Part shown: positions 1 to 64,000 of the stretch, in pieces
How the letters are laid out: each line of letters starts with the position of its first letter
How positions within the stretch are numbered: position 1 is the first letter of the stretch
Assembly (NCBI GenBank): GCA_034002665.1
Contig: JAVFAA010000001.1
Span: 300,748-364,747 of the forward strand
From: Dissulfurispiraceae bacterium
GTDB taxonomy: Bacteria; Nitrospirota; Thermodesulfovibrionia; Thermodesulfovibrionales; Dissulfurispiraceae
Reading direction: 5' to 3'
DNA: 64,000 nucleotides
Made by a program: the position numbers and the translations under genes
The notes under the pieces: generated by a model
Seen by the model: the letters and a program-made list of their open reading frames with translations, nothing else
Databases searched by the model: none
Told to the model about the DNA's origin: nothing

Positions 1-37
1 GGCTCAGAATCCTGAACTTATAGAAACTTTGAGATAA
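1..37 (+). CDS. rplM: 50S ribosomal protein L13, 3' end (partial)
   Basis: The frame starting at position 2 reads [11 protein letters not shown] then TAA at 35-37. This resembles L13 C-termini (..AQQPQVL..). It sits directly upstream of rpsI, as in the conserved rplM-rpsI operon. Confidence 0.4.
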
Positions 38-50
38 GGAGTTATATACA

Positions 51-443
51 ATGGCTTCCACAAAAATGGGTGCAACAGGAAGAAGAAAGAGAGCTATCGC
101 TCAGGTAAGGCTTGTGCCTGGAAACGGCAAGATTACTGTTAATGATAAGGAGTTTGAGGTCTATTTTCCAAGAGAGACCCTCCAGATGATCATAAGACAG
201 CCTCTTAACCTTACAGGTATGACAACAAAGTACGACATACTTTGCAATGTAAAGGGCGGCGGACTCAGCGGACAGGCAGGAGCGCTCAGACACAGCATAG
301 CAAGGGCGCTCGTCAATGTTGACGCTGACTTCAAGGGCAAGCTCAAGAAGGAAGGATTTCTTACAAGAGACCCCAGAGAGGTCGAGAGAAAGAAGTACGG
401 ACTTGCTGGAGCGAGAAAGAGATTCCAGTTCTCCAAGAGATAA
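51..443 (+). CDS. rpsI: 30S ribosomal protein S9
   Basis: 130 aa. It has the typical S9 sequence ([41 protein letters not shown]) and an AGGAG RBS upstream. Confidence 0.95.
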
Positions 444-536
444 TACAAATTTTATGACTTGCATACTGGCGGATGAGCTGGCTGCGGCACCAAAAACTGT
501 CAAGCCCTCATCCGCTTAATATTTCAGGGGTGTTAA

Positions 537-1577
537 ATGCATAAGGTTGCCATATGCGGCGCAAGCGGCTACACTGGGGCAGAGCTTCTGAGGATACTTT
601 TGCTCCATCCTGATGTTGAGATAACTGCTGTTACATCCGAGAGGTCAGCAGGCAAGAGTCTGCCTGAGGTATTTCCCCACCTCACAGCATATAAACACCT
701 TATTTATGAGCCTCTTGAGAGTGAAAAGATACTCTCAAAAGCTGATATATTTTTTATGGCGCTGCCGCATGGCGCATCACAGATTGCTGTTGATTATTTC
801 TTCTCCAGAGGCAAAAAGGTTATTGACCTTTCTGCAGATTATCGAATAAAAGACCCGTCAGTATATGAGCAGTGGTACAAGCTGCCTCATCAGAAGCAGG
901 ATACACTTGCCAAGGCTGTTTACGGCCTTCCAGAGTTGTTTCGCAACGATATAAAGGATGCTCAGCTTATTGCAAATCCAGGCTGCTATCCCACCGGGTC
1001 AATACTTGCGCTTGCGCCTGTATTGAAGGGTGCTTTGGTGGATGAAGGCAATATAATAATTGACGCTAAATCAGGCGTTTCAGGTGCCGGTAGAAAGTCT
1101 GACCTGGCCTTTTCCTATTGCGAGGTTAATGACGGATTTAAGGCTTACGGACTGGGTACTCACCGGCATACTCCGGAGATCGAACAGATACTGAGCAGTA
1201 TTGCGGGATCAAAAATAGTGCTCAATTTTACGCCTCATCTTGTTCCAATGGACAGGGGTATAATAACCACAGCCTACTGCAGACTCAAAAAGCGCATTAC
1301 CACTCAGGATCTTCTTGCGTTGTATAACCAGATATATGCGGAGGAAGAGTTTGTTGTTGTGCTGCCTGAGGGGAAATACCCTGATGCAAAGCATGTGCGC
1401 GGCACAAACTATTGTCATATAGGACTCAAGGTTGATAATCGCACTAATACTCTTATAGCTGTCTCTGCAATAGATAATCTTGTAAAAGGTGCATCAGGTC
1501 AGGCTGTGCAGAACATGAATCTGATGCTCGGCATAAACGAGTCCGTTGCTATCAGGAGTCTTGCTCTTTATCCGTAA
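537..1577 (+). CDS. argC: N-acetyl-gamma-glutamyl-phosphate reductase
   Basis: 346 aa with N-terminal GASGYTGAELLRIL Rossmann motif and the active-site ANPGCYPT motif. Confidence 0.93.
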   Translation: MHKVAICGASGYTGAELLRILLLHPDVEITAVTSERSAGKSLPEVFPHLTAYKHLIYEPLESEKILSKADIFFMALPHGASQIAVDYFFSRGKKVIDLSADYRIKDPSVYEQWYKLPHQKQDTLAKAVYGLPELFRNDIKDAQLIANPGCYPTGSILALAPVLKGALVDEGNIIIDAKSGVSGAGRKSDLAFSYCEVNDGFKAYGLGTHRHTPEIEQILSSIAGSKIVLNFTPHLVPMDRGIITTAYCRLKKRITTQDLLALYNQIYAEEEFVVVLPEGKYPDAKHVRGTNYCHIGLKVDNRTNTLIAVSAIDNLVKGASGQAVQNMNLMLGINESVAIRSLALYP

Positions 1578-1628
1578 GTCCGTGAAGCCTCAGTTGAAAA
1601 AAAGGTTTTATGGTTTTATGCTATCTGG

Positions 1629-2819
1629 ATGAAAACTACAACACGCATACCTGAAGGATTTCTCTTTTCAACAACTGAAGCGGCTATCAAAAAGCCGGGC
1701 AGAAAAGACCTCGCGCTTATTTATTCAGCAGAAGAGGCTGTCATGTCTGGCATGTTTACAACAAGCAGTGTCAAAGCAGCTCCTGTCAAGCTCGACATGA
1801 AACGCATCAGGTCAGGCAGGGGCCAGGCCATTATTGTGAACAGCGGCAATGCAAACGCATGCACAGGCAGCCAGGGCATGAAGGATGCTGATGAGATGAC
1901 AGCGCTTGCTGCAGAAATGCTCAGCATATCCAAAACTCGAGTCTATGTCTGCTCAACAGGAGTGATAGGCTCTCCGATGCCTATGGACAGGGTTCGCGCA
2001 AGCATTGTAGATCTTATTGACGGCCTTGCCCGCAATACAGTTGATGATGCAGCAGCAGCAATAATGACCACAGACACATTCCCCAAGGTTGTTTCAAAAA
2101 AGATAACTGTTGAAGGCAAGGGCATTACGATCACAGGTTTTTGCAAGGGCGCAGGCATGATACAGCCCAACATGGCCACAATGCTCTGCTTTATATTGAC
2201 AGACGCCAATATTGCAAAGCCTGCCCTTGATGCAGCGCTCAAGGCTGCTGTAAAAAGATCATTCAACCGCATAACAATAGATGGCGACATGTCCACCAAT
2301 GATACTGTTCTCGTTATGGCTAACGGCATGGCAGCAAACAGCGTGCTAAAAAAGAGCTCTGATGATTTTGAAAGATTTGCAAAGGCCCTTGATCGCGTCT
2401 GCTACGACCTCTGCCGCATGATTGTTAAGGATGGCGAGGGTGCGACAAAGTTTGTAGAAATAGAAGTGAAGAACGCCCGCAGCGAGGCTGAGGCTGAGAA
2501 GGCTGCAATGTCCATAGCGAATTCTTTGTTAGTCAAGACAGCTCTCTATGGCAACGACGCAAACTGGGGCAGGCTGATGGCTGTGCTCGGATACTCAAAA
2601 GTTGCGCTTAAAGAGGAGAAGGTTGATATTTTTCTTAATGGATTAAAAGTGGCTTCAAAAGGCTCTGCCACAGGCAAAGACAAAGAGGCGAATGAAAAGC
2701 TCAAATCAAATGAGATAAAAATTCTTATAGATCTTCATATTGGTAAAGGCAGCGCAAAGGTGCTCACCTGCGATCTGACAGAAGATTATGTGAAGATTAA
2801 CGCAGAATACAGGACATAG
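1629..2819 (+). CDS. argJ: Bifunctional glutamate N-acetyltransferase / amino-acid acetyltransferase
   Basis: 396 aa with the KGAGMIQPNMATMLCFILTDA autoprocessing region typical of ArgJ. It follows argC. Confidence 0.93.
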   Translation: MKTTTRIPEGFLFSTTEAAIKKPGRKDLALIYSAEEAVMSGMFTTSSVKAAPVKLDMKRIRSGRGQAIIVNSGNANACTGSQGMKDADEMTALAAEMLSISKTRVYVCSTGVIGSPMPMDRVRASIVDLIDGLARNTVDDAAAAIMTTDTFPKVVSKKITVEGKGITITGFCKGAGMIQPNMATMLCFILTDANIAKPALDAALKAAVKRSFNRITIDGDMSTNDTVLVMANGMAANSVLKKSSDDFERFAKALDRVCYDLCRMIVKDGEGATKFVEIEVKNARSEAEAEKAAMSIANSLLVKTALYGNDANWGRLMAVLGYSKVALKEEKVDIFLNGLKVASKGSATGKDKEANEKLKSNEIKILIDLHIGKGSAKVLTCDLTEDYVKINAEYRT

Positions 2820-3231
2820 TTTGGCAAAAGGCTTTGGTCCAAATCAGGTCTCTTATTCATGCTTAATAATCAGGTAGATTATTTTTGTAAATTATAAAGC
2901 CAAAAGAGGCCTAAATTATTTTGAGTCAGAGAAAGACATGATTATAAATCTTAGGCGCTTTTTGTTTGAATTTGATCACCTGGCAAAACACGGAGGTTTG
3001 AATCATGAAACACCGTTTGACTTGTCCGCTGAAGCGGATAAACTCTAAAAAGTTACTGAATTAGTGATCTAATACAACCGTCCTATTTAAACACACATAT
3101 TAGCCTATAAATATAATTAATTCAAAAATATATGTTAAGTAGTGTTTTCATTGCCATGTTCATTTTTTTTTGATAGCATATATGCATGCCGTATAGATAA
3201 TAACTTGCTGGGCAATTTTCGGAGGTGATCG

Positions 3232-3822
3232 ATGGTAAACATTAGACCAATGCAAATTCCCGGACGATGGCGTGCAGGGTACGTGCTGGATTACCACACA
3301 CTTAGCAGCATGTATCTTGGTGATGACGAATACGGCCATGCGATGTTTGACACTAAGAGAAGTGAGGTCGGCGAGTTGTTATACCGCCTCAAGTACCGCT
3401 CGGATAAGAGCGCGCTTAACGAACTTGTTGAGGTCGCAGCAAAATTCGTTCGAGAATGGAATCCCGGGGTGACCATTCTCGTTCCTGTTCCTCCCTCCCG
3501 AGTGCGGGCTGAACAGCCAGTACTCCTCATCGCGGAAAGGCTTGGTGCGTCAATCAGTATTCCCGTTGACCTGAATGGTGTCACTCGAGTCAAGGAGACT
3601 CCCGAGCTTAAGAATGTCTACGCCTACGATGAAAGGCTCTGTCTCCTCGATGGCGTACATAGGGTCGAGGCATCGGTCTTCAAAGGGCAGAAGATTCTCC
3701 TATTCGATGACCTGTATCGGTCAGGGGCTACAATGAACGCCATCACCGGGGCGCTTTATGATGAGGGAGCTGTTGCGGACGTATACGCCCTGGCCCTAAC
3801 TCGAACGCGGAGTAGATCATGA
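3232..3822 (+). CDS. ComF-like phosphoribosyltransferase-domain protein
   Basis: 196 aa with a PRTase PRPP-binding loop (KILLFDDLYRSGATMNA) and an upstream LVPVPPSR motif as in the ComF/GntX family. The region is visibly GC-richer than its flanks. Its stop overlaps the next ORF's start (ATGA at 3819-3822). Confidence 0.6.
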   Translation: MVNIRPMQIPGRWRAGYVLDYHTLSSMYLGDDEYGHAMFDTKRSEVGELLYRLKYRSDKSALNELVEVAAKFVREWNPGVTILVPVPPSRVRAEQPVLLIAERLGASISIPVDLNGVTRVKETPELKNVYAYDERLCLLDGVHRVEASVFKGQKILLFDDLYRSGATMNAITGALYDEGAVADVYALALTRTRSRS

Positions 3823-4367
3823 TCAAGGTATTCATAGGAGGATCTCGGCGAATATCGCGATTGAGCTCGGAAGTCAGGCAGCGAATTGATAGGATCATTG
3901 AACAAGGATTCTCCGTGCTTGTCGGCGATGCCAACGGTGTGGACAAGGCCGTTCAGAAGTATCTCCAATCTCGCGGTTACGAGACGGTCGAGGTGTTCTG
4001 TTCAGATGGGGAATGTCGCAACAATTTAGGGAGGTGGCCGGTTCGGGCTGTAGCCACCGGTCAGGCCCGAAGGGATTTCAACTACTATGCCGCCAAAGAT
4101 GAACAGATGGCTCAGGAAGCTTCCGTGGGTCTTATGATCTGGGATGGAAAGAGCGCAGGAACCCTCGCGAATGCCGCACGCCTCTTGCGCCAACATAAGA
4201 ACGTCCTGGTCTACGCCGCGCCGGCCAAACGGTTCCTCACTTTGAAGGGCAAGGCTGATTGGGAAAGTCTCCTATCTGGGTGTGGGAGGGACGTACGAGA
4301 GAAGGTACTCACAGCTGCGACAGGCCCGCTACGAGAGGCAGGCGATAGGCAGAGGAGTTTGTTCTGA
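3819..4367 (+). CDS. DprA-like / SLOG-type Rossmann-fold protein
   Basis: 182 aa. VFIGGSRR..VLVGDANGVDKAVQKYL..IWDGKSAGTLANAARLL parallels the Rossmann core of the bona fide DprA in this window (ISGMARGIDTAAHEAAL..APNSGSLITASYAL). It is translationally coupled to the PRTase gene. Confidence 0.45.
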   Translation: MIKVFIGGSRRISRLSSEVRQRIDRIIEQGFSVLVGDANGVDKAVQKYLQSRGYETVEVFCSDGECRNNLGRWPVRAVATGQARRDFNYYAAKDEQMAQEASVGLMIWDGKSAGTLANAARLLRQHKNVLVYAAPAKRFLTLKGKADWESLLSGCGRDVREKVLTAATGPLREAGDRQRSLF

Positions 4368-4482
4368 CTGACGGTTGCCCAACAACCGCATTAACTCGGG
4401 CTGGCAATTCCGCTACGCTTCATTGCCATCCGGTTATGCGGAGCGTTGGACAGCAGTAAAATACATTCAAAAGGAGAAGTAA

Positions 4483-4737
4483 ATGAAGGCAATGATGATC
4501 AGTTACATCTTGATTCTGAGCGTAGCAAGATTAGCTTTGGCTAGGGACACAAATCAAAACGAAGCAACATGCAAACAACGAGTAGAGGCTACTTTGGCTG
4601 CTATTTCTACTGTAGAAAATATGACAGGAGATAAGAAGGATATCAAAGGGTTAACCAAAGAAGCCATCGAAAAAATGTTAAAGAGGATGTCATATTGTGA
4701 GGTAGCTCAAGAAATTGCCCATAAAACAATACAATAG
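4483..4737 (+). CDS. Small secreted hypothetical protein
   Basis: 84 aa with an N-terminal hydrophobic signal-like segment (MKAMMISYILILSVARLALA) and an AAGGAGAAG RBS upstream. Confidence 0.5.
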   Translation: MKAMMISYILILSVARLALARDTNQNEATCKQRVEATLAAISTVENMTGDKKDIKGLTKEAIEKMLKRMSYCEVAQEIAHKTIQ

Positions 4738-4837
4738 AACAGAAATCCGTATGAATAATTTGAATTAGAAGGTTTTTATATCAGTAACAAACATATCAGA
4801 CGAACCAATTTTTTACAGCAAAGGAGGAGGAGTTTAT

Positions 4838-5269
4838 ATGAAGAAAATTTTTCTGTATGTCATGATGGTGTCAATATTGGCAGGAAACGTTTCAGCCGAT
4901 GAAATCGGCAAACAAAGAAATGAAGAAGGCAACATGAAGGTCCCTGTCTACCAGTTTCTTGCAGGTTTCGATTTTCCTTCGATGCAGCAGGTTATTTCTA
5001 GAAAATATATTTCAACTAATATACCTAAAAATGCTCAATGGATACCCAATAACTATGGCATGGCCCACGAAATAAAGATCACTAAAGTAGCCCCTCCGTA
5101 CGTATATGCAGAGACGACCTTCTATAGCTATGTAGGGGTCAACCGGCATTCCTATAAATTCGAAGTCCGTAAAGAAGATAACAATTACTATCTTGTCCCC
5201 TCAAAGAACGCATACCAAAGCGGGATGCTTTTCGTTGAGCCTTGGGTTGAGGCAAAAACCTTACAATAA
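4838..5269 (+). CDS. Secreted hypothetical protein
   Basis: 143 aa with a signal-peptide-like N-terminus (MKKIFLYVMMVSILAGNVSA) and a strong AAGGAGGAGG RBS. Confidence 0.55.
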   Translation: MKKIFLYVMMVSILAGNVSADEIGKQRNEEGNMKVPVYQFLAGFDFPSMQQVISRKYISTNIPKNAQWIPNNYGMAHEIKITKVAPPYVYAETTFYSYVGVNRHSYKFEVRKEDNNYYLVPSKNAYQSGMLFVEPWVEAKTLQ

Positions 5270-5361
5270 TACCTCCAAGACGGTCCAACTAGCGGCACGA
5301 CCAGTCTGCCCAGAAAACCCGAGCTGGCTGGTCAGCCTTATGGCGTTAGTTTTCGACTGGG

Positions 5362-5410
5362 TTTAAATGCGACGGTTCTATTTAAGGACTTTAAATTCTT
5401 CCCATTTAAA
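5362..5410. repeat. Short imperfect palindrome sharing the TTTAAATG(C/G)GACGGTTCTAT / CCCATTTAAA motif
   Basis: TTTAAATGCGACGGTTCTAT at 5362-5381 faces TTCTTCCCATTTAAA ending at 5410. The same termini occur at 6298-6420. Confidence 0.5.
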
Positions 5411-5676
5411 TAAATATAGCGCTAGGCTTTGCAGAAATATATGAAGATGATACATCAACTAAACATCAATGGCGACTTACAGAAGCAGGAAAGCAAAAAA
5501 TGTATTTCCTGTTGGCGCAGAAATCGTAAGAAAATGTGTCAATGCCTACGGCCAGTAAATGATGATGGACAGTTGCTAGTATAAGACTTTCATAACGAGC
5601 CGTTCGAGCCGCCTATGGCGGCTCAACTCGTCGTTGACCGCAATAAAGAATCGGCCGTCGAGATAGAGGAGGTTTT

Positions 5677-6198
5677 ATGAAGAAAATATATTTTTCACTA
5701 TTTGTCGTCGCATCCTTTGTAACATTCACATTGACAGAAGCACATGCGCAAGCACTGCAAGCGACCTTAAAGTTCGGCCTTTCAATGGGGCATACGTCAG
5801 AGCCACAACCCGTTCTGATTGTCACTCCATATCAGAACTACAAAAATTGCTTCGCAGTGGGGACCGGATCGCTATCCGGCGATAGGTTACAAGTCAGTTT
5901 ACAAACAATGACTTGTGGTGACGATCATTACTTTTATCAATTCGATGTAACTGATGCAGTCGTATCAGATGGTACCGGGAATAAGGGTATCCAAGCTAAA
6001 CATTACCCACCAAGCAAAGAGCTACTCGACTCCGTAAAAGGGCTCAAAGATCTATATGGTCGCATTGGATATTCTGAAGGCTTAAAGCTTATAAGTAACG
6101 CCGAGATGGGGCATTGGGTCGTAGAGCCAGGTACACATGTCCTGGTGAACTTCCACGGACAATCGGGATTCACGCGAAAAATCAGCGTTCACGATTAA
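5677..6198 (+). CDS. Secreted hypothetical protein
   Basis: 173 aa with a signal peptide (MKKIYFSLFVVASFVTFTLTEAHA) and a GAGGAGG RBS. Confidence 0.55.
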   Translation: MKKIYFSLFVVASFVTFTLTEAHAQALQATLKFGLSMGHTSEPQPVLIVTPYQNYKNCFAVGTGSLSGDRLQVSLQTMTCGDDHYFYQFDVTDAVVSDGTGNKGIQAKHYPPSKELLDSVKGLKDLYGRIGYSEGLKLISNAEMGHWVVEPGTHVLVNFHGQSGFTRKISVHD

Positions 6199-6297
6199 TG
6201 CGAAACGCTTAGGAGCACACTCGGTTCAATAGAGGAGGTTATATTATGATTTACTTTAGACCTAATCAGGTGATAGGTCCCCGTGACTTTGGGGACG

Positions 6298-6420
6298 TTT
6301 AAAGGGACGGTTCTATACATAAATGTTTTTACCACTACAACGGCATAGGCAGCACAGTGGTGGTGATGGACATGAACAGGGATATTGAAAATGAAATTAA
6401 ATAGAACCGTCCCATTTAAA
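6298..6420. repeat. MITE-like element bounded by ~20-bp inverted repeats
   Basis: TTTAAAGGGACGGTTCTAT (6298-6316) faces ATAGAACCGTCCCATTTAAA (6401-6420). The reverse complements match apart from one indel. The termini relate to 5362-5410. Confidence 0.5.
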
Positions 6421-6548
6421 TTATTAAATTAAATAAATAAATATTTGCGAGTGGAGGTCTTGTCTCTGGCATAATCCAGTTGTTGACTCATACATATAAA
6501 TGAGGCATATTAATACATATGATTTAGCATATATGTGGGGAGATTCTT

Positions 6549-6746
6549 ATGAGGACAACATTGATTATCGATGATGAGCTGCTTAAAAAGGCATCAAAAC
6601 TTACAGGCATCAAGGAAAAGACTTCGATCGTGAGGCTCGGGCTGGAGGCTCTTATAGCAAGGGAAAGCGCCAGGAGGCTCGCGCTGCTTGGAGGCACGCA
6701 GAAGAAGCTTGAAGATATTCCCAGAAGAAGGTCAGAGAAGGCTTGA
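6549..6746 (+). CDS. vapB: Type II antitoxin, VapB family
   Basis: 65 aa. MRTTLIIDDELLKKASKLTGIKEKTSIVRLGLEALI is typical of VapB/ribbon-helix-helix-like antitoxins. It lies directly upstream of a PIN gene. Confidence 0.8.
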   Translation: MRTTLIIDDELLKKASKLTGIKEKTSIVRLGLEALIARESARRLALLGGTQKKLEDIPRRRSEKA

Positions 6747-6747
6747 G

Positions 6748-7113
6748 ATGGTTCTTGTTGATACTTCTGTCTGGATAGCTCATTTTCGCAATAACTCCCC
6801 TGAGCTCGCGGCCTTGTTGAATGACGGATATGTCGCATGCCACAAGGCTGTCATAGGCGAACTGGCTTGCGGGAATCTGAAAAACAAGGACGAAATATTG
6901 TCTCTGCTCGGCGCGCTTCCAATGGTTCAGGAGGTAGAAGATGATGAGCTGCTTCAGTTTATCGAAAACTTCAGCTTGATGAGTAAGGGGCTGGGATACA
7001 TTGATATGCATTTGCTCGCATCAGCTGTTATGGAGAAGATGCCTCTATGGACTCTTGATAAAAGACTTGATGAGACAAGCAGGAAACTTGGCGTGAGATA
7101 TACAAAAGGCTAA
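6748..7113 (+). CDS. vapC: Type II toxin, PIN-domain ribonuclease VapC
   Basis: The ATG at 6748 lies 1 nt after the vapB stop. MVLVDTSVWIAHFR carries the first PIN acidic residue motif, and the product is about 121 aa. The longer track ORF from 6688 overlaps vapB and is unlikely. Confidence 0.85.
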   Translation: MVLVDTSVWIAHFRNNSPELAALLNDGYVACHKAVIGELACGNLKNKDEILSLLGALPMVQEVEDDELLQFIENFSLMSKGLGYIDMHLLASAVMEKMPLWTLDKRLDETSRKLGVRYTKG

Positions 7114-7114
7114 A

Positions 7115-8326
7115 CTAAACTGGTTTTATCTTTGCGAATTTTCTCTTGCCGGCTTTGATTATATATTCACCTTTTACAAGCTTTGCATCAGGATTGTCCA
7201 CTTTCTTTTCATCAACAGATACTCCGCCCTGTTTTATAAGACGCATTGCCTCGCCCGTGCCCTGCACAAGTCCGGCAAGCTTCATTATTTTGGGCAGCCA
7301 TATCTCTGCTTCATCCCAAAGCAATTCGAATACAGGGATATCTTCAGGCCTGCCCCTGTCCTTGAACACATGGTCAAACTCTTCTTTTGCATGGAGCGCT
7401 GCGTCTTTTGTTGAATAGCGTTCTGATATTTCTAATGCAAGGTCTTCTTTTGCTTTTTTCGGATGCACCGTACTGTTCTTCAATCCTTCTTTAAGCAAGT
7501 TCAGATCATCAAGGCTGATATGGCTCAAAAGCTCATAATACTTTATCATCAGCTCATCGGATATGGACATCATCTTTCCGTAAATATCTTTCGGCTCTTC
7601 TGATATGCCAATATAATTGCCAAGGCTCTTTGACATCTTCTTCACGCCATCAAGCCCCTCAAGCAGCGGCATCATCAAAATAATCTGAGGCTCCTGGCCA
7701 AACTCCTCCTGCAGCTCCCTGCCCATAAGCAGATTAAACCGTTGATCCGTGCCGCCGAGTTCAATATCTGATTTGAGGGCAACAGAGTCATACCCCTGAA
7801 ATAACGGGTAACTGAATTCATGTATGCTTATGGGGCTCTGATTGGCAAATCTCTGCTTAAAGTCCTCTCTTTCGAGCATCCTCGCCACAGTCTGTTTTGC
7901 CTGGAGTTTTATGATGTCTATCGGCGTCAGCTTCATAAGCCATTCGCTGTTAAAGCGCACTTCTGTCTTCTCCGGGTCGAGTATCTTGAAAACCTGTGCC
8001 TTATAAGTCTCAGCATTGTCAGATATCTCCTGCTGAGTAAGCGGCTTTCTTATGTCTGATCTGCCTGTGGGGTCGCCTATCATGCCTGTAAGGTCGCCTA
8101 TCAGAAAGATTACTGTATGTCCAAGCTCCTGAAACTGGCGCATCTTTTCGAGCAGCACTGTATGGCCGAGATGTATGTCAGGAGCAGTAGGATCAAATCC
8201 TGCCTTTACGCGCAGGGGTGTGTTTGTCTTACAGGACTTTTCGAGTTTTTTCAGGAGCTCTTTTTCAGGAATGATCTCTGAGGCTCCTCTCTTTATTATT
8301 GCGAGCTGTTTTTCTGGTGCGAGCAT
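7115..8326 (-). CDS. tyrS: Tyrosine--tRNA ligase
   Basis: 403 aa with class I HIGH (DIHLGH) and KMSKS (KKMSKSLGN) motifs, plus a C-terminal S4-like domain. Confidence 0.95.
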
Positions 8327-8448
8327 GGCATCTATAATAAAATTTGGCAGGCTGGCAGGTCAAATCATTATTTTGTTTATTGACATCATAAACTGCTGAG
8401 GGTATAGTTGTTTTATGGTTTCAAAATATATTTTTGGAGGATGAATTG

Positions 8449-8661
8449 ATGACAAGGACACTTTCCATTACAGCAATAATAATCGCAGCATCAATGTTGC
8501 TTGCTCCTTCAATAACCTTTTCAGCAAAAAAAGCAGTGGATGAAAAGGCTCAGCAGTACTACAGCCAGATGAGCCAGGAAGAGCTGAAGCTTTTTAAGAA
8601 ATGTGCTGCAAAAAACAGGGCTGCCTGCTACAAATATCACGAAACATATGTGAAGAAATAG
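8449..8661 (+). CDS. Small secreted hypothetical protein
   Basis: The ATG at 8449 is preceded by a GGAGGA RBS. The N-terminus is signal-like (MTRTLSITAIIIAASMLLAPSITFSA). Confidence 0.4.
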   Translation: MTRTLSITAIIIAASMLLAPSITFSAKKAVDEKAQQYYSQMSQEELKLFKKCAAKNRAACYKYHETYVKK

Positions 8662-8713
8662 CTGCCTGCCGGGTTTTTCCCGCTTTGCTATGGAATAGCT
8701 CAAATGCTTGATG

Positions 8714-8757
8714 CGCAAAGCTTTGCGTTGACAAAGCAGTCTGCTATCTAATAGCAT
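8714..8757 (+). promoter_or_regulatory. Candidate promoter with adjacent palindrome upstream of the prpE-like gene
   Basis: A perfect 14-nt palindrome CGCAAAGCTTTGCG (8714-8727) abuts a consensus -35 TTGACA (8728-8733). Only weak -10 candidates follow (TAGCAT at 8752-8757, spacing 18). Confidence 0.3.
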
Positions 8758-8801
8758 ATTTTGTCCAGAAAAATGAAAGCAAAACATGTGAGGGAGGGGT
8801 A

Positions 8802-10703
8802 GTGTCTAAATATAATGAGGTGTTCAAAAGTAGTATTTCAAATCCCGAAGCATTCTGGGAGGAGGCAGCTGAGGGAATAAACTGGTACAGGAGATGGGAC
8901 AAGACTCTTGACAGTTCTAATGCACCTATATACAGATGGTTTGCCGGAGCTGAGCTTAATACATGCTACAATGCGCTTGACCGGCATGTTGAAGCAGGCA
9001 GGGGTGATCAGACAGCACTTATCTATGACAGCCCTGTAACCAAGAAGATAAAAAAATTCACTTACAAAGAGCTTCAGACAGAGGTCTCTCTTTTTGCCGG
9101 CGTGCTGAGGGGTATGGGGGTCTCAAAGGGTGATACATGCATTATCTATATGCCTATGATTCCGCAGGCTGTTGTAGCCATGCTCGCCTGCGCAAGGCTT
9201 GGTGCAGTGCATTCGGTGGTCTTTGGAGGATTTGCACCGCATGAGCTTGCATTGAGAATAGATGATGCAAGACCCAAGGTTATCATATCAGCATCAAGTG
9301 CCATAGAGGTCTCAAGGCTTATTGAGTATAAGCCCCTTTTAGACAAGGCTATTGAACTCGCATCACATAAGCCGCAGAAGTGTGTCATCTTCCAGAGGGA
9401 TGAAGTGAGAGCTCCTCTGAACGAGGGCCGTGACTATGACTGGGCAGAGCTCATATCAAAAGCAATGCCGGCCGAATGCGTGCCAGTGAAAGCGACTGAT
9501 CCACTTTACATTCTATATACTTCAGGCACAACAGGCATTCCAAAAGGTGTTGTGAGGGACAATGGCGGGCATGCTGTTGCCCTGCACTGGAGCATGAAAA
9601 ATATATATGACACCCAGGCTGGCGATGTCTTCTGGGCTGCCTCTGATGTTGGATGGGTTGTTGGACATTCATACATTGTTTATGGCCCCTTGATTGCAGG
9701 ATGTACAACTGTACTGTATGAAGGAAAGTCAGTCGGCACACCTGATCCGGGAGCTTTCTGGCGCGTAATATCCCAGCATGGTGTTAAAACGCTCTTTACA
9801 GCGCCAACAGCATTCAGGGCGATAAAAAAGGAAGATCCCAATGGAGACTATGCAAGGAAGTATGATCTTTCTGATTTCAAATATCTCTTTCTTGCTGGAG
9901 AACGTACAGATCCTGACACATACTACTGGGCCAGCAAACTGCTAAAAAAACCGGTAATAGACCACTGGTGGCAGACAGAAACAGGATGGCCCATAACAGC
10001 CAACTGCCTCGGCATAGAGATAATGCCTGTTAAAGCCGGCTCATCAACAAAGCCTGTTCCAGGCTATGATGTGAAAGTGCTTGACAGCGGCGGCAAGGAA
10101 CTTCCGACTGGCATGGAGGGTGTCATTGCGATCAAGCTGCCCCTTCCTCCGGGCACTCTTCCAACCCTCTGGAATGCAGACGACAGATTTATAAAGTCGT
10201 ATATGGATGTGTTCAAGGGATACTACTTCACCAGCGATGGAGGGTACATAGATGAGGATGGCTATGTCTTTGTCATGGGCAGGGTTGATGATGTGATAAA
10301 TGTCGCAGGCCACAGGCTCTCTACCGGTGAGATGGAGGAAATAGTCGCAACACATCCCCATATAGCAGAATGCGCTGTCATAGGTGCTGCTGATTCCCTG
10401 AAGGGGCAGCTGCCCGTAGGTCTTGTTGTTCTGAAATCCGGAGTTGACGGAGACCGAGAACAGATAAAGTCTGAGCTTGTCAAAATGGTGCGCAACCAGA
10501 TTGGGCCCATTGCATGTTTTAAGAGTGTTGCGATAGTGGACAGGCTGCCAAAGACCAGATCAGGCAAGATACTTCGTGGTACAATGAGGAAGATAGCTGA
10601 TTCTGAAGAGTACAGAATGCCTTCAACAATTGATAATCCAGCAGCTCTCTCAGAGATTGAGTCGGCTCTCAGGGAGATTGGTTACGCAAAAAAAGGGCAG
10701 TAG
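8802..10703 (+). CDS. prpE: Propionate--CoA ligase / acyl-CoA synthetase (AMP-forming)
   Basis: 633 aa with a GTG start. It is closely collinear with E. coli PrpE as I recall it (FWEEAA..WF.GAELN.CYNALDRH, YMPMIPQAVVAMLACARLGAVHSVVFGGFA, YTSGTTGIPKG, PKTRSGKILR). Confidence 0.8.
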   Translation: MSKYNEVFKSSISNPEAFWEEAAEGINWYRRWDKTLDSSNAPIYRWFAGAELNTCYNALDRHVEAGRGDQTALIYDSPVTKKIKKFTYKELQTEVSLFAGVLRGMGVSKGDTCIIYMPMIPQAVVAMLACARLGAVHSVVFGGFAPHELALRIDDARPKVIISASSAIEVSRLIEYKPLLDKAIELASHKPQKCVIFQRDEVRAPLNEGRDYDWAELISKAMPAECVPVKATDPLYILYTSGTTGIPKGVVRDNGGHAVALHWSMKNIYDTQAGDVFWAASDVGWVVGHSYIVYGPLIAGCTTVLYEGKSVGTPDPGAFWRVISQHGVKTLFTAPTAFRAIKKEDPNGDYARKYDLSDFKYLFLAGERTDPDTYYWASKLLKKPVIDHWWQTETGWPITANCLGIEIMPVKAGSSTKPVPGYDVKVLDSGGKELPTGMEGVIAIKLPLPPGTLPTLWNADDRFIKSYMDVFKGYYFTSDGGYIDEDGYVFVMGRVDDVINVAGHRLSTGEMEEIVATHPHIAECAVIGAADSLKGQLPVGLVVLKSGVDGDREQIKSELVKMVRNQIGPIACFKSVAIVDRLPKTRSGKILRGTMRKIADSEEYRMPSTIDNPAALSEIESALREIGYAKKGQ

Positions 10704-10789
10704 GCTGGAATGGAGTATTGCAGCGCGTACTGCCGTAACAGTGTAACATGTAAACATCAGGATAATATTCATCCTCAGGAGATGCAGGA

Positions 10790-11722
10790 ATGCTTGCTGT
10801 TAAGAGGAAGATAGACAGCATACTCGAAAGTCTTTCAGGCTATCTGCATGGCAAGGATGCTGCGCTCAGACTGGCCCTCATCACATTCTTTTCTCGCGGG
10901 CATCTGCTTATTGAGGATATGCCGGGACTTGGCAAAACCACCCTCGCAATAGGAATCGCCAAGTCGCTCGATCTCAGCTTCGGCAGGATACAGTGCACAA
11001 GCGATCTGCTGCCGACTGATATAACAGGACTTTCAATATTCGACAAAACCAGTGGAGAATTTGTTTTTCATCCAGGCCCCATTTTCAACAACATAGTCCT
11101 GATCGATGAGATAAACAGGACAACCCCCAAGACACAGAGCGCCCTGATCGAAGCCATGGGTGAAAAACAGGTCACTGTTGACAGGCAGACATATAAACTG
11201 CCAAAGCCATTCTTTGTGATAGCAACACAAAATCCTGTTGAACAGTTTGGAACATTTTATCTGCCTGAATCGCAGCTCGACAGATTCCTGATGAAGATAA
11301 GCATAGGATATCCTGCAAGGGATGCTGAGATGGAGATCCTCCGCAAGGGCAGTCGCAGGGGTGATTTATATACAATAGCTCCTGTGATGGATGGAAAAGA
11401 GGTGATGCAGATACAGGATATGATATCCGCAAGCGTGCATATGTCAGAAAAGATTATCGAGTATATAATGAACATTGTCGAGGCAACAAGGGTTGAAAAA
11501 AGGCTTGTGTCAGGACTATCGACACGCGGCGCATTAGCCATGCAGCATACTGCAAAGGCGAACGCATTTTTAAAGGGCAGAGACTATGTTATACCTGAGG
11601 ACATAAAGGAGTTGTCAGGTTTTGTGATACCGCACAGGATTATCTTCAGGGAAGAGTATGAACATACGGAAAGACAGGAGATGGTCAGATCTCTAATCGA
11701 ATCAGTAAAGGCACCAGTCTGA
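10790..11722 (+). CDS. MoxR-family AAA+ ATPase
   Basis: 310 aa with Walker A (GLGKTT), Walker B (LIDEINR) and a typical MoxR C-terminus. Confidence 0.9.
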   Translation: MLAVKRKIDSILESLSGYLHGKDAALRLALITFFSRGHLLIEDMPGLGKTTLAIGIAKSLDLSFGRIQCTSDLLPTDITGLSIFDKTSGEFVFHPGPIFNNIVLIDEINRTTPKTQSALIEAMGEKQVTVDRQTYKLPKPFFVIATQNPVEQFGTFYLPESQLDRFLMKISIGYPARDAEMEILRKGSRRGDLYTIAPVMDGKEVMQIQDMISASVHMSEKIIEYIMNIVEATRVEKRLVSGLSTRGALAMQHTAKANAFLKGRDYVIPEDIKELSGFVIPHRIIFREEYEHTERQEMVRSLIESVKAPV

Positions 11723-11838
11723 TAAGGCTCACAAAGGCCGGATGGATTTTCATAGGCCTTACGCTCTTTCTCGGTTTTTCAGCTGTAAATACCGGTAATA
11801 ATCTCATATACATAATTGTTTCAGGCTTTCTCTCTCTT

Positions 11839-12588
11839 ATGGCTGTGTCTGGATTTTTTGGAAGGTACAACCTCAGAATGATTGATGTCCAGCTCGAGCC
11901 TCCTGCTGAAATATATGCGATGTCCCATGCTGTACTGCGGCTAAAAATACAAAACAATAAAAAACATTTTCCGGCTTTTTTACTCAGAGTGAAGGTTATG
12001 TGCGGCGAGGCGCTTGTTGCATATCTTGACTCTTCTGGAGAAGGTTCAGCTGCTGTCAGTGTTGTATTCGAAAAAAGAGGAATGCAGACCACAGGCAGCA
12101 TAAGAATCTGTTCTGTATTCCCGTTCAATTTTTTTGTGAGGTGTATTCAGATTCCGGATAAAGAGCCTCTGCTTGTGCTGCCGGAGCTCCGGAAGTGTTC
12201 TCTGACACAGCCTGCACAACAGGGAAGGCAGCATGCAGAAGGCTTGCTGTCAGACAGCAGGGGTTATGAGTCAGGCATAATATCATTGCGGCCTTATCAG
12301 GCCGGAGACCCTCTCAGGCATATACACTGGAAGGCTGCAGCAAAGACTGACAAGCTGCTCACAAAAGAGTTTCCGTCATCCCGAGCAGAACCGGTTCTGA
12401 TCAATTTTGATGAACTCGATATACCAGACATCGAGACAAAAATATCCTGCACTGCATATGCGCTTAACAGACTGATCAGGCAAGGTACGCCTGCCGGGCT
12501 TGTTATCGAGAAGAAAGTTCTGAAGCCTTCGCTTGGCAGCGGGCATAGACTGAAGATGCTTGAAAAGCTTGCGCTTTATGGAAACTGA
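11839..12588 (+). CDS. DUF58-domain protein (N-terminus probably extends upstream to ~11719)
   Basis: It has the conserved DUF58 core (YQAGDPLRHIHWKAAAKTDKLLTKEF). The in-frame upstream sequence encodes the usual TM/GNNLIY segment but no ATG/GTG/TTG. Confidence 0.8.
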   Translation: MAVSGFFGRYNLRMIDVQLEPPAEIYAMSHAVLRLKIQNNKKHFPAFLLRVKVMCGEALVAYLDSSGEGSAAVSVVFEKRGMQTTGSIRICSVFPFNFFVRCIQIPDKEPLLVLPELRKCSLTQPAQQGRQHAEGLLSDSRGYESGIISLRPYQAGDPLRHIHWKAAAKTDKLLTKEFPSSRAEPVLINFDELDIPDIETKISCTAYALNRLIRQGTPAGLVIEKKVLKPSLGSGHRLKMLEKLALYGN

Positions 12589-14521
12589 TAACAGACGCAC
12601 CGGCATAAGACAGGTGCTTGATCTGACTGCGCACTGCATAGTGCTGGCTGCATTTCTTTCTGTTGTCAGAAGCATAAGCCTGATAAGCTCGTCCATTTTT
12701 GTTGCTGCCTACATCGCAGGTTCTTATGCAAGCTCAAAAAAAATATTTATTACAAACAGGATAATTCTTAACCTTGCTGCCCTGCTGATCGGTGCTGTCA
12801 TGGTTTCCCGTGCAAGCCTCAACAACCTCGGCGGTCCTGTTGTTGATCTGTTACTGCTGTTTCTCGTAATCAAGGTATTTGAGCAGAAGATGTTCAGGGA
12901 CTATATGCAGATATACGCTCTGTCTGTGCTGCTTCTCGCTGCGAGCTCTCTGTTTGTGCTTGATATGATTTTTGCAGTCTATTTTGTTGTCATGCTCTTT
13001 CTGATCGCGATTGGTGCGGTTATGCTGTCTTATTTTTCGCAGAATGAAGATATGATCATGGATAAGGCGGTGCTTAGAAAGATCATTTCACGATCTGTTA
13101 TCATACCTGCCGTAGCACTGCCGCTGACAGCCGTCATGTTCATAATACTGCCAAGAACAGCATTTCCTGTCTGGAACATGCTGACAAAACATGGCATTGC
13201 GCACTCCGGTTTTTCAGACAGTATTGAGCTTGGTGCAGTATCATCCATTCAGGAGAGCAGAGCGGTGGTCCTGAGGGTAAAGACCGTGCGAGTTCCTGAA
13301 GAGCAGCTATATTGGCGCGGCATAATGCTCGACAGCTTCAATGGCAGGGCATGGAGCGCATCAACAGCAGCAAAAGAGTCTGCTGCAATGACTGTTCAGC
13401 TGAAATCTCCATGGGTGAGGCAGTCAATATTTCTTGAGCCCTATGGCAGCAGATATCTCTTTGCCCTTGACAAGCCGTATGGCTATTCAGCAAAAAAAGC
13501 AAAATATCTGCCTGGACTTGTTGCTGTGCTGCATGAAATACCGCGGACAAGAATCAGGTATGATGCTGTGTCGCATCTTTCGGATCATATTGACGATGCA
13601 GCGCCAGATCCCGCAATATATCTTGGCCTGCCTGAAAAAGGATTAGAAAATACCGCGCGTCTTGCCCGCAGTCTGACAGAAGGGCTGGCTGAACAAGATG
13701 CAGCAAACAGGATTGTCAGTCATCTGAATATTGGTGAGTACAGTTATTCGCTTTCGAGTCTGCCGCTTTCTGAAAATCCCGTAGAGGAGTTTTTATTCAG
13801 ATCAAAAAAAGGAAACTGTGAATATTTTGCATCATCAATGGCTGTGATGCTCAGGATGTCCGGTATACCGTCCAGGATAGTTGGAGGCTACAGGGGCGGG
13901 CAATACAATGAAATTGGCGGCTACTATATTGTTACTCAGAACGAGGCGCATGTCTGGGTTGAGGCATATATTCCCAAGCGCGGCTGGGTGCGATTTGATC
14001 CAACGCCTTTGTATCCAGCAGGGCATCAGTCTTCTGATTCCAGAAGTATATTCATGAGAATCAAGCTTGCCGTTGATGTGGTCAGCTACTTCTGGAATTC
14101 ATCTGTTATTCCTTATAATTTTGAAGAGCAGTATATATTTCTGAGCAGAATAAAAAGCGGATTAACCAGAGCAGATATTGTAAAATATCTGAAAAGTCCT
14201 GCAGCTGCGACCGCGGTATTTTTGATCTGTGCAGTCTATCTTTTTTTCCGGATTAAGAAAACAGTCTGCATTAGAAAAAAAGAGCCTTATAAAGGGTTTA
14301 TCTCAAGTTTTGATTATATATTGACGAAAAGAGGATATAAACGAAATTCAGGGGAAGGGCTTGAAGAGTTTGTCAAAAGGATTAAAGAGCCTGAGCTCAA
14401 GATTCACGCCTCCAATTTTGCGGATGAATTTTATATGCTCTACTACAAAGATATAACCCCCGGCGCAGAACAGAGAATGAAGCTGAGAAAATTATTAAAA
14501 ACTCTTAAAAAGATTCAATAA
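12560..14521 (+). CDS. Transglutaminase-like membrane protein
   Basis: 653 aa with multiple N-terminal TM helices. The TGase core shows a Cys (KKGNCEYFAS), His (EAHVWVEAY) and Asp (RFDPTP) triad. Confidence 0.85.
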   Translation: MKSLRFMETDNRRTGIRQVLDLTAHCIVLAAFLSVVRSISLISSSIFVAAYIAGSYASSKKIFITNRIILNLAALLIGAVMVSRASLNNLGGPVVDLLLLFLVIKVFEQKMFRDYMQIYALSVLLLAASSLFVLDMIFAVYFVVMLFLIAIGAVMLSYFSQNEDMIMDKAVLRKIISRSVIIPAVALPLTAVMFIILPRTAFPVWNMLTKHGIAHSGFSDSIELGAVSSIQESRAVVLRVKTVRVPEEQLYWRGIMLDSFNGRAWSASTAAKESAAMTVQLKSPWVRQSIFLEPYGSRYLFALDKPYGYSAKKAKYLPGLVAVLHEIPRTRIRYDAVSHLSDHIDDAAPDPAIYLGLPEKGLENTARLARSLTEGLAEQDAANRIVSHLNIGEYSYSLSSLPLSENPVEEFLFRSKKGNCEYFASSMAVMLRMSGIPSRIVGGYRGGQYNEIGGYYIVTQNEAHVWVEAYIPKRGWVRFDPTPLYPAGHQSSDSRSIFMRIKLAVDVVSYFWNSSVIPYNFEEQYIFLSRIKSGLTRADIVKYLKSPAAATAVFLICAVYLFFRIKKTVCIRKKEPYKGFISSFDYILTKRGYKRNSGEGLEEFVKRIKEPELKIHASNFADEFYMLYYKDITPGAEQRMKLRKLLKTLKKIQ

Positions 14522-14527
14522 AATATA

Positions 14528-16279
14528 ATGAAATCAAAACTTATCAAATACTCGCCGCTTACCATAGCAGGCATATATTTTATAATTGCCATGCTCTGGA
14601 TAGCATATTCTGATTTTATGCTCTTTGCAATCCTGAGCGAAAAAGAAAAACTGCATTTCTTTCAGAGTCTGAAAGGATATCTTTTTGTATCTGCAACTGC
14701 AGTATTGATCTTTTTTCTGCTGCAAAAGCTTGTTAAAGTCATCAAACAGGAGGTCCTGCGCGGAGAAGACCGCTTCAGGGTGCTGGCTCAGAATACATCA
14801 GCAGGCATATTCATGCATGACAGGAAGTTTATCTTTGCAAACAAAGCCATGCTTGACATTGTTGGTTATAGCAGTAAAAAGCTGACAAAAATGACGATTG
14901 CTGACATTATGTCTGAAGAGTTTCGCTCTTTGGCAGCTGGAAGCTGCAGAGAGGTTCTTGACGGCACTAAAATTTCATGCAGTAATGAGGTCAGAATCGT
15001 ACGCGGCGATGGTTCAGAGAGATGGATAAATATTTATGCTACTCTGATCCAGTTTATGGAGCACAAAGTGATATTGGGAACTGTGAGTGATATCACTGAG
15101 AGCAGGGCAATACAACAGTCTCTTCTGAAAACAGAGCAGAGGTATCGTCAGCTTTTTGAAAACAACCCTCTGCCAATGTGGCTTTATGATACAGAGACCC
15201 TCTCATTTCTTCAGGTTAATGAATCTGCTGTCAGGCACTATGGCTATTCAAGGCAGGAATTTTTAAATATGACAATAAAGGATATCAGGCCTCCTGAGGA
15301 TATTCCAAAACTTACGAAAGATATTCAGCAGCTGAAAAGTGGTGTAAATGAATCCGGAGTATGGCAGCATGTTAAAAAGGACGGTACTCTGGTTTTTGTC
15401 GAGATTGTGTCGTTTGCATTTGATGTTGGAGGCAGGTTTGTAGAACTTGTATTGGCCAATGATATTACAGCCACCATAGAGGCGCAGAATCAGCTTCTTA
15501 AAATTAATTTAGAGCTTGAAGAAATAATCAAGGAACGGACAAAGGAACTCTATGACGCAAATCAGCGCCTAATGGAGCTTGACAGACTGAAAACATTATT
15601 TGTCGCCTCAATGACGCATGAGCTCAGGACACCTCTTAACGCTGTGATGGGGTTCAGCACGCTTCTGAATGACGGCGTGTATGGTGAGCTTTCTGATGAT
15701 CAGAAAGAGGCGCTCATAAAGGTTCTTAAAGGCGGTCAGCAGCTTCTTGATCTTGTGAATGATGCTATTGATGTCACTAAAATTGAAGCAGGGCAGCTTG
15801 AACAGCAGATAAGCGATTTTGATCTGCATGATCTTCTTGTAGAAGTGCAGCTCAAGTTCAAGGACTATGCATCTGAAAAAGGGGTGGAGCTTAATATTGA
15901 ACCAGCACACAAACTGATGCACTCAGACAGGCGAAGGATACATCAGGCGCTTCTTAATCTTGTTGACAATGCGATTAAATTTACAGAACAGGGATCAGTA
16001 ACAATAAGTGCTTCAGGTCTGGATGAACCTGGTGATGATGAGAAAGTGGCTGTTTCCATAAAGGACACTGGTGTTGGAATAAGGGAGCACGACATGAAAG
16101 AACTGTTTGTCCCATTTTCAAAGCTCGGCATGGCTGAACGAAGAATGAGCCATGGCACAGGGCTCGGGCTCTATCTTACAAACAAGATAGTTGAAGAAGC
16201 GCTACATGGCAAAATTAGTGTCAAGAGTGAATTTGGCAAGGGAAGTGATTTTACTGTTGTGCTGCCTGTCAGGCTTTAG
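14528..16279 (+). CDS. PAS-domain sensor histidine kinase
   Basis: 583 aa with two TM segments, two PAS-like regions, an H-box (MTHELRTPLNAV) and HATPase N/G boxes (DNAIKFT, DTGVGI, GTGLGL). Confidence 0.85.
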   Translation: MKSKLIKYSPLTIAGIYFIIAMLWIAYSDFMLFAILSEKEKLHFFQSLKGYLFVSATAVLIFFLLQKLVKVIKQEVLRGEDRFRVLAQNTSAGIFMHDRKFIFANKAMLDIVGYSSKKLTKMTIADIMSEEFRSLAAGSCREVLDGTKISCSNEVRIVRGDGSERWINIYATLIQFMEHKVILGTVSDITESRAIQQSLLKTEQRYRQLFENNPLPMWLYDTETLSFLQVNESAVRHYGYSRQEFLNMTIKDIRPPEDIPKLTKDIQQLKSGVNESGVWQHVKKDGTLVFVEIVSFAFDVGGRFVELVLANDITATIEAQNQLLKINLELEEIIKERTKELYDANQRLMELDRLKTLFVASMTHELRTPLNAVMGFSTLLNDGVYGELSDDQKEALIKVLKGGQQLLDLVNDAIDVTKIEAGQLEQQISDFDLHDLLVEVQLKFKDYASEKGVELNIEPAHKLMHSDRRRIHQALLNLVDNAIKFTEQGSVTISASGLDEPGDDEKVAVSIKDTGVGIREHDMKELFVPFSKLGMAERRMSHGTGLGLYLTNKIVEEALHGKISVKSEFGKGSDFTVVLPVRL

Positions 16280-17090
16280 AAGATGGCATCTTGTATTTTA
16301 TTATTTCATCTGTCATGGCTTTTATTGTTGACTCCTGCGGCATAACCGAGACTTTGAACCCAGCCTTTTCCACTGCTTGTGCTGTTACAGGCCCTATTGC
16401 AGCAATTATGACATCATGAAGCAGTGCTGAAGCATCTTTGCCCATAAACTCCAAAAAATTTCTGAATGCTGCTCCGCTTGTGAAGACAGCAATTGATATT
16501 TTGCCCTCTCTGAAAAAATCCTGCAGTTCTCTGCTGCTTTTTTTTGTTTTGACAGAGTGGTATATGACTGGTGTGTCGATATGCCCGCCAGCCCTTCTGA
16601 CAGCAGAGGGAAATACATCACGAGCATTGTCAGGCTTTGGAAGGAGTATTTTGATGCCTTTAAGCGGTTCAGAATCAGGATCAGCATTGCCAATGAATGA
16701 TCTGACTATTCCCTCGGCATTGTATTCATCAGGTATGAGATCAACATTCAGTCCAAAAGCATTAAGAGCCTCTGCTGTTTTAGATCCGACAGCGCAGAAT
16801 TTTATGTTCTGCATTTCACTGATGCTGTGCCCTGTGCTTAAAAATCTGTTCATGAAATGGGCAACAGCATTTTTGCTTGTTACCACTATCCAGTCGTATT
16901 CTGTTACGGATTCTATGGCAGCATCTATATCATCATAGTTTTCAGGAGGCTGAATCTCTGTTGTGCTGAACTCAAAAATTTCTGCACCCAGATCTTTGAG
17001 CCGGTCAAATTCATCGGAATACTCTCTTGTGATCAAAACTCCCTGTCCAGAAAGCGGTTTGTTGTCAGGAGTTCTTATAGACATCGTCAA
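16269..17090 (-). CDS. hemD: Uroporphyrinogen-III synthase
   Basis: 273 aa with HemD-like repeats (GVLITRE.., IAVFTSG.., AIGPVTA). It lies downstream of hemC in the hem operon. Confidence 0.8.
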   Translation of the reverse strand: MTMSIRTPDNKPLSGQGVLITREYSDEFDRLKDLGAEIFEFSTTEIQPPENYDDIDAAIESVTEYDWIVVTSKNAVAHFMNRFLSTGHSISEMQNIKFCAVGSKTAEALNAFGLNVDLIPDEYNAEGIVRSFIGNADPDSEPLKGIKILLPKPDNARDVFPSAVRRAGGHIDTPVIYHSVKTKKSSRELQDFFREGKISIAVFTSGAAFRNFLEFMGKDASALLHDVIIAAIGPVTAQAVEKAGFKVSVMPQESTIKAMTDEIIKYKMPSSKA

Positions 17091-18009
17091 GTATCTCTTT
17101 TGCGCCCATGCTCAGCAGTTCATTTGCAATATTGATCCCAAGCGCTTCAGCATCTTCAGGCAGCCCCTCTGTTGTGGTCTTTATAATACGGCTGCCATCA
17201 ACAGATCCTACAAGCCCTTCAATCCTTACTTTATTATTTTCAAATTTTGCATGGCCGGCTATCGGTACCTGGCAGCCGCCCTCGAGCTTTTTGAGCAGCG
17301 ATCTTTCAGCCCTTACGCAGACTGATGTCTCAAAATGGTCAAGAGGTCTGATCAGTTCATTTATAAAGCTGTCGTTCCTTCTGCACTCAATTCCAACAGC
17401 TCCCTGGCCTATTGCGGGCAGACTGACATTATAATCGAGTTCTTCTGTTATGCGATCGCCCCATCCAAGCCTTTTTACTCCGGCTGCAGCGAGTATTATC
17501 GCATCATATACACCCTCGTCAAGCTTTCTCAGCCTCGTGTCTAAATTGCCTCTGAGCTGCCCGATTTTGATGTCTGGCCGCATATGCAGAAGCTGGCATG
17601 AACGCCTGAGGCTGCTTGTTCCGACTGTTGCGCCGTAAGGAAGATCATTAAAGCATTTGGGCGTGTTTTTGCCTATAGGAGCGATAAATGCGTCACGCGG
17701 ATCTTCTCTTTCGCATACAATAGCAAGGTGAAGCTGATCCGGAAGTTCTGTAGGCACATCCTTCATGCTGTGCACAGCAAGGTCAGCTTCATCACGCATA
17801 AGCGCCTCTTCAATCTCTTTCACAAAGAGTCCCTTGCCTCCAACCTTTGCAAGGGGCACATCAAGTATCTTGTCTCCTGTGGTCTTGATCTTAAGGAGCT
17901 CCACAGTCAGCTCAGGGTTCAGTTTTTTTATCTGTGATGCCACCCATTCAGCCTGCCACAGCGCAAGTTTGCTGCCGCGGGTAGCTATTACAATCCTATT
18001 TTTTGTCAT
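17065..18009 (-). CDS. hemC: Hydroxymethylbilane synthase (porphobilinogen deaminase)
   Basis: 314 aa with IATRGSKLALWQA.., GNLDTRLRKL and the cofactor Cys region (EGGCQVPI). Confidence 0.93.
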   Translation of the reverse strand: MTKNRIVIATRGSKLALWQAEWVASQIKKLNPELTVELLKIKTTGDKILDVPLAKVGGKGLFVKEIEEALMRDEADLAVHSMKDVPTELPDQLHLAIVCEREDPRDAFIAPIGKNTPKCFNDLPYGATVGTSSLRRSCQLLHMRPDIKIGQLRGNLDTRLRKLDEGVYDAIILAAAGVKRLGWGDRITEELDYNVSLPAIGQGAVGIECRRNDSFINELIRPLDHFETSVCVRAERSLLKKLEGGCQVPIAGHAKFENNKVRIEGLVGSVDGSRIIKTTTEGLPEDAEALGINIANELLSMGAKEILDDVYKNS

Positions 18010-19273
18010 CGCTGTCTCCGTTGATTCCGTAAAGTTTTTTTATCAGCGCTATAAGCTCCTGCCTGTCTTCACAGTCATCTTTCAGAGCAACCATTGGCGC
18101 ATGAATCAGCTTATTGGTTATTGCAGCTGCCATGTATTCAATAATCTCAAGATCTGCTTCAGATACATGTTTAAGTCTGTTTTTAAGACGCATGAATTCT
18201 TCGCATCTGATCATATCAGCTTTCTGGCGCAAAGACATTATAGCCGGTACGGCCTTGAGAGAGCTTATCCATCTCACAAAGCTCTCGACCTCCTCTTCAA
18301 CAATCGCTTCTGCCATATCAGCTTCTTTCTGGCGTTCATTCATGTTCGAATTGACAACCTCCTGCAGGTCATCAACATCATACAGATAGATGTTCTCGAG
18401 TTTATTTATCTCAGGATCAATATTTCTCGGAACAGATATGTCGATTATAAAGACAGGCTTCTGTCTGCGCGCTTTGATGATCAACTGCATATCATCCCTT
18501 TCAAGTACATATGATGGGGCTCCTGTCGAACATATAACAATATCGGCATAGAGCATCTCTGATTTGAAGTCCTCAAATCGTACAGGCTTGCCGCAGAACT
18601 CCTCAGCCAGTCTGCATCCTGTTTCATAAGTCCTGTTTGCTACCATCACATTTTTCACGCCGCAGTTCAGCAGATGTCTGGCAGCCAGCTCAGCCATCTC
18701 TCCAGCTCCGAGCAGCATGACAGACATGCCTGACAGATCATTGAATATTTTTTTTGCAAGCTCTACAGCAGCGAAGCTTATTGATACTGCATTTTCAGCT
18801 ATCTTTGTTTCTGTTCTCGTGCGTTTTGCTGTTGATATGGCTTTTTTCATCAATCTGTTGAGGAGAATGCCTGAAGATTTTTCTTTAAGAGCCGTGCTGA
18901 AAGCATCTTTAAGCTGCCCGAGTATCTGGGGCTCTCCCAGCACCATTGAGTCGAGGCTCGATGCCACCCTGAGTATGTGACGCACAGCATCTGTGCCGCG
19001 CAGCACATATAGTGAAGTCTCGAATGTCTCGATAGGTATGGCATGGAATTCAGAAAGAAAGATCTTTATTCTGTTTATTGCAGCATCTGCATCGGCTGCT
19101 GACGCATAAAGTTCAACCCTGTTGCATGTTGACAGCACAACCACTTCATTGACATCTTTAAGCGAGCGCAGTCCTGCGATGCCTTTAGAGAGCTTTTCGC
19201 CGTTAAATGCCAGTTTTTCTCTGACCTCAACATTCGCAGTCTTATGATTAACGCCTATAACAAGTATTTTCAT
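17996..19273 (-). CDS. hemA: Glutamyl-tRNA reductase
   Basis: 425 aa with VLSTCNRVELY active-site motif and NADPH-binding LLGAGEMAE. Confidence 0.93.
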   Translation of the reverse strand: MKILVIGVNHKTANVEVREKLAFNGEKLSKGIAGLRSLKDVNEVVVLSTCNRVELYASAADADAAINRIKIFLSEFHAIPIETFETSLYVLRGTDAVRHILRVASSLDSMVLGEPQILGQLKDAFSTALKEKSSGILLNRLMKKAISTAKRTRTETKIAENAVSISFAAVELAKKIFNDLSGMSVMLLGAGEMAELAARHLLNCGVKNVMVANRTYETGCRLAEEFCGKPVRFEDFKSEMLYADIVICSTGAPSYVLERDDMQLIIKARRQKPVFIIDISVPRNIDPEINKLENIYLYDVDDLQEVVNSNMNERQKEADMAEAIVEEEVESFVRWISSLKAVPAIMSLRQKADMIRCEEFMRLKNRLKHVSEADLEIIEYMAAAITNKLIHAPMVALKDDCEDRQELIALIKKLYGINGDSDDKK

Positions 19274-20085
19274 GGGAATCTATGCAGCGTATTATGAAAA
19301 TAATTTACCCCAAAGAATGTGAACAGAAGCACTAAAAATCCGAGTATTGAGAGCATGGCAGCTTTTTTGCCCCTCCATCCTGCAGCGAGCCTCACATGGA
19401 TGACAATAGCGTATATAAGCCATGCTATCAGAGACCAGACCTCTTTTGGATCCCATCTCCAGTAGCTGCCCCATGCGCTCTCTGCCCATAGCGCTCCGGT
19501 AATTATCGCAAGAGTCAGCAGCGGGAATCCCGCGCTGATCAGTCTATAGTTCATATCATCCAGCGTCTGCACGCTGGGCAGCCGCTGGAATATTCCATGA
19601 AGTCTTTTTGATTTCAGGTTTGCGTCCTGGATCAGATACATTATACCCGCTCCAAAAGCCACAGCAAATGCCGCGTTGCCAAGAAATGCCAGCAGGGTGT
19701 GTATACCGAGCCAGTAGCTTTTGAGCGCAGGTGCAAGCGGATTGGCCTCTCTTGGCATGATTGATGCGGAGAGCATAAGCAGGAATATCACAGGCATGGT
19801 AAAGGATGCCATTATTCCGATTTTGTAGCGTCTGCTTATTACAAAAAATACAAGCATTACGCACCATGCAAAGAATGATGATGCTTCATGCATGCTTGTT
19901 ATCGGAAGCTGGTCTGTTTCAATATACCTTGCTGCAACTCCTGCAGTATGAAGTGCGAATCCGGCCCATGCAAATACAAACATCATCTTTGAAGCGCCTC
20001 TGCTCTCTCTGAAAAGCTCAGAAAGGCTTACTATCGCTGCTGCGAAGTAAAAGGTGAGCGCAAGTTCAAAGAGCAGGGTTGCCAT
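19270..20085 (-). CDS. CcsA/HemX-like cytochrome c assembly membrane protein
   Basis: 271 aa polytopic protein with a Trp-rich WWD-type motif (WAESAWGSYWRWDPKEVWSL). It sits upstream of hemA. Confidence 0.8.
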   Translation of the reverse strand: MATLLFELALTFYFAAAIVSLSELFRESRGASKMMFVFAWAGFALHTAGVAARYIETDQLPITSMHEASSFFAWCVMLVFFVISRRYKIGIMASFTMPVIFLLMLSASIMPREANPLAPALKSYWLGIHTLLAFLGNAAFAVAFGAGIMYLIQDANLKSKRLHGIFQRLPSVQTLDDMNYRLISAGFPLLTLAIITGALWAESAWGSYWRWDPKEVWSLIAWLIYAIVIHVRLAAGWRGKKAAMLSILGFLVLLFTFFGVNYFHNTLHRFP

Positions 20086-20822
20086 CAGAAGCAGCCGAGT
20101 TCGCAGTTTGTTATTTTGAGCTTCAGCTCGTTTGCTGCTTTTGCTATCTCGGAGTACGGCACTCCAAGGCTCTCAGCTATCTGTCTGGCAGCAGTGCAGG
20201 TTATTTTGCCGTCAGAAGCTGTTGATTCCAGCATTTTTTTAAGTCTGCTGTCTACTGCTGTCTTATCCATCATACCTACCATTAACCTGAGAGCTGATGT
20301 TTCGGCAGGATCAAATCTGATAACTCGCCTGCCTGAGACCGGCTCAGTGTCAGTTTTGATATCAAGATGAGAGGCTGAAACAATAATGTCGGCTTTATTT
20401 AGCAGATTGACAGCCGAAGGCTTCATGCCTTCTTCATCCCGACTGACTAAAAATATTACTATATCAGGATTCGAAAACTCAATCGCACTGTTTCCTTCCA
20501 CTATCAGCGCATCCATATCAGACAGCATGCTGAGGGCTTTTGGCATTGCATCGGCAAGGTCTTCGCGCCGCGCCCTGACCCATAAAACCTTCTCTGCACC
20601 TGATGTCTTAAGATCATATGTGTCCTTGCCTTGTTCGAGCAGTATGTTTTCATCAGATATTATTTCTGAATTGAACCTCGCAGCCGTAAACTTGACTGCA
20701 CCCCATCTTTTATAGTGCGAGAAACTCCCTTTGTCATGAATGTCTGATGTGAGGAATTTAAGCAGTGCGGCAGCCAGAGTGGTCTTGCCTGCACCGCTCT
20801 GGCTGCTGCCTATGCCAATAAT
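20085..20822 (-). CDS. MobB-like P-loop NTPase with Cys-containing C-terminal extension (start codon uncertain)
   Basis: The minus-strand frame reads ..KPFIIGIGSSQSGAGKTTLAAALL..GKDTYDLKTSGA..ALIVEGNS.., resembling MobB. The track only reports the last 153 aa from an internal Met. No ATG/GTG/TTG lies between the in-frame stop and the Walker A, so the 5' end given is the ATT pair at 20817-20822. Confidence 0.55.
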   Translation of the reverse strand: MIGIGSSQSGAGKTTLAAALLKFLTSDIHDKGSFSHYKRWGAVKFTAARFNSEIISDENILLEQGKDTYDLKTSGAEKVLWVRARREDLADAMPKALSMLSDMDALIVEGNSAIEFSNPDIVIFLVSRDEEGMKPSAVNLLNKADIIVSASHLDIKTDTEPVSGRRVIRFDPAETSALRLMVGMMDKTAVDSRLKKMLESTASDGKITCTAARQIAESLGVPYSEIAKAANELKLKITNCELGCF

Positions 20823-20829
20823 AAAAGGT

Positions 20830-23124
20830 TTATTCTGAATCTTCTGTATGACCGCACCCTTCTGTTACACAGGCGTATGACAGATCGCCTGCTTTTGACC
20901 TCTTCTCAACAAGCAGCGGTGCTTTACATTTAGGGCACTCTTTTGGAACAGGCCTGAACCATGTTGCAAATTTGCAGTTGGGATAGTTGCTGCAGCTCCA
21001 GAATGGTTTGCCCTTTTTTGTCTTTCGCTCAACAATATTGCCGCCGTCAACAGGACATTTGATGCCTGTTGCAAGAGGTTTTGCGTTTTTGCATTCAGGG
21101 TATTTTGAGCAGGCCAGAAATCTGCCGAACCTCCCTTTTTTAATTATCATCGGAGATCCGCACTTGTCGCACTTTTCGTCTGTTGCCTCTGTTTCCTGCT
21201 GAGTCTGGCCTGTGCTGTCCTCAAGAGGCCTTGTGTTTTTGCAGTTTGGGTAGCCTGAACATGCATAGAATCTGCCATGCCTTCCCCACCTGATCACCAT
21301 CGGAGATCCGCACTTGTCGCACTTCTGTTCAGTTGCTATGTCTTCAGGCTTCACCTTGCCGCTCTCTTTTGAAGCCTTCAGAAGATCTTTATTAAAGGGA
21401 GTGTAAAAATCTTTTACAACCTTGGGCCATTTCATTTTCGCAGTCTCGATGAAGTCGAGTTCATTCTCCATTTTTGCTGTGAAGCTGAAATCAATAAGCT
21501 CAGGGAACTTGTCAACAAGCAGATCATTTACAACAACGCCGAGTTCTGTTGGGCTGAACCTGCCATCATTCTTTTCAACATATTTTCTATCCTGAATGGT
21601 TGAGAGTATGGCTGCATATGTACTCGGTCTGCCAATGCCTTTTTCCTCAAGTGTTTTAACAAGCGTTGCTTCGGTATATCTTGGGGGAGGCTGCGTAAAG
21701 TGCTGGATCTTGTTGAGCTCTTTCATGTTTACATCAGCATCTTCTTCAAGCTCTGGCAGCAGGCCGCCTTCTTCTTCTTCAATCTCATCCTTTGTCTCGG
21801 TATATAGTGCCATGAAGCCGGGGAATCTTATCACAGTGCCTGATGCCCTGAACTCTGTTGTCTGGTTGGTTTTGGGCGAGGATTTGACGCCTATCAAAAT
21901 AGTGGTCAGATCCAGTTGCGCTGGGCTCATCTGGCTCGCTATAAATCTGTTCCATATAAGGTTATATAAAGAGTATTGATCTTTTGTGAGATATGACTTT
22001 ACAGATTCAGGGGTTTTATCCATGTATGTCGGTCTTACAGCCTCATGGGCATCCTGAGCACTGCCTTTACTTTTGTAAACATTGAATTTGCCAGGATGGT
22101 ATTCTTTGCCGAACTTTTCTTCAATATATGTCTTTGCCCACTCCTGTGCTTCAGGGGCTATTCTGTAAGAATCTGTTCTCATATAGGTTATAAGACCTGC
22201 GGAGCCTTCCTTGCCGAGTTCAATTCCTTCATAAAGCTGCTGTGCTGTCATCATTGTCTTTTTTGCGGTAAAACGCAGCTTTCTTGAGGCCTCTTGCTGG
22301 AGAGTGCTTGTTATGAAAGGCGCTGCAGGAGATCTCTTGCGCAGCTTCTTTTCAACGGATGTGACAACAAACTCCTGCTTTTCAAGATCTGCTGAGACAG
22401 CTTCAGCTGTTTTTCCATCTTTGATCAGAAATCGCTCATCCTCTTTTTTTGCATCTCTGTTGACCACCAGCGCGTTTTTATATTTGTATAATCTTGCATT
22501 AAATTGCTGAGTGCCGCCTGAAGCAGCAGCCATTACAGCCTCTATTGTCCAGTATTCTTCCTTGTTAAATGCGCTGATCTCTCTTTCTCTGTCAACAACA
22601 AGTCGCACGGCAACAGACTGCACTCTGCCTGCGCTCAGCCCGCGCCTCACTTTTTTCCAGAGAAACGGACTCAGATTATAGCCGACCAGCCTGTCGAGTA
22701 TGCGCCTTGCCTGCTGTGCATCAACTTTGTTGATGTCAATTTCTCCGGGTGTTTTAATCGCTTCGTTCACAGCCCTTTCTGTAATTTCGTTGAAGGTTAC
22801 TCTGAATATTTTTTTCTTGCCTTTTGCAGGAGTGATCTCTTCTGCAATATGGTTGGCGATTGCCTCGCCTTCGCGGTCAGGGTCTGTGGCTATGTATATT
22901 GTATCTGCTTTTTTTGCTTCGCTTTTAAGCTCTTTGACAACCTTTTCCTTGCCTGGAATTATCATGTATTTCGGCTCAAAATTATTGTCCACATCTACCC
23001 CCAGCTCTTTTTTGGGCAGATCTTTTATATGGCCAACTGATGCCTTTACCCCAAAATCCTTACCGAGTATCTTGTTGATTGTTTTTGCTTTTGCCGGCGA
23101 TTCAACTATTACAAGCGATTTCAA
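20830..23124 (-). CDS. topA: DNA topoisomerase I
   Basis: 764 aa with a TOPRIM N-terminus (LVIVESPAKAKTI), an active-site Tyr region (ITYMRTDS) and three C-terminal C4 zinc ribbons (CDKCGSPM..). Confidence 0.95.
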   Translation of the reverse strand: MKSLVIVESPAKAKTINKILGKDFGVKASVGHIKDLPKKELGVDVDNNFEPKYMIIPGKEKVVKELKSEAKKADTIYIATDPDREGEAIANHIAEEITPAKGKKKIFRVTFNEITERAVNEAIKTPGEIDINKVDAQQARRILDRLVGYNLSPFLWKKVRRGLSAGRVQSVAVRLVVDREREISAFNKEEYWTIEAVMAAASGGTQQFNARLYKYKNALVVNRDAKKEDERFLIKDGKTAEAVSADLEKQEFVVTSVEKKLRKRSPAAPFITSTLQQEASRKLRFTAKKTMMTAQQLYEGIELGKEGSAGLITYMRTDSYRIAPEAQEWAKTYIEEKFGKEYHPGKFNVYKSKGSAQDAHEAVRPTYMDKTPESVKSYLTKDQYSLYNLIWNRFIASQMSPAQLDLTTILIGVKSSPKTNQTTEFRASGTVIRFPGFMALYTETKDEIEEEEGGLLPELEEDADVNMKELNKIQHFTQPPPRYTEATLVKTLEEKGIGRPSTYAAILSTIQDRKYVEKNDGRFSPTELGVVVNDLLVDKFPELIDFSFTAKMENELDFIETAKMKWPKVVKDFYTPFNKDLLKASKESGKVKPEDIATEQKCDKCGSPMVIRWGRHGRFYACSGYPNCKNTRPLEDSTGQTQQETEATDEKCDKCGSPMIIKKGRFGRFLACSKYPECKNAKPLATGIKCPVDGGNIVERKTKKGKPFWSCSNYPNCKFATWFRPVPKECPKCKAPLLVEKRSKAGDLSYACVTEGCGHTEDSE

Positions 23125-23137
23125 GCAGCGGCCTCCT

Positions 23138-23422
23138 TCAGTTCCAGGTTATCTGTCGCCCTCTGCCGAAGACAAAGGCGTAGATATCTTCAATGTCTAT
23201 TTCTGAATCTTTTATTAAAATAAATGACAGAAGAGCACGTATTGTGTCAAGCTCAGCCTCGTCTATGCTGCTGGAGGTCTCCATTGATGAGAGCTCATCC
23301 TTTATCATGGGAAAGTCGAGATCAAAGCTGTTTATGCTCTTAAGAGTGTCATCAGCCTCATAACCCTTTTCGAACAGGTCTTTTGCCATAATCCGTAGCA
23401 CATCAATAATCCTTTTAGCCAA
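23138..23422 (-). CDS. Hypothetical acidic protein
   Basis: 94-aa ORF filling the dprA-topA gap. This is where smg/DUF494 lies in many genomes, but I cannot support homology. Confidence 0.4.
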   Translation of the reverse strand: MAKRIIDVLRIMAKDLFEKGYEADDTLKSINSFDLDFPMIKDELSSMETSSSIDEAELDTIRALLSFILIKDSEIDIEDIYAFVFGRGRQITWN

Positions 23423-23430
23423 GCATCCTC

Positions 23431-24570
23431 CTAAACAATTTCAAACTTTTTGCCGTCAAGCTGTTTCACTATGCCCTTAAGCTCCAGATTGAGCAGAATA
23501 CCCGATAGTTTTGAAGATGGTATGTTGAGCTGTCTCAAAATCTGATCGATATGCTGTGGTCCTGAGGCAAGAACAGTACATATTGCCTTTTCATCTTCAT
23601 TAATTTCAAGTGCTTCAATCCTGGCTGTTATGTCTGTTCCGGTTTTTGAACCTGACAGGTCAAGCTGCTTTTTTATCTTTGGCGCAAGCTCTTCAATTAT
23701 ATCACTGACATTAAGCACCAGCTTGGCTCCGCTGCTGATAAGCCTGTTTGTTCCTTCTGAATTTTTCTGCCCGATATTGCCAGGTACTGCAAATATTTCT
23801 TTGCCCTGCTCAAGGGCATATGATGCTGTTATAAGCGAGCCGCTGTTTGGCGCTGCCTCAACTACAAGCACACCGAGGGAGAGGCCGCTTATAAGTCTGT
23901 TGCGCCTCGGGAAGTTCTCTTTCAGCGGACCTGTGCCAAACGGGAACTCGCTTATAACAGCGCCTGATTCAGTGATTTTATTAAATAATCGTCTGTTTTC
24001 AGAAGGATAGATAATATCGAGTCCTGAACCGAGTACAGCTATTGTCCTGCCGCCAGCGTTAAGTGCTGCCTCATGCGCTGCTGTGTCTATGCCGCGGGCC
24101 ATGCCGCTTATTATTGTGAGTCCTGCGGCAGCGAGTCCGCCTGAAAGTTCGCGCACAGCCTTTTTACCGTACTCAGACATAAGTCTTGAGCCTACAACAG
24201 CTACTGAGTTCAGATCATCGGGGCATATTCTGCCCTTAACATAAATGACAACAGGAGCATCATCAAAATTGCGTAGCTGCTCAGGATAGTCAGGATGCAG
24301 AAAGTGGATTATTGATACGCCTTTTGATTCAGCTTTTGCGATCTCTCTGTCAACAATATCCCATCTGCTGAATGACCTGATGCTCTCTGCCTTTGATGCT
24401 CCGATATTGACTGTGGCAGCAAGCTCTTTATATGTTGCATTGAAAATATTTTCAGCACTATGAAACCTGCTCAGCAGCTTTCTGTATGAAGATATGCCGA
24501 TGTCTCTGGCAAAGACCATTGCGAGTGAACAGCGGAGCTCACTGGATGCATGGTCAACAGGTGTGTACAT
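23431..24570 (-). CDS. dprA: DNA processing protein DprA
   Basis: 379 aa with the Rossmann core GMARGIDTAAHEAAL..AVLGSGLD..PENFPRRNRLISGLS and a C-terminal winged-helix domain. Confidence 0.9.
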   Translation of the reverse strand: MYTPVDHASSELRCSLAMVFARDIGISSYRKLLSRFHSAENIFNATYKELAATVNIGASKAESIRSFSRWDIVDREIAKAESKGVSIIHFLHPDYPEQLRNFDDAPVVIYVKGRICPDDLNSVAVVGSRLMSEYGKKAVRELSGGLAAAGLTIISGMARGIDTAAHEAALNAGGRTIAVLGSGLDIIYPSENRRLFNKITESGAVISEFPFGTGPLKENFPRRNRLISGLSLGVLVVEAAPNSGSLITASYALEQGKEIFAVPGNIGQKNSEGTNRLISSGAKLVLNVSDIIEELAPKIKKQLDLSGSKTGTDITARIEALEINEDEKAICTVLASGPQHIDQILRQLNIPSSKLSGILLNLELKGIVKQLDGKKFEIV

Positions 24571-24641
24571 ATTCTGCTCCTGAGCAGGACAGCAGTTTTG
24601 CCGCTGCTGTCCTGCAGATTAATGGTTATGAAGATTTTCGA

Positions 24642-25838
24642 TTATCCTCTGAGCAGTTTACGCATCTTCAGTCTGAGCGCGTTTAGCTTTATAAAGCCTT
24701 CAGCATCCCGCTGATTATATATTTTTTCTGCTTCAAAGGTTGCGAGCTCCTGATGGTAAAGCGAATTTGGAGACTTTCTGCCGACTACTGAACAACTGCC
24801 TTTGTATAGCTTGAGCCTCGCTGTTCCTGTAACATCTTTTTGTATGTTGTCAATGGTTGACTGCATGATTTCTCGTTCAGGAGCAAACCAGTAGCCATAA
24901 TAAACAAGTTCCGCGTATTTTGGTATCAGGGAATCTCTGAAATGCATCACTTCCCGATCGAGTGTCAGAGACTCAACAGCCCTGTGCGCTGTATGCAGCA
25001 CTGTGCCTGCAGGTGTTTCATATACTCCTCTTGATTTCATTCCAACATATCTGTTTTCAACAAGATCAACACGGCCTATGCCGTTTTCTCCTGCAAGCCT
25101 GTTCAGTTTTTCAAAAAGTGCAACTGGGCCGAGCTGCTCTCCATTGAGAGCTGTCGGATTGCCTTCTTTATACTCTATTTCTATATAAGTTGGTTTATCC
25201 GGAGCTTTTTCAGCAGGCACCATCATTGTATACATGTCCTCAGTAGGCTCTGCCCAGGGATCTTCGAGTACCCCGCCCTCATAGCTTATATGCAGGATAT
25301 TTCTGTCTGTGCTGTATGGTTTTGCTTTTGTTGCTGTTACAGGGATGCCATGTTTTTCCGAATATTCGATCAGGGATTCACGGGAATTGAATGGCCACTC
25401 TCTCCATGGTGCAATAACCTTTATGTCAGGCTTGAGAGCGTAGTATGACAACTCAAAACGGACCTGGTCATTTCCCTTGCCTGTTGAGCCGTGTGATACA
25501 GCATCAGCACCCTCTTTTATAGCTATTTCAATCTGTTTTTTTGCTATCAGCGGCCTTGCTATTGATGTGCCGAGTAGATATACGCCTTCATAAACCGCAT
25601 TTGCCCTGAGCATCGGGAATATATAGTCGCGTATGAACTCTTCGCGCAGATCCTCAACATAGGCTTTTGAAGCTCCTGTGCTGATCGCCTTGGCTTCTAC
25701 CGGATCAAGCTCTTCTCCCTGTCCAAGATCAGCGCAGAACGCTATGATTTCAGAATTGTATGTCTCTTTCAGCCATGCTATTGCTACCGATGTGTCAAGA
25801 CCACCTGAATAAGCTAGTACAATCTTTTTTGCCATCAT
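24642..25838 (-). CDS. argG: Argininosuccinate synthase
   Basis: 398 aa with [12 protein letters not shown]-binding motif and [13 protein letters not shown]. Confidence 0.95.
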
Positions 25839-25902
25839 ATCCTCCGGATGTATATTTAAATGATTGTTTTGAGGCGAAAGAGAAAAGATATCACAAAAAG
25901 GG

Positions 25903-26142
25903 TTATTTTTTCTTTATCCTTATCCTCTGGACCCTTCTTTTGCCGGGTGAACTGAGCACCTTGCCGTCTAAAAGGTCGCAAAGCTTTGAAATTTCGTCAT
26001 AAACTCCTTCAATATCAGTAATCACCTCAAGGACCTCATCTTGCTCCAAAAGAATAAACGGACGCCTGACCTTAATTACAGCGAGCGCAGGTGCAGAGCC
26101 TTTAAGGTCTAATACGATATCAGCTTTTTTACGGCCTGCCAT
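25903..26142 (-). CDS. TusA/SirA-fold protein lacking the catalytic cysteine
   Basis: 79 aa. [24 protein letters not shown] follows the TusA pattern LDxxGLxCPxP..GevLeV..D, but with Ala in place of Cys. Confidence 0.35.
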
Positions 26143-26419
26143 AGCCTCTGTCCTCCGATATTAATATCAGCATAAGGCTTTATTTTGACAGAAGAGGCTG
26201 TCTGGCTTCAAATTTTATGATTTATCAATGCATTTTTTGTATGAATTCCTCAACTGGTAATGCCGGCATTGTGAATAGCTGAATGCTGCACCTGGCTCCA
26301 AGCTCCATTGATCCGTCATTGTTTTTTAAGTTGTTGTCAGATTGTTTTGCCTTGCTGTCGTTCTGTTGCGATGGTTTTTATTATTGACTGACTGACTGCC
26401 TCTCTTTTAGATTATTTAT

Positions 26420-27274
26420 ATGGAAATAATACGAATTCCCATCATAATGCAGCAGACCGCAGAGGAGCACAGGCTCAGCTCAAGGACGATCGGGCTTGTG
26501 CCTACCATGGGTGCGCTGCATGAAGGCCATATAAGTCTGATAAAGTGTTCAAAGTCAGAAAATGATATTACAGCAGTCAGCATTTTTGTCAATCCCACAC
26601 AGTTTGGCCGTAATGAGGACTTTGACACATATCCCAAAGATACAGAAACAGATATCCTGAAGCTCAGGGACTCTGGCGTTGACATGCTGTTTCTGCCGGA
26701 TGCATCACAGATGTATCCGCAAGGTTTTGTAACGAACATAACTGTTAAAGATATTGATTCAAAGCTGTGCGGAGCATTCAGGCCGGGACACTTCAGCGGT
26801 GTTGCGACTGTTGTCTGCAAGCTTCTTAATATTGTGAAGCCGGCCAGGGCATATTTCGGTCAGAAGGACTTTCAACAGACAGTGATAATACAAAGAATGA
26901 TAACTGATCTGAATATGGATTGCGATATAGTGGTATGCCCGATTGTCCGGGACAGTGACGGTCTTGCAAAGAGCTCTCGAAACGCCTATCTTGCTGATGA
27001 CAGCAGGAAAGCCGCACTTGTTATTTATAAGGCTCTTAGGGCTGGCGCAGATATTATAAATTCAGGTGAGAGAAATGCCCTTGCTGTAAAAAAGAAGATG
27101 AATGATATGCTCGGTTCAGAACCGCTTGTGTCAGAGGTCCAGTATGCCTCTATATATGATCCTGTTACTCTGGATGAGCTTTCTGAAACAGGGAAAGAGA
27201 ACCTGCTTGCGATTGCGCTCAGGATTGGAGAGGTGAGGCTCATAGATAATATGCTTGTAAGCATTCATAAATAG
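26420..27274 (+). CDS. panC: Pantoate--beta-alanine ligase
   Basis: 284 aa with PTMGALHEGHISL (HIGH-like) and FGQKDFQQ motifs. Confidence 0.93.
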   Translation: MEIIRIPIIMQQTAEEHRLSSRTIGLVPTMGALHEGHISLIKCSKSENDITAVSIFVNPTQFGRNEDFDTYPKDTETDILKLRDSGVDMLFLPDASQMYPQGFVTNITVKDIDSKLCGAFRPGHFSGVATVVCKLLNIVKPARAYFGQKDFQQTVIIQRMITDLNMDCDIVVCPIVRDSDGLAKSSRNAYLADDSRKAALVIYKALRAGADIINSGERNALAVKKKMNDMLGSEPLVSEVQYASIYDPVTLDELSETGKENLLAIALRIGEVRLIDNMLVSIHK

Positions 27275-27456
27275 CTCTCCAGGGTTAATTTATTCCATTG
27301 CATCTTTTTTTCTTTTATTTTTCAATGAACCTAAAATTGCATTATCTGCTTTTAATTTTTTTATCGGGTTGTTTTTGTTATTTTGCAATTGCTGTTATTC
27401 CATCGTGCTGGTTTATTACCGCTCTATTGAACAGCTATATGATATAATTTGATTAA

Positions 27457-28767
27457 ATGAAAACAAGATTATTTACCTTTATTTTGCTGATTGCCTCCCT
27501 GTTTCTAATATCCGGAGTATCTTTTTCCGCTCCTTCAAAAAAAGAAGAGAAAAAGAGGCCCCTGGTTACTGTCATAACAGTTGATGGGGTTATAAATCCT
27601 GTTGCAGCAGAGCATATACACAGATCCATAAAAAAGGCTCTGTCAAACGGTTCAGAGGCATTGATTGTGGAGCTGGATACCCCAGGGGGTCTCGACACCT
27701 CAATGCGTCTGATCGTGAAAGACATATTTGCTTCAGAAGTGCCTGTTATAGTATTTGTCTCTCCCTCTGGAGCGCGTGCTGCATCAGCAGGTGTATTTAT
27801 CACAATGTCAGCGCATATTGCCGCAATGGCTCCGGGAACCAACATGGGAGCTGCTCACCCTGTTGCTGTTGGCGAAAAGATGGATAAGGTTACATCTGAC
27901 AAGGCTGCCAATGACGCAGCTGCGTATATCAAGTCAATAGCAGAGAGCAGGGGAAGGAATATTCAATGGGCAGAATCTGCTGTGCGTAAAAGCGTGTCAA
28001 TAACAGAGGCAGAGGCTTTAAAGTTAAATGTTATAGATATGGTGCAGAGTGATTTAAAAGCACTTCTTGCCGGAGTGGACGGTAAAAAGATTAAAACAGC
28101 CTTCAGGGAAGTGACTCTCAGAACAGCTGATGCTGATATTGAGAGGGTTGAGATGGGTTTCAGGCATAAGGTGCTGGATTTTGTGAGCAATCCAAATGTG
28201 GCCTATATATTAATGATGCTTGGCTTTTACGGTATATTTTTTGAACTTACAAATCCTGGCTCACTTGTGCCGGGTATTCTCGGAGGAATATCCCTGGTTC
28301 TCGCTTTTTATGCATTCCAGACGCTGCCTGTAAACTATGCGGGCCTTCTGCTTATAGTCATAGGAATCATACTCTTCATACTCGAGATCAAGGTGACTTC
28401 ATACGGACTGCTCTCTATAGGCGGCATAGGCTGTGTTGTGCTTGGTTCAATAATGCTGATTGATTCTCCTGATCCTATCATGAAATTATCTCTCTCTGTT
28501 GTTCTGCCTGCGGCATTGGTGACAGCCCTCTTTTTCGGGATCACCATAAGGCTTGCATTCAGGGCTTTCAGGAGAAGGCCGGTAACAGGAGTTGAAGGGC
28601 TGGTGGGTATTCATGGAGCAGCCATATCAGACATAGGCAGGGACAGCGGACAGGTGATGATACAGGGTGAGATATGGTCTGCATATTCTGAAGAATTGAT
28701 ACCTGCTGATGCAAAGATTATTGTGGAATCTGTTGAAGGGTTGAGAGTTAAAGTTAAAAGGTTCTGA
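27457..28767 (+). CDS. NfeD-family membrane-bound ClpP-class serine protease
   Basis: 436 aa with a signal peptide, a ClpP-like domain (LDTPGGL.., SGARAASAGVFI), TM helices and a C-terminal NfeD OB domain. Confidence 0.85.
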   Translation: MKTRLFTFILLIASLFLISGVSFSAPSKKEEKKRPLVTVITVDGVINPVAAEHIHRSIKKALSNGSEALIVELDTPGGLDTSMRLIVKDIFASEVPVIVFVSPSGARAASAGVFITMSAHIAAMAPGTNMGAAHPVAVGEKMDKVTSDKAANDAAAYIKSIAESRGRNIQWAESAVRKSVSITEAEALKLNVIDMVQSDLKALLAGVDGKKIKTAFREVTLRTADADIERVEMGFRHKVLDFVSNPNVAYILMMLGFYGIFFELTNPGSLVPGILGGISLVLAFYAFQTLPVNYAGLLLIVIGIILFILEIKVTSYGLLSIGGIGCVVLGSIMLIDSPDPIMKLSLSVVLPAALVTALFFGITIRLAFRAFRRRPVTGVEGLVGIHGAAISDIGRDSGQVMIQGEIWSAYSEELIPADAKIIVESVEGLRVKVKRF

Positions 28768-28888
28768 TATTTTGTCGTTTTTTTGAATCTGTGTTGATAA
28801 TTTCTGTATTGGTGAATTAAAATAATAGTTAAGAATGAGCGGCTTCTGAATATGTATTTCAGAGCCGCTGTTTTGAAGGAGGTAAAAA

Positions 28889-29734
28889 ATGAATATGTTT
28901 AAAACATTTGTCCTGCTTTTTGGACTTACTCTGTTTTTTATATTTATAGGCAATGCCATCGGCGGAAAACAGGGTGCAACAATAGCACTGTTCATAGCGC
29001 TTGCAATGAACTTCTTTTCTTACTGGTTCAGCGACAAGATAGTTCTCAAAATGTATCGAGCAAAACCTGTTACTGAGGCTGAGGCTCCTGAGTTCCATTC
29101 AATGGTGAGGCGTCTTGCTGCAAAGGCATCAATGCCCATGCCAAAAGTTTATATAATCAATGAAGATCAGCCCAATGCATTTGCTACCGGCAGAAATCCT
29201 GAGCATGCTGCTGTTGCTGCTACAACAGGAATAATGCGCATACTCACCAATGAGGAGCTTGAGGGTGTGATGGCGCATGAGCTTTCTCATGTAAAGCATA
29301 GAGACATTCTGATAGGCACAATAGCAGCAACCATTGCAGGAGCAATAAGCTATATGGCACATATGGCGCAGTGGGCTGCAATATTCGGCGGCAGAAGCAG
29401 TGATGATGATGGAGGCAGCAATCCGATCGGCGCCATAGCCATGATGATAATGGCTCCCATTGCAGCCATGCTGATACAGATGGCTATATCACGCTCCCGT
29501 GAATATGCTGCTGACGCAGGCGGCGCGAAGATAGCTGGCAATCCAAGATATCTTGCCAATGCCCTTCGCAAGCTTGATGCAGCGTCCAGACAGATTCCGA
29601 TGGATGCCTCACCTTCGACAGCCCATATGTTTATAGTTAACCCGCTGACAGGCGGTGGGTTAAGAAAGCTGTTCAGCACTCATCCTCCAATCGAGGAGCG
29701 CATCGCAAAATTAGAATCAATGAGCAGCTACTAA
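28889..29734 (+). CDS. htpX: Zinc metalloprotease HtpX
   Basis: 281 aa with the [10 protein letters not shown] zinc motif, four TM segments and a [11 protein letters not shown]-terminus. Confidence 0.93.
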
Positions 29735-29740
29735 CATACT

Positions 29741-30703
29741 ATGCGGGCCCTTGTAACAGGTCCAACAGGATTTATCGGAAGCCATCTTGTCGAGGCATTA
29801 CTCGCAGATGGCTTTTCTGTAAAATGTCTTGTAAGGAGTAGTTCTGATACAAGCAGGCTTGACGGACTTGATGTCAAATTAATATATGGCGATTGTGCTG
29901 AAAGGGAGACTATAAATAAAGCAGTATCTGATGTTGATTATGTTTTCCATCTTGCAGGGCTGACAAAGGTCAGATTCGAAAGAGATGCATACAGGGCGAA
30001 TGCGCTCGGTACTAAAAATGTTGTTGAAGCTGCTGCTGAAAATAACAGATCCCTCTCAAGGTTTGTCTATGTCAGCAGCCTTGCAGCTGCAGGTCCGAGC
30101 ATGGACAGTCTGCCTGTCAATGAAGACATGGAGCCTCATCCGGTATCTGTGTACGGCAGAACAAAACTTGCCGGCGAAGTGTATGTTGCACAGAATGCAG
30201 ATAAAATTCCTGTAACAATAATAAGGCCTCCGGCTGTTTACGGTCCGAGAGACAGAGACATGCTTGTGTTGTTCAAGATGGCAAAACTCGGCATAGCTCC
30301 GGTATGGGGAAAGTCCTACTACTCCTTTATTTATGTCATGGATCTTGTGCGTGGTATAATACTTGCAGCCCGTTCAGACAGAGCTGTGAACGAGACTTTT
30401 TTTCTTACAGATGGTAATATGTATTCGTCTGATCAGGTTCTTTCAGAGGTTGCTGCATCACTCGGGAAAAATCCTTTCAGAATCAGGATGCCCGAATTCG
30501 TGATGCCTTTTATAGCTTCGTTTGCAGAGAGATTCAAGAGTTGTTCTATAATAAACGCAGACAAGATTAGAGAGATAAAACACAAGAACTGGACTTGTGA
30601 TTCGGCGAAGGCGGTCAGGCTTACTGGATTCAAGCCTGAAGTAAAACTAAAGGATGGGGTGAGATGGACAGCAGACTGGTACAGGACTCATCAATGGCTG
30701 TAA
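29741..30703 (+). CDS. NAD-dependent epimerase/dehydratase-family reductase (CerR-like candidate)
   Basis: 320 aa with an N-terminal [10 protein letters not shown] Rossmann motif and the YGRTK catalytic motif of extended SDRs. Confidence 0.85.
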
Positions 30704-31893
30704 AGAAGAACACTGACATATTCGACAAGTGCTTCAAATTCAGCACAGCCAAAGAACTTCAACAGGCTGGCATATATCCATTCTTCAGAATGATAGAGAG
30801 TGCTCAGGAGCCTGTTGTTACAATGAACGGCAAGTCGATGGTTATGGTCGGTTCAAACAACTATCTTGGACTTACTAACCATCCTAAAGTTAAAGAAGCG
30901 GCAATAGCAGCGATTAAAAAATATGGTTCAGGATGCGCTGGTTCAAGATTTCTTAACGGCACTCTTGATATTCATGTGCAGCTTGAAGAGAAGCTCGCGG
31001 AGTTCATGCGCAAGGAAGCTGCCATTGTGTTTTCAACAGGCTTTCAGGTTAATCTCGGCGTCATATCAGCACTTGTTGCCAAGGATGATGTTGTTGTGAT
31101 AGACAAGATGGACCATGCCAGTATTGTTGACGGATGCAGGCTCTCTTTTGGTGAGGTCAAACGCTTCAGGCACAATGATATGGCAGACCTTGACCGCGTG
31201 CTTGGAGACAACAACGGTAGGGGCAAGCTTGTAGTTGTTGACGGAGTCTTCAGCATGGAGGGAGACATAGTTGATCTGCCCGAGACTCTCAAAATTGCAA
31301 AGGCCCACGGCGCAAGACTGATGGTTGATGATGCGCATGGCATAGGCGTACTCGGCAGTACAGGAAGAGGTACTTGCGAACACTTTGGGCTTGAAGACGA
31401 AGTTGACCTGATAATGGGTACATACAGCAAATCACTCGCATCAATCGGCGGATTTATTGCCGGAGATGCGGATGTCGTGCACTACATAAAGCATACTGCA
31501 AGAGCTCTCATATTCAGCGCCAGCCCGCCGCCCGCATCAGTTGCAGCAGTAAGCGCTGCACTTGATGTCATAGACAGCGAGCCTGAGCGCATTGCAAATC
31601 TCTGGAAAAATACAAACAAGATGCTTGATGGCTTCAGATCAATGGGCTTTGAAATAGGACCTACGCAGACACCGATCATTCCTGTAATTGTCGGAGCTGA
31701 TGAGACAGCATTCAAATTTGCGATGATGCTCCAGGAAGAGGGAGTGTTCGCGAATGTTGCGGTGTCGCCTGCAGTGCCTCCTGGAAAGGCGCTGATCAGA
31801 ACGAGCTATATGGCAACTCATACAGATGAACACCTTGATCTGGTTCTTAACGCTTTCAGCAAGGTGGGCAAAAAACTCGGGATCATTTCCTGA
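30694..31893 (+). CDS. Alpha-oxoamine synthase family PLP enzyme (serine palmitoyltransferase / KBL / BioF-like)
   Basis: About 399 aa from MAVKK (an alternative Met lies at 30664). It has [10 protein letters not shown] and the PLP-lysine motif [13 protein letters not shown]. Confidence 0.85.
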
Positions 31894-31902
31894 TAAACAG
31901 AA

Positions 31903-33024
31903 GTGATGCCTGACAATATAGTTATCAAGGAAGTAATTTCAAAAAGGGATGTTGATGTATTTATCAACATCCCTTTTCATATTTATAAGGACGACAGTAT
32001 TTATGTGCATGAACTCATGCGCGACCTGAGAGTACACTTCTCTGTAAAAAATCCTTTTTTCCTCAACTCTGATGTTAAATTTCATATCGCTTATAAAGAT
32101 GGCCTGCCGGCTGGACGCATCGCATCAATAATCAATAAAAATCATCTTGAGTTTCATAGAGATTCAACAGGTTTTTTCGGACTTTTTGAATCTGTAAATG
32201 ATCCTGAAGTTGCCTGCCGACTTGTAGACCAAGCTGCATCTGATCTGAAGAAGGCTTCTCTTAAAAAGATGATAGGCCCCATGAATATGTCAACAAATGA
32301 GCAGTGCGGATTTTTGGCAGAAGGAGTTGATATTCATCCCATGCTTATGACTCCTTATAATCCATACTATTACAATGACCTGATGTTGAAGTGCGGACTT
32401 GCCAAGTCCAGGGACCTGCTCGCCTTTCTTCATCAGCTCAGACCTGAACTTCCTGATAAGATACAACGCGTTGCTGCAATTGCAGAAAAGAAGGGTTACA
32501 CATCAAGATATATTTCAAAGAAAAATTTTCTCAGGGATATGATGATATTCAAGGAAGTATATAATGCAGCATGGCATGACAACTGGTGTTTTGTTCCTAT
32601 TACTGATGAAGAGCTGATCTACAGCGCAGGCAGGCTCAAGCAGATTGTTGTACCGGAGTTTGTATCTATAATAGAAAAGAATGGTGATCCGGTAGGCTTC
32701 TTCGGCATGGTGCCTGACTTTAATGAGGTGCTGAAACATATGAAGGGCAGGCTTAACCCAATAACACTTATAAAGGCGCTTCAGCACTCAAGAAAAATAT
32801 CAGGACTCAGAATCATGTTGTTAGGTGTAAAGCCTGAGCATAGAAACAGAGGTGTCGAGGCGCTGATGTTCAGGGAGTGCAACAGATTCATCAACCAAAA
32901 ACAGTATAAGCAGGTAGAGTTTTCATGGATACTTGAGGAAAATCAGCCTGTAATAAATATAACTGAAATGATAGGCTCAAAACTCTACAAAAAATTCAGA
33001 ATGTACGAAAAAGAGCTCAACTAA
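31903..33024 (+). CDS. GNAT-like N-acyltransferase (bacterial ceramide synthase-like candidate)
   Basis: 373 aa (GTG at 31903 or ATG at 31906). The C-terminal part is acetyltransferase motif-A-like (LGVKPEHRNRGVEALMF). Confidence 0.6.
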   Translation: MMPDNIVIKEVISKRDVDVFINIPFHIYKDDSIYVHELMRDLRVHFSVKNPFFLNSDVKFHIAYKDGLPAGRIASIINKNHLEFHRDSTGFFGLFESVNDPEVACRLVDQAASDLKKASLKKMIGPMNMSTNEQCGFLAEGVDIHPMLMTPYNPYYYNDLMLKCGLAKSRDLLAFLHQLRPELPDKIQRVAAIAEKKGYTSRYISKKNFLRDMMIFKEVYNAAWHDNWCFVPITDEELIYSAGRLKQIVVPEFVSIIEKNGDPVGFFGMVPDFNEVLKHMKGRLNPITLIKALQHSRKISGLRIMLLGVKPEHRNRGVEALMFRECNRFINQKQYKQVEFSWILEENQPVINITEMIGSKLYKKFRMYEKELN

Positions 33025-34217
33025 AACTTTTTTAATACAAGCGCAGCATTCACCCCGCCAAATCCGAATGAATTTATAAGAGCATTGTTTATTGTCAGTC
33101 CTGTTCTCATTCTGTCTGATATGTTGACCCTGCAATCAGGATCAGGTCTGTCACTATTAATTGTAGCAGGCACAATCCCCTCAATCATGCTCATAACAGC
33201 GCATGCAGTCTCAAAAGCGCCTGAAGCAGCAAGCATATGTCCTGTTGAAGATTTTATGCCGCAGGCTGCAGGATAAAGTTTGCTGAACACAGAATTTATT
33301 GCTTCTGCCTCTACTGCATCACCAATTGGCGTTGATGTACCGTGACAGCTTATCAGATCAATTTCCGCAGGATTTTTACCGGCATCAGCAAGCGCGCTTT
33401 GAATCCCTGCAGATTCACCCGTAGCAAGAGGCTTTGTAAGGTGATAAGAATCAGTAGTATTTGCATATCCGATTATCTCGGCATAAATTCCTGCATTGCG
33501 GTTTATTGCATGTTCCATCTCTTCAAGTACAAGTACACAAGCACCTTCAGCAAGCACAAAGCCATCGCGTCTTTTATCAAAAGGTCTGCTTGCAGTATTT
33601 CCGGAATGTTTGGAGAGTGCCTTTGCACTTCCATATCCTTTAAGACAGATCGGGCAGACAGGCGCATCGCTTCCGCCGGCAAAAACAATTTGAGCGCTCC
33701 CGCATCTTATTAGTCTGGCTGCCTCGCCAACAGCATTTGTGCCTGATGAACAGGCATTTGATATGCCCATGCAGATTCCTTTTGCTCCCAGTTTGTATGC
33801 AGAAACAGAAGCAGCCATGCTTATGGTTGTTGCAGGCATCAGATAAGGAGATATTCTGGTTCTCAGAGCAATTGTATTTTCGAGACTGCTTATGCCGCCT
33901 CTGCTCGAGCCGATAACCACTCCTGCTGATTTTCGATTATCATGATTTATTAGCTCAGCATCATCAGCAGCCATTAAAGAAGCAGCAGCAGCAAAATGGA
34001 TGAATGGATCAAGATGAAGAGACTCTTTTCTGGATAAAAAAATCAGTGGATCAAAACCCTTAACCTGTCCTGCTGACTTCCATGGCATTTTAGAAACATC
34101 AAATGACTTGATAACATCAATGCCTGATCTCCCTTCTTTTATCGCGATCCATGATTCTGCAAATGAATTGCCCAATGGAGTTACTGCGCCCATGCCTGTA
34201 ATAACAACCCTTTTCAT
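33021..34217 (-). CDS. Beta-ketoacyl-ACP synthase II-like
   Basis: It starts at MKRVVITGMGAVTPLG (the track ORF extends 12 codons further upstream). It has an active-site Cys (ACSSGTNAVG), HGTSTPIGD and SFGFGGVNAALVL. Confidence 0.85.
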   Translation of the reverse strand: MKRVVITGMGAVTPLGNSFAESWIAIKEGRSGIDVIKSFDVSKMPWKSAGQVKGFDPLIFLSRKESLHLDPFIHFAAAASLMAADDAELINHDNRKSAGVVIGSSRGGISSLENTIALRTRISPYLMPATTISMAASVSAYKLGAKGICMGISNACSSGTNAVGEAARLIRCGSAQIVFAGGSDAPVCPICLKGYGSAKALSKHSGNTASRPFDKRRDGFVLAEGACVLVLEEMEHAINRNAGIYAEIIGYANTTDSYHLTKPLATGESAGIQSALADAGKNPAEIDLISCHGTSTPIGDAVEAEAINSVFSKLYPAACGIKSSTGHMLAASGAFETACAVMSMIEGIVPATINSDRPDPDCRVNISDRMRTGLTINNALINSFGFGGVNAALVLKKF

Positions 34218-34321
34218 GACAGATATAATAACATCCGGCTCACAAAACAGCATAAGAATGTATTGCCAATCAGCATGTTTAAGAGTAAAATTAGGACATT
34301 GCCGCGATACTTACGACTCTT

Positions 34322-35290
34322 ATGACACATCATGATAAATTTAAACGCGTGCTCTGGTTTGACAGCCAGGTAAAACACCAAAGGCATCCCAATGCAGGTA
34401 ATATTGCTGCACACTTTGAGGTGTCTTTAAGAACCGCACAAAGAGATATTGGTTATCTCAGAGATGATCTTAACGCTCCGCTGCATTTTAACCGGTCAAA
34501 AAACGGCTACTGCTACACTGATGAGACCTTTTCACTCCCTGCCTGCTGGCTTAATGAAGACAATGTAATAGCCCTCGCTCTGTCTGCCAGGCTCGCCTCA
34601 ACAATCCCTGATAAAGAGATAAAAAATGATCTCTCAGGAATAATACAAAGAGTCCTCTGCATATTCAGCAGCGCAACAGGGCTTAACACTGAGGCGCTCT
34701 CAGAAAAGGTTTCAGTAAAAAATGTAGAGTACGCAGCTATTGACGAACAAATATTTCATGCAGTAGTAAAAGCATTGTTCGATGCCTGCCCGATCAGCAT
34801 AACCTATTACTCGCCGCACAAAAACCAGACAACAGAGCGTACCATAATGCCGCTCCATCTGATGCACTATATGGGCAGCTGGCATCTCATAGCCTTCTGC
34901 TCATCCAGAAAAGATCTGCGTAATTTCAGCATATCCAGAATAAAATCCATACAGTTGTCAGACAGGATAATAAAAGTTCCTAAATCCATTGGTTCAATAA
35001 AAAACTATATACGAAGGCACTTTGGCATAATGCAGGGCGGTAGAACGCAAAATGTAAGATTAAAAATATCATCATCCATAGCAGCTTGGGTGAGTGAGCA
35101 GATATGGCACCCTGAGCAGAAGATGACATACTCAAAAGACGGCTCAATCGAACTTTCATTGCCTGTCGGTGATTTCAGAGAAATAAGACGCCGCATCCTG
35201 AGCTACGGTGCTGATATAGAAGTGCTGGAACCCAGAGAACTCAAAAAGGACATTAAAAACGAGATCTTGAGGATGGCTAAAAATATTTAG
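34322..35290 (+). CDS. HTH + WYL-domain transcriptional regulator
   Basis: 322 aa with an N-terminal HTH (IAAHFEVSLRTAQRDIGYLR) and a central WYL-type domain (ITYYSPHKNQTTERTIMPLHLMHYMGSWHLIAFCSSRKDLRNFSISRI). Confidence 0.8.
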   Translation: MTHHDKFKRVLWFDSQVKHQRHPNAGNIAAHFEVSLRTAQRDIGYLRDDLNAPLHFNRSKNGYCYTDETFSLPACWLNEDNVIALALSARLASTIPDKEIKNDLSGIIQRVLCIFSSATGLNTEALSEKVSVKNVEYAAIDEQIFHAVVKALFDACPISITYYSPHKNQTTERTIMPLHLMHYMGSWHLIAFCSSRKDLRNFSISRIKSIQLSDRIIKVPKSIGSIKNYIRRHFGIMQGGRTQNVRLKISSSIAAWVSEQIWHPEQKMTYSKDGSIELSLPVGDFREIRRRILSYGADIEVLEPRELKKDIKNEILRMAKNI

Positions 35291-35327
35291 CTGCCCTGAC
35301 ATAAAATGTCATAGTGGATGTGATAGG
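35248..35327. repeat. Direct repeat copy 1 (3' end of the WYL gene plus 37 bp downstream)
   Basis: 80 bp aligning without gaps to 36467-36546. About 70/80 positions are identical by manual alignment. Confidence 0.8.
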
Positions 35328-35418
35328 ATTTTAGTTAAAGAACCGTTTGCCGCAGTTTGAGCTTGTTGTTAGCAGACGAGCATTAATAAGAAATGTTTCT
35401 AAAATAACGAGGTTAAAT

Positions 35419-35748
35419 ATGGATACACATCTTGCAGTATTTAAAGGCAGACAGATAAGGCGGACACTTCACAATAATGAATGGTGGTTTTCGGTTGCTG
35501 ACATTGTGGAAGCTTTGACCGACACCAGAAACGCGACAGATTACATCAAGAAAATACGTCTTCGTGATGAGGAGTTAGCCAAAGGGTGGGGACAAATTGT
35601 CACCCTCCTTTCAATGGAAACATCTGGTGGCAGGCAAAAGATTAACTGTGCCAATACCGAGGGTGTCTTCCGAATAATCCAGTCTGTGCCATTACCTAAA
35701 GCGGTCTTTGATCTTACGTTGGCTATTCATGGAAGGAGAACATTATGA
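35419..35748 (+). CDS. Bro-N domain protein (short/truncated)
   Basis: [49 protein letters not shown] matches the Bro-N pattern. The ATG at 35419 has an upstream GAGG. Its stop overlaps the next gene's start (ATGA). Confidence 0.6.
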
Positions 35749-36260
35749 CTACCACGCTTCCTACTGAGGTCATCGAGAAAAAGATACTCCTCATCCGGGA
35801 AGAAAAAGTCATGCTCGATGCCGACCTTGCAGAGTTATACGGGGTAGAGACCAAAATGCTCGTCAGAGCAGTTAAGAGGAATGCCGAGCGCTTCCCGGCA
35901 GACTTCATGATCCAGCTCGATATGAACGAGTTCGACAACTTGAGGTTCCAATTTGGCACCTCAAGCCGCTGGGGTGGCCGCCGGTATCTTCCGTATGCCT
36001 TTACCGAACAAGGAGTTGCCATGCTCTCCAGTGTCCTGAACAGCAAGCGCGCCGTGCAGGTGAACATAGAGATCATGCGTGCATTTGTGAAGCTCCGACA
36101 AATGCTCTCGTCCAATGCAGAACTGGCGCGCAGGCTCAATACGCTCGAAAAGAAATACGACTCCCAGTTCAAGGCAGTCTTTGACGCGATCCGGCAGCTC
36201 ATGATACCTCCGGAGCCGAAGAAAAAGAAAATCGGCTTTAAACGTGAGGTTGAAGAATGA
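35745..36260 (+). CDS. ORF6N (KilA-N-related) domain protein
   Basis: 171 aa. [60 protein letters not shown] is the typical ORF6N signature. The gene is GC-richer than its flanks. Confidence 0.8.
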
Positions 36261-36466
36261 GACCAGTCTATAAGAGCAGCAAAGTGACCGGCACTGCACA
36301 GAAAGACCTTGAAAAAAAGACCGGTAAAAAGGTTGTTTCTTCAGAGAACTATTTGACTGAGACGGAAAGGCTGAAGAGGATAGAGAGAAAGAAGTAGTGA
36401 ATAACTGCTCAAGCAGTATAGCGGTTTAAACGGATTAAGTAGTTTAAGCTTGTTTTTAGTAAGAGA

Positions 36467-36546
36467 GGACATTGAAAACGAGATTTTAAAGATGGCTAAA
36501 AATATTTAACAGCCCTGACATAAATTGGCATAGTGGGTGTGGTAGG
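36467..36546. repeat. Direct repeat copy 2 (relic WYL-gene 3' end, about 100 bp upstream of cas12a)
   Basis: It encodes ..DIENEILKMAKNI-stop, versus DIKNEILRMAKNI-stop in the intact gene. It aligns to 35248-35327. Confidence 0.8.
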
Positions 36547-36647
36547 CTGGAAGAGATGAGGTGGAGATGAATGAAAAAAGCAGCAGAACTAAAGCCTAAC
36601 AAGTTTTAGCTGATCAATATATCTTATATAGTAAAAGGAGATAACGC

Positions 36648-39600
36648 ATGGATAACAAGGGGCTTTTTGACAATTTTACAAATCAGTACCAAGTTTCAAA
36701 AACGCTTCGTTTTGAGCTTAAACCACAGGGTAAAACAGCAGAAACTATTAAAGCAAAAGGTTTTTTGGATAGGGACTATAAAAGAGCAGAAGATTATAAG
36801 AGAGCAAAAAAACTTATTGATGAATACCATAAGGACTTTATAGAAAAGGCACTTTCTGATAAAAAGTTATCCAGCCTTGAACAATATTATGAAGAATATA
36901 CGAGTTTGATGTCTAAGCCCATTGGAGAAAGAGATTCAAAAAAATTCGCTGGTATTAACGATGCTATGCGTAAGGAGATTGGAGAATGGCTGAAAGATAA
37001 CCCTCTGAAAGACGAAAAAAAGCTAATTCAGGAAATAGTTCCTGAGTTTTTAAGAAACCAGGGGAGAGATGAAGATGCAGAGGTGTTGTTAAGTTTTAAG
37101 GGGTTTACAACATATTTTAAAGGCTTTAATGAAAATAGAGAAAATATCTATACAAATAAAGAACAGTCAACTGCTATTGCATATAGGATTGTTGATGAAA
37201 ATCTGCCAAGATTTGTAGCAAATCTTTATACCTTTAATGATCGTTTAAGAAATCACCAGATCGACTTTTCAGAAGTTGAAAGTCTGATTGAGACAGAATT
37301 TAGTGGCGCTAAATTGGAAGATGTTTTTACTATCGCATATTTCAATTATTGTCTTACTCAAAAAGGAATTGACCGCTACAATGCTGTAATCGGCGGTAAA
37401 ACTGATTTCAACGGGAAGAAAATTCAAGGAATAAATGAAAAAATAAATCTTTTTAGACAGAGAGAAAAACTATCTCCTAAACAGGCTCCACTTTTAACCG
37501 TGCTTTATAAACAGATATTGAGTGATAGAGTAAGTCTTTCTTTTTTACCTGAAAAGTTCAAATCAGCAAATGAATTGGTTGCCGCAATAAGAGATTTTTA
37601 TTCAGAAGGCATTAATGGGTTTATAAAAGATGGACAAAAAAGTAATGTGATGGATGAAATAGAGAACCTATTTGCCAAAAAACTTAATCCTAATGATTGC
37701 GATCTATCTAAAGTTCATCTACAAAGCAGTTTTTTAACTGTTCTTTCGCATCAGTTGTTTGGAGATTTTAGTGTAATCAAAGATGCATTAAACGCATATA
37801 TTGAAAGTACATTCAAAACTAAAAAGGAAAAAGAAAAACAGAACAAAAGAAGATACTACACCATTGAGGAAATTGAGGCAGCATTAAAACAATATGTTCA
37901 GGATACAGAAATTGATAACAAACAAAAGACAAAAGAAATTTTAGATCAGGCAAATCCAATTATATATTATCTCAATGCACTTGTTAACAATGTCGAGATA
38001 GATGGCAAAAAACAGAAAGTCAATATTATTGCACATTTCAGAAGCCTGCAAGAAAATATACACAATGTTCTTGATAAAGATTATCGGTCTAATAGTGAAC
38101 TCCTTAGTGACAAAGGACATATCGCTGCAATTAAGAATTATCTTGACAGCTATAATGTTGTACTGCATTTTATCAAAGCGCTTTCTGTTCCGTCTGTCGC
38201 AGACAAAGAGATGGATCTTGTTGAAAAAGATGCACTCTACGCTGAATTTGAGGAGTTGTTATCACAACTTCAACTCGTTGTGCCGCTTTATAACAAAGTA
38301 CGAAACTTTATAACTCAAAAGCCATATTCAGTAGAAAAGTATAAATTGAACTTTGATAATGTCACTCTGCTTGATGGTTGGGATGTTAACAAAGAATCTG
38401 ATAATACATGTGTTATTCTGTGTAAAGACAGCTGCTACTATTTGGCTATTATGGATAAAAAACATAGCAGTATTTTTCGGGACATCAAGAGCACTGCTGA
38501 TGATGTGGAATGTTACGAAAAAATGTTTTACAAGTTATTGCCGGGTCCAAATAAAATGCTGCCAAAGGTGTTTTTTTCTAGCAGCAGGATTGAAGAATTT
38601 GCGCCATCTGCAGAGCTGCTAAATAAATATAAGGCTGGCACTCATAAAAAAGGAGATAATTTCTTACTCAGCGACTGTCATGCCCTTATTGATTTCTTCA
38701 AATCATCAATAGCTAAACATGAAGATTGGAAACAATTCAATTTTGATTTCTCTCCTACCAGTGCCTACCGTGACATTAGCGATTTTTACAAAGAGGTAGC
38801 ACACCAAGGATATAAGATCACTTTTAATAGGGTATCTGCCAAATATGTGGATCAGCTTGTTGCTGAAGGCAAATTATATCTCTTTCAAATTTATAATAAA
38901 GACTTTTCAGCTTATAGCAAGGGCAAACCAAGCCTATATACTCTTTATTGGAAAGCTGTTTTTGATCCTGAAAACCTCCAAGATGTTGTTGTCAAACTAA
39001 ATGGTGAGGCAGAGGTCTTTTTCAGACAAGCATCAATACCAGAAGGGCTAAAAACAGTGCATCCAGAAAACATACCTATCGACAACAAAAGCCCCTATAA
39101 TCCCAAGAAGCAGAGCGTATTTAAATACAAAATCATTAAAGATAAGAGATACACTGAGGATAAGTTTGCTTTTCATGTGTCTATAACGCTTAATTTTAAA
39201 GCAGGAGATGAGTACAAATTCAACGACAGGGTTAAGCAGGCTATAGGCGAATTGCCTGTTGATGATTTAAGGATAATAGGCATAGACAGGGGGGAGAGGC
39301 ATCTTGCTTACTATTCACTTATCAATTCTAAAGGAGAGATACTCAAACAAGATTCATTTAACATTATTGAGAATGAGGTTAAAGGCGCTAAATACAGAAC
39401 CGACTACCATGCAAGTCTTGTTGCCAGAGAAGAAGAAAGAGATAAAAATAGAAAGTCCTGGGGTGCGATCGAAACAATCAAAGAGCTTAAAGAGGGGTAT
39501 CTCTCACAGGTTGTGCATAAAATCGCTAAGTTGATGATTGAGCATAATGCTGTTGTTGCTCTCGAAGACCTCAACTTTGGGTTTAAACGCGGCAGAATGA

Positions 39601-40445
39601 AGGTTGAACGACAAGTGTATCAGAAGCTCGAAAAGATGCTGATAGACAAGCTGAACTACCTCGTCTTCAAGGATAGAGAGCATAGAAATAAAGGGGGCAT
39701 TTTAAATGCCTACCAGCTTGCAAATAAATTTGATAGTTTCAAAGCAATAGGTAAACAGACCGGATTTCTCTTTTATGTGCCTGCTGCTAATACCAGTAAA
39801 ATAGATTTTGCTACCGGATTTGTAAACCTTTTATACCCTAAATATGAAAACGAAAAACAGGCTAAGGATTTCTTCAGCAAATTTAAGGGCATAAAGTATA
39901 ATTCTGGTAAAGACTATTTTGAATTTAAAATTGATTACAACAGTGTGAGAACTAATGGTGCAGAGAGTTTGAAAAACAGCATATGGACAATCTGTACCAT
40001 TGGAAAAGAACGGTTTCAGTATTATCCAACAACAAAAGAATACAAGAGTGTTGATGTTACCACTGAGATTAAGTCGTTGCTTTCAAATAAGGGTATAGAA
40101 TTTGAAATCGGTAAAGATATACAAGACAGCATTGTAAATTTGGGCGACACGAAGCTCTACAAAAATCTTGTTTTTTACCTTAAACTTGTTTTGCAAATGA
40201 GATACACAGATGGTCAGGGCAGGGATTTTATACTTTCTCCGGTTGCAAATGCTGATGGAAATTTCTTCTGTTCTGAAAAAGCTTTAAACGCCGAACCAAA
40301 AGATGCAGATGCAAATGGAGCGTATCATATTGCTTTGAAGGGCTTACTGCTTATGCACAAAATTAAAAATGGTGAGAGCAAACTGGCTATAAGCAATAAG
40401 GAATGGTATGACTTTGTTCAGGATAAGGCATATAAATCTAAATAA
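36648..40445 (+). CDS. cas12a: CRISPR-associated endonuclease Cas12a (Cpf1), type V-A effector
   Basis: 1265 aa with a hallmark N-terminus FTNQYQVSKTLRFELKPQGKT. RuvC-I is IGIDRGERHLAY (Asp codon 39285-39287). A bridge-helix-like segment reads WGAIETIKELKEGYLSQVVHKI. RuvC-II is VALEDLNFGFK (Glu codon 39564-39566) and RuvC-III is DADANGAYHIALKG (from 40302). There is no HNH motif. An AAGGAG RBS lies upstream. Confidence 0.97.
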   Translation: MDNKGLFDNFTNQYQVSKTLRFELKPQGKTAETIKAKGFLDRDYKRAEDYKRAKKLIDEYHKDFIEKALSDKKLSSLEQYYEEYTSLMSKPIGERDSKKFAGINDAMRKEIGEWLKDNPLKDEKKLIQEIVPEFLRNQGRDEDAEVLLSFKGFTTYFKGFNENRENIYTNKEQSTAIAYRIVDENLPRFVANLYTFNDRLRNHQIDFSEVESLIETEFSGAKLEDVFTIAYFNYCLTQKGIDRYNAVIGGKTDFNGKKIQGINEKINLFRQREKLSPKQAPLLTVLYKQILSDRVSLSFLPEKFKSANELVAAIRDFYSEGINGFIKDGQKSNVMDEIENLFAKKLNPNDCDLSKVHLQSSFLTVLSHQLFGDFSVIKDALNAYIESTFKTKKEKEKQNKRRYYTIEEIEAALKQYVQDTEIDNKQKTKEILDQANPIIYYLNALVNNVEIDGKKQKVNIIAHFRSLQENIHNVLDKDYRSNSELLSDKGHIAAIKNYLDSYNVVLHFIKALSVPSVADKEMDLVEKDALYAEFEELLSQLQLVVPLYNKVRNFITQKPYSVEKYKLNFDNVTLLDGWDVNKESDNTCVILCKDSCYYLAIMDKKHSSIFRDIKSTADDVECYEKMFYKLLPGPNKMLPKVFFSSSRIEEFAPSAELLNKYKAGTHKKGDNFLLSDCHALIDFFKSSIAKHEDWKQFNFDFSPTSAYRDISDFYKEVAHQGYKITFNRVSAKYVDQLVAEGKLYLFQIYNKDFSAYSKGKPSLYTLYWKAVFDPENLQDVVVKLNGEAEVFFRQASIPEGLKTVHPENIPIDNKSPYNPKKQSVFKYKIIKDKRYTEDKFAFHVSITLNFKAGDEYKFNDRVKQAIGELPVDDLRIIGIDRGERHLAYYSLINSKGEILKQDSFNIIENEVKGAKYRTDYHASLVAREEERDKNRKSWGAIETIKELKEGYLSQVVHKIAKLMIEHNAVVALEDLNFGFKRGRMKVERQVYQKLEKMLIDKLNYLVFKDREHRNKGGILNAYQLANKFDSFKAIGKQTGFLFYVPAANTSKIDFATGFVNLLYPKYENEKQAKDFFSKFKGIKYNSGKDYFEFKIDYNSVRTNGAESLKNSIWTICTIGKERFQYYPTTKEYKSVDVTTEIKSLLSNKGIEFEIGKDIQDSIVNLGDTKLYKNLVFYLKLVLQMRYTDGQGRDFILSPVANADGNFFCSEKALNAEPKDADANGAYHIALKGLLLMHKIKNGESKLAISNKEWYDFVQDKAYKSK

Positions 40446-41002
40446 TGGAGAGTTACATACCGATATCGTTTTTGAATGATTATATATTTTGCCCGAGGTC
40501 AATATATTTTCATCAGCTGTATGGCAAGCTTGACACACAGCTATACCAGCAAAAGCCTCAAATATCTGGCAAGGCAGCACACGCTGCAATTGATGGCAAA
40601 ACATACTCAACGCGCAGAAATATATTACAAGGTGTTGAGATATATTCAGAGCGTTACGGAATATGCGGCAAAATAGACACTTTTGATGTTGATATCGGAA
40701 AACTGGTCGAAAGAAAACGGCAGATAAAGACTATTTATGATGGATATATATTTCAGGTTTATGCTCAATATCATGCACTTGTTGAGATGGGATATAAGGT
40801 TAAAACTATAGATCTGTATGATATAAGCCATAACAAAAGCCATGCTGTTGCACTGCCGGAATCATGCCCTGAAATGCAGCAGAAGTTTGAAGAGCTTATA
40901 GATAAAATTAACCGATTTGACATGTATGCATCTGATTTTTGCCCTAATCAGTCAAAGTGCAGCAATTGTATATACTCAAACCTTTGTGATTATGGATTAT
41001 GA
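40445..41002 (+). CDS. cas4: CRISPR-associated exonuclease Cas4
   Basis: 185 aa with an N-terminal Cys (YIFCPRS), a RecB-like D..ExK motif (GKIDTFD..LVERKRQ) and a C-terminal CxxxxxCxxCxxxxxC cluster (CPNQSKCSNCIYSNLC). It overlaps the cas12a stop by 1 nt. Confidence 0.9.
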   Translation: MESYIPISFLNDYIFCPRSIYFHQLYGKLDTQLYQQKPQISGKAAHAAIDGKTYSTRRNILQGVEIYSERYGICGKIDTFDVDIGKLVERKRQIKTIYDGYIFQVYAQYHALVEMGYKVKTIDLYDISHNKSHAVALPESCPEMQQKFEELIDKINRFDMYASDFCPNQSKCSNCIYSNLCDYGL

Positions 41003-41964
41003 TGAGTCTGCCTGACTTTAGAGAAAAGAATATAGTCATCTGCTTTGCTTCTGAAGGGCAGAAGGTGTCATTCAAGAACGATAATCTTGTCATTAAAGAT
41101 GCTGAAGAGCAGATTGTTTTGCAAACAACCTGTCACAAAATCTTCTCTTTGTGGCTTGCGGGCAATATATCCCTAACATCAGGAATTTTGGAGAAGAGTA
41201 AGAAATTTGGATTTTCGATCTATATGCTATCAAACAGCTGCAGGCCATATGGATTATGGAGCAGCGCTACTGAGGGTAACTTTGTATTGCGCAAAAAACA
41301 ATATGACTATTCAGAATTGGATATAGCAAGACATCTGGTAAATAATAAAATATTTAATCAGACCGAACTGCTTAGAAGCATCCGTAATAAGCAAAATATA
41401 ACAAAGACAGCCATTGGTCAAATGTTGAAATATGCAGAAATGGCAGTTGAGGCAGAAGATCTGCATCAGCTTCTTGGCATTGAGGGAGTATCTTCCCGTC
41501 TGTTTTTCAGCAATTGGTTTGTGGATATGCCCTGGACAGGCAGAAAACCAAGAGCAAAGATGGATATTATCAATACTACGCTGGATATTGGCTATACATA
41601 TCTATTCAATTTTGTTGAATGCTTGCTAAATCTGTATGGCTTTGATTTGTATAAAGGGGTTTATCATCAATCTTTTTATCAAAGGAAATCTCTGGTTTGC
41701 GATATTGTTGAGCCGTTCAGATGCATTATTGATAAGCAGGTTAAACGAGCATATGGTTTAAAACAGCTCCAACCGGATGACTTTAGGCAGCAAAAAGGTC
41801 AATTTTTTTTAAAGATAGAAAAGAACAAAGATTATACACGCTGGCTTATACAAAATATTCTTGAACACAAAGAATATATCTTTAGTTATGTTCAAGACTA
41901 TTATCGTTGTTTTATGCGAGACAAGACGATTGACCAGTATCCTGTTTTCAGGATAAAAGATTAG
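40999..41964 (+). CDS. cas1: CRISPR-associated endonuclease Cas1
   Basis: 321 aa with a Cas1-like C-terminal half (LLGIEGVSSRLFF.., NTTLDIGYTYLFN.., GVYHQSFYQRKSLVCDIVEPFR). It has a 4-nt overlap with cas4. Confidence 0.93.
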   Translation: MMSLPDFREKNIVICFASEGQKVSFKNDNLVIKDAEEQIVLQTTCHKIFSLWLAGNISLTSGILEKSKKFGFSIYMLSNSCRPYGLWSSATEGNFVLRKKQYDYSELDIARHLVNNKIFNQTELLRSIRNKQNITKTAIGQMLKYAEMAVEAEDLHQLLGIEGVSSRLFFSNWFVDMPWTGRKPRAKMDIINTTLDIGYTYLFNFVECLLNLYGFDLYKGVYHQSFYQRKSLVCDIVEPFRCIIDKQVKRAYGLKQLQPDDFRQQKGQFFLKIEKNKDYTRWLIQNILEHKEYIFSYVQDYYRCFMRDKTIDQYPVFRIKD

Positions 41965-41973
41965 ATTGTTTTT

Positions 41974-42246
41974 ATGCTTCTTATTTCTTATGATATATCT
42001 GATAACAAATTGCGGACTGAATTTTCCAAATATCTGAAAAAGTTTGGTGGAAGGCTGCAATACTCGGTCTTTGAAATCAGAAACAGCGAAAGGGTGCTTG
42101 AGAATATCACAACGCACATTACGCACTATTTTGAGAAAAAGTTTTCTCAAACTGACAGCATAATGATCTTTAGGCTTAGCAAGCAGTGCAAGATTACCCG
42201 CTTTGGTTATGCAAAAAATGACGAGACCGATCTTTTGATTGTCTGA
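41974..42246 (+). CDS. cas2: CRISPR-associated endoribonuclease Cas2
   Basis: 90 aa. MLLISYDISDNKLRTEFSKYLKKFGGRLQYSVFEI is the typical Cas2 N-terminus. Confidence 0.9.
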   Translation: MLLISYDISDNKLRTEFSKYLKKFGGRLQYSVFEIRNSERVLENITTHITHYFEKKFSQTDSIMIFRLSKQCKITRFGYAKNDETDLLIV

Positions 42247-42383
42247 TCTGCAAACCTCAGTCTTAATGTTTTAAAAGGTGCTTTTAATGGCTGCAAACCA
42301 GTACAAAAAACATAAAGTGTCAAAAAATATGTCAGAAAACCTGAGTTTTTCTGCAAAAAATGGGTGCTTTTTAGACAACACCT
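42247..42383 (+). promoter_or_regulatory. CRISPR leader
   Basis: 137-bp A/T-rich noncoding stretch between the cas2 stop and the first repeat. It contains repeated CTGCAAA motifs (42248, 42291, 42351). Confidence 0.5.
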
Positions 42384-43566
42384 GCCTAAAGCACCTAATG
42401 AATTTCTACTATCGTAGATTCTGCTGGTTATCAGCTTGACAGTCGCAGCCTAAAGCACCTAATGAATTTCTACTATCGTAGATGGTTTATTCATTAAGTA
42501 GCTTGCAATCAAAGCCTAAAGCACCTAATGAATTTCTACTATCGTAGATTCCTTTGTTGCCACCTCGCTGAATTCGAGCCTAAAGCACCTAATGAATTTC
42601 TACTATCGTAGATTCTATCGGCTGCCCAAAGGTAGTAACCCCGCCTAAAGCACCTAATGAATTTCTACTATCGTAGATCTTACTACCGGGAGGGGAACGC
42701 TTGCATTAGGCCTAAAGCACCTAATGAATTTCTACTATCGTAGATGAATTTGAGGACTGGCAGACAGTCGCGCCTAAAGCACCTAATGAATTTCTACTAT
42801 CGTAGATTAAATGTGCTATGTGCCCATATTCGTATGCCTAAAGCACCTAATGAATTTCTACTATCGTAGATCTCTTGGGGTTGTATATTTTTCCCGGAGC
42901 CTAAAGCACCTAATGAATTTCTACTATCGTAGATCGCTAAGTGCATGCGTTGCACTGATGGCCTAAAGCACCTAATGAATTTCTACTATCGTAGATAACT
43001 TGATCATGTGATCCCGCTCAACGCCTAAAGCACCTAATGAATTTCTACTATCGTAGATAATTTGATGCGTTTCTTTAACTGGCCGCCTAAAGCACCTAAT
43101 GAATTTCTACTATCGTAGATTTCTCCTGCTGTTGTTCATCAGGTTTCTTTGCCTAAAGCACCTAATGAATTTCTACTATCGTAGATTTGCTGGCTAATTA
43201 CAAGCTTAGGAGGAGCCTAAAGCACCTAATGAATTTCTACTATCGTAGATCGCTAAGTGCATGCGTTGCACTGATGGCCTAAAGCACCTAATGAATTTCT
43301 ACTATCGTAGATAACTTGATCATGTGATCCCGCTCAACGCCTAAAGCACCTAATGAATTTCTACTATCGTAGATAATTTGATGCGTTTCTTTAACTGGCC
43401 GCCTAAAGCACCTAATGAATTTCTACTATCGTAGATTTCTCCTGCTGTTGTTCATCAGGTTTCTTTGCCTAAAGCACCTAATGAATTTCTACTATCGTAG
43501 ATTTGCTGGCTAATTACAAGCTTAGGAGGAGCCTAAAGCACCTAATGAATTTCTACTATTGTAGAT
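42384..43566 (+). CRISPR. Type V-A CRISPR array, 19 repeats / 18 spacers (13 unique)
   Basis: The 36-nt repeat GCCTAAAGCACCTAATGAATTTCTACTATCGTAGAT starts at 42384, 42448, 42514, 42578, 42643, 42710, 42772, 42836, 42899, 42961, 43023, 43085, 43151, 43215, 43277, 43339, 43401, 43467 and 43531. Spacers are 26-31 nt. The last repeat has one C>T change at 43560. Confidence 0.98.
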
Positions 43567-43660
43567 ATGAACCTGTCTGAAGATGTCTTCTCAGCTTTTC
43601 CATGCTATAATTGTTCATATACAATCTGGTTGGTGAATATGCCTGTCAAGGAGGTGTGTT

Positions 43661-43828
43661 ATGCCTGCTTATGAGTATGAGTGCAAGGAATGCAAAAAGG
43701 TTTTTATGGTCTTTTTCTCCCTCAAGGAGTTTGATTCAAATCCAAGAATCAAGTGCCCTCACTGCGAAAGCGATAATACTGTGAGAAGAATATCAGGATT
43801 TTTCGCTAAAACCAGCAAAAAATCATAG
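43661..43828 (+). CDS. FmdB-family zinc-ribbon protein
   Basis: 55 aa, below the track cutoff. MPAYEYECKECKKVF..KCPHCES is the typical CxxC..CxxC putative regulatory zinc ribbon. An AAGGAGG RBS lies at 43648-43654. Confidence 0.7.
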   Translation: MPAYEYECKECKKVFMVFFSLKEFDSNPRIKCPHCESDNTVRRISGFFAKTSKKS

Positions 43829-43944
43829 CTGCATACCTGAAACAGCGGTTTTTGGACTATTTGCTTTTCTGATGACAGGGTTTTGCGACCTGATTATCAA
43901 AAAGCTCTTTAATTATTTGTTATATTGTGATAAAGTTAATCCTG

Positions 43945-44838
43945 ATGGGTAAGATTCTCAAGCAAAAACGGGAAGAGCTTGGCGAAGAACTCAGGGATAT
44001 CTCTCTGGTGGTGCGTATCAGAACAACCTATCTCAAGGCGATAGAGGAAGAAAATTTTGAGAAGCTTCCTGCTGAAGTTTACGCTAAAGGTTACATACGC
44101 GAATACGCCCGCTATCTGAATGTGCCTTTTGCTGATGCTGTGTCAGCATATCAGCAGTATCTTGAAGATTCCAGAGACAAGCTGGCTGCACTGTCATATA
44201 ATCCTGTTGGCTCCTATGCTTCCAAATGCTATGTTCCATCAACATCAAAACCTTCCCTGTTTCTTCCTAAACTTTTTATATTATGCATTTCAGTTGCCAT
44301 TTTGTTTGGTATATATGTTTTTGTCAGGGACAATTGGCAGGTTATGGGCAGGGATACTGTGGCAGAGATGCCCAAGCCAATGCAGCCTCCGGCTGAGACG
44401 CTGGTTGCACAGCCGCATGCTCAGGCAGATCATCAGTCTATGCCTGCAAAGCAGAGTATTCCTCAAAGTGCTTCTGCACAGGATTCTGCTTCAGTTTCTT
44501 TAAATCAGGCTGATGCAGCAAAACCCCAGACCGTAAAGCCAAAGTATAATCTTGTTGTCAGTGCAACAGATCAGGTCTGGCTCGAGATAAATAGTGATGA
44601 CAAGACCAGAAACGATATCATCATGAATGCTGGAGAGACCCAGAGCTTCAGAGCAGATGGTAAATTCAAGATCAAGATTGGTAATGCTGCAGGCGTAAGG
44701 TTTAGTTTTAATGGCAGAGAGATCGGACCTCTTGGGGCCAAGGGAGAGGTTGTGTATCTGACCCTACCAGAGTCTCAGCAGTCTGCTGAAAGGCCTTTAT
44801 TGCCAGGCAGTCAGGCCAGCGTTCCAGTACACGACTGA
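43945..44838 (+). CDS. rodZ: RodZ-like cytoskeleton-associated HTH membrane protein
   Basis: It has an N-terminal HTH (LKQKREELGEELRDISLVVRIRTTYLKAIEEENFEKLP..YAKGYIREYARYL), a single TM and a C-terminal DUF4115-like domain. An alternative GTG start lies at 43927. Confidence 0.75.
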   Translation: MGKILKQKREELGEELRDISLVVRIRTTYLKAIEEENFEKLPAEVYAKGYIREYARYLNVPFADAVSAYQQYLEDSRDKLAALSYNPVGSYASKCYVPSTSKPSLFLPKLFILCISVAILFGIYVFVRDNWQVMGRDTVAEMPKPMQPPAETLVAQPHAQADHQSMPAKQSIPQSASAQDSASVSLNQADAAKPQTVKPKYNLVVSATDQVWLEINSDDKTRNDIIMNAGETQSFRADGKFKIKIGNAAGVRFSFNGREIGPLGAKGEVVYLTLPESQQSAERPLLPGSQASVPVHD

Positions 44839-44849
44839 CAGTCTGTCTT

Positions 44850-46763
44850 ATGAAAGCCGGCAGACTTAGCGACTTTATCAATAAAAAGACTCTTATCATC
44901 TTTTTTCTTCAATTCTTCCTGATTACCGCATTTCTTGGACACAGGCATTGGCGCAATTCTGACGCTGAGTGTGTAAGGTGCCACTCAGATTCAAAAAAGA
45001 TGGAGCTGCTTGGCTATTCCCAGTTTGTTGTTACAAGAGCGGCAGCTCAGGAACAGAGCAGGCATCCGAATGTGAAGTGCCACCAGTGTCATCTCGGCAA
45101 TGGCAGGGCAAAGAGTGCGGATGAAGCTCATAAGGGTATGCTCAAGGCAATGCTTATTGGCTACGACTATAATGTGCTTGACCGCAAGACAACAGCCCCT
45201 GACTCTATGATGCCAAGAGGTGATGACAAGATAAGGGAGATGCTCCCGGTGGTTACAGAGGATGGAGAGACATTTACTCATCCTGATGTGAAAAATGTGC
45301 TATGGCATGACAGGGATCCGGTTACCCTGGGTTATGATCCTAAAATAGCTCAGAAGACATGCGGCACATCCAACTGCCATCCGGAGATGGTTGATCAGTT
45401 CAGCAAAACACATATGGGCGGCAATATGAGGCAGCGCAGCATGAAGACATGGACAGGAGAGTTTGGGCCTCACAACTGCGGACCTTCATTTGCTGATCTG
45501 CCGCCAGTAGAGATTTTTAAAAAGACAGGTTTTGACTTTAAGAATACATCAAGGATCGCTGATAATCTGAATGTACCATTCACAAAAGAGCAGGCAATGG
45601 CAAAGCAGAAGGCATGCAATGTATGCCATACAGGATGTCTCGACTGCCACTATGCTCCGGACAAGGAAAAGGGTGTGCACCACTTTGTGAACAAGCCGCC
45701 TGCTCAGAGCTGCGGAGGCTACGGCAGAGGCACTAATATATGCCATCCCGGAGCTATGCAGAGCCGCAGGGGGGAAACATTCATAGGCGGAGACTATTCG
45801 CTGCCAACCGGCATGAAGCCTGATGTGCATTACACGAAAGGCGTACATTGCGTTGAATGCCATATGACAGGTCCAAAGGGCATGGGTGATAAACAGCGCA
45901 AGGCAACCTGTCAGGACTGCCATGTTGAAATAGAGGAGGCTCATAAAAAGAGTGTTCATAAAAATCTCGACTGTGCTGCATGCCATATCTCAGAACTGCG
46001 GGGGTACCAGATAACTATTTGGGGGCCCGGCAAGGTGGCTGACCAGCCTAATCCATTCAAAAAATATTCGCTCTATTACGGAATTCAGAGCCCGCCGATA
46101 TTGTTTAAAGACCAGAAAGGAAAATGGATGCCGGTCAAGGTCTGGCCGCACAGCGTTGGAAATATAAAAAATGAGGTTAAGCCCTCATCAGGCGTGATGT
46201 TCAGACCTACAGGCGGAGAAACAAGAGATGCATATTATGTGATGGGCACTTTTGATGCAAAGGCTAACAACAGACATCTGCTCTGGCTGGAGATGCAGCA
46301 GGCAGCTCATCCATTCGGCAGACCGAGGGATTGTTCAAGTTGTCATGCTTCAACTCTCCAGAAATCAATGTCACGATGGGAGTATATGGATGATCAGGGC
46401 GCTCTTGAGCAGTTCAGGGGCGGGTACAATATAGTTGCTGATTCAAAGAGCCTCAGGATAGAGAATCTTGCAGCTGATTCAAGGATAGTGCCTGCGGATG
46501 GATATAAGCTGGAGGATTTTGCATCCTGGCTGTTCTTCAGGGATAAGTGGGTTGTGCCCGGAGATTTTACGATAAAGGCAGATCCTATCCAGTATAAAAA
46601 ACATTCTGCATATTTTGAAAAGACAAAGAGGGATATCTCAGCAATAGATAAACGGACAGGGAGGTTCAGCAGGAAGATGGCAAAAGATTATGCCGGAGCT
46701 AAAGGCGCTGCCCTGCATAATAGTATGGATGCTGATTCCCTGTTAAAAGGGTTCAGAAAATAA
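44850..46763 (+). CDS. Membrane-anchored multihaem c-type cytochrome
   Basis: 637 aa with an N-terminal TM/signal anchor. There are eight canonical CxxCH motifs (CVRCH, CHQCH, CNVCH, CLDCH, CVECH, CQDCH, CAACH, CSSCH) plus CGTSNCH and CGGYGRGTNICH. Confidence 0.85.
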   Translation: MKAGRLSDFINKKTLIIFFLQFFLITAFLGHRHWRNSDAECVRCHSDSKKMELLGYSQFVVTRAAAQEQSRHPNVKCHQCHLGNGRAKSADEAHKGMLKAMLIGYDYNVLDRKTTAPDSMMPRGDDKIREMLPVVTEDGETFTHPDVKNVLWHDRDPVTLGYDPKIAQKTCGTSNCHPEMVDQFSKTHMGGNMRQRSMKTWTGEFGPHNCGPSFADLPPVEIFKKTGFDFKNTSRIADNLNVPFTKEQAMAKQKACNVCHTGCLDCHYAPDKEKGVHHFVNKPPAQSCGGYGRGTNICHPGAMQSRRGETFIGGDYSLPTGMKPDVHYTKGVHCVECHMTGPKGMGDKQRKATCQDCHVEIEEAHKKSVHKNLDCAACHISELRGYQITIWGPGKVADQPNPFKKYSLYYGIQSPPILFKDQKGKWMPVKVWPHSVGNIKNEVKPSSGVMFRPTGGETRDAYYVMGTFDAKANNRHLLWLEMQQAAHPFGRPRDCSSCHASTLQKSMSRWEYMDDQGALEQFRGGYNIVADSKSLRIENLAADSRIVPADGYKLEDFASWLFFRDKWVVPGDFTIKADPIQYKKHSAYFEKTKRDISAIDKRTGRFSRKMAKDYAGAKGAALHNSMDADSLLKGFRK

Positions 46764-46778
46764 TATTCTTCAGCATCA

Positions 46779-48914
46779 ATGAACAGGAGCAATATGCTTT
46801 CACCAAAAGATTTGTTGAACTTTTTACGGGTTAAAGCCATGAGGCCGCTCAGCTTCAGGGAGATATGCGACAAGCTTAAACTGAGCAGTCCTGAGCGCCG
46901 TTTGCTCAGAAAGCTTGTGAAGCAGCTTGTTGCGTCAGGGGACATGGTAAAGACGAGGAGCGGACTTTACGGACTGCCGCAGGAGATGAGCCTTATCACA
47001 GGCCATTTCGAGGCGCACAGGGATGGCTTTGGCTTTGTTATACAGGATAAGCCTGGACAGCGCGACATCTTCATTCCTGCCAGAAAGACGCTTGGAGCCA
47101 TGGACAACGACAGAGTTGTAGCGCGAATCGAAAATGCTGAGAAGCGTGACGGAAGAGTTGTCAGGATAATACAGAGGGCGCATACAAAGATAACAGGAAT
47201 ATTTGAGTCAGACAGAACAGGTTTTTATGTGCGCCCAAAAAAGAGATCAGTCCAGTTTGATCTCTATATCCCTGCCTCAGAAAAGGGCAGGGCAAAGGAT
47301 GGAGACCCTGTCATAGCAGAGGTTGTCTCTTATCCAACAGAATCGAGGCCGGCTGCAGGCAGGATTATAAAGGTGTTGAAGAGCCCGGAGACTCCGCGCG
47401 AGGATGTGGAGGCAATTATTGAGGGTTTGCATCTGCCGAAAAGATTTTCAGCAGAAGTTCTCAAAGAGGCGCGTTCTCTGTCAATGACAGAGAAGCCCGG
47501 AAGCCTTGCCAGAAAAGATCTGCGCGATATTGTGACAATGACTATTGATGGCGAGCGCGCCAGGGATTTTGATGATGCTGTATCAATCAGAAAGAAAAAA
47601 GACGGATGGACTCTCTGGGTGCATATTGCTGATGTAGGGTATTTTGTCGAGTGGGGCAGCTTGCTTGATGAAGATGCCAGGGCAAGGGGCACGAGTGTCT
47701 ATTTTCCTGACCATGTTATCCCGATGCTGCCAAAGGAGCTTTCAGAAGACCTCTGCAGCCTGAAGCCGGGAGTTGAGAGATTCGCATTCAGCGTTGAACT
47801 CGATTTTGACTCTTCAGGCTCAAGAACAGATGCTTCGTTTTATCCCAGTCTTATAGTAAGCAACGAGCGCATGACTTACTCCTCCGTAAAAAAAATTATA
47901 CTCGACCGCGATGCTCATGAGCGTGAAAGATACCAGCATATCACGCATGATCTTGATCTCATGTCTGAGCTTGCGGGATTGATAAAGGATAAGCGTTCTA
48001 AAAGGGGAAGTCTTGATTTTGATCTGCCTGAGCCGGAGGTGCTGCTCGACATACAGGGCAATCCTGAGGCAATAGTGGCAGCAGAGAGAACCTTTGCGCA
48101 TATGCTTATAGAGGAGTTCATGATAGCGGCAAATGAGGCTGTTGCTGAATATCTCGAGAGCAAGGGTGTGCCTTCACTGTACAGGATACATGAGGAGCCT
48201 GATCTTTCCAAGATGCAGGATGTTGCAAGGGCTGTGAGGCCTCTCGGCATATCTGTATCAGCCACAGGACTAAAGCCGCAAGACTTTGCGCAGATTCTGA
48301 GCTCTGCACGCAGAAAAAAAGATTTTGCAGGGTCAGTCAAGGAAGAGATACTGAACCACATAATACTGCGAAGCCTGAAGCAGGCGAGATACTCCACTCT
48401 GAATGTCGGCCATTTCGGACTCGCATCAAAATCATATACGCACTTCACATCACCAATAAGAAGATATCCTGATCTGGTTGTGCACAGAATACTCAGAGAA
48501 CTGATAGGATCAGGCAGGCTCGATTCGGAATCTTCAGGAATGCTTGCCAGCATACTGCCTGATATTGCCTCAAGTTCATCAATGGCAGAGCGCAGGGCTG
48601 ATGAGGCTGAAATGGATGTTGTTGCAGCCATGAAGGCCTGGTTCATGCGCGACAAGATTGGCGATGAATTTGAGGGCAGGGTTATATCTGTTGCGCAGCA
48701 TGGTCTGAAGATCAGGCTCATTGATTTTTACATAGAGGGTTTTCTGCATGTCTCCTACATGAATGATGACTACTACCAATATGATGAAAAAAATATATGC
48801 CTGACCGGGCTTCATAAAAAGAGGCGCTTTGCCATCGGCAGCAGTATGAATGTGAGGATAGACAGAGTGGATATCGAGGAGCGCGAGATTGTGCTCGGCA
48901 TGGCTGGCAAGTGA
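46779..48914 (+). CDS. rnr: Ribonuclease R
   Basis: 711 aa with N-terminal HTH/cold-shock-like domains, an RNB catalytic domain (TIDGERARDFDDAVS.., HFGLASKSYTHFTSPIRRYPDL) and a C-terminal S1 domain. Confidence 0.93.
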   Translation: MNRSNMLSPKDLLNFLRVKAMRPLSFREICDKLKLSSPERRLLRKLVKQLVASGDMVKTRSGLYGLPQEMSLITGHFEAHRDGFGFVIQDKPGQRDIFIPARKTLGAMDNDRVVARIENAEKRDGRVVRIIQRAHTKITGIFESDRTGFYVRPKKRSVQFDLYIPASEKGRAKDGDPVIAEVVSYPTESRPAAGRIIKVLKSPETPREDVEAIIEGLHLPKRFSAEVLKEARSLSMTEKPGSLARKDLRDIVTMTIDGERARDFDDAVSIRKKKDGWTLWVHIADVGYFVEWGSLLDEDARARGTSVYFPDHVIPMLPKELSEDLCSLKPGVERFAFSVELDFDSSGSRTDASFYPSLIVSNERMTYSSVKKIILDRDAHERERYQHITHDLDLMSELAGLIKDKRSKRGSLDFDLPEPEVLLDIQGNPEAIVAAERTFAHMLIEEFMIAANEAVAEYLESKGVPSLYRIHEEPDLSKMQDVARAVRPLGISVSATGLKPQDFAQILSSARRKKDFAGSVKEEILNHIILRSLKQARYSTLNVGHFGLASKSYTHFTSPIRRYPDLVVHRILRELIGSGRLDSESSGMLASILPDIASSSSMAERRADEAEMDVVAAMKAWFMRDKIGDEFEGRVISVAQHGLKIRLIDFYIEGFLHVSYMNDDYYQYDEKNICLTGLHKKRRFAIGSSMNVRIDRVDIEEREIVLGMAGK

Positions 48915-49735
48915 TGAAGCGAAGCCCTGTTCAGCTCAAAAAAGCTCTTGATCAGCTGTATTCCGAATACGACTTTGAAGGCCGGATAAAACATGATCCC
49001 ATTGAGTTTCCAAAGTCATTCAAGCATGCACGCGACATAGAGGCGGCTGGATTCATTGCATCCTGTTTTGCTTATGGCAGGGTGGAGCTCTTCAAGCCTG
49101 TGATCTCATCCATTCTCTCCCTGATGGGATGCAGTCCGTACAGGTTTCTGCTCAGCTTTGAGCGCAGGCGCGACGCGAAGCTCTTTTCAGGCATTAAGTA
49201 CAGGTTCAATACTGAATCTGACATCACAGGGTTGATTGCTGCACTCTCTAAAACATATCTAAAATACGGCAGCCTTGAATCACTCTTTAAAAAATATTTC
49301 AGCCCTGATGACCTGAATGTCAGCAGAGGACTCGAGGGCATGACAGGGGAGCTGATAAAGAGATCACGCGCAGCTTCGTCGCCCGGGTTTCTCCAGTTTT
49401 TTCCGCTGCCATCAAAAGGCAGCGCATGCAAGAGGATGAACCTCTTTTTAAGATGGATGGTGCGGGACAGAGACATTGATTTTGGAATATGGAAGGGGAT
49501 TCCAAAAAACAGATTGATAATTCCGCTTGATACCCATATCGCCAGAATCTCGAGATGCATAGGTCTGACAAAAAGAGGGGCTGCTGACTGGAAGACAGCT
49601 GTTGAGATAACATCTGAACTTAAAAAATTCGATCCAGAAGATCCTCTTAAGTATGATTTTTCACTCTGCCACCAGGGCATCTCAAGGGTCTGCGAAAAGT
49701 CAAACTGCATTAATTGTCAATTATTCATTTCTTAG
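48911..49735 (+). CDS. TIGR02757/DUF2400-family protein
   Basis: 274 aa. The motifs GSACKRMNLFLRWMVR..D.G.W..I....LIIPLDTH are as I recall for this family. It overlaps the rnr stop by 4 nt. Confidence 0.65.
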   Translation: MMKRSPVQLKKALDQLYSEYDFEGRIKHDPIEFPKSFKHARDIEAAGFIASCFAYGRVELFKPVISSILSLMGCSPYRFLLSFERRRDAKLFSGIKYRFNTESDITGLIAALSKTYLKYGSLESLFKKYFSPDDLNVSRGLEGMTGELIKRSRAASSPGFLQFFPLPSKGSACKRMNLFLRWMVRDRDIDFGIWKGIPKNRLIIPLDTHIARISRCIGLTKRGAADWKTAVEITSELKKFDPEDPLKYDFSLCHQGISRVCEKSNCINCQLFIS

Positions 49736-49746
49736 AGGGAGGGGGC

Positions 49747-49780
49747 CGCCGTTCCGCTGGAGGGGGTTAGCGGAACGGCG
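49747..49780. terminator. Strong GC hairpin between convergent genes (possible bidirectional terminator)
   Basis: A 12-bp perfect stem CGCCGTTCCGCT / AGCGGAACGGCG flanks a 10-nt loop. No clear U-tract follows on either side. Confidence 0.4.
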
Positions 49781-49897
49781 ATTGAGTGGCAAAACTCTGC
49801 TCTCTATTCATACTCTCAAAAGCTGTAAAACCCTATACACAATGTTTCTTAGATATAGATTAGCAATAAAAGATGAAGGAATTATGAAAGGATTAAC

Positions 49898-51229
49898 TTA
49901 TTGATTTAGCTGGATATTATTTAATGCAAACAGCTTTTCTACTACCATGAAAGCCTCTTCTTTGGTCGAGATGCTGCCCAAAAGCACCAGATTGCCTATA
50001 TTTTTAATAGATTCTCCAATAAAAGGAGATGGATTGAGACTGAATTTCTTCATAATCTCCTCTCCTGTCACCAGAGGCAGCAGCGCTGCCCTGGGAAGAA
50101 ATATTTTCTGGAAGTAGCCTGTTATTAGACCGATAAATTGAATGAAATCAGCAGTTTCCTCTGGCCCCTCCTCTGCCTGCAGCTCCGCAAGTCCTGCTAT
50201 ACATGCTCCAAGAGGAGATCCTCCTGCAGAGAGTATCAGGCATACCATTTCTGTTTCACCAGGGTTTTTAGGTGCTGATTTATAGAGTGAAACTATCTCT
50301 TTTCTCGATTTTGCGAGAAATATTATGAGATCTGCCTCGCTGTTTGAGAGCTTAAGCCTCTCTGATGCTTTAGCAGCAGCAGAAGAATCAGGCATCAGGG
50401 ATGAGAATTTGAGGCAGAATATATTATGAAGCTCTGCTATATTCATAAGCAGCGGAAATTCCTCAGGTCTGCCGGCATCTAAAAAGGCTCTAAGGGCATC
50501 TTCTGTTGCTGTGTATCTGATGAGTGATTTGTCTGAATTACCGTTGATCTCGGGAATGGCTGACTCCAGAAGCCCTGCTGCTGACATCTGGTGCATCACT
50601 TCTGCTGAATTATCAAGCTTGAATATCTGCTTCAGTTCTTCAACAATTCGTTCAGGGGCTGATCTGCTTATCGTATGCGAAAGCCTTGCTGCAGCAGCAG
50701 CAGTTTCAGGGTCGAGTGCAAAATTTAGAGTTCCGGCAAATCTGTACAATCTGAGCAGCCGCAGGGGATCATTCAGCAGATTCTTTTCAGAGATCATTCT
50801 TATTATTCTGTTGTCCAGATCTCTTCTGCCTCCAAATGGATCAATAATAATGTCTAAAAGTTCAGCGCTGCATGAGAGCTGTCCGGATGCAGCAGAAAGG
50901 GGTAATGCCATCGAGTTTATTGTTATGTCTCTTTGACCAAGGTCTTCATTAATGGCGCTGCCTTTTAGCCGGGATATGTCAATATGCCTGTTATGTTTAA
51001 CAATCCGTACTGTGTCGGTTTTGTTCTCAAAAGGCACTGCTGTGCAGCCTGTGAGCTTGGCAAATTCCTTTCCAAGACTGATAACATCAGCATTGACAGC
51101 AATATCAATGTCTTTGAGAGCAGTGCCTGAGATTATATCCCTGACCGCTCCTCCAACAAAAAAAGAGCTGTCCGTCAGGTTTTTTGAAGAAATAAAGTTT
51201 ATGAGTGATGACAACAGCGGATTCAGCAT
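49898..51229 (-). CDS. tRNA nucleotidyltransferase (CCA-adding) / poly(A) polymerase-family protein
   Basis: 443 aa with the N-terminal GGAVRDI..DIDIAV nucleotidyltransferase motif and RDITINSMA. Confidence 0.8.
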   Translation of the reverse strand: MLNPLLSSLINFISSKNLTDSSFFVGGAVRDIISGTALKDIDIAVNADVISLGKEFAKLTGCTAVPFENKTDTVRIVKHNRHIDISRLKGSAINEDLGQRDITINSMALPLSAASGQLSCSAELLDIIIDPFGGRRDLDNRIIRMISEKNLLNDPLRLLRLYRFAGTLNFALDPETAAAAARLSHTISRSAPERIVEELKQIFKLDNSAEVMHQMSAAGLLESAIPEINGNSDKSLIRYTATEDALRAFLDAGRPEEFPLLMNIAELHNIFCLKFSSLMPDSSAAAKASERLKLSNSEADLIIFLAKSRKEIVSLYKSAPKNPGETEMVCLILSAGGSPLGACIAGLAELQAEEGPEETADFIQFIGLITGYFQKIFLPRAALLPLVTGEEIMKKFSLNPSPFIGESIKNIGNLVLLGSISTKEEAFMVVEKLFALNNIQLNQ

Positions 51230-51375
51230 GAATGAAAGTTATACCAGTAGTCGAGCTAATGTCAATGTTAAACTTTTATATCAATATGGCCGATATATAC
51301 TAAGTCTGTTAAAAACTTGAATTTCGAAATGATTTGTTCAATAATTACTATTAGGTTAATGTAAGGGGGAAGTCT

Positions 51376-52092
51376 ATGAAAATCGTTACGCAGTTGAAGA
51401 TCATTGTCTTGGTGCTCTTCTTTTTCGGAATTATTGGAAATGTGGTTATTTATCATCAGGTTAGTGATATGACCATGGATGGCAGGGTTGTTAACTATTC
51501 AGGCATAGTCAGGGGAATGACCCAGAGATTCATCAAGCTCGAGGTTTCAGGCAAAAAGGCTGATGACCTGAGGCAGAAGCTTGACAAGATAGTTAATGGT
51601 CTCATAAACGGAGATATAGAGCTTAATCTCCCCCCTGCTACAGATGTGAACTACCTCGCAATGATGAATCAGGTCTCCCAGTCATGGGAAGGCCTCAAAC
51701 AGGGTGTAATGAAGGCGAGGCAGAATCCTGAAGCAAAGGAAGAGCTGATCAAGCTTAGTGAAAACTATTTTGATCTCACAAACAAGATGGTCTCAGCTGC
51801 TGAGGAGTATTCAAAGGTAAAAGTTGACGGACTCAAAATGGTGCAGCTTGTTATCTTTATGATTAACCTTGTTCTTCTGCTTCTGATATGGATGCTGGCT
51901 CAAAAGAAGATAACAGCACCTCTCACATACTTGACAGAGAAGGTGCAGAAAGTTGTGAGCGGAGACTTCGGGGTTGTGATTGATTACAACAGCAATGACG
52001 AGATAGGCACTCTTGCCCAGAATATGAACAAGATGGTTCAGTCATTCAAGGTCTGCATAAAGAAGCTCTATCCTGACGCATACAAGGATTAG
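51376..52092 (+). CDS. PilJ/NarX-type periplasmic sensor + HAMP domain protein without output domain
   Basis: 238 aa with TM1, a four-helix sensor-like region (GIVRGMTQRFIKLE), TM2 and a HAMP domain (APLTYLTEKVQKVVSGDFGVVIDYNSNDEIGTLAQNMNKMV). The ORF ends about 20 aa after HAMP. Confidence 0.6.
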   Translation: MKIVTQLKIIVLVLFFFGIIGNVVIYHQVSDMTMDGRVVNYSGIVRGMTQRFIKLEVSGKKADDLRQKLDKIVNGLINGDIELNLPPATDVNYLAMMNQVSQSWEGLKQGVMKARQNPEAKEELIKLSENYFDLTNKMVSAAEEYSKVKVDGLKMVQLVIFMINLVLLLLIWMLAQKKITAPLTYLTEKVQKVVSGDFGVVIDYNSNDEIGTLAQNMNKMVQSFKVCIKKLYPDAYKD

Positions 52093-52148
52093 AATTAAAG
52101 ATTCAAATAATGGGCAGTGCTGCAACAGCAGCACTGCCCATTATTTTT

Positions 52149-54332
52149 TCAGTACCACATAAGGTCTTCGAAATACTCTACAGGTACAGCAACGGTAATA
52201 TGGCCTCTTGATGGCAGCCGTTCAGCTATGCAGCTGTTTCGCGTTATTTCTATTGATATATTTATGTTGTCGCCAACAGCTGCTCCTATATCTTTGAAAG
52301 GTATCTTGATCTCAAAGATGTCCTCAACAGCACACTTTAATTCAGCATGTTTGTCCTGCCAGATATCAGCCTCTTTTTTATAAAGCAGAGCAGAATATCC
52401 GGATGATCCGAGCCTGCATGAAACTTTATGTGTTGAGTCTGAGGCGAGATCTATATTGATGCATAGATCATCCTGCCTCAGAAGCTCGGAAAAGGGTTCA
52501 GAAGCATCAAGCCTGATATAGAGGTTCTCTTTGTTGAAGCCAAAGAATATTTTTGAAAAGATGCTTTCTGATTTATGCATGCTTCCGCCAGAGTGCCTGA
52601 CATCAAGGCTGCCTGCTGCGTGCCATTCAAAATAGTCAGTAACAATGCCGTCCATCTCAGGATAGATGAACCCGCGTATGCCAATGCCGGGCTGGATATT
52701 TCTGTCTTCTCTGAGTATGGGCAAATGCAGGGCTGCCGGCGGATCCAGGTCAAGAGATTTATATACAGCCATGAGTGAGTTTCTGTAGAGGTCATCAAAA
52801 ATATCTGCTGTCTCTGTGGAGTGCTCATCCCCATACCACCAGTTCCAGTCGCTTCCCTCTGCAGCATAGAGATGTCTTTTCGCTTCTGTGGTGTCGTATC
52901 CGGGATTTGCATTTTCGAATGCAGCCAGGTCTTCCCTTGTCTGCGTCAGATAATCCCATGAAGTGTTGTCTTCATCATGACCTATCCATACGCCGAAATT
53001 GCTGTTTATCCATGAGCCGGGAAAGATGCCGGGCAGCTTTTTGCCTGAACCGTTTTCATTAATGTATTCAGAAAATGTGACTGAACGGAAGCCTGGATCG
53101 CTGCCGAGTCTCTGATAAAGCAGAGAAAGAAAGTCTCTGCCGTCGTTTTTATAGTATTCCCAGGCATTTTCACCATCAAGTATTATCGGTACGATATGCC
53201 TTGCTCCGGAAGGAAGGCTCTTTTTAATTTCTGTTAATCTTGACATCAGATCATTTACAGCGTCCCCTGCATCCCATCCTGAATATACAAAGCCTATCTG
53301 ATCAGAGAGCTTGTGGTCTCTGAAAAACATGGATACCTCACTGCATGAATAGTTCGAGTATAATGCCGCAGGACCGCATGCGCGTCCGCTGCTGTCGCGT
53401 AAACATGTATCGAGTGAGTTTGCGAGCACAGCCTCATCAGTAGCAGACCATTTAATGCCGTTTGCCTGCATTATGGATAAAACCTGATCACTTACCGAAC
53501 CTTCTGAAGGCCACATTCCGGAAGGTCTTCGGTTAAAGAGGATCTCTGCGTATTCAAGCGCGCTTTTTATCTGATAATCAGCGTCCTGGGGAAATGAGAA
53601 TCTCTTTTTAGGCATTTTGACTGACGGCATTGCGGTCTTTGCTATTTCAGTATCGCACAGCAGAGGCAGGATGGGATGGTAGAATGGGGTGAACGAAATC
53701 TCGATCTGGCCGGCATCCCACATTGATTTGTATGTAGGCAGTATCTTTTCCAGGATTTCGAGATGCTTTTTGATTACTAACTTTTTATCATCTTCTGAGT
53801 AGTCACGCCCCTTTTTTACAAGTTCAGCCAGGTCAGTGTCTTTTTCCCTGAAAGCCGGATCTATCCATGCGAGATTAAAAAGCAGCTGAAGATCCCTGAT
53901 ATCTTCAGGCTTGAAGTATTTTACTATCCTTTTTATATCATTTTTGGAGTATCTGAATCCTCGCATTGTCAGGAGTTCATAATACCTTGGAAATGGTTTG
54001 ATCATAGTCTCCCAGTTCGCAAGGAAGAAATTTTCTGCAATATATGCGATATCTTCTTCAGTCAGTTCATCAGGACTTTTAAGGGTAAGCTGCATATGCC
54101 TGTCCTGTGCGCCATTATCCGTATAATCAATAAGCTGCATCAGGAGAGAGGGTACAAGATTGAAGTTTTGTCTTATATCTGGATGGTCGTGAAGAAGCAG
54201 AAGCATATCCAGATAGTCTTTAACACCATGGAGTCTGACCCATGGAAGGCTGTACAGGCCTGTGCAGGGATCTTTGTAGTACGGCTGGTGCATGTGCCAG
54301 AGGAATGCTACATGAAGAGGATTATCTGCCAT
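52149..54332 (-). CDS. Glycoside hydrolase family 57 (alpha-amylase/branching-type)
   Basis: It has FLWHMHQPYYKD, typical of the GH57 N-terminus. The start is chosen at MADNPLH. The track ORF extends to 54401 but would overlap ftsB by 80 nt. Confidence 0.85.
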   Translation of the reverse strand: MADNPLHVAFLWHMHQPYYKDPCTGLYSLPWVRLHGVKDYLDMLLLLHDHPDIRQNFNLVPSLLMQLIDYTDNGAQDRHMQLTLKSPDELTEEDIAYIAENFFLANWETMIKPFPRYYELLTMRGFRYSKNDIKRIVKYFKPEDIRDLQLLFNLAWIDPAFREKDTDLAELVKKGRDYSEDDKKLVIKKHLEILEKILPTYKSMWDAGQIEISFTPFYHPILPLLCDTEIAKTAMPSVKMPKKRFSFPQDADYQIKSALEYAEILFNRRPSGMWPSEGSVSDQVLSIMQANGIKWSATDEAVLANSLDTCLRDSSGRACGPAALYSNYSCSEVSMFFRDHKLSDQIGFVYSGWDAGDAVNDLMSRLTEIKKSLPSGARHIVPIILDGENAWEYYKNDGRDFLSLLYQRLGSDPGFRSVTFSEYINENGSGKKLPGIFPGSWINSNFGVWIGHDEDNTSWDYLTQTREDLAAFENANPGYDTTEAKRHLYAAEGSDWNWWYGDEHSTETADIFDDLYRNSLMAVYKSLDLDPPAALHLPILREDRNIQPGIGIRGFIYPEMDGIVTDYFEWHAAGSLDVRHSGGSMHKSESIFSKIFFGFNKENLYIRLDASEPFSELLRQDDLCINIDLASDSTHKVSCRLGSSGYSALLYKKEADIWQDKHAELKCAVEDIFEIKIPFKDIGAAVGDNINISIEITRNSCIAERLPSRGHITVAVPVEYFEDLMWY

Positions 54333-54663
54333 CTTTCTGAAACTGGAAAATATATTCATCAGGTTTTGCCAGTCCGTACTCCTCCCTGGCATGCTTTTCA
54401 ATATAAAAAGGATCCTGCTTGAGAGAAGTTACCTGCTGCTTTATTGATTTATTTTCCAGTATAATTGTTTCGATCTCTGCTTCGAGTTTTACTTTATTTT
54501 TTTTGAGCTGCATATATTTTATAAGACCCATATCGCCAAACAACAGGTTGATGCCGAGGTAAATAAACGCAAGAGATATTGCGGTAAAAAATACAATATT
54601 GCGCCTCTTGCGCTCTACAGCAACCTGCTGTCTCAGATTTTTGGGCCTTATCTCATACTTCAT
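54322..54663 (-). CDS. ftsB: Septum formation initiator FtsB/DivIC-family protein
   Basis: 113 aa with a single TM, a coiled coil and a C-terminal IEKHAREEYGLAKPDE motif. It lies downstream of eno, as in many bacteria. Confidence 0.75.
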   Translation of the reverse strand: MKYEIRPKNLRQQVAVERKRRNIVFFTAISLAFIYLGINLLFGDMGLIKYMQLKKNKVKLEAEIETIILENKSIKQQVTSLKQDPFYIEKHAREEYGLAKPDEYIFQFQKDGR

Positions 54664-54706
54664 AAATAAATTATAGATGCAGAGCCCTGCAATTTACAAT
54701 GTTGTT

Positions 54707-56002
<1,296 letters not shown>

Positions 56003-56083
56003 TTATATAAGTAATTATGCTCAGGGATTAATTATAAAATATCCTGCACAATTTATGGCTGACAAAAGAAAGTCCGAAGAGTT

Positions 56084-57448
56084 TTACTGGCTTGCGATAT
56101 CTGATGCAGCCTCCATAATTCCTTCTGCCAGTGTTGGATGAGCATGTATTGTATCTGCTATGTCGCTGGTTTTAAGTCCTGCATTTATTGCGAGGGCTCC
56201 TTCATGAACAAGGTCTGCTGCATGGGCTCCGATAATATGCATGCCCAACACCTTGTCAGTATGCACATCTGATATGATTTTGATAAGCCCTGTTATATTG
56301 CCGTCGGCATGTGCCTTCCCCAAAGTCCTGTACTGGAATCTGCCCACTTTTATATCCAGGCCTCTTTCCTTTGCTTCTTCCTCCCTCAGACCCGCGGATC
56401 CGATTTCAGGAGATGTGAAAACACCTGCAGGCACACAGGTATAGCTGATCGCAGGGTTCAGTCCGCAGGCATTTTCTGCTGCTATTACACCCTGCCTTGT
56501 TGCCAGGTGCGCAAGCATCATTTTACCGGTAATGTCACCAACAGCATAAATATTATCTGAAGCTGTTCTGAGATGCTCATCAACATGGATTACGCCTTTG
56601 GGCGTAGGTTTTATGTCTGTGTTTTCGAGTCCTATGTCTGCAGTATTAAGAGCCCTGCCGATGGATACCAACACTTTCTGAACGGTTAGAGAATCTCCGC
56701 TGCTCAGCTCAAGAGAAACAGTATTGTCATTCTTTGTAATTTTTTCTGTTTTTGCTCCTGTGATGAGCCTGATCTTCATCTTCTTGAGTTCACGCATAAA
56801 TATGCCGGATATCTCTTCATCCTCTGTCATCAATGCCCTCGGCATCATCTCGATCATGGTGACCTCTGCGCCGAGCTGCCTGAATATGCAGGCAAACTCA
56901 GACCCGATCACTCCTGCTCCGATTATTGCCATGCTGTCAGGAATGAACTCCATATTTACAGCATGGTCGCTCGAGAGTATCTTTTCACCGTCATATTCCA
57001 TGCCCGGCAGGGCAGCAGGCCTGGATCCTGTTGCTATGATTATCTTGTCAGCATGCAGCTCTTGCCTGCTTCCATCAGCCAGTTCCACTGAAAGCCTGTC
57101 TGGCGACAATATTTTGCCTCTGCCCTCGATAATCTTTATTCCCTTGCTTTTGAAAAATGCATGAATGCCTTTTATCTGAGTGGAGACCACCCTGTTTTTG
57201 CGTTCAATTATCTGGCGCATGTCAGGAGTTAAATCTCCTTTGAGAAGTATTCCAAAATCAGAGAGTCTTTTTGCCCTGTCATATGCAGCAGCTGATGCTG
57301 CAATCGATTTTGTCGGTATGCATCCCCAATTGAGGCATGTGCCGCCGACTTGTGATTTTTCTATGACAGTAACTTCAGCACCAAGGCGCGCTGCCCTTGC
57401 AGCCGCTCCATAGCCGCCAGGGCCTGCCCCGAGTATGACAAGCTTCAT
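56084..57448 (-). CDS. lpdA: Dihydrolipoyl dehydrogenase
   Basis: 454 aa with GAGPGGY FAD motif, the redox disulfide GGTCLNWGCIPTK and C-terminal HAHPTLAE. Confidence 0.93.
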   Translation of the reverse strand: MKLVILGAGPGGYGAAARAARLGAEVTVIEKSQVGGTCLNWGCIPTKSIAASAAAYDRAKRLSDFGILLKGDLTPDMRQIIERKNRVVSTQIKGIHAFFKSKGIKIIEGRGKILSPDRLSVELADGSRQELHADKIIIATGSRPAALPGMEYDGEKILSSDHAVNMEFIPDSMAIIGAGVIGSEFACIFRQLGAEVTMIEMMPRALMTEDEEISGIFMRELKKMKIRLITGAKTEKITKNDNTVSLELSSGDSLTVQKVLVSIGRALNTADIGLENTDIKPTPKGVIHVDEHLRTASDNIYAVGDITGKMMLAHLATRQGVIAAENACGLNPAISYTCVPAGVFTSPEIGSAGLREEEAKERGLDIKVGRFQYRTLGKAHADGNITGLIKIISDVHTDKVLGMHIIGAHAADLVHEGALAINAGLKTSDIADTIHAHPTLAEGIMEAASDIASQ

Positions 57449-57843
57449 CGAGACTCCTCTTCTATGTATCTTTCGTATTCATCGTGATCCATAAGATTGT
57501 CGAGTTCAGAATCATCCTCAATCTCGATAACAGCTATCCAACCCTTACCGTAAGGGTCGTCATTGATTATTTCGGGTGAATCAGCAAGCTTCTCGTTAAC
57601 TTTCAGTATGGTGCCGGTTACAGGTGCAATTATCGCTGAGGTGGCTTTTGTTGACTCTATCTCACCGATCTCTGAGCTGCTGTCAACTATTGTCTCCGGC
57701 TCAGGGAGGTCAATATATACTATATCGCCGAGAGCGTCTTGTGCGTACTCGGTGATTCCTATTGTCCCTTTTTTGCCTGTCACCTTGATCCATGTGTGTT
57801 CTTTATGATATTTAAGTTCTTCCGGGGTCATGACCGCCTCCAT
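57445..57843 (-). CDS. gcvH: Glycine cleavage system protein H
   Basis: 132 aa with a lipoyl-lysine motif (EIESTKA). It has a 4-nt overlap with lpdA. Confidence 0.93.
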   Translation of the reverse strand: MEAVMTPEELKYHKEHTWIKVTGKKGTIGITEYAQDALGDIVYIDLPEPETIVDSSSEIGEIESTKATSAIIAPVTGTILKVNEKLADSPEIINDDPYGKGWIAVIEIEDDSELDNLMDHDEYERYIEEESR

Positions 57844-57918
57844 ATGGTATTCTTTTTGAATTAATTAACATAGTTTAAGGGCTTTGTCAATCTTTTAGGC
57901 TATGTTATTATAGTACAT

Positions 57919-58782
57919 ATGAATTCAGTTATAAGTCCTGTTTCAAGATACCTTAGCATGATCAAGTTCTCACACTCGGTCTTTGCCTTGCCTTTTGCGT
58001 TCACTGGAGCTCTGCTCGCCTCAAACGGCATTCCTGATTTTGAAAAACTACTATGGATAGTGGTTGCAATGGTCGGAGCCCGTACTGCTGCCATGGGATT
58101 CAACAGAATAATCGACAGAAAAATAGACAGCCTTAATCCGAGGACAAAAAACAGGGAAATACCAACAGGAGTGGTCTCGATCAGATCAGCGCTTATTTTA
58201 AGCATTACAGCGCTCCTGGTTCTTTTTTTTGCAGCCTATAAGCTCAACCCTCTATGTTTGATGCTGTCTCCGATAGCTGTTTTTGTATTCATTGGATATT
58301 CATACACAAAAAGATTTACATGGATGTCGCATTTTGTGCTCGGTATGGCGCTCTCAGCAGCACCGTTAGGTGCATGGATAGGTATAAAAGGAACTTTCGA
58401 TCCCGAGATTATTCCTTTAGGCATTGCAGTTGTGTTCTGGCTTGCTGGATTTGATACGCTCTATGCGCTCCAGGATCTTGTTTTTGACAAAATAGAGGGA
58501 CTGCACTCCATCCCTGCCAGGTTTGGTGAAAAGCTTTCTCTTGTATTGGCAAGAATCTTTCATGCTGTGGCATGGCTCATGTTTTTACTGAATGGCATTT
58601 TGTTTGATCTTAACTGTATCTACTGGATAGGTCTTGTCATAGTTGGAGTTATGCTCGCTTATGAACACAGTCTGATAAAGCATAATGATCTTTCAAGGCT
58701 TGACATGGCATTTTTCAATATGAATGGCTATATAAGTATAACCGTATTTTTCTTTACACTTCTGGCTATTCTGCTGTCCTGA
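57919..58782 (+). CDS. UbiA-family aromatic prenyltransferase (4-hydroxybenzoate polyprenyltransferase-like)
   Basis: 287 aa polytopic protein with Asp-rich motifs NRIIDRKID and YALQDLVFD. Confidence 0.85.
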   Translation: MNSVISPVSRYLSMIKFSHSVFALPFAFTGALLASNGIPDFEKLLWIVVAMVGARTAAMGFNRIIDRKIDSLNPRTKNREIPTGVVSIRSALILSITALLVLFFAAYKLNPLCLMLSPIAVFVFIGYSYTKRFTWMSHFVLGMALSAAPLGAWIGIKGTFDPEIIPLGIAVVFWLAGFDTLYALQDLVFDKIEGLHSIPARFGEKLSLVLARIFHAVAWLMFLLNGILFDLNCIYWIGLVIVGVMLAYEHSLIKHNDLSRLDMAFFNMNGYISITVFFFTLLAILLS

Positions 58783-58831
58783 ACAATATTTAATCCTGAA
58801 GGCAGATCAAAGAGGAGGCAGGTTTTAGAGT

Positions 58832-60145
58832 ATGAACAGAGCTGATACCGTAATATGCGCAGAGTATCTGTTGACAATGAACAGCGGGCTGGATGTTATT
58901 CAGAACGGCGCTGTCGCTGTTCAAGGCAGCACCATTGCTGCAGTTGGACCTGCTGATGCGATTATGAATGAATTTTCATCTGATAAAGTAATTGACTGCA
59001 GAGGCAAGGTATTGATGCCCGGTTTTGTTAATACCCACACGCATGCATCTATGGTCTTTTTCAGGGGATTGGCTGATGATATGCCGCTCAAGGAGTGGTT
59101 GGAAAATCATATATGGCCTGCTGAAGCAAAATGGCTGAGTCCTGAGTTTGTGTGCGATGCTGCGGAACTCGCCTGTATGGAGATGATCATGGCAGGCGTC
59201 ACACTTTTTAATGACATGTATTTTTATGTTGACAGTGTTGCAATGGCTGCAAAAAAGATGGGTATGCGCGCAGTTATTGGAAACGGCATATTGGATTTTC
59301 CCACAAAAACAGGTAAATCTCCTGAAGACTATCTCAAAACTGCCGAAGAATTTGCAAAAAAGTATAAAAATGATGATTTGATATCTTCATGTTTAGCTCC
59401 CCATTCATCCTATACATGCTCTTCTGAGACTCTGAAAAAAGTTTGTAAAACAGCTGAAAAGCTCGACCTTTTTGTATGCACACACCTTTCTGAAACAGAG
59501 TGGGAGATCTCTGAAATCGTATCGCGCTACGGCAGCAGACCTGTGCAGCATCTTGATAATGCAGGCCTGCTTAATGAAAGACTTATTGCTGCGCATTGCG
59601 TCTGGCTTGATGAGGCTGAAATAGATTTGATGTCAAAGAGAGGAGTTAATGTTTCTCACTGCATTGAGAGCAATTTAAAGCTTGCCTCAGGCATAGCCCC
59701 TGTTCCTGCCATGCTAAAGGCAGGGGTCAAGGTGTCATTAGGCACTGACGGAGCTGCGAGCAATAATGATCTGAGCATAATGGGCGAGATGGCTACTGCT
59801 GCAAAGGTGCATAAGGCAGTTGCAAAGGACCCTACAGTTTTGGATGCAAAGACTGCCCTGCTTATGGCAACAAGATGGGGTGCTGAGGCATTGGGGCTCG
59901 GCTCTGTAGCAGGCAGCATTGAACCTGGAAAGCGTGCTGATATCATAACAATCAGTTTAAATAAACCGCATTTCATGCCTGTTTATGACATCTGTTCGCA
60001 TATCGTTTATGCAGCGCAGGCATCTGATGTTCAGGATGTGATGATAAATGGAGAGCTGCTGCTCAGAAACAGGGAGCTTGTGCATGCGTCTGAGGAAGAT
60101 ATACTGGCAAAGGCACAGGAGTGGGGAAGCAGGATAACAGGATGA
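58832..60145 (+). CDS. Amidohydrolase, MtaD-like 5'-methylthioadenosine/S-adenosylhomocysteine (or aminofutalosine) deaminase
   Basis: 437 aa with the metal-binding NTHTHASM motif, a later HLSE, and the GTDGAASNN motif typical of this deaminase family. Confidence 0.8.
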   Translation: MNRADTVICAEYLLTMNSGLDVIQNGAVAVQGSTIAAVGPADAIMNEFSSDKVIDCRGKVLMPGFVNTHTHASMVFFRGLADDMPLKEWLENHIWPAEAKWLSPEFVCDAAELACMEMIMAGVTLFNDMYFYVDSVAMAAKKMGMRAVIGNGILDFPTKTGKSPEDYLKTAEEFAKKYKNDDLISSCLAPHSSYTCSSETLKKVCKTAEKLDLFVCTHLSETEWEISEIVSRYGSRPVQHLDNAGLLNERLIAAHCVWLDEAEIDLMSKRGVNVSHCIESNLKLASGIAPVPAMLKAGVKVSLGTDGAASNNDLSIMGEMATAAKVHKAVAKDPTVLDAKTALLMATRWGAEALGLGSVAGSIEPGKRADIITISLNKPHFMPVYDICSHIVYAAQASDVQDVMINGELLLRNRELVHASEEDILAKAQEWGSRITG

Positions 60146-60158
60146 TGATAAAGGAGGT

Positions 60159-61793
60159 ATGACAATGCCAAATAAATTCAATAATGCAGCTGAATGCTGG
60201 AAAGAGATACTGTCAGATTATTCCAGCAAGAGAGGTCTGCTCAAAGATATAGAGATATTCGCAAGGGAAAATACGGACCCGACGCATATAGTGTTCGGCA
60301 CATCAGGCTGGCGCGGCGAAACAGGCAGTGACTTTACATTCCAGAATCTCAGGGTTGTAGCAGCTGCAATAATAGAGGTGATGAAGGCGCAGAACAAAGA
60401 GGTTATGGCAGCCATGGGAGTAAAGAATTTTGCAGAGATGTCTGAGCGCGGCGTTATTGTCGGGCATGACAGCAGGTTTCTCGGCAGGGAATTCGCTATG
60501 GAGGTTATCGGTGCGCTGCAGGATGCGGGCATAAGAACATGGTACGCAGGAGAAGCCACGACTCCGGAGTTTTCTGCCGGTGTATTGATGATGAATGCTG
60601 CATGTTCAATAAATCTTACTCCATCCCATAATCCTGCCAACTATTCAGGCTTCAAGTTCAATCCTTCTGACGGAGGACCGGCTGGTGAAGAGATAACATC
60701 AAAAATCGAAGAGGCTGCAAACTCTATCATGCTGTCAGGAGCAAAGCCTGTGTCGGTTCCTCCAAAAAATATCGAATCAATAGATCTTACTGACATTTAC
60801 ATAAAATTCCTTGAGCAGAGGGCAACTCTCGATCTCGGGAAGATAAGGGATTTTGTCCATAAGCAGGACTGTCTTGTATGCGTTGACAATGTGCATGGAG
60901 CATCAAGGGGCAGGATCGAGCGCATAATAGGCGAAACATCTAAAATTGTTTACTTGCGGACAGAGGATGATTTCCTTTTTGGAGGAGTTGCGCCTGAGCC
61001 TTCAGAGGCTAACATGACAGATGTTATGCGCGTGCTGCAGTCAGGCAGCGCCCGATTCAGAATAGGCGCGATAATGGATCCTGACGGAGACAGGATAAGA
61101 CATGCTGATCATACAATACAGATACCGATGAACTACTTTGGGGCTATGGCTCTGCACTTTCTGCATACGCGCAAGGGCATTAATGGGTTGGCAGTAAAAT
61201 CCGTAGGCACGAGCAATTTTGTGAATGCAATAGCTGAGTCGCATGGGCTTGATATAGTCGAGACAAAGGTTGGATTCAAGAACTTCAGACCCTATCTGCT
61301 GCCGGATTCATCAAAGAAAGCGATAATTGCATTTGAGGAGTCTGACGGCATCTCTGCATACAACCATACTCCTGAAAAGGATGCTCTCTTTGGACTGCTC
61401 TGCGCAATAGAGATGGTAGCTGATACAGGAAAAAATCTTGGCACCTATCTGAATGACCTGATGGACAGATACGGCCATTACCATACTGACCGAGCTGGTA
61501 TAAGTGTTGACAGGTCTTTTGCCGGTGAGCAGCTGCTTAACAAGCTTGCGTGGATAAAGGAGGAGTACAAGGTTGGTAATACTGTAATGATTGGTGAACA
61601 CCAGCGCACCATTGTTGATGCAATAACAGTTGACGGAACAAAACTGGTCCTTGATGATGGCTCATGGTTTATGATAAGACCTTCCGGCACAGAACCTAAA
61701 GTGAGGTTCTACATAGAGGCAAGAACTGAGGGAGCAAAGGATGCCATTATGCAGGCCGCAAAAAAGATGACTGATGAAGCGCTCAAGAGATAA
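60159..61793 (+). CDS. Phosphoglucomutase/phosphomannomutase-family protein
   Basis: 544 aa with the phosphoserine loop TPSHNPANYSGFKF, the metal loop DPDGDR and the C-terminal RPSGTEPKVR. Confidence 0.85.
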   Translation: MTMPNKFNNAAECWKEILSDYSSKRGLLKDIEIFARENTDPTHIVFGTSGWRGETGSDFTFQNLRVVAAAIIEVMKAQNKEVMAAMGVKNFAEMSERGVIVGHDSRFLGREFAMEVIGALQDAGIRTWYAGEATTPEFSAGVLMMNAACSINLTPSHNPANYSGFKFNPSDGGPAGEEITSKIEEAANSIMLSGAKPVSVPPKNIESIDLTDIYIKFLEQRATLDLGKIRDFVHKQDCLVCVDNVHGASRGRIERIIGETSKIVYLRTEDDFLFGGVAPEPSEANMTDVMRVLQSGSARFRIGAIMDPDGDRIRHADHTIQIPMNYFGAMALHFLHTRKGINGLAVKSVGTSNFVNAIAESHGLDIVETKVGFKNFRPYLLPDSSKKAIIAFEESDGISAYNHTPEKDALFGLLCAIEMVADTGKNLGTYLNDLMDRYGHYHTDRAGISVDRSFAGEQLLNKLAWIKEEYKVGNTVMIGEHQRTIVDAITVDGTKLVLDDGSWFMIRPSGTEPKVRFYIEARTEGAKDAIMQAAKKMTDEALKR

Positions 61794-61796
61794 CTG

Positions 61797-62885
61797 ATGA
61801 GATACGGACATATTGATATCCCGCTCCAGAGGGTGCATATAGAGTTGACGAATGTCTGCGATTTCAACTGCACATTCTGTCCAAAGTCAGAGATGAAGCG
61901 CCGCTACGGATACATGGACACAGAACTGGCGAAGAAGCTGATCACGGAAATAGGAGACAACGGGATAAGCGACAAGATAACCTTTCATGTGATGGGAGAG
62001 CCGACCCTTCATAAAGATTTTTTTGAGATACTTCAGTTTGCACTTGATAAGGGAGTAAAGGTCGGGCTCACAACAAACGGCGGAGGACTCGGCAGGGAGG
62101 TTGGCAGAAAGCTGGCTGCGTATCCAATGCACCAGGTGGATATATCACTCCAGACTCCAGATGAAAAATCATTCGAACTTCGCAAGGCAGGAGCTCTCAG
62201 GTTTGAAGATTATCTCGAAGGCATATTCAGCTTTTTCTGTGAATATTACAGCGCCCACAAAAACACGATATTCAAGTTCAGATTTCTCAACACACGCTTC
62301 AGAAAAAAGAGCATGGAAAAAAAGACCGGCCCTGTTTCAGTAATATCATCCACATCAGAACTTCGTTCTACATTCAGATACTGGGCAGGCAGGGTGTATG
62401 ACATAACAGGCATATCTGCTGAAGAGCGGAGCAAGGCATTCAGCATTATAGACAGCCTTTCCGCTTACAAATGGAATGTTGTTGAGGTTGCGCCGAATGT
62501 ATTTTTCGAAACATACATGCTCGAGGACTGGGGGCATGCATTCGGCGACAAAAAGGTGCGAAAGGCATGGGCCGGGTACTGCTTTGGCATGAGGGATCAT
62601 TTTGCGATTCTGCATAATGGTGATGTGACTCTCTGCTGTGTTGATTTTGACGGAAATACGGTTATTGGCAATGCAAAGGACAGGAGCCTGAAAGAGATAC
62701 TATCTTCTGATGAGTTTGGCAGGATTATGGATGGATTCAGCAAATTCAGGCTTGTACATCCATACTGCAGACACTGCCTTGGAAGCACCTCACTGATTGG
62801 CTGGATGGTAAAGCCGGTATTGTCAGTTGCAGGACTCAAGATGCTCAAGCCCTTTTTCTACAAAAAAGTGAGGCTCTCTGATTAG
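61797..62885 (+). CDS. Radical SAM protein with SPASM-like C-terminal Cys cluster
   Basis: 362 aa with a CDFNCTFC (CxxxCxxC) cluster near the N-terminus. C-terminal cysteines occur at CCVDFDG and CRHC. Confidence 0.8.
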   Translation: MRYGHIDIPLQRVHIELTNVCDFNCTFCPKSEMKRRYGYMDTELAKKLITEIGDNGISDKITFHVMGEPTLHKDFFEILQFALDKGVKVGLTTNGGGLGREVGRKLAAYPMHQVDISLQTPDEKSFELRKAGALRFEDYLEGIFSFFCEYYSAHKNTIFKFRFLNTRFRKKSMEKKTGPVSVISSTSELRSTFRYWAGRVYDITGISAEERSKAFSIIDSLSAYKWNVVEVAPNVFFETYMLEDWGHAFGDKKVRKAWAGYCFGMRDHFAILHNGDVTLCCVDFDGNTVIGNAKDRSLKEILSSDEFGRIMDGFSKFRLVHPYCRHCLGSTSLIGWMVKPVLSVAGLKMLKPFFYKKVRLSD

Positions 62886-63475
62886 AGAGCCCTTCTGCCT
62901 TCAAGTGCTTTAGACAATGTAACTTCATCAGCAAATTCAATATCACTGCCTATCGGCAGGCCGTATGCTATTCTTGAGACCCCTATGCCGAGCGGCTTTA
63001 TCAGCTCTGTGATATATTTTGCTGTCATTTCGCCTTTTGTATTCGGATTTGTTGCGAGGATAACCTCTTTGATTTCATCAGCCCTGATTCTCTGGAGCAG
63101 TTCATCTATCCTGAGTTTGTCAGGAGCTATTCCGTCGAGCGGTGACAGGGCGCCAAGCAGCACATGGTACAGGCCATTGAATATCTTTGTGCGTTCAATC
63201 GCGATTATATTGCTCGGCTCTTCAACAACACATATGCGGGATCTGTCCCTTGATGAGTCAGTACATATTGAGCATGGATCAGTATCGGTTATATTAAAGC
63301 AGCTGGAGCAGAATCTTGCATTCTCCTTCACATTTGTAATTGCTTCAGCTATTGACCTGGCCTCCTGAGCCGGCATGCTAAGTATAAAAAATGCGAGTCT
63401 TTGCGCTGATTTTCGGCCTATGCCAGGCAGGCGCGTAAGCTCTGCAACAAGATTGTCTATTATTCCCTGCGCCAA
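62882..63475 (-). CDS. recR: Recombination protein RecR
   Basis: A TTG start at 63473-63475 (1 nt after the ybaB stop) gives a 197-aa product beginning AQGIIDNLVAELTRLPGIGRKSAQRLAF (HhH). It has a C4 zinc finger (CSSCFN..CSIC) and a Toprim domain. The longer track ORF overlaps ybaB and is unlikely. Confidence 0.9.
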   Translation of the reverse strand: MAQGIIDNLVAELTRLPGIGRKSAQRLAFFILSMPAQEARSIAEAITNVKENARFCSSCFNITDTDPCSICTDSSRDRSRICVVEEPSNIIAIERTKIFNGLYHVLLGALSPLDGIAPDKLRIDELLQRIRADEIKEVILATNPNTKGEMTAKYITELIKPLGIGVSRIAYGLPIGSDIEFADEVTLSKALEGRRAL

Positions 63476-63476
63476 A

Positions 63477-63812
63477 TTATCTCCCGAACATGCCGCCAAG
63501 ATTCCCAAGACCCGGCATGCCCATTGTGAGTTTTGACATTTCATCCTGCACAAGCTGCTGTCCGCGTCTTATTGCCTCGTTTGAAGCAGCGAGTATGAGA
63601 TCCTGAAGCATATCAGCATCATCAGGGTTTATAACCTCTTTCTCAATTTTTATTGATACAAGTTCTCCGCTGCCATTGGCAACAACAGTGACCATTCCTC
63701 CGCCTGCTGTAGCCTCTACTGTTTTTGTCTTTGCCTCTTCCTGCATCTTCTGCATCTCTTCCTGCATCTTCTGCGCCTGGCGCATCAGATCACCCAGCAT
63801 CTTCTTTGACAT
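63477..63812 (-). CDS. ybaB: Nucleoid-associated protein YbaB/EbfC
   Basis: 111 aa with MQEEMQKMQEE.., ATAGGGMVTVVANG and a typical YbaB fold sequence. An AGGAGG RBS lies upstream. Confidence 0.9.
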   Translation of the reverse strand: MSKKMLGDLMRQAQKMQEEMQKMQEEAKTKTVEATAGGGMVTVVANGSGELVSIKIEKEVINPDDADMLQDLILAASNEAIRRGQQLVQDEMSKLTMGMPGLGNLGGMFGR

Positions 63813-63826
63813 AAAAACCTCCTTTA

Positions 63827-64000
63827 TTATTCATTTTTTTTATTGTCGTTTTCCTGTCTGGGGACTACATCGGTTATCCTGCCCTCAAACAGTTCGAGAG
63901 CTTCATTGATTATCGGGTTTTCGAGAGCTTTTTCCCTGAGTTCTTTTTTTGACAATGAGTTGGACTCTTTGGAACTTATTTTTATGGACACTGTTCTGCC
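63827..64000 (-). CDS. dnaX: DNA polymerase III subunit gamma/tau, C-terminal end (partial)
   Basis: The minus-strand frame reads ..KELREKALENPIINEALELFEGRITDVVPRQENDNKKNE-stop. This resembles DnaX C-termini and fits the conserved dnaX-ybaB-recR order. Confidence 0.5.
   Translation of the reverse strand, partial: GRTVSIKISSKESNSLSKKELREKALENPIINEALELFEGRITDVVPRQENDNKKNE

Follow-up and report, generated by a model that had tools for sequence, protein, structure and literature searches.

How do extra genes come to lie between a regulator and its CRISPR effector, and what keeps them there? This question is raised by a locus of a Dissulfurispiraceae bacterium in which a short module separates a WYL regulator gene from cas12a. 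The stretch of DNA that was analysed, here called the window, is 64,000 nucleotides long. A preliminary description read the module as the footprint of an integrative element that had targeted the 3' end of the regulator gene. Part of that description stands, since the module is inserted between regulator and effector and is bracketed by a duplicated WYL 3' end. The analysis favours a different reading, to which we give a probability of roughly 0.6: instead of an integrative element's scar, the region would be a slot for accessory genes that is linked to the regulator. The frame of the locus consists of the following features.

34284 to 43530, no strand assigned: variable island made up of the WYL gene, the cassette and the type V-A locus, without counterpart in the same-genus genome G001
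34322 to 35290, plus strand: WYL regulator gene, HTH + WYL + WCX, of BrxR/CapW-like architecture
36648 to 40445, plus strand: cas12a, with Pfam RuvC_1, REC1, NUC, PI and REC2

The product of the WYL gene matches the Pfam models WYL (1.5e-19) and WCX (2.2e-17), with HTH_11 under the cut-off, and the PADLOC model "WYL, CAS associated signalling" (2.8e-38). The type V-A CRISPR-Cas set is complete: in the ORF list, cas12a is followed by cas4, cas1, cas2 and then an array that runs to 43566. The same chromosomal site can be compared in two genomes of the genus. In G001 (contig C116), homology to the window ends at 34283, and past that breakpoint come a solo degenerate Cas12a-type repeat (31/36 against the window's terminal repeat) and a 55-aa gene equivalent to window 43661-43828. 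In G002, a sister species, a WYL orthologue (77% identical) is followed at the site by an 85-nt repeat, an intact 275-aa gene, a second copy of the repeat and type I-C cas genes. A single chromosomal slot is thus V-A in the window genome, I-C in G002 and reduced to a solo repeat in G001.

What is the repeat that brackets the module? Its two copies in the window are as follows.

35247 to 35327, plus strand: repeat copy A (R), the last 44 nt of the WYL gene (stop included) and 37 nt beyond; resident-type
36466 to 36546, plus strand: repeat copy B (R'), a WYL 3'-end relic and a box, directly before cas12a; cassette-type

The bracketing repeats of about 80 bp that had been reported are real. A repeat search aligned the two copies over 81 nt without gaps, with 71/81 positions identical (88%) and a spacing of 1219 nt. 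The binomial tail for at least 71/81 at a local match probability of 0.26 is 5e-31, and the chance of the repeat after correction for all position pairs in the window is ~1e-21. Its left edge is sharp, at AGGACATT. Copy B, as had been stated, still encodes the regulator's tail, reading ..EDIENEILKMAKNI-stop in frame (the last 14 WYL codons and the stop). The G002 repeat is 89% identical to copy B and 83% to copy A, and by inspection copy B agrees with it at 7 of the 10 positions where A and B differ. The G002 copies are 99% identical to each other. No match outside these two genomes was returned by a pattern scan of 68 family genomes or by a BLAST-type search across the order (317 genomes); a metagenome scan for the repeat returned a single contig, identical to the window. 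Flanking repeats are not a rule for embedded genes: they are missing around a RhuM gene of the type I-C operon in G002, around the Bro-N genes of L027 and L034-L036, and around the majority of copies in the order.

An empty site, which the preliminary description had proposed to look for, would place the WYL gene, a single R and cas12a in succession. No isogenic site of this kind was found in the 317 order genomes or in the metagenome scan, and for this reason we infer the insertion event rather than see it. In G019 the WYL gene does abut cas3, but its protein is only 51% identical to the window's WYL protein.

The right half of the repeat contains a motif that offers a function for the duplicated sequence. 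It occurs at two places in the window.

35298 to 35329, plus strand: "WYL box", candidate operator and extended -10, GACATAAAATGTCATAGTGGATGTGATAGGAT
36517 to 36548, plus strand: second candidate operator and extended -10 by motif match, the presumed cas12a promoter

The pattern GACA-N5-TGNCA-N12-TAnnnT, which the right half of the repeat fits, is matched at exactly 2 places in the window, where the expectation is 0.07. A sigma-70 scan before cas12a returned TTAACA-17-CATAGT with TG at 36506-36534. The sequence TGACAT-AAA-ATGTCA in copy A is the sole perfect palindrome among the copies, and copy B and the G002 copies have 1-2 mismatches. Significance is limited to the longer spaced pattern and does not extend to short half-site words: AGGACATT as a short word occurs 4 times (2.5 expected), and TGACAT-N3-ATGTCA, with as many as 2 mismatches allowed, occurs 3 times (3.9 expected), neither of which is significant.

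The end of the WYL gene may therefore be thought of as carrying a control region for the downstream gene, in which GACA/TGNCA half-sites 5 bp apart are followed 12 bp on by an extended -10 (TGnTAnnnT). A unit made of the last 44 WYL nt and the box is present twice in this genus, and one copy would drive the embedded accessory gene and the other the cas operon. In other words, the 81-base repeat probably holds the regulator's promoter, with one copy for the accessory gene and one for cas12a. The duplication may have arisen at cassette insertion, via recombination at the box or the gene end. As a separate observation, the repeat starts 44 nt inside the WYL gene, which is further upstream than the box requires.

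The box has been found at the 3' end of WYL orthologues in five genera. In G019, G017 and G033, its position falls between 12 nt ahead of the orthologue's stop codon and 19 nt past it, and in G019 the WYL gene with its box adjoins type I-E cas3/cse1 directly, with nothing inserted. In other loci, a box precedes each embedded gene and the cas operon. G027 carries a degenerate box-like copy and two pattern matches in series ahead of PDC-S02, PDC-S22 and cas3g, L041 has a 46-nt repeat with box architecture in four copies, and in G137 and G216 the box lies upstream of PDC-S13 genes, with no WYL gene upstream of it on the G216 contig. The earlier interpretation of the repeat as an att site is difficult to maintain for a sequence whose right half is a conserved promoter- or operator-like motif that is also present where a WYL gene abuts cas genes directly.

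The presence of a box before each nested unit and at the WYL gene end predicts that Cas12a and its passengers are co-regulated by one sensor. By this prediction, the WYL protein would bind the box and co-regulate the cassette and cas12a. For BrxR, another WYL regulator, binding to inverted repeats with a 5-bp spacer has been described, at two boxes per island (Picton et al., 2022, PMC9122601). These boxes lie upstream of brxR, and brxR and the system are repressed together (PMC9122601, PMC9122589). Like BrxR and CapW (PMC9122601; Luyten et al., 2022, PMC9122589), the regulator described here combines HTH, WYL and WCX at the head of a defence locus. Like the BrxR R-boxes, its candidate half-sites are paired with a 5-bp spacer beside a -10 element, and there is more than one box per island. 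Unlike those of BrxR, the candidate box is found where the regulator gene ends, at its 3' end or overlapping it, and recurs before each downstream unit.

Could copy B instead be the relic of a second regulator? A unit of WYL, box and Bro-N gene would then have been fused head to tail with a unit of WYL', box and cas genes, after which most of WYL' was deleted and its last 44 nt and box were left. Such a history would explain why copy B is open for the last 14 codons and the stop, and units of WYL and box, which stand first in cas operons of types I-C, I-E, I-G/U and V-A, could be portable heads. The cas operon behind the repeat is V-A in the window genome (G000) and I-C in G002, which under this explanation implies that whole units were exchanged at the repeat. 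However, the sequence upstream of copy B has no WYL-like trace, both species share the same sharp boundary, the serial boxes of G027 come without a WYL coding relic, and the 99% identity of the G002 copies would require recent gene conversion. We regard a second regulator as distinctly improbable.

If the duplicated unit is a promoter-bearing slot, what does the slot contain? The features between the two copies are as follows.

35328 to 35418, plus strand: leader of the embedded gene, with a 39-nt insertion relative to G002 (alignment)
35419 to 35748, plus strand: 5' remnant of a Bro-N/DinD-C gene, a 109-aa ORF with Bro-N (PF02498) and a PDC-S13 N-terminal match
35704 to 36295, plus strand: incoming GC-rich segment in place of ~440 bp of the host gene, from the drop in identity to G002
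35745 to 36260, plus strand: complete ORF6N gene, 171 aa, PADLOC candidate PDC-S05 (Pfam, PADLOC)
36257 to 36397, plus strand: 3' remnant (tail) of the Bro-N/DinD-C gene, a 46-codon ORF with a PDC-S13 C-terminal match
36398 to 36465, plus strand: conserved 3' untranslated stretch of the cassette, with reiterated (A/G)GTTTAA(A/G)C-like words

The preliminary description had listed three coupled ORFs (Bro-N, ORF6N and 46 codons), and their coordinates and Pfam domains agree, as do the ATGA overlaps at the Bro-N/ORF6N and ORF6N/46-codon junctions. Its view of them as one three-gene cargo gives way to a nested arrangement, in which a Bro-N/DinD-C gene that is intact in G002 has had its middle replaced by ORF6N. 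The 109-aa ORF matches Bro-N PF02498 (E 1e-10, 42.4 bits, cut-off 25.6; the intact G002 protein scores 57.8 bits), positions 5-100 of 286 of the PDC-S13 profile (E 7e-30) and positions 6-113 of 274 of phrog_15286. The 46-aa ORF matches PDC-S13 at positions 240-275 of 286 (E 1.7e-5) and phrog_15286 at positions 241-266, and it aligns with the C-terminus of the G002 protein (..KDLEKKTGKKVVSAENYL..). No single protein in the window spans the PDC-S13 profile, as these two ORFs carry its ends only; the G002 orthologue covers positions 5-274 (E 3.5e-112). Judged by sequence, one 275-aa Bro-N/DinD-type gene has left its two ends in the Bro-N ORF and the 46-codon ORF.

The junctions of the nested segment are visible against G002. 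In the 5' remnant, bases to ~35703 are orthologous to the intact gene and 35704-35748 arrived with the ORF6N segment; identity drops to about 45-55% between roughly 35704 and 36295. Recombination in the conserved ends of the gene would have swapped its central ~440 bp for a segment of ~590 bp with a complete ORF6N gene, leaving remnants of 109 codons (5') and 46 codons (3'), each tied to the invader by an ATGA overlap. The ORF6N gene itself is entire. It matches PF10543 at profile positions 1-86 of 86 (E 4.8e-35, 120.2 bits, cut-off 27.8) and PDC-S05 over its full length (PDLC04869, E 3.5e-59; PDLC04856, positions 6-175 of 177, E 2.6e-57). Its homologues number thousands at 75-92% amino acid identity, in many phyla and in archaea, with one C-terminal ending throughout. 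Candidate fusions of ORF6N with the tail were dismissed, as the longer database entries are N-terminal over-extensions.

The replacement has a parallel in L037, an unrelated WYL/type I-C locus with a closely similar ORF6N gene at the same position. Block 35722-36260 is 92.8% identical between the two, against 63-70% in the Bro-N and tail parts. The order WYL, Bro-N remnant, ORF6N recurs in L037-L040 and is followed in L037 by cas3/cas5, with a cas3 most like that of type I-C; the split architecture is also found in L041 (two copies) and G191 (one copy). The passengers themselves turn over: in unrelated lineages, one candidate gene has taken over the interior of another at the same position. 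The remnants decay while ORF6N stays intact, by an in-frame stop in L041, a frameshifted tail in L037 and reduction to an 81-aa stub in G191, and ORF6N appears to be the sole product still under selection. In the window, the Bro-N and 46-aa ORFs could be functional because they are still open. A conserved context without flanking repeats, which the preliminary description had raised as a point against an insertion, was found in part: in L037-L039 the three-part module lies between WYL and cas3, whereas in G002 the repeats are present and 99% identical.

The cassette differs from its surroundings in divergence. Between the window and G002, nucleotide identity is 92% in the Bro-N part, 85% in the tail and 91% in the 3' untranslated stretch, compared with 78% in the WYL gene and 72-75% in other flanking genes. 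The dS values are 0.33 and 0.47 in the cassette and 0.97, 1.15 and 1.94 in the flanks. These values support a horizontal history of the cassette's own, in line with the horizontal origin first proposed for the module. The claim that the insert is GC-richer than its surroundings applies to the ORF6N part (0.49-0.535) and not to the Bro-N part (0.41-0.46), compared with 0.37-0.47 in the WYL gene and 0.29-0.38 in cas12a.

Such a history could also be that of an integrative-element footprint, in which a small mobile cassette integrates at the WYL 3' end by a recombinase acting in trans and brings a replacement copy, so that the repeats would be attL and attR. The repeat boundaries are the same in two species with flank dS of about 1 or more and a far less diverged cassette, and a cassette-type copy B with a resident-type copy A fits a single crossover at the repeat's right edge. 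The same gene family is accompanied by locus-specific direct repeats elsewhere: in L051 the 3' end of a methyltransferase gene is duplicated (82 nt at 99% and 48 nt at 90%), and flanking repeats occur in L057 (46 nt at 91%) and L047 (61 nt at 74%). In that family, relic copies of the methyltransferase-end segment stand in arrays, a pattern known from tRNA integration sites. We nevertheless consider a mobile cassette unlikely. The repeats vary by locus, so there is no common att site, and most embedded copies have none; the window repeat is confined, among 317 genomes of the order, to G000 and G002, and its right half is kept as a promoter-like box without insertion in G019. Neither the cassette nor the 30-46 kb ORF list, whose ORFs were profile-scanned in part, contains a recognisable integrase or transposase. 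As in 3'-end-targeting integrative islands, a duplicated end of the upstream gene brackets horizontally acquired DNA; unlike in such islands, there is no recognisable recombinase gene, the cargo measures only ~1.1 kb, a promoter box falls within the locus-specific repeat, and the structure is common to two species.

The regulator-linked slot works more like an integron cassette array, without being a member of that class: small promoter-dependent cassettes stand in series at a fixed slot beside a conserved gene, and the reiterated junction sequences could act as recombination handles. Unlike integrons, it has no intI and no attC fold, and each cassette brings a promoter copy in place of a single Pc.

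What might the embedded genes do? The preliminary description regarded their domains as typical of phage antirepressors and suggested an anti-defence or Aca-like role. In a broader form of this idea, the Bro-N and ORF6N products would be antirepressors or Aca-like switches of cas12a, or the ORF6N segment would be an element-borne "knock-out cassette" that disables a Bro-N/DinD-C defence gene by homologous replacement. PHROGs labels distant relatives of both domains as antirepressors, the module sits exactly at the regulator/effector junction, and in several lineages the ORF6N segment, still 93% identical, has taken the place of the same portion of host genes that have themselves diverged. Sabotage of this kind is nonetheless very unlikely. 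The full-length family occurs in 4/50,697 phage records and 13/72,556 plasmids, and its contexts are chromosomal defence operons in place of the phage or mobile contexts of Ant or Aca genes. Both it and the ORF6N genes are filed by PADLOC as embedded defence candidates. Intact type I restriction-modification operons also have ORF6N genes embedded in the same orientation and with the same coupling, as in the hsdM-ORF6N-Fic-hsdS operon that holds the other ORF6N gene of this genome. No acr-like small gene adjoins the module, and cas12a, cas4, cas1, cas2 and the array are intact. An Aca-like or anti-CRISPR role is not supported.

Within the slot reading, both genes would belong to very conserved, horizontally circulating families that settle in defence operons, and they may act in defence or its regulation. 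PDC-S13 and PDC-S05 are "embedded" phage-defence candidates of PADLOC-DB v2, proposed by embedding only ("guilt-by-embedding"); the systems on which their definition was based are BREX, DISARM and type I restriction-modification (Payne et al., 2024, bioRxiv 10.1101/2024.01.29.577857). CRISPR-Cas does not occur in the text of that paper. Like these candidates, the genes of the window and G002 are nested, co-oriented and often translationally coupled in multi-gene defence operons. Unlike them, the genes have CRISPR-cas loci of types V-A, I-C and I-E as hosts, one candidate gene is nested within the other, and each unit has its own predicted copy of the regulator-linked promoter box. Among the six closest homologues that were looked up, five are located in or next to cas operons (types I-C and I-E). 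CRISPR linkage is not general, as ~5 of ~28 full-length copies in the order are near cas1 or an array. No paper linking Bro-N, DinD or ORF6N genes with CRISPR loci was found in the literature, and the main text of a survey of CRISPR-linked genes leaves these genes unmentioned.

The intact gene would encode a 275-aa protein with an N-terminal Bro-N DNA-binding domain and a helical C-terminal module of the E. coli DinD kind. DinD has been described as an SOS-induced inhibitor of RecA filaments (Uranga et al., 2011, as cited in PMC4457935). Its residues 122-250 match the PDC-S13 model PDLC04920 of the Bro-N protein (E 2e-16; a profile link only), and both proteins have ~275 aa. The N-terminal domains differ, and the shared C-terminal module is the part deleted in the window and absent from its ORFs. 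The DinD N-terminus matches a PDC-S05 (ORF6N-group) model (E 5e-29), which suggests that one type of C-terminal module can be joined to either an ORF6N-like or a Bro-N head. DinD as a direct homologue was rejected (BLASTP E 0.49, not significant), the profile link being confined to the C-terminal module, and no NCBIfam DinD match was obtained. Unlike the embedded genes, dinD of E. coli K-12 has yicC and yicG as its neighbours, and no defence gene is annotated alongside. An AlphaFold2 model of the intact protein has a mean pLDDT of 62 (31-74 in the C-terminal module) and is confident in the Bro-N domain only; a sequence search returned no PDB relative.

New defences have been predicted from genes nested in restriction-modification, BREX, DISARM and Hma systems. 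Here, the same embedded candidates are nested in CRISPR-cas loci. The locus illustrates how CRISPR loci gain and swap extra genes, and it suggests a simple route by which a fixed slot in the chromosome could exchange accessory genes and entire cas operons. The understanding of Cas12a itself is unchanged by these findings, and the passengers are candidates only. A wider version of the slot reading, tentative and less likely than not, is that the WYL gene and its box form a portable "docking head". Embedded candidates (Bro-N/DinD-C, ORF6N, PDC-S02, PDC-S22) and entire cas operons of different types would be gained, lost and swapped behind it through recombination at reiterated repeats of the box or the gene end, all under one infection-sensing switch, and ORF6N would be a homing-like invader that repeatedly replaces the effector part of Bro-N/DinD-C genes via their conserved ends. 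Finally, the 3' untranslated stretch of the cassette is more conserved relative to G002 than the gene's synonymous sites, and reiterated words like those it contains also adjoin a box in G027.

What is notable in this region is a gene-in-gene replacement together with a reiterated regulator box. Defence candidates of the embedded kind are known already, as are defence loci under WYL regulation, and the region is a variant of both. A phage antirepressor cargo and a single three-gene unit were rejected as readings of the insert, and an integrase footprint was judged unlikely. A repeat search of the window identified a sole long direct repeat in this part of it, ungapped, identical at 71/81 bases and with a sharp left edge. 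At the local base composition, such a pair has a chance of ~5e-31 per comparison and ~1e-21 over all window pairs. The duplication of the WYL gene's 3' end, put at about 80 bp in the preliminary description, was thereby confirmed at 81 nt. The region is laid out as follows.

34322-35290, WYL regulator gene (HTH, WYL and WCX domains)
35247-35327, repeat copy A: last 44 nt of the WYL gene and 37 nt 3' of it
35419-35748, Bro-N ORF, between copies A and B
35745-36260, ORF6N ORF, between copies A and B
36257-36397, 46-codon ORF, between copies A and B
36466-36546, repeat copy B: reading frame ..EDIENEILKMAKNI-stop still open; 101 nt upstream of cas12a
36648-40445, cas12a, 3' of copy B

Both junctions between the ORFs are ATGA overlaps. 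All three ORFs had been described as GC-richer than their surroundings, which holds for the ORF6N part (0.49-0.535 vs 0.29-0.47) and for no other.

The ORFs had also been taken for one three-gene cargo. The PADLOC embedded-candidate profile PDC-S13 (286 positions) was shown to align its positions 5-100 with the Bro-N ORF and 240-275 with the 46-aa ORF, phrog_15286 is split in the same way, and the ORF6N protein matches a second candidate, PDC-S05, over its full length. The sister species (G002), at the corresponding chromosomal site and behind the same genes, has a WYL orthologue (77% aa identical), a repeat, an intact 275-aa Bro-N gene, a second repeat (85 nt, 99% identical) and, where the window has cas12a, type I-C cas genes. 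Because the profile matches are split and the intact gene lies at the same site, the three predicted ORFs are two genes, one within the other; the G002 gene settles this. The two genomes align as orthologous to ~35703 and again from ~36296, with ~440 bp of the host gene exchanged for ~590 bp bearing ORF6N. The ORF6N block is 92.8% identical to that of another fetched locus, L037, to which the Bro-N and tail parts are only 63-70% identical; to G002, these parts are 92% and 85% identical. Given this mosaic, the ORF6N segment would most simply have entered a resident G002-like gene by recombination in its conserved ends.

The DNA between copies A and B (the cassette) has a history separate from its flanks. 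Between the window's genome (G000) and G002, the Bro-N part has a dS of 0.33 and the tail one of 0.47, vs 0.97 for WYL and 1.15 and 1.94 for upstream genes; identity is 91% in the 3' untranslated stretch of the cassette. The earlier reading is thus upheld to this extent: an insertion with a horizontal history of its own lies between two copies of a gene end. Copy B is nearer the G002 repeat along its whole length (89% vs 83% for copy A), as expected if copy B came with the cassette and copy A is resident. The bases 3' of the repeat are swapped between genomes: GGAAGAG(A/G)TGAGG comes after copy B in the window and after copy A in G002. The 39 nt directly after copy A (35330-35368) are without counterpart in G002.

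The right half of the repeat fits GACA-N5-TGNCA-N12-TAnnnT, a pair of half-sites with 5 bp between them plus an extended -10, a pattern which has exactly two matches in the window, one per copy (0.07 expected). Box positions were compared among the fetched loci. G019, G017 and G033 have the box at the end of the WYL orthologue, between 12 nt ahead of the stop codon and 19 nt past it; in G019 this WYL gene directly abuts type I-E cas3/cse1 with nothing in between. The series in G027 runs WYL, box, PDC-S02, box, PDC-S22, box, cas3g (one degenerate box-like copy and two pattern matches). In G137 and G216 the box precedes PDC-S13 genes. A parallel comes from BrxR, a WYL protein that regulates defence islands: at two boxes per island it binds inverted repeats whose spacer is 5 bp (PMC9122601), the distance that also separates the half-sites here. 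From these consistent positions and the BrxR parallel, the repeat is read as a putative WYL-controlled promoter/operator, and we infer WYL binding and regulation by analogy. Its place at the regulator gene's end means that copying the box would carry the gene end along. The earlier reading as an integrative-element footprint is probably wrong in kind, since this promoter-like box also occurs where WYL abuts cas genes. Reiterated GTTTAAAC / GTTTAAGC / GTTTGAAC-like words were seen in the cassette's 3' untranslated stretch (36410-36455), and a longer run of them lies beside the box preceding PDC-S22 in G027 (L019, about 5770-5890, minus strand).

Direct repeats bracket the host gene family at other loci too, and they are locus-specific: a duplicated 3' end of a methyltransferase gene in L051, a duplicated 5' end of a truncated MmeI-like gene in L057, and a weaker pair in L047. 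In G191 (L075, G191:C14, 1673-5260), three 86-94-nt direct-repeat families (89-92% identical) surround ORF6N cassettes and a Schlafen/AlbA_2-HATPase gene; two include a promoter-like TATAAT, ribosome-binding site and first codons of the downstream gene, and the third includes the 3' end of an ORF6N gene. Most embedded copies of the host family have no flanking direct repeats. The proposed search for an empty site in relatives returned no isogenic site among 68 family genomes, 317 genomes of the order and one metagenome scan. A circular cassette with one junction copy, inserted by a single crossover, would fit these data. They would also be fitted by a recombinase acting in trans, which is unlikely, and by the fusion of two WYL-headed units, which we regard as distinctly improbable. 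The segment duplicated in L051 (G218:C11, 1291-1453 and 2367-2499), the last ~130 nt of the DNA methyltransferase gene (..QILTAKKKDPNADTSALEKQIDEMVYALYGLTPEEIAIVEG), is itself multi-copy in one bacterial family, each genome having multiple copies (80-95% identical) that sometimes form short arrays, and the remainder of the gene is not repeated. Defence cassettes may use this segment repeatedly as a junction or as a handle for recombination.

Within the genus, the island as a whole (34284-43530) varies. In another congener, G001, the site (L107, G001:C116, 739-960) is the counterpart of window 34284-43566 with the WYL/cassette/CRISPR island absent; a solo degenerate Cas12a-type repeat (GCCTAAAGCACCTAATGAATTTCTGTTGTGGTGGAT; 31/36 vs the window's terminal repeat) lies between the genes that also flank the window's island, KAS and a 55-aa zinc-ribbon gene. 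It is probably the deletion scar of a former V-A array, and type V-A is therefore probably ancestral and was deleted there. The type I-C locus of G002 (L015, G002:C35, 1443-10244, minus strand) comprises cas5, cas8c, cas7, cas3, cas4, cas1, cas2 and an array of 19 repeats. Nested between its cas4 and cas1 is a RhuM-family gene that shares 4 nt with cas1 and is not flanked by repeats.

The ORF6N proteins (~170 aa) are as conserved and widespread as the host family, archaea included. G000 has a second ORF6N gene outside the window, nested in the type I restriction-modification operon hsdM-ORF6N-Fic-hsdS (L099, G000:C1:388000-398000, 3185-7814), its start overlapping the hsdM end; PDC candidates were defined from genes placed in this way (Payne et al. 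2024, bioRxiv 10.1101/2024.01.29.577857). The split layout recurs elsewhere. L037-L040 have WYL, then a Bro-N remnant, then ORF6N, followed in L037 by a frameshifted tail, cas3 and cas5. The split gene is present in one copy in G191 and in two in L041, where one Bro-N remnant has an in-frame stop. In L041 (GCA_964392915.1, 5690-10935), four 46-nt promoter/operator-like repeats with the architecture of the box each precede one of four units: a Bro-N remnant with ORF6N, 45-aa tail and RhuM/Fic gene; a Cas3-like helicase; a second remnant with ORF6N and tail; and cas3. The two ORF6N modules there form 300-nt repeats with 89-96% identity. Outside the window, host-gene remnants decay and ORF6N remains intact.

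The host gene has thousands of homologues across phyla, with 77-85% of aa identical. They are rare in phage records (4/50,697) and plasmids (13/72,556), which argues against the suggested phage antirepressor cargo. Of the six closest homologues that were looked up, five are within or next to cas operons: type I-C operons have the gene between cas3 and cas4 or cas7 and cas4, type I-E between cas6e and cas1, and one copy adjoins cas2 and cas1 fragments. Across the order the CRISPR link is weaker (~5 of ~28 full-length copies near cas1 or an array). Some pipelines annotate the homologues as 'DNA-damage-inducible protein D'. E. coli DinD is reported to inhibit RecA filaments (Uranga 2011, cited in PMC4457935). 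Its likeness to the host protein is confined to the C-terminal module, and BLASTP between the two was not significant. In profile comparison, DinD residues 122-250 match the PDC-S13 model (E 2e-16) and its N-terminus an ORF6N-group model; one C-terminal module therefore appears to carry alternative heads, Bro-N or ORF6N-like. The predicted structure of this module in the host protein is of low confidence. Two type I-E loci of different lineages (L034 6001-7436, L036 6001-7434) carry a Bro-N/DinD-C gene and then a 197-198-aa gene between cas6e and cas1, with a weak 23S_rRNA_IVP match in one of the two latter genes; the pair may be a recurrent two-gene insert.

Follow-up and report, generated by a model that had tools for sequence, protein, structure and literature searches.

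The locus at 36648–43566 on the + strand of the window, which is the whole 64,000-nucleotide stretch of DNA analysed, is almost certainly a canonical, chromosomal class 2, type V-A (Cas12a/Cpf1) CRISPR-Cas adaptive immune system. It belongs to an uncultured Dissulfurispiraceae bacterium (Nitrospirota) and holds cas12a, cas4, cas1, cas2, a leader and a CRISPR array. Type V-A had been the assignment of the first-pass annotation, and the Cas12a and type V Cas4/Cas1 equivalog HMMs, the Pfam domain set, the PADLOC Cas12a models and a full-length structure alignment all agreed with it. The ORFs, motifs, junctions and array listed there could all be located in the sequence at their coordinates. Gene content, domain set, residue conservation, repeat structure and the missing anti-repeat were observed directly at the locus. 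The kind of locus is known and its public annotation is correct; it is real but ordinary. The exact effector sequence had been deposited before as GenBank MDX9714146.1, a Dissulfurispiraceae MAG protein that carries the name Cas12a, and the cas1 product was identical in sequence to GenBank MDX9714148.1. A literature search for this Cas12a ortholog found no publication. The earlier view of the protein as probably uncharacterised thus holds for experimental work, but not for its public record, where the protein is already deposited and named.

Effector family, domains and conserved residues

The cas12a (cpf1) gene (36648–40445, + strand) encodes a 1265-amino-acid protein, matched by TIGR04330, Pfam, PADLOC and PDB entries, whose translation begins with MDNKGLFDNFTNQYQVSKTLRFELKPQGKT. 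The profile-HMM check proposed for this protein gave an end-to-end match to the NCBIfam Cas12a equivalog TIGR04330, with residues 7–1260 covering profile positions 1–1287 of 1288 at 1303.7 bits (curated cutoff, 300 bits). Fifteen PADLOC Cas12a models also matched the effector, the highest at 1446 bits. Pfam domains were assigned as REC1 (residues 51–290), REC2 (307–556), PI (632–722), RuvC (856–1261), and NUC (1052–1211).

A RuvC nuclease in three distant parts and free of an HNH motif had been described from the translation alone. The three motifs could be placed at residues 877–885 (IGIDRGERH), 970–978 (VALEDLNFG), and 1219–1227 (DADANGAYH), and no HNH domain was reported by Pfam in the effector. 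Alignment to FnCas12a paired the catalytic triad D880/E973/D1221 with D917/E1006/D1255, and R1185 of the Nuc domain with R1218, all identical. The Lys/Arg-rich helix noticed earlier after RuvC-I was likewise recovered: WGAIETIKELKEGYLSQVVHKI begins at W938 and aligns to the bridge-helix region of FnCas12a near W971, with an identical tryptophan. The pre-crRNA RNase residues of the WED domain, H805/K814/K831, were identical to H843/K852/K869 of FnCas12a, and by this residue match the effector appears to carry the WED-domain residues for processing its own pre-crRNA. Three lysines associated with PAM recognition (K582/K636/K640) aligned identically to K613/K667/K671. The position of FnCas12a K677, which belongs to the PAM-reading loop, is occupied by Ser646, followed by Arg647, so that the PAM preference of the effector could differ in detail.

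Comparison with known and related Cas12a proteins

The effector was collinear with the solved structures of FnCas12a and LbCas12a. A PDB search matched residues 3–1260 to residues 2–1300 of the FnCas12a chain (1030 bits, E = 0), with 52–54% identity over residues 524–1260 (the C-terminal 740 residues). The effector shares the catalytic, RNA-processing and main PAM-contact residues of FnCas12a (Francisella novicida U112 Cpf1; PDB 5mga, 5ng6, 6i1k) and is 35 residues shorter. The host of FnCas12a is a gammaproteobacterium, whereas the host of this locus is an environmental Nitrospirota bacterium. The Francisella novicida locus is also ordered cas12a-cas4-cas1-cas2-array, with a repeat of 36 nt and spacers similar in length to those found here, and its handle loop is UGUU, compared to UAUC at this locus. 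AsCas12a was a more distant ortholog, matched in four aligned stretches at about 607 bits.

The best-scoring solved structure was ReChb (PDB 8qwd/8qwe/8qwf), with 53% identity over the full length (1326 bits, E = 0). ReChb is a synthetic, laboratory-resurrected ancestral Cas12a for which the relaxed PAMs NYYN/NRYN/NYRN have been reported (PMC12724276). Such a score is expected for any Cas12a of its clade, the ancestor being consensus-like, and is uninformative on the PAM of the effector. The nearest natural relatives were environmental Cas12a proteins (P0005–P0013) with 60–64% identity over the full length, including that of a Nitrospinae MAG (OGW03971.1); none of them has been experimentally characterised under any visible name. 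The closest other relative of the effector was 64% identical. At least 1413 Cas12a homologs were present in the protein collection at E ≤ 1e-50.

Adaptation genes and gene junctions

The three adaptation genes follow the effector on the same strand. The cas4 gene (type V; 40445–41002, +) encodes 185 amino acids and matched TIGR04328 (cas4_PREFRAN) over profile positions 1–176 of 178 at 227.5 bits, against a cutoff of 70 bits. The cas1 gene (type V; 40999–41964, +) encodes 321 amino acids and matched TIGR04329 (cas1_PREFRAN) over positions 1–316 of 317 at 414.8 bits, against a cutoff of 300 bits. For cas2 (41974–42246, +; 90 amino acids), TIGR01573 gave 45 bits (cutoff, 24.5 bits) and Pfam CRISPR_Cas2 gave 57.7 bits. 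The Cas4, Cas1 and Cas2 models were all above cutoff and matched near full length, which indicates a type V (PREFRAN) adaptation module. Translational coupling had been suggested for all four ORFs. The corresponding overlaps were present at cas12a/cas4, where the last nucleotide of the cas12a stop codon opens the cas4 gene (TAATG, a 1-nt overlap), and at cas4/cas1, which share the 4-nt overlap ATGA; cas2 is adjacent, its start lying 9 nt beyond the cas1 stop codon.

Leader, array and repeat handle

An A-rich leader of 137 nt (42247–42383, +) separates cas2 from the first repeat. In a leader alignment, blocks at both of its ends were kept in the relatives' loci L086 and L087, whose Cas12a proteins are 62% identical: CAAACC..GTCTTAATG at the cas2 end and AAAA..GGTG..T..GA beside repeat 1. 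Both loci have the same gene order as this one and a nearly identical repeat (GTCTAAAGCACCA[A/G]TGAAATTTCTACTATCGTAGAT), whose 3' 19 nt agree completely, UAUC loop included.

The array (42384–43566, +) comprises 19 copies of a 36-nt repeat (GCCTAAAGCACCTAATGAATTTCTACTATCGTAGAT) with 18 intervening spacers 26–31 nt long, which agrees with the same-strand array of 19 repeats and 13 distinct spacers described before. A 36-mer in 19 regularly spaced copies excludes chance. Eighteen repeats were identical, while the last, leader-distal repeat (43531–43566, +) carried one C-to-T change which turns its loop into UAUU. A degenerate repeat at the distal end is consistent with the leader being at the side facing cas2. 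String identity and TRF (period, 316) revealed that five repeat-spacer units, together 316 bp, are duplicated exactly and in tandem (42899–43530, +): spacers 9–13 with their repeats (42899–43214) are perfectly identical to spacers 14–18 (43215–43530). This duplication was implied, though left unstated, in the first-pass annotation.

All 19 repeats terminate in AATTTCTACTAT[C/T]GTAGAT. The 3' 19 nt of the repeat forms the crRNA handle, with a 5-bp stem (UCUAC/GUAGA) and the 4-nt loop UAUC. The predicted hairpin (−4.1 kcal/mol, z = −6.6) is spacer-proximal and shares its strand with the cas genes. The repeat conforms to the type V-A handle pattern, AAUUUCUAC-loop-GUAGAU immediately ahead of the spacer. 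With up to 6 mismatches allowed, the whole window contained no reverse-complemented repeat; the only inverted matches were 19–20 nt long with 79–80% complementarity, located in coding sequence and at chance level. Rfam gave no family match over 36000–44000. To judge from these searches, the locus appears to lack a tracrRNA-like anti-repeat.

The ortholog had been described as having a UAUC-loop handle and as probably uncharacterised. The exact 19-nt handle occurred in 83 genome stretches, 27 of which contained three or more copies, and these multi-copy arrays, from other genomes, were distributed across Bacteroidota, Clostridia, Planctomycetota, Campylobacterota and Nitrospirota. The native handle loop of AsCas12a is UCUU. 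Over its last 19 nt, the repeat of this locus equals the variant direct repeat DR_v2 (TAATTTCTACTATCGTAGAT), which is in routine laboratory use with enAsCas12a in multiplexed Cas12a arrays (PMC10504673). The handle is neither rare nor untested, and the idea that the loop is unusual was dropped.

Upstream region and genomic neighbourhood

The intergenic, presumed promoter region upstream of cas12a (36261–36647, +) was read directly and contained an AGGAG ribosome-binding site 8 nt ahead of the cas12a ATG. A promoter and terminator scan yielded sites no more numerous than in shuffled sequence, and therefore no promoter or terminator was assigned. An HTH-WYL-WCX transcription regulator (34322–35290, +; Pfam WYL, WCX and HTH_11) lies about 1.4 kb upstream with two genes between, and matched the PADLOC CRISPR-associated WYL models at 129.8 and 115.1 bits. 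The gene may be an accessory regulator of the system, its membership being uncertain. A conserved place for it within the Cas12a subclade was rejected, since no WYL gene occurs upstream of cas12a in L087; the test is a weak one, the upstream contig in L086 (about 330 nt) and L088 (about 350 nt) being too short to inform. Whether in the form of a shifted or relaxed PAM, suggested by the identity of at most 64% to other natural proteins, Ser646/Arg647 and the likeness to ReChb, or of control of the cas operon by the HTH-WYL-WCX protein, a departure from the standard system is rather unlikely; if true, each of them would extend what is known of Cas12a in a useful, though incremental, way.

The IVYWREL fraction over 35 neighbouring proteins was 0.387, corresponding to growth near 28 °C. 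A thermostable enzyme or a thermophilic host was accordingly unsupported, as this amino-acid composition of the neighbours suggests about 28 °C.

Protospacer and PAM search

When the 13 distinct spacers were joined in one query against phage and plasmid collections, nothing matched. For eight of the spacers, the 22 PAM-proximal nucleotides were compared with IMG/VR; together with two metagenome scans this gave a single partial match, for spacer 3, within the portal gene of a P2-like phage (L002 and L089; Pfam Phage_portal). Here 22 of 22 PAM-proximal bases were identical, followed by only 1 of the remaining 6 (23/28 in total), and the 5' flank, ATCA, was not T-rich. A rough estimate puts the probability of a single exact 22-mer match arising by chance over these scans at a few percent. 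Because the identity ends abruptly and the flank is not T-rich, no PAM was derived. With up to 5 mismatches allowed, the spacers had no match elsewhere in the window, giving no indication of self-targeting. By analogy with characterised Cas12a proteins, the PAM of the effector is probably T-rich (TTN/TTTV).

Alternative interpretations

The locus had been described as intact and active. Its ORFs are intact and the adaptation module is complete; activity is a matter of inference, 5 of the 18 spacers belong to the duplicate block and are not separate acquisitions, and the searches gave no convincing protospacer or PAM. An intact locus could be silent or no longer acquiring spacers, as a maintained or recently inactivated relic. 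The collections searched held no matching protospacer, a third of the array, at the trailer end, consists of duplicated and not of new spacers, and promoter signal did not rise above chance, all of which would suit a relic. Missing protospacers are, however, to be expected where a lineage is environmental and uncultured and the sampling of its viruses is poor. Measured against their HMMs, all four ORFs have full length; all catalytic residues are conserved, and 18 of the 19 repeats are identical. A copy of the locus with 99.88% identity and intact ORFs was also present in an independent sample, representing a second strain. In a sister species (75–80% nucleotide identity), an identical 36-nt repeat occupies a syntenic site with the same downstream housekeeping genes, and its four spacers all differ from those found here. 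The same repeat at a syntenic site with entirely different spacers indicates spacer turnover and favours past activity, and a relic is considered unlikely.

The sister species also bears on whether the cassette is part of a horizontally acquired, integrated mobile element or defence island serving inter-element conflicts. This was suggested by the low G+C content of the locus (36.1%, against 43.8% in the window and 44–49% in the flanks), by the phage-regulator-like Bro-N and ORF6N genes directly upstream, which were hit by PDC-S13 and PDC-S05, two candidate-defence models of PADLOC, and by the closest Cas12a relatives coming from other phyla, e.g., Nitrospinae and 'Deltaproteobacteria'. The repeat and site shared with the sister species imply that the cassette is older than the species split. 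Low G+C content and patchy phylogeny are usual in CRISPR-Cas loci. No tRNA was present in the window, no recognisable recombinase was seen among the neighbours scanned, and no flanking direct repeat was found; a mobile element is accordingly judged improbable. As for a misreading as V-A of some other type V subtype, or of a Cas12 that is nuclease-dead or associated with a transposon (e.g., V-B, V-E or V-K), the one signal in its favour was a weak secondary PADLOC Cas12e match (37.8 bits, residues 828–1005) confined to the shared RuvC segment. The Cas12a models reached 1300–1446 bits over the full length, the RuvC catalytic triad is intact, neither an anti-repeat nor a tracrRNA candidate was found, and no Tn7-like genes occurred among the neighbours scanned. 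This reading is hardly conceivable, being refuted by the Cas12a equivalog HMM, the solved-structure matches and the PADLOC Cas12a scores.

Proposed mechanism and significance

For the canonical V-A system, array transcription, crRNA processing, PAM recognition, a staggered cut and current activity can be proposed from FnCas12a, AsCas12a and LbCas12a. Transcription of the array would proceed from its leader side along the + strand, and Cas12a would cleave the pre-crRNA just 5' of the 3' hairpin of each repeat via H805/K814/K831. The mature crRNA would then carry a handle some 19 nt long (AAUUUCUACUAUCGUAGAU) and, after it, the spacer, with no need of a tracrRNA. The Cas12a-crRNA complex may read the 5' PAM via K582 and K640 before the DNA is unwound, and both strands would be cut, presumably in a staggered manner, in the single RuvC site (D880/E973/D1221) with the assistance of R1185 in Nuc. 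New spacers would enter at the leader end through Cas4, Cas1 and Cas2.

Cas12a is among the best-studied CRISPR effectors, and the locus matters little beyond its correct annotation. Its practical value is that of one more natural ortholog for screens of PAM range or editing properties. As to the host, the locus shows a Dissulfurispiraceae lineage in which the chromosomal site of the V-A array stays fixed and the spacers turn over.

Organization of the type V-A locus

Judged by its sequence, the locus at 36648-43566 on the forward strand is a complete type V-A CRISPR-Cas system of canonical form, the interpretation at which the first-pass annotation had also arrived. The ORF table placed four genes on this strand in the order proposed there: cas12a (36648-40445, 1265 aa), cas4 (40445-41002, 185 aa), cas1 (40999-41964, 321 aa), and cas2 (41974-42246, 90 aa). 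Direct reading of the junctions revealed a 1-nt overlap between cas12a and cas4 (TAATG), a 4-nt overlap between cas4 and cas1 (ATGA), and a 9-nt gap between cas1 and cas2. A ribosome-binding site (AGGAG) was located 8 nt 5' of the cas12a ATG, while a simple promoter scan of the locus was uninformative. Cas4 and Cas1 matched the type-V-specific models TIGR04328 (227.5 bits) and TIGR04329 (414.8 bits), respectively, and profile search matched the 90-aa protein to the Cas2 model.

Identity and catalytic residues of the effector

The effector scored 1303.7 bits against the NCBIfam equivalog TIGR04330 (Cas12a/Cpf1), far above the cutoff of 300, and covered positions 1-1287 of the 1288 in the profile, so that the profile HMM confirmed the Cas12a assignment. 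PADLOC Cas12a models gave up to 1446 bits. Pfam analysis revealed REC1, REC2, PI, RuvC, and NUC domains and no HNH domain in the effector, bearing out the earlier reading on this point, and all the motifs quoted in that reading were found at the residues given for them. Among solved structures, the effector aligned end to end with ReChb, a laboratory-resurrected ancestral Cas12a (1326 bits), and with FnCas12a, the Cpf1 of Francisella novicida (1030 bits; query 3-1260 to chain 2-1300). It also aligned end to end with Lb2Cas12a and LbCas12a and, at a greater distance, with AsCas12a.

Identity to FnCas12a was 52-54% across residues 524-1260. Residues were mapped by segment alignments onto FnCas12a and the positions were then checked in the window protein; the roles of the FnCas12a positions are those of published structural and biochemical work. 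The RuvC triad D880, E973, and D1221 (FnCas12a D917, E1006, and D1255), the Nuc arginine R1185 (R1218), the pre-crRNA RNase residues H805, K814, and K831 (H843, K852, and K869), the PAM-contact lysines K582, K636, and K640 (K613, K667, and K671), and the bridge-helix tryptophan W938 (W971) were all identical. The sole difference noted was at FnCas12a K677, which is replaced by Ser646 here, followed by Arg647.

Repeat array, crRNA handle, and leader

Tandem Repeats Finder and direct reading delimited the CRISPR array at 42384-43566 on the forward strand. Pattern counting confirmed the 19 same-strand repeats and 13 distinct spacers reported previously. The 36-mer GCCTAAAGCACCTAATGAATTTCTACTATCGTAGAT was identical in 18 of the 19 copies, the last repeat carrying one C-to-T change within the loop, and the 18 spacers were 26-31 nt long. 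The repeated spacers were contiguous rather than scattered: spacers 9-13 equal spacers 14-18 at the leader-distal end, where a 316-bp block of five repeat-spacer units at 42899-43214 is duplicated exactly, in tandem, at 43215-43530. This duplication could be due to recombination between repeats or could be an assembly artefact.

At -4.1 kcal/mol, the 3'-terminal 19 nt of the repeat fold into a hairpin in which a 5-bp stem (UCUAC/GUAGA) closes the 4-nt loop UAUC; of 200 shuffles, none was as stable. On the strand of the cas genes, each spacer has this hairpin immediately 5' of it; this placement, together with the degenerate repeat at the far end, fits a leader at 42247-42383. Comparison with the leaders of two relatives whose Cas12a is ~62% identical (L086, 5938-6081; L087, 13618-13754) revealed a shared block CAAACC..GTCTTAATG just past cas2 and a second, AAAA..GGTG..T..GA, just ahead of repeat 1; both blocks could be promoter or integration signals. 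The window contained no copy of the repeat in reverse complement, and the inverted-repeat search returned chance-level matches only; thus nothing suggests a tracrRNA, consistent with the tracrRNA independence expected earlier. Rfam gave no match at the locus.

The UAUC loop had been emphasized as a feature of this ortholog, but does not set it apart. The handle AATTTCTACTATCGTAGAT was present, without mismatch, in 83 genome stretches, 27 of them with at least three copies (Prevotella, Paludibacteraceae, Clostridia, Lachnospiraceae, Planctomycetota, Helicobacteraceae, Chryseobacterium, and others), and was common to the two closest relatives whose loci were examined. The same handle is already in use as DR_v2, a variant direct repeat of multiplexed guide arrays for enAsCas12a (PMC10504673).

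Presumed activity and spacer turnover

Intactness of the locus stands, while its current activity, also claimed earlier, is what we infer from full-length genes, intact catalytic residues, and essentially identical repeats. The locus also occurred, at 99.88% identity, in an independent sample (L001, Logan SRR32942124), where the three genes that were called are intact and full length. A sister-species contig (L070, JAJFVG010000036.1, 1-7031; labelled a Nitrospiraceae MAG) opens partway through an array built on exactly this 36-nt repeat; its four spacers are unrelated to any in the window and its terminal repeat is decayed. Past the array the contig is syntenic with 43650-50263 at 75-80% identity. 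The array has thus kept its place on the chromosome through a complete replacement of its spacers.

No protospacers were found in phage or plasmid collections, nor any self-targets within the window. Scans of IMG/VR with the PAM-proximal 22 nt of eight spacers, and two scans of metagenomes, yielded one partial match only, by spacer 3 (22/22, then 1/6). Its first 22 nt were exact in an IMG/VR contig (L002, 6517-6538) and a JGI metagenome contig (L089, 420-441), within a P2-like phage portal gene, and identity ended abruptly past base 22. The 5' flank was AAATCA (ATCA adjacent), which is not T-rich, and no PAM was derived from this partial match.

Genomic surroundings and host

The cassette has a GC content of 36.1% (31-39% per kb) compared to 43.8% for the window and 44-49% for the flanks, which fits a horizontally acquired origin. 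On the cas12a strand, 1.4 kb upstream of cas12a, an HTH-WYL-WCX regulator (34322-35290; Pfam) matched PADLOC CRISPR-associated WYL models (129.8 bits). It is listed only as a possible accessory that might regulate the cas operon, since no WYL gene lies upstream of cas12a in L087 and the upstream contig spans only ~330 nt in L086 and ~350 nt in L088, a further relative. Between it and cas12a, overlapping genes encode a 133-aa Bro-N protein (35347-35748; PDC-S13, 101.8 bits) and a 171-aa ORF6N protein (35745-36260; PDC-S05, 198.5 bits), identified by Pfam and by these candidate defence families of PADLOC; the pair may be a small remnant of a defence system or mobile element. The array is followed directly by the gene for a 55-aa FmdB-type CxxC zinc-ribbon protein (43661-43828; Pfam Zn_ribbon_8), which is kept in the sister species and is probably unrelated to CRISPR. 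This gene and a RodZ-like gene (Pfam) are of housekeeping type, and are followed by what, from the translations read by eye, are presumably a multihaem cytochrome and RNase R. From their amino-acid composition, 35 neighbouring proteins gave ~28 °C by the IVYWREL relation, which suggests a mesophilic host and so gives no indication of a thermostable enzyme.

Prior record and relatives

The exact 1265-aa sequence was already present in NCBI as MDX9714146.1, under the name Cas12a, on a 1.11-Mb contig, with Cas1 as MDX9714148.1. The nearest protein outside its own 90% cluster was 64% identical, and the nearest relatives were unnamed metagenomic proteins, one cluster including a Nitrospinae MAG protein. 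The literature search found no paper joining Dissulfurispira and Cas12a. The ortholog, called probably uncharacterised in the first-pass annotation, is thus experimentally uncharacterised yet recognised and annotated. The family Dissulfurispiraceae is placed in the Thermodesulfovibrionales, phylum Nitrospirota. The locus is of a known kind, and the present instance is already annotated in GenBank.

What the first reader, a model, noticed from the sequence alone, without database searches (positions are those of the whole stretch)
42384..43566. Repeat ends in the Cas12a handle hairpin and no tracrRNA-like anti-repeat is visible
- **Hairpin.** The last 19 nt of each 36-nt repeat read AATTTCTACTATCGTAGAT. 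This gives a perfect 5-bp stem (TCTAC/GTAGA) around a 4-nt loop (TATC), followed by a single T before the spacer.
- **Match to known handles.** This is the conserved Cas12a crRNA 5' handle (AAUUUCUACU-loop-GUAGAU). The loop differs from those of the well-known Fn/As/Lb repeats (UGUU, UCUU, UAAGU).
- **No anti-repeat.** Scanning the intergenic DNA around the locus by eye (36261-36647, 42247-42383, 43567-43660), I found no stretch complementary to the repeat longer than 9 nt.
- **Implication.** The system should be tracrRNA-independent, with the effector itself cutting the pre-crRNA upstream of the hairpin.
Basis: partly seen in the sequence, partly recalled or inferred. Interest (0 to 1): 0.6.

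Follow-up and report, generated by a model that had tools for sequence, protein, structure and literature searches.

The report
Textbook Cas12a repeat hairpin, no tracrRNA
This is an ordinary, intact Cas12a (type V-A) CRISPR array whose repeats end in the standard guide-RNA hairpin and need no helper RNA; the one twist is two short stretches in the leader that are complementary to the discarded front part of the repeat.

Summary
There are 19 repeats of 36 nt at 42384-43566. Eighteen are identical and end in AATTTCTACTATCGTAGAT: a 5-bp stem TCTAC/GTAGA, loop TATC, then one T.

The array lies behind cas12a-cas4-cas1-cas2. The 1265-aa effector matches the Cas12a equivalog model end to end. It keeps the RuvC residues (D880, E973, D1221) and the WED RNase triad that cuts pre-crRNA (H805, K814, K831).

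In 58 arrays beside Cas12a homologues from many phyla, the same 19-nt handle is invariant outside the loop. The UAUC loop is a minority natural variant, dominant in 2 of the 58. This handle differs from the consensus only at position -7.

No anti-repeat of tracrRNA type exists. Nothing complementary to the repeat exceeds 9 nt in the window or 11 nt in the 2.0-Mb genome, which is chance level. The genome has one array and one cas1.

One qualification applies. The leader carries two imperfect complements of repeat positions 1-13, the part removed from mature crRNA. Such cognate leader complements recur in a subset of V-A loci, next to a conserved leader motif.

crRNA ends could not be mapped. 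The PAM is unresolved.

Verdict: a new member of a known kind, of low interest.

The parts
36648..40445 (+). cas12a (1265 aa), the effector that also processes its own pre-crRNA
   Evidence: TIGR04330 scores 1304 bits over the full model. Pfam finds REC1, REC2, PI, RuvC and Nuc. RuvC D880/E973/D1221, Nuc R1185 and RNase H805/K814/K831 are present. The nearest database homologue is 64% identical.
40445..41002 (+). cas4 (type V subtype)
   Evidence: TIGR04328 cas4_PREFRAN, 227 bits.
40999..41964 (+). cas1 (type V subtype), the only cas1 in the genome
   Evidence: TIGR04329 cas1_PREFRAN, 415 bits. It is the single PF01867 match in the 99.6%-complete genome.
41974..42246 (+). cas2
   Evidence: PF09827 and TIGR01573.
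42247..42383 (+). Leader (137 nt)
   Evidence: It lies between the cas2 stop and repeat 1, and the degenerate repeat is at the opposite end of the array. The sigma-70 consensus scan found no promoter-like site in it.
42250..42268 (+). Conserved V-A leader motif GCAAACCTCAGTCTTAATG; function unknown
   Evidence: The pattern GCAAACCNNGGTCTTAATG, with up to 4 substitutions, occurs in 35 of 57 leaders of Cas12a loci from many phyla, usually just after cas2.
42276..42291 (+). Distal leader complement of repeat positions 1-13 (AGGTGCTTTTAATGGC)
   Evidence: It has a 9-nt exact core. The predicted RNA duplex is 12 bp with an internal loop, at -16.8 kcal/mol. The cognate duplex lies in the top 2.1% of duplexes with non-cognate repeats.
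42361..42374 (+). Proximal leader complement of repeat positions 2-13 (GGGTGCTTTTTAGA)
   Evidence: The predicted duplex is -14.4 kcal/mol. In the MFE fold of leader plus repeat 1 it pairs with the 5' part of repeat 1 while the handle hairpin stays intact. It overlaps a terminator-like hairpin on the minus strand.
42384..43566 (+). CRISPR array: 19 repeats of 36 nt and 18 spacers of 26-31 nt, 13 of them unique
42401..42419 (+). Example of the 19-nt crRNA 5' handle (repeat 1). Stem arm TCTAC 42405-42409, loop TATC 42410-42413, stem arm GTAGA 42414-42418, U(-1) 42419. The predicted Cas12a cut lies between 42400 and 42401.
   Evidence: Fold. Positions -19, -18, -10 and -8 were not forced by my search pattern and are 100% conserved in 54 distinct repeats. 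The cut position is inferred from PMC7090318.
43531..43566 (+). Terminal repeat with the loop change TATC>TATT at 43560
   Evidence: TATT is the commonest loop in the family, dominant in 38 of 58 arrays.
42746..42771 (+). Spacer 6, the only spacer with protospacers found
   Evidence: It matches 25 of 26 nt in two ~50-kb groundwater contigs (L085, L086). Its first 20 nt match exactly in four 33-41-kb IMG/VR viral contigs.

Best explanation
This is a canonical, intact type V-A CRISPR-Cas12a system.

Inferred mechanism:
- The array is transcribed from the leader on the cas2 side, on the + strand.
- Each repeat folds at its 3' end into the Cas12a handle: stem UCUAC/GUAGA, loop UAUC, and the conserved A(-18), U(-16), U(-10) and U(-1) of the pseudoknot.
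- Cas12a binds this handle. Its WED-domain RNase site (H805, K814, K831) cuts the pre-crRNA 4 nt upstream of the stem, between repeat positions 17 and 18. This needs neither tracrRNA nor RNase III.
- The product is a 19-nt repeat tag followed by the spacer. Unknown host nucleases would then trim its 3' end.
- The RuvC site (D880, E973, D1221) then cuts matching DNA.

Shown here: the gene content, the catalytic residues, the repeat sequence and fold, family-wide conservation of the handle, and the absence of any anti-repeat.

Inferred by homology: the transcription direction, the exact cut site and the activity.
For: - Array and repeat.
- Hairpin.
- Cas12a equivalog at 1304 bits, with PREFRAN-type Cas4 and Cas1 plus Cas2.
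- End-to-end alignment to FnCas12a structures, with H805/K814/K831 opposite H843/K852/K869. The role of these residues is given in PMC11127173.
- RuvC and Nuc motifs IGIDRGERH, ALEDLNFGFK, DADANGAYH and LQMRY. Their conservation in 32 homologues.
- Every array detected without bias beside 80 Cas12a homologues ends in the same handle.
- Loop variation with invariant stems and invariant -19, -18, -10 and -8.
- The loop is solvent-exposed and tolerant of change: PMC11031708.
- No anti-repeat by exact words, genome-wide words or RNA duplex energy.
- No Rfam hit in 35000-45000.
- A single array and a single cas1 in the genome.
- None of 57 V-A leaders has 8 nt or more complementary to the handle.
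Against:
- No sigma-70-like promoter was found in the leader. The host's promoter type is unknown.
- The one protospacer family has 5' flanks CCTG, CCTT, CCTA and TTTA, not a uniform TTTV. Positions -3 to -1 are a Leu codon, so this neither supports nor refutes a T-rich PAM.
- In a four-repeat transcript, the MFE fold pairs hairpin arms of different repeats. This is expected for repeated palindromes and says nothing either way.
Confidence: 0.93

Rival explanations
1. The system is still self-processing, but the two leader-encoded complements of repeat positions 1-13 are functional. In this reading the leader RNA, or the leader DNA, pairs with the discarded 5' part of the first repeat (or of any repeat). 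That pairing would modulate folding or processing of the first crRNA, transcription into the array, or polarised spacer integration. This adds to the main explanation rather than replacing it.
For: - Two copies are aimed at the same repeat segment.
- The MFE fold of leader plus repeat 1 forms the proximal helix and keeps the handle hairpin.
- Cognate leaders beat swapped-locus controls in three tests. Complements of 9 nt or more occur in 5 of 57 loci against 0.3 expected. Local-alignment scores exceed the 99th percentile of controls in 6 of 57 against 0.57 expected, with Mann-Whitney p = 3.5e-5. The RNA duplex is in the top 5% in 13 of 57 against 2.9 expected, with this window at 0.021.
- By eye, compensatory differences are visible. 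Repeat C2 faces leader G here, where L002 has T2 facing A. In L052, repeat G7 faces leader C. L018 shows G-U pairs.
Against: - The feature is clear in only about a fifth to a third of the loci.
- This window's score sits only at the 99th-percentile boundary.
- The fold z-score of leader plus repeat is -1.65, which is not significant.
- The duplexes are short (-14 to -17 kcal/mol). They did not reach the top 10 of the locus-wide scan, which used 50-nt windows at 10-nt steps.
- In vitro, F. novicida Cas1-Cas2 needs only leader positions -3 to -1 (PMC13034035).
- Many V-A repeats have a palindromic 5' segment, which inflates matches in both senses. Sense-orientation controls were also slightly enriched.
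- The transcription start is unknown, so the elements may not be in the RNA at all.
Confidence: 0.25
2. The system depends on a tracrRNA or other trans RNA, as in types V-B, V-E, V-F, V-G and V-K.
For: None was found. The only complements to the repeat are the 9- and 8-nt cores in the leader.
Against: - No antisense match of 12 nt or more exists in the whole genome.
- Duplex energies are at chance level.
- The leader complements target repeat positions 1-13, which mature Cas12a crRNAs do not retain, and not the handle.
- The effector is an end-to-end Cas12a with an intact RNase triad.
Confidence: 0.02
3. The array is read from the opposite strand, so the repeat-derived tag lies 3' of the spacer.
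For: - The hairpin is palindromic and folds equally well on either strand.
- No promoter was detected in the leader.
Against: - In 56 of the 57 other loci analysed for orientation, the repeat has this same orientation relative to cas12a; L047 is the exception.
- A(-19)A(-18)U(-17)U(-16) and the trailing U are conserved only in this sense.
- The degenerate repeat is at the far end.
- The conserved leader motif lies on the cas2 side.
- A terminator-like hairpin on the minus strand at 42382-42363 would stop antisense read-out.
Confidence: 0.02
4. The locus is a decaying relic that no longer makes functional crRNAs.
For: - A five-spacer block is duplicated exactly.
- Only one of 13 unique spacers has a detectable target.
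- A Bro-N/ORF6N module lies between the WYL regulator gene and cas12a.
Against: - All four cas ORFs are intact and score above the curated cut-offs.
- All catalytic residues are present.
- Eighteen of the 19 repeats are identical.
- Spacer 6 matches a phage-like groundwater contig at 25 of 26 nt, which suggests fairly recent acquisition.
Confidence: 0.04

Closest known systems
Type V-A CRISPR-Cas12a of Francisella novicida U112 (FnCas12a; PDB 5ng6, 5mga, 6i1k)
   Same: - The operon order is cas12a-cas4-cas1-cas2-leader-array, with 36-nt repeats and spacers of about 26-31 nt.
- The handle is AAUUUCUACU-loop-GUAGAU.
- The RNase triad and the RuvC and Nuc residues are conserved.
- No tracrRNA is present.
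- The alignment runs end to end with E = 0.
   Different: - The loop is UAUC rather than UGUU.
- The repeat starts GCCTAA rather than GTCTAA, so the terminal TCTA/TAGA palindrome used by Fn Cas1 (PMC13034035) is imperfect at position 2.
- The protein is about 35 residues shorter (1265 aa against about 1300 aa for the FnCas12a PDB chains).
Cas12a arrays with the same UAUC loop: two Paludibacteraceae MAGs (L016, L038); the commonest family loop is UAUU
   Same: - The last 17 nt (TTTCTACTATCGTAGAT) are identical in both.
- The last 19 nt are identical in L016 and L038 apart from the base before AATTT.
- The terminal repeat here carries the common UAUU loop.
   Different: - Their 5' halves are unrelated (GGCTATAGTAATTTTAT and GGCTAGGAGATTTTTTA).
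- Their Cas12a proteins are only 46-47% identical to this one.
Nearest Cas12a homologues: unnamed metagenomic proteins at 60-64% identity, a groundwater 'Deltaproteobacteria' MAG (L001, 65% best segment), and the synthetic ancestral construct ReChb (PDB 8qwd, 53%)
   Same: They share the full domain architecture. L001 also shares the cas4 and cas1 genes downstream.
   Different: - Nothing in the searched database exceeds 64% identity apart from the protein itself.
- L001 shares no flanking genes, so the cas operon sits in a different genomic context.
- The L001 contig ends before any array.
tracrRNA-dependent type V systems (Cas12b, e, f, g, k) and scoutRNA systems (Cas12c, d)
   Same: Both are class 2 systems with a RuvC effector.
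   Different: Those systems need a second RNA that pairs with the part of the repeat kept in the guide. Here no such RNA gene is detectable, and the effector family is one that self-processes.

Membership tests
Type V-A CRISPR-Cas (Cas12a/Cpf1) | Single large effector with Cas12a architecture (REC1, REC2, WED, PI, RuvC, Nuc) that matches the curated equivalog model | tested here: met
   TIGR04330 scores 1303.7 bits against a cut-off of 300, over model positions 1-1287 of 1288. PF18501, PF21918, PF22222, PF18516 and PF18510 all match.
Type V-A CRISPR-Cas (Cas12a/Cpf1) | RuvC catalytic D/E/D and the Nuc arginine | tested here: met
   D880, E973, D1221 and R1185 align to Fn D917, E1006, D1255 and R1218. 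They are invariant in 32 homologues.
Type V-A CRISPR-Cas (Cas12a/Cpf1) | WED-domain RNase residues for pre-crRNA self-processing (Fn H843, K852, K869) | tested here: met
   H805, K814 and K831 lie opposite them in the HMMER alignment to 5ng6. They are at least 90% conserved. Their role is given in PMC11127173.
Type V-A CRISPR-Cas (Cas12a/Cpf1) | Repeat whose 3' 19-20 nt is the handle AAUUUCUACU-N(3-5)-GUAGAU | tested here: met
   This holds in all 19 repeats. The same handle is found in every array beside the Cas12a homologues.
Type V-A CRISPR-Cas (Cas12a/Cpf1) | No tracrRNA or anti-repeat | tested here: met
   The leader has short complements to repeat positions 1-13 only, not to the handle.
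Type V-A CRISPR-Cas (Cas12a/Cpf1) | Adaptation module of the V-A (PREFRAN) subtype: cas4, cas1, cas2 | tested here: met
   TIGR04328 scores 227 bits, TIGR04329 scores 415 bits, and TIGR01573 matches.
Type V-A CRISPR-Cas (Cas12a/Cpf1) | 5' T-rich PAM (TTTV or TTN) on the non-target strand | tested here: inconclusive
   Only one protospacer family was found. Its flanks are CCTG (twice), CCTT (twice), CCTA and TTTA. Positions -3 to -1 are a Leu codon (YTN).
Type V-A CRISPR-Cas (Cas12a/Cpf1) | Mature crRNA consists of a 19-20-nt repeat tag at the 5' end plus the spacer, made by the effector | not testable with these tools
Cas12a2 (RNA-triggered abortive-infection nuclease that shares Cas12a repeats) | An effector that uses the Cas12a handle but diverges from Cas12a in its recognition and PAM-interacting parts | tested here: not met
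   The protein matches the Cas12a equivalog over its full length, including the PI domain PF22222 (E = 6.9e-38) and Nuc. I did not compare it with a Cas12a2 sequence directly.
tracrRNA-dependent type V (V-B, V-E, V-F, V-G, V-K) | A nearby non-coding RNA gene with an anti-repeat pairing to the guide-retained part of the repeat | tested here: not met
   Across 57 V-A leaders, none has 8 nt or more complementary to the handle.

The most novel reading that the evidence does not exclude
A subset of type V-A loci, this one included, would carry a functional leader module that I did not find in the papers I searched. It consists of a conserved motif just after cas2 (GCAAACCNNGGTCTTAATG, here 42250-42268), followed by one or two cis-encoded anti-repeats. 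These co-vary with the 5' part of the cognate repeat, which is discarded from the mature crRNA. As RNA, the module would pair with the first repeat upstream of the Cas12a cut site and so control maturation of the newest crRNA or read-through into the array. As DNA, it would help mark the leader-proximal repeat for integration.
Probability: 0.25. Interest if true: 0.55.

Novelty: new member of a known kind. Interest (0 to 1): 0.2.

Why it matters
For the finding as written, it matters little. It confirms that a new Cas12a orthologue follows the textbook tracrRNA-free design. The orthologue is 64% identical to its nearest relative in the searched database, and both that relative and the spacer target point to a groundwater organism.

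There are two practical points:
- A guide for this enzyme can be designed directly as AAUUUCUACUAUCGUAGAU plus a spacer.
- The UAUC loop adds one more natural variant to the loop positions already known to tolerate change.

The more interesting lead is the leader. A conserved motif and cognate short anti-repeats recur across phyla in V-A loci. If functional, they would be a regulatory layer of Cas12a systems that the papers I could search do not describe.

Tried and rejected
- **Rfam.** An E-value-mode search of 35000-45000 gave no hit, so there is no CRISPR-DR family or known sRNA match.
- **Protospacers.**
  - The array against 50,697 phage records gave only a chance 24-nt hit at E = 3.
  - Spacers 1-5, 7 and 13 gave nothing in IMG/VR.
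  - Spacer 6 gave hits, but the PAM cannot be read from them because the flank is a conserved Leu codon.
- **Same repeat elsewhere.** There was no exact copy in the JGI metagenome contigs.
- **Self-targets.** The only notable hit is 21 of 22 nt of spacer 12 at C1:579267-579288. I took it as chance or low complexity and did not pursue it.
- **CreR-like element.** A degenerate mini-repeat upstream of cas12a, as in bioRxiv 10.1101/2023.03.10.532045, was not found: no handle-like sequence with 5 or fewer edits occurs in 36200-36700.
- **Multi-repeat fold.** The fold of a four-repeat transcript was uninformative because arms of different repeats pair with each other.
- **Promoter scan.** Nothing was found in the leader, but the scan covers only sigma-70 consensus promoters.
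- **Synteny.** Comparison with the closest locus, L001, shows that only the cas genes are shared.
- **Other arrays.** The two other spaced-repeat candidates in the genome are Lys/Ala-rich coding repeats, not CRISPRs.
- **Host taxonomy.** It was not determined. I ran no further search on it.
Full report
**1. What is in the sequence**

The region 42384-43566 holds 19 direct repeats of 36 nt, GCCTAAAGCACCTAATGAATTTCTACTATCGTAGAT. Eighteen are exact. The last copy (43531-43566) has a single C>T change at 43560. None is expected by chance. The 18 spacers are 26-31 nt long and 13 are unique, because spacers 9-13 are repeated exactly as spacers 14-18.

RNAfold gives a 5-bp stem UCUAC/GUAGA, a 4-nt loop UAUC and one trailing U, at -4.5 kcal/mol. 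Its z-score against shuffles is -1.86. The hairpin alone is therefore only modestly better than chance. Its significance comes from the comparison in section 3.

**2. Surroundings**

Directly upstream on the same strand lie four cas genes:
- cas12a, 36648-40445, 1265 aa
- cas4, 40445-41002
- cas1, 40999-41964
- cas2, 41974-42246

A 137-nt leader follows. The effector scores 1304 bits against the curated Cas12a equivalog TIGR04330, over model positions 1-1287 of 1288. It carries the Pfam REC1, REC2, PI, RuvC and Nuc domains. Cas4 and Cas1 match the type-V-specific (PREFRAN) models.

Against solved structures the protein aligns end to end with the synthetic ancestral construct ReChb and with FnCas12a. 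I counted along that alignment; chain numbering in 5ng6 is native numbering plus 2. H805, K814 and K831 lie opposite FnCas12a H843, K852 and K869. These are the acid, the transition-state stabiliser and the base of the pre-crRNA RNase site in the WED domain (PMC11127173).

The RuvC and Nuc residues are D880 (IGIDRGERH), E973 (ALEDLNFGFK), D1221 (DADANGAYH) and R1185 (LQMRY). In an alignment of 32 homologues these four are invariant, and the RNase triad is at least 90% conserved.

The nearest protein in the 5.8-billion-protein set is 64% identical, so this is an unstudied orthologue. The genome is 2.01 Mb in 6 contigs and 99.6% complete. It has one cas1 and one CRISPR array. Two other spaced-repeat candidates are coding repeats of Lys/Ala-rich proteins.

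**3. Is it the Cas12a handle?**

I fetched 80 loci encoding Cas12a homologues of 42-65% identity from many phyla, including Moraxella bovis and Segatella. A k-mer search that knows nothing about the handle found arrays in 58 of them. Every one ends in AATTTCTACT-N(3-5)-GTAGAT. The one other repeat family it reported, in L001, is not a CRISPR array.

Among 54 distinct repeats with 4-nt loops, positions -19, -18, -10 and -8 are 100% conserved. My later pattern did not force these positions. The 17 nt upstream are variable.

Dominant loops in the 58 other arrays:

| Loop | Arrays |
|---|---|
| UAUU | 38 |
| UGUU | 10 |
| UAUC | 2 |
| UGUC | 2 |
| UAUGU | 2 |
| UUUU | 2 |
| UAUUA | 1 |
| UGUUU | 1 |

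The two UAUC arrays are the Paludibacteraceae MAGs L016 and L038. This handle therefore differs from the family consensus at one position only, -7, where it has C instead of U. The degenerate last repeat has reverted to the commonest form.

The literature agrees that stems are nearly identical between orthologues. It also reports that the loop varies, is solvent-exposed and tolerates changes (PMC11031708).

**4. Is there an anti-repeat?**

Three tests bear on this:
- **Exact words in the window.** The longest complement to the repeat outside the array is 9 nt (AGGTGCTTT, 42276-42284). There is no match of 10 nt or more on either strand.
- **Exact words in the genome.** There is no antisense match of 12 nt or more. 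The counts of 10-mers (41 and 35) and 11-mers (10 and 10) fit the naive expectations of 52 and 12.5.
- **RNA duplex energy.** With G-U pairs and bulges allowed, the best duplex among 2146 windows around the locus is -23.8 kcal/mol and lies inside cas12a. A perfect anti-repeat gives -60.5. The 0.1% quantile of the genomic background is -23.2, so the best value is what chance gives.

Rfam finds nothing in 35000-45000. No degenerate handle of the CreR type lies upstream of cas12a.

**5. A qualification: the leader**

The 9-mer is not isolated. AGGTGCTTTTAATGGC (42276-42291) can pair with repeat positions 1-13, giving 12 bp with an internal loop at -16.8 kcal/mol. A second element, GGGTGCTTTTTAGA (42361-42374), can pair with positions 2-13 at -14.4 kcal/mol.

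In the MFE fold of leader plus repeat 1 plus spacer 1, the proximal element pairs with the 5' part of repeat 1 and the handle hairpin is kept. The overall z-score is only -1.65.

Both elements target the part of the repeat that lies upstream of the Cas12a cut and is absent from mature crRNA. They cannot act as a tracrRNA anti-repeat for the handle. Across 57 V-A leaders, none has 8 nt or more complementary to the handle.

Cognate leaders are complementary to the 5' part of their own repeat more often than controls:

| Test | Observed (of 57) | Expected from controls |
|---|---|---|
| Exact complement of 9 nt or more | 5 | 0.3 (leaders and repeats swapped between loci) |
| Local-alignment score above the control 99th percentile | 6 | 0.57 (Mann-Whitney p = 3.5e-5) |
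| Cognate RNA duplex in the top 5% of non-cognate duplexes | 13 | 2.9 |

In the third test this window ranks at 0.021.

Reading the leaders side by side, I see differences that keep pairing. Repeat C2 faces leader G here, where L002 has T2 facing A. In L052, repeat G7 faces leader C. L018 shows G-U pairs. These are by-eye observations, not a formal covariation test.

A 19-nt motif, GCAAACCNNGGTCTTAATG, lies just after cas2 (here 42250-42268). It is present in 35 of 57 leaders, Moraxella bovis included.

In vitro, F. novicida Cas1-Cas2 needs only leader positions -3 to -1 and the terminal TCTA palindromes of the repeat (PMC13034035). The known integration requirements therefore do not explain these upstream elements.

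Earlier notes of this scan on other genomes describe similar leader complements. I treated them as leads.

**6. Direction and mechanism**

Several features support transcription on the + strand:
- the cas genes are co-oriented with the array;
- the leader and its conserved motif lie on the cas2 side;
- the mutated repeat is at the far end;
- the sense-specific conserved bases AAUU(-19 to -16) and U(-1) are present;
- in 56 of the 57 other loci analysed for orientation the repeat has the same orientation relative to cas12a (L047 is the exception).

Cas12a cuts 4 nt upstream of the hairpin and leaves a 19-20-nt repeat tag that folds as a pseudoknot (PMC7090318). Here that places the cut between G17 and A18 of each repeat, for example between 42400 and 42401. 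These steps are inferred by homology.

**7. Targets and PAM**

Of the eight spacers searched in IMG/VR, only spacer 6 (42746-42771) has protospacers:
- 25 of 26 nt match in two ~50-kb contigs from a groundwater metagenome (L085, L086);
- the first 20 nt match exactly in four 33-41-kb IMG/VR viral contigs.

All hits lie in the same conserved gene, phrog_19042 of unknown function. The mismatches are all at the PAM-distal end, as expected for a Cas12a seed at the 5' end of the spacer.

The 5' flanks are CCTG (twice), CCTT (twice), CCTA and TTTA. Positions -3 to -1 are a Leu codon, so the flanks are compatible with a relaxed YTN PAM or with PAM escape. They prove nothing either way.

**8. Verdict**

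This is a new orthologue of a thoroughly known system, and its handle differs from the consensus by one loop base. The only part that goes beyond the textbook is the conserved leader motif together with the cognate short anti-repeats. They deserve a proper covariation study and a deletion test.

Noticed in passing
window 42896-43195 and 43212-43511: An exact 300-nt tandem duplication at an offset of 316 nt repeats spacers 9-13 as spacers 14-18. It could be a recent recombination between repeats or an assembly artefact. Read data could not be consulted.
   Followed up: partly
window 42250-42268; also L002, L018, L023, L026, L052, L079 and others: A conserved motif, GCAAACCNNGGTCTTAATG, lies just downstream of the cas2 stop in 35 of 57 Cas12a leaders from many phyla. 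Its function is unknown. It does not look like a sigma-70 promoter.
   Followed up: partly
window 42276-42291 and 42361-42374: Two imperfect complements of repeat positions 1-13 lie in the leader. Cognate complements of this kind are enriched in V-A leaders relative to swapped-locus controls.
   Followed up: partly
window 42363-42382, minus strand: A terminator-like hairpin plus T-run on the minus strand sits at the leader-repeat junction (GGTGTTGTCTAAAAAGCACC then CATTTTTT). It would stop antisense transcription leaving the array. It is a consensus match only, with 2 found against 1.1 expected.
   Followed up: no
window 42746-42771; L085:1857-1882, L086, L081-L084: Spacer 6 targets a conserved gene (phrog_19042, function unknown) of ~33-51-kb phage-like contigs. 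The best match, 25 of 26 nt, is in groundwater metagenome contigs at high coverage. The flank there is CCTG rather than TTTV, which may reflect PAM escape.
   Followed up: partly
G000 C1:579267-579288: The first 22 nt of spacer 12 match the host chromosome with one mismatch (E = 4e-4). I did not examine it for a PAM or gene context.
   Followed up: no
window 34322-36260: An HTH-WYL-WCX regulator gene (34322-35290) is separated from cas12a by Bro-N (35347-35748) and ORF6N/Rha-like (35745-36260) genes of phage type. WYL regulators are known partners of CRISPR loci. The insertion may have uncoupled this one from cas12a.
   Followed up: no
L001 compared with window 26000-47000: The closest Cas12a locus (65% identity, a groundwater MAG) shares cas12a, cas4 and cas1 but none of the flanking genes. 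This fits horizontal movement of the cas operon.
   Followed up: partly
G000 C1:63865-64130 and C1:1061011-1061400 (outside the window): Two genes encode long Lys/Ala-rich tandem repeats (AKKAAPKKAVAKK...), resembling histone H1-like or other DNA-binding proteins. My array detector picked them up as false CRISPR candidates.
   Followed up: no
window 42384-42389: The repeat begins GCCTAA where 72% of V-A repeats have T at position 2. The terminal TCTA/TAGA palindrome, which F. novicida Cas1 prefers (PMC13034035), is therefore imperfect here.
   Followed up: no
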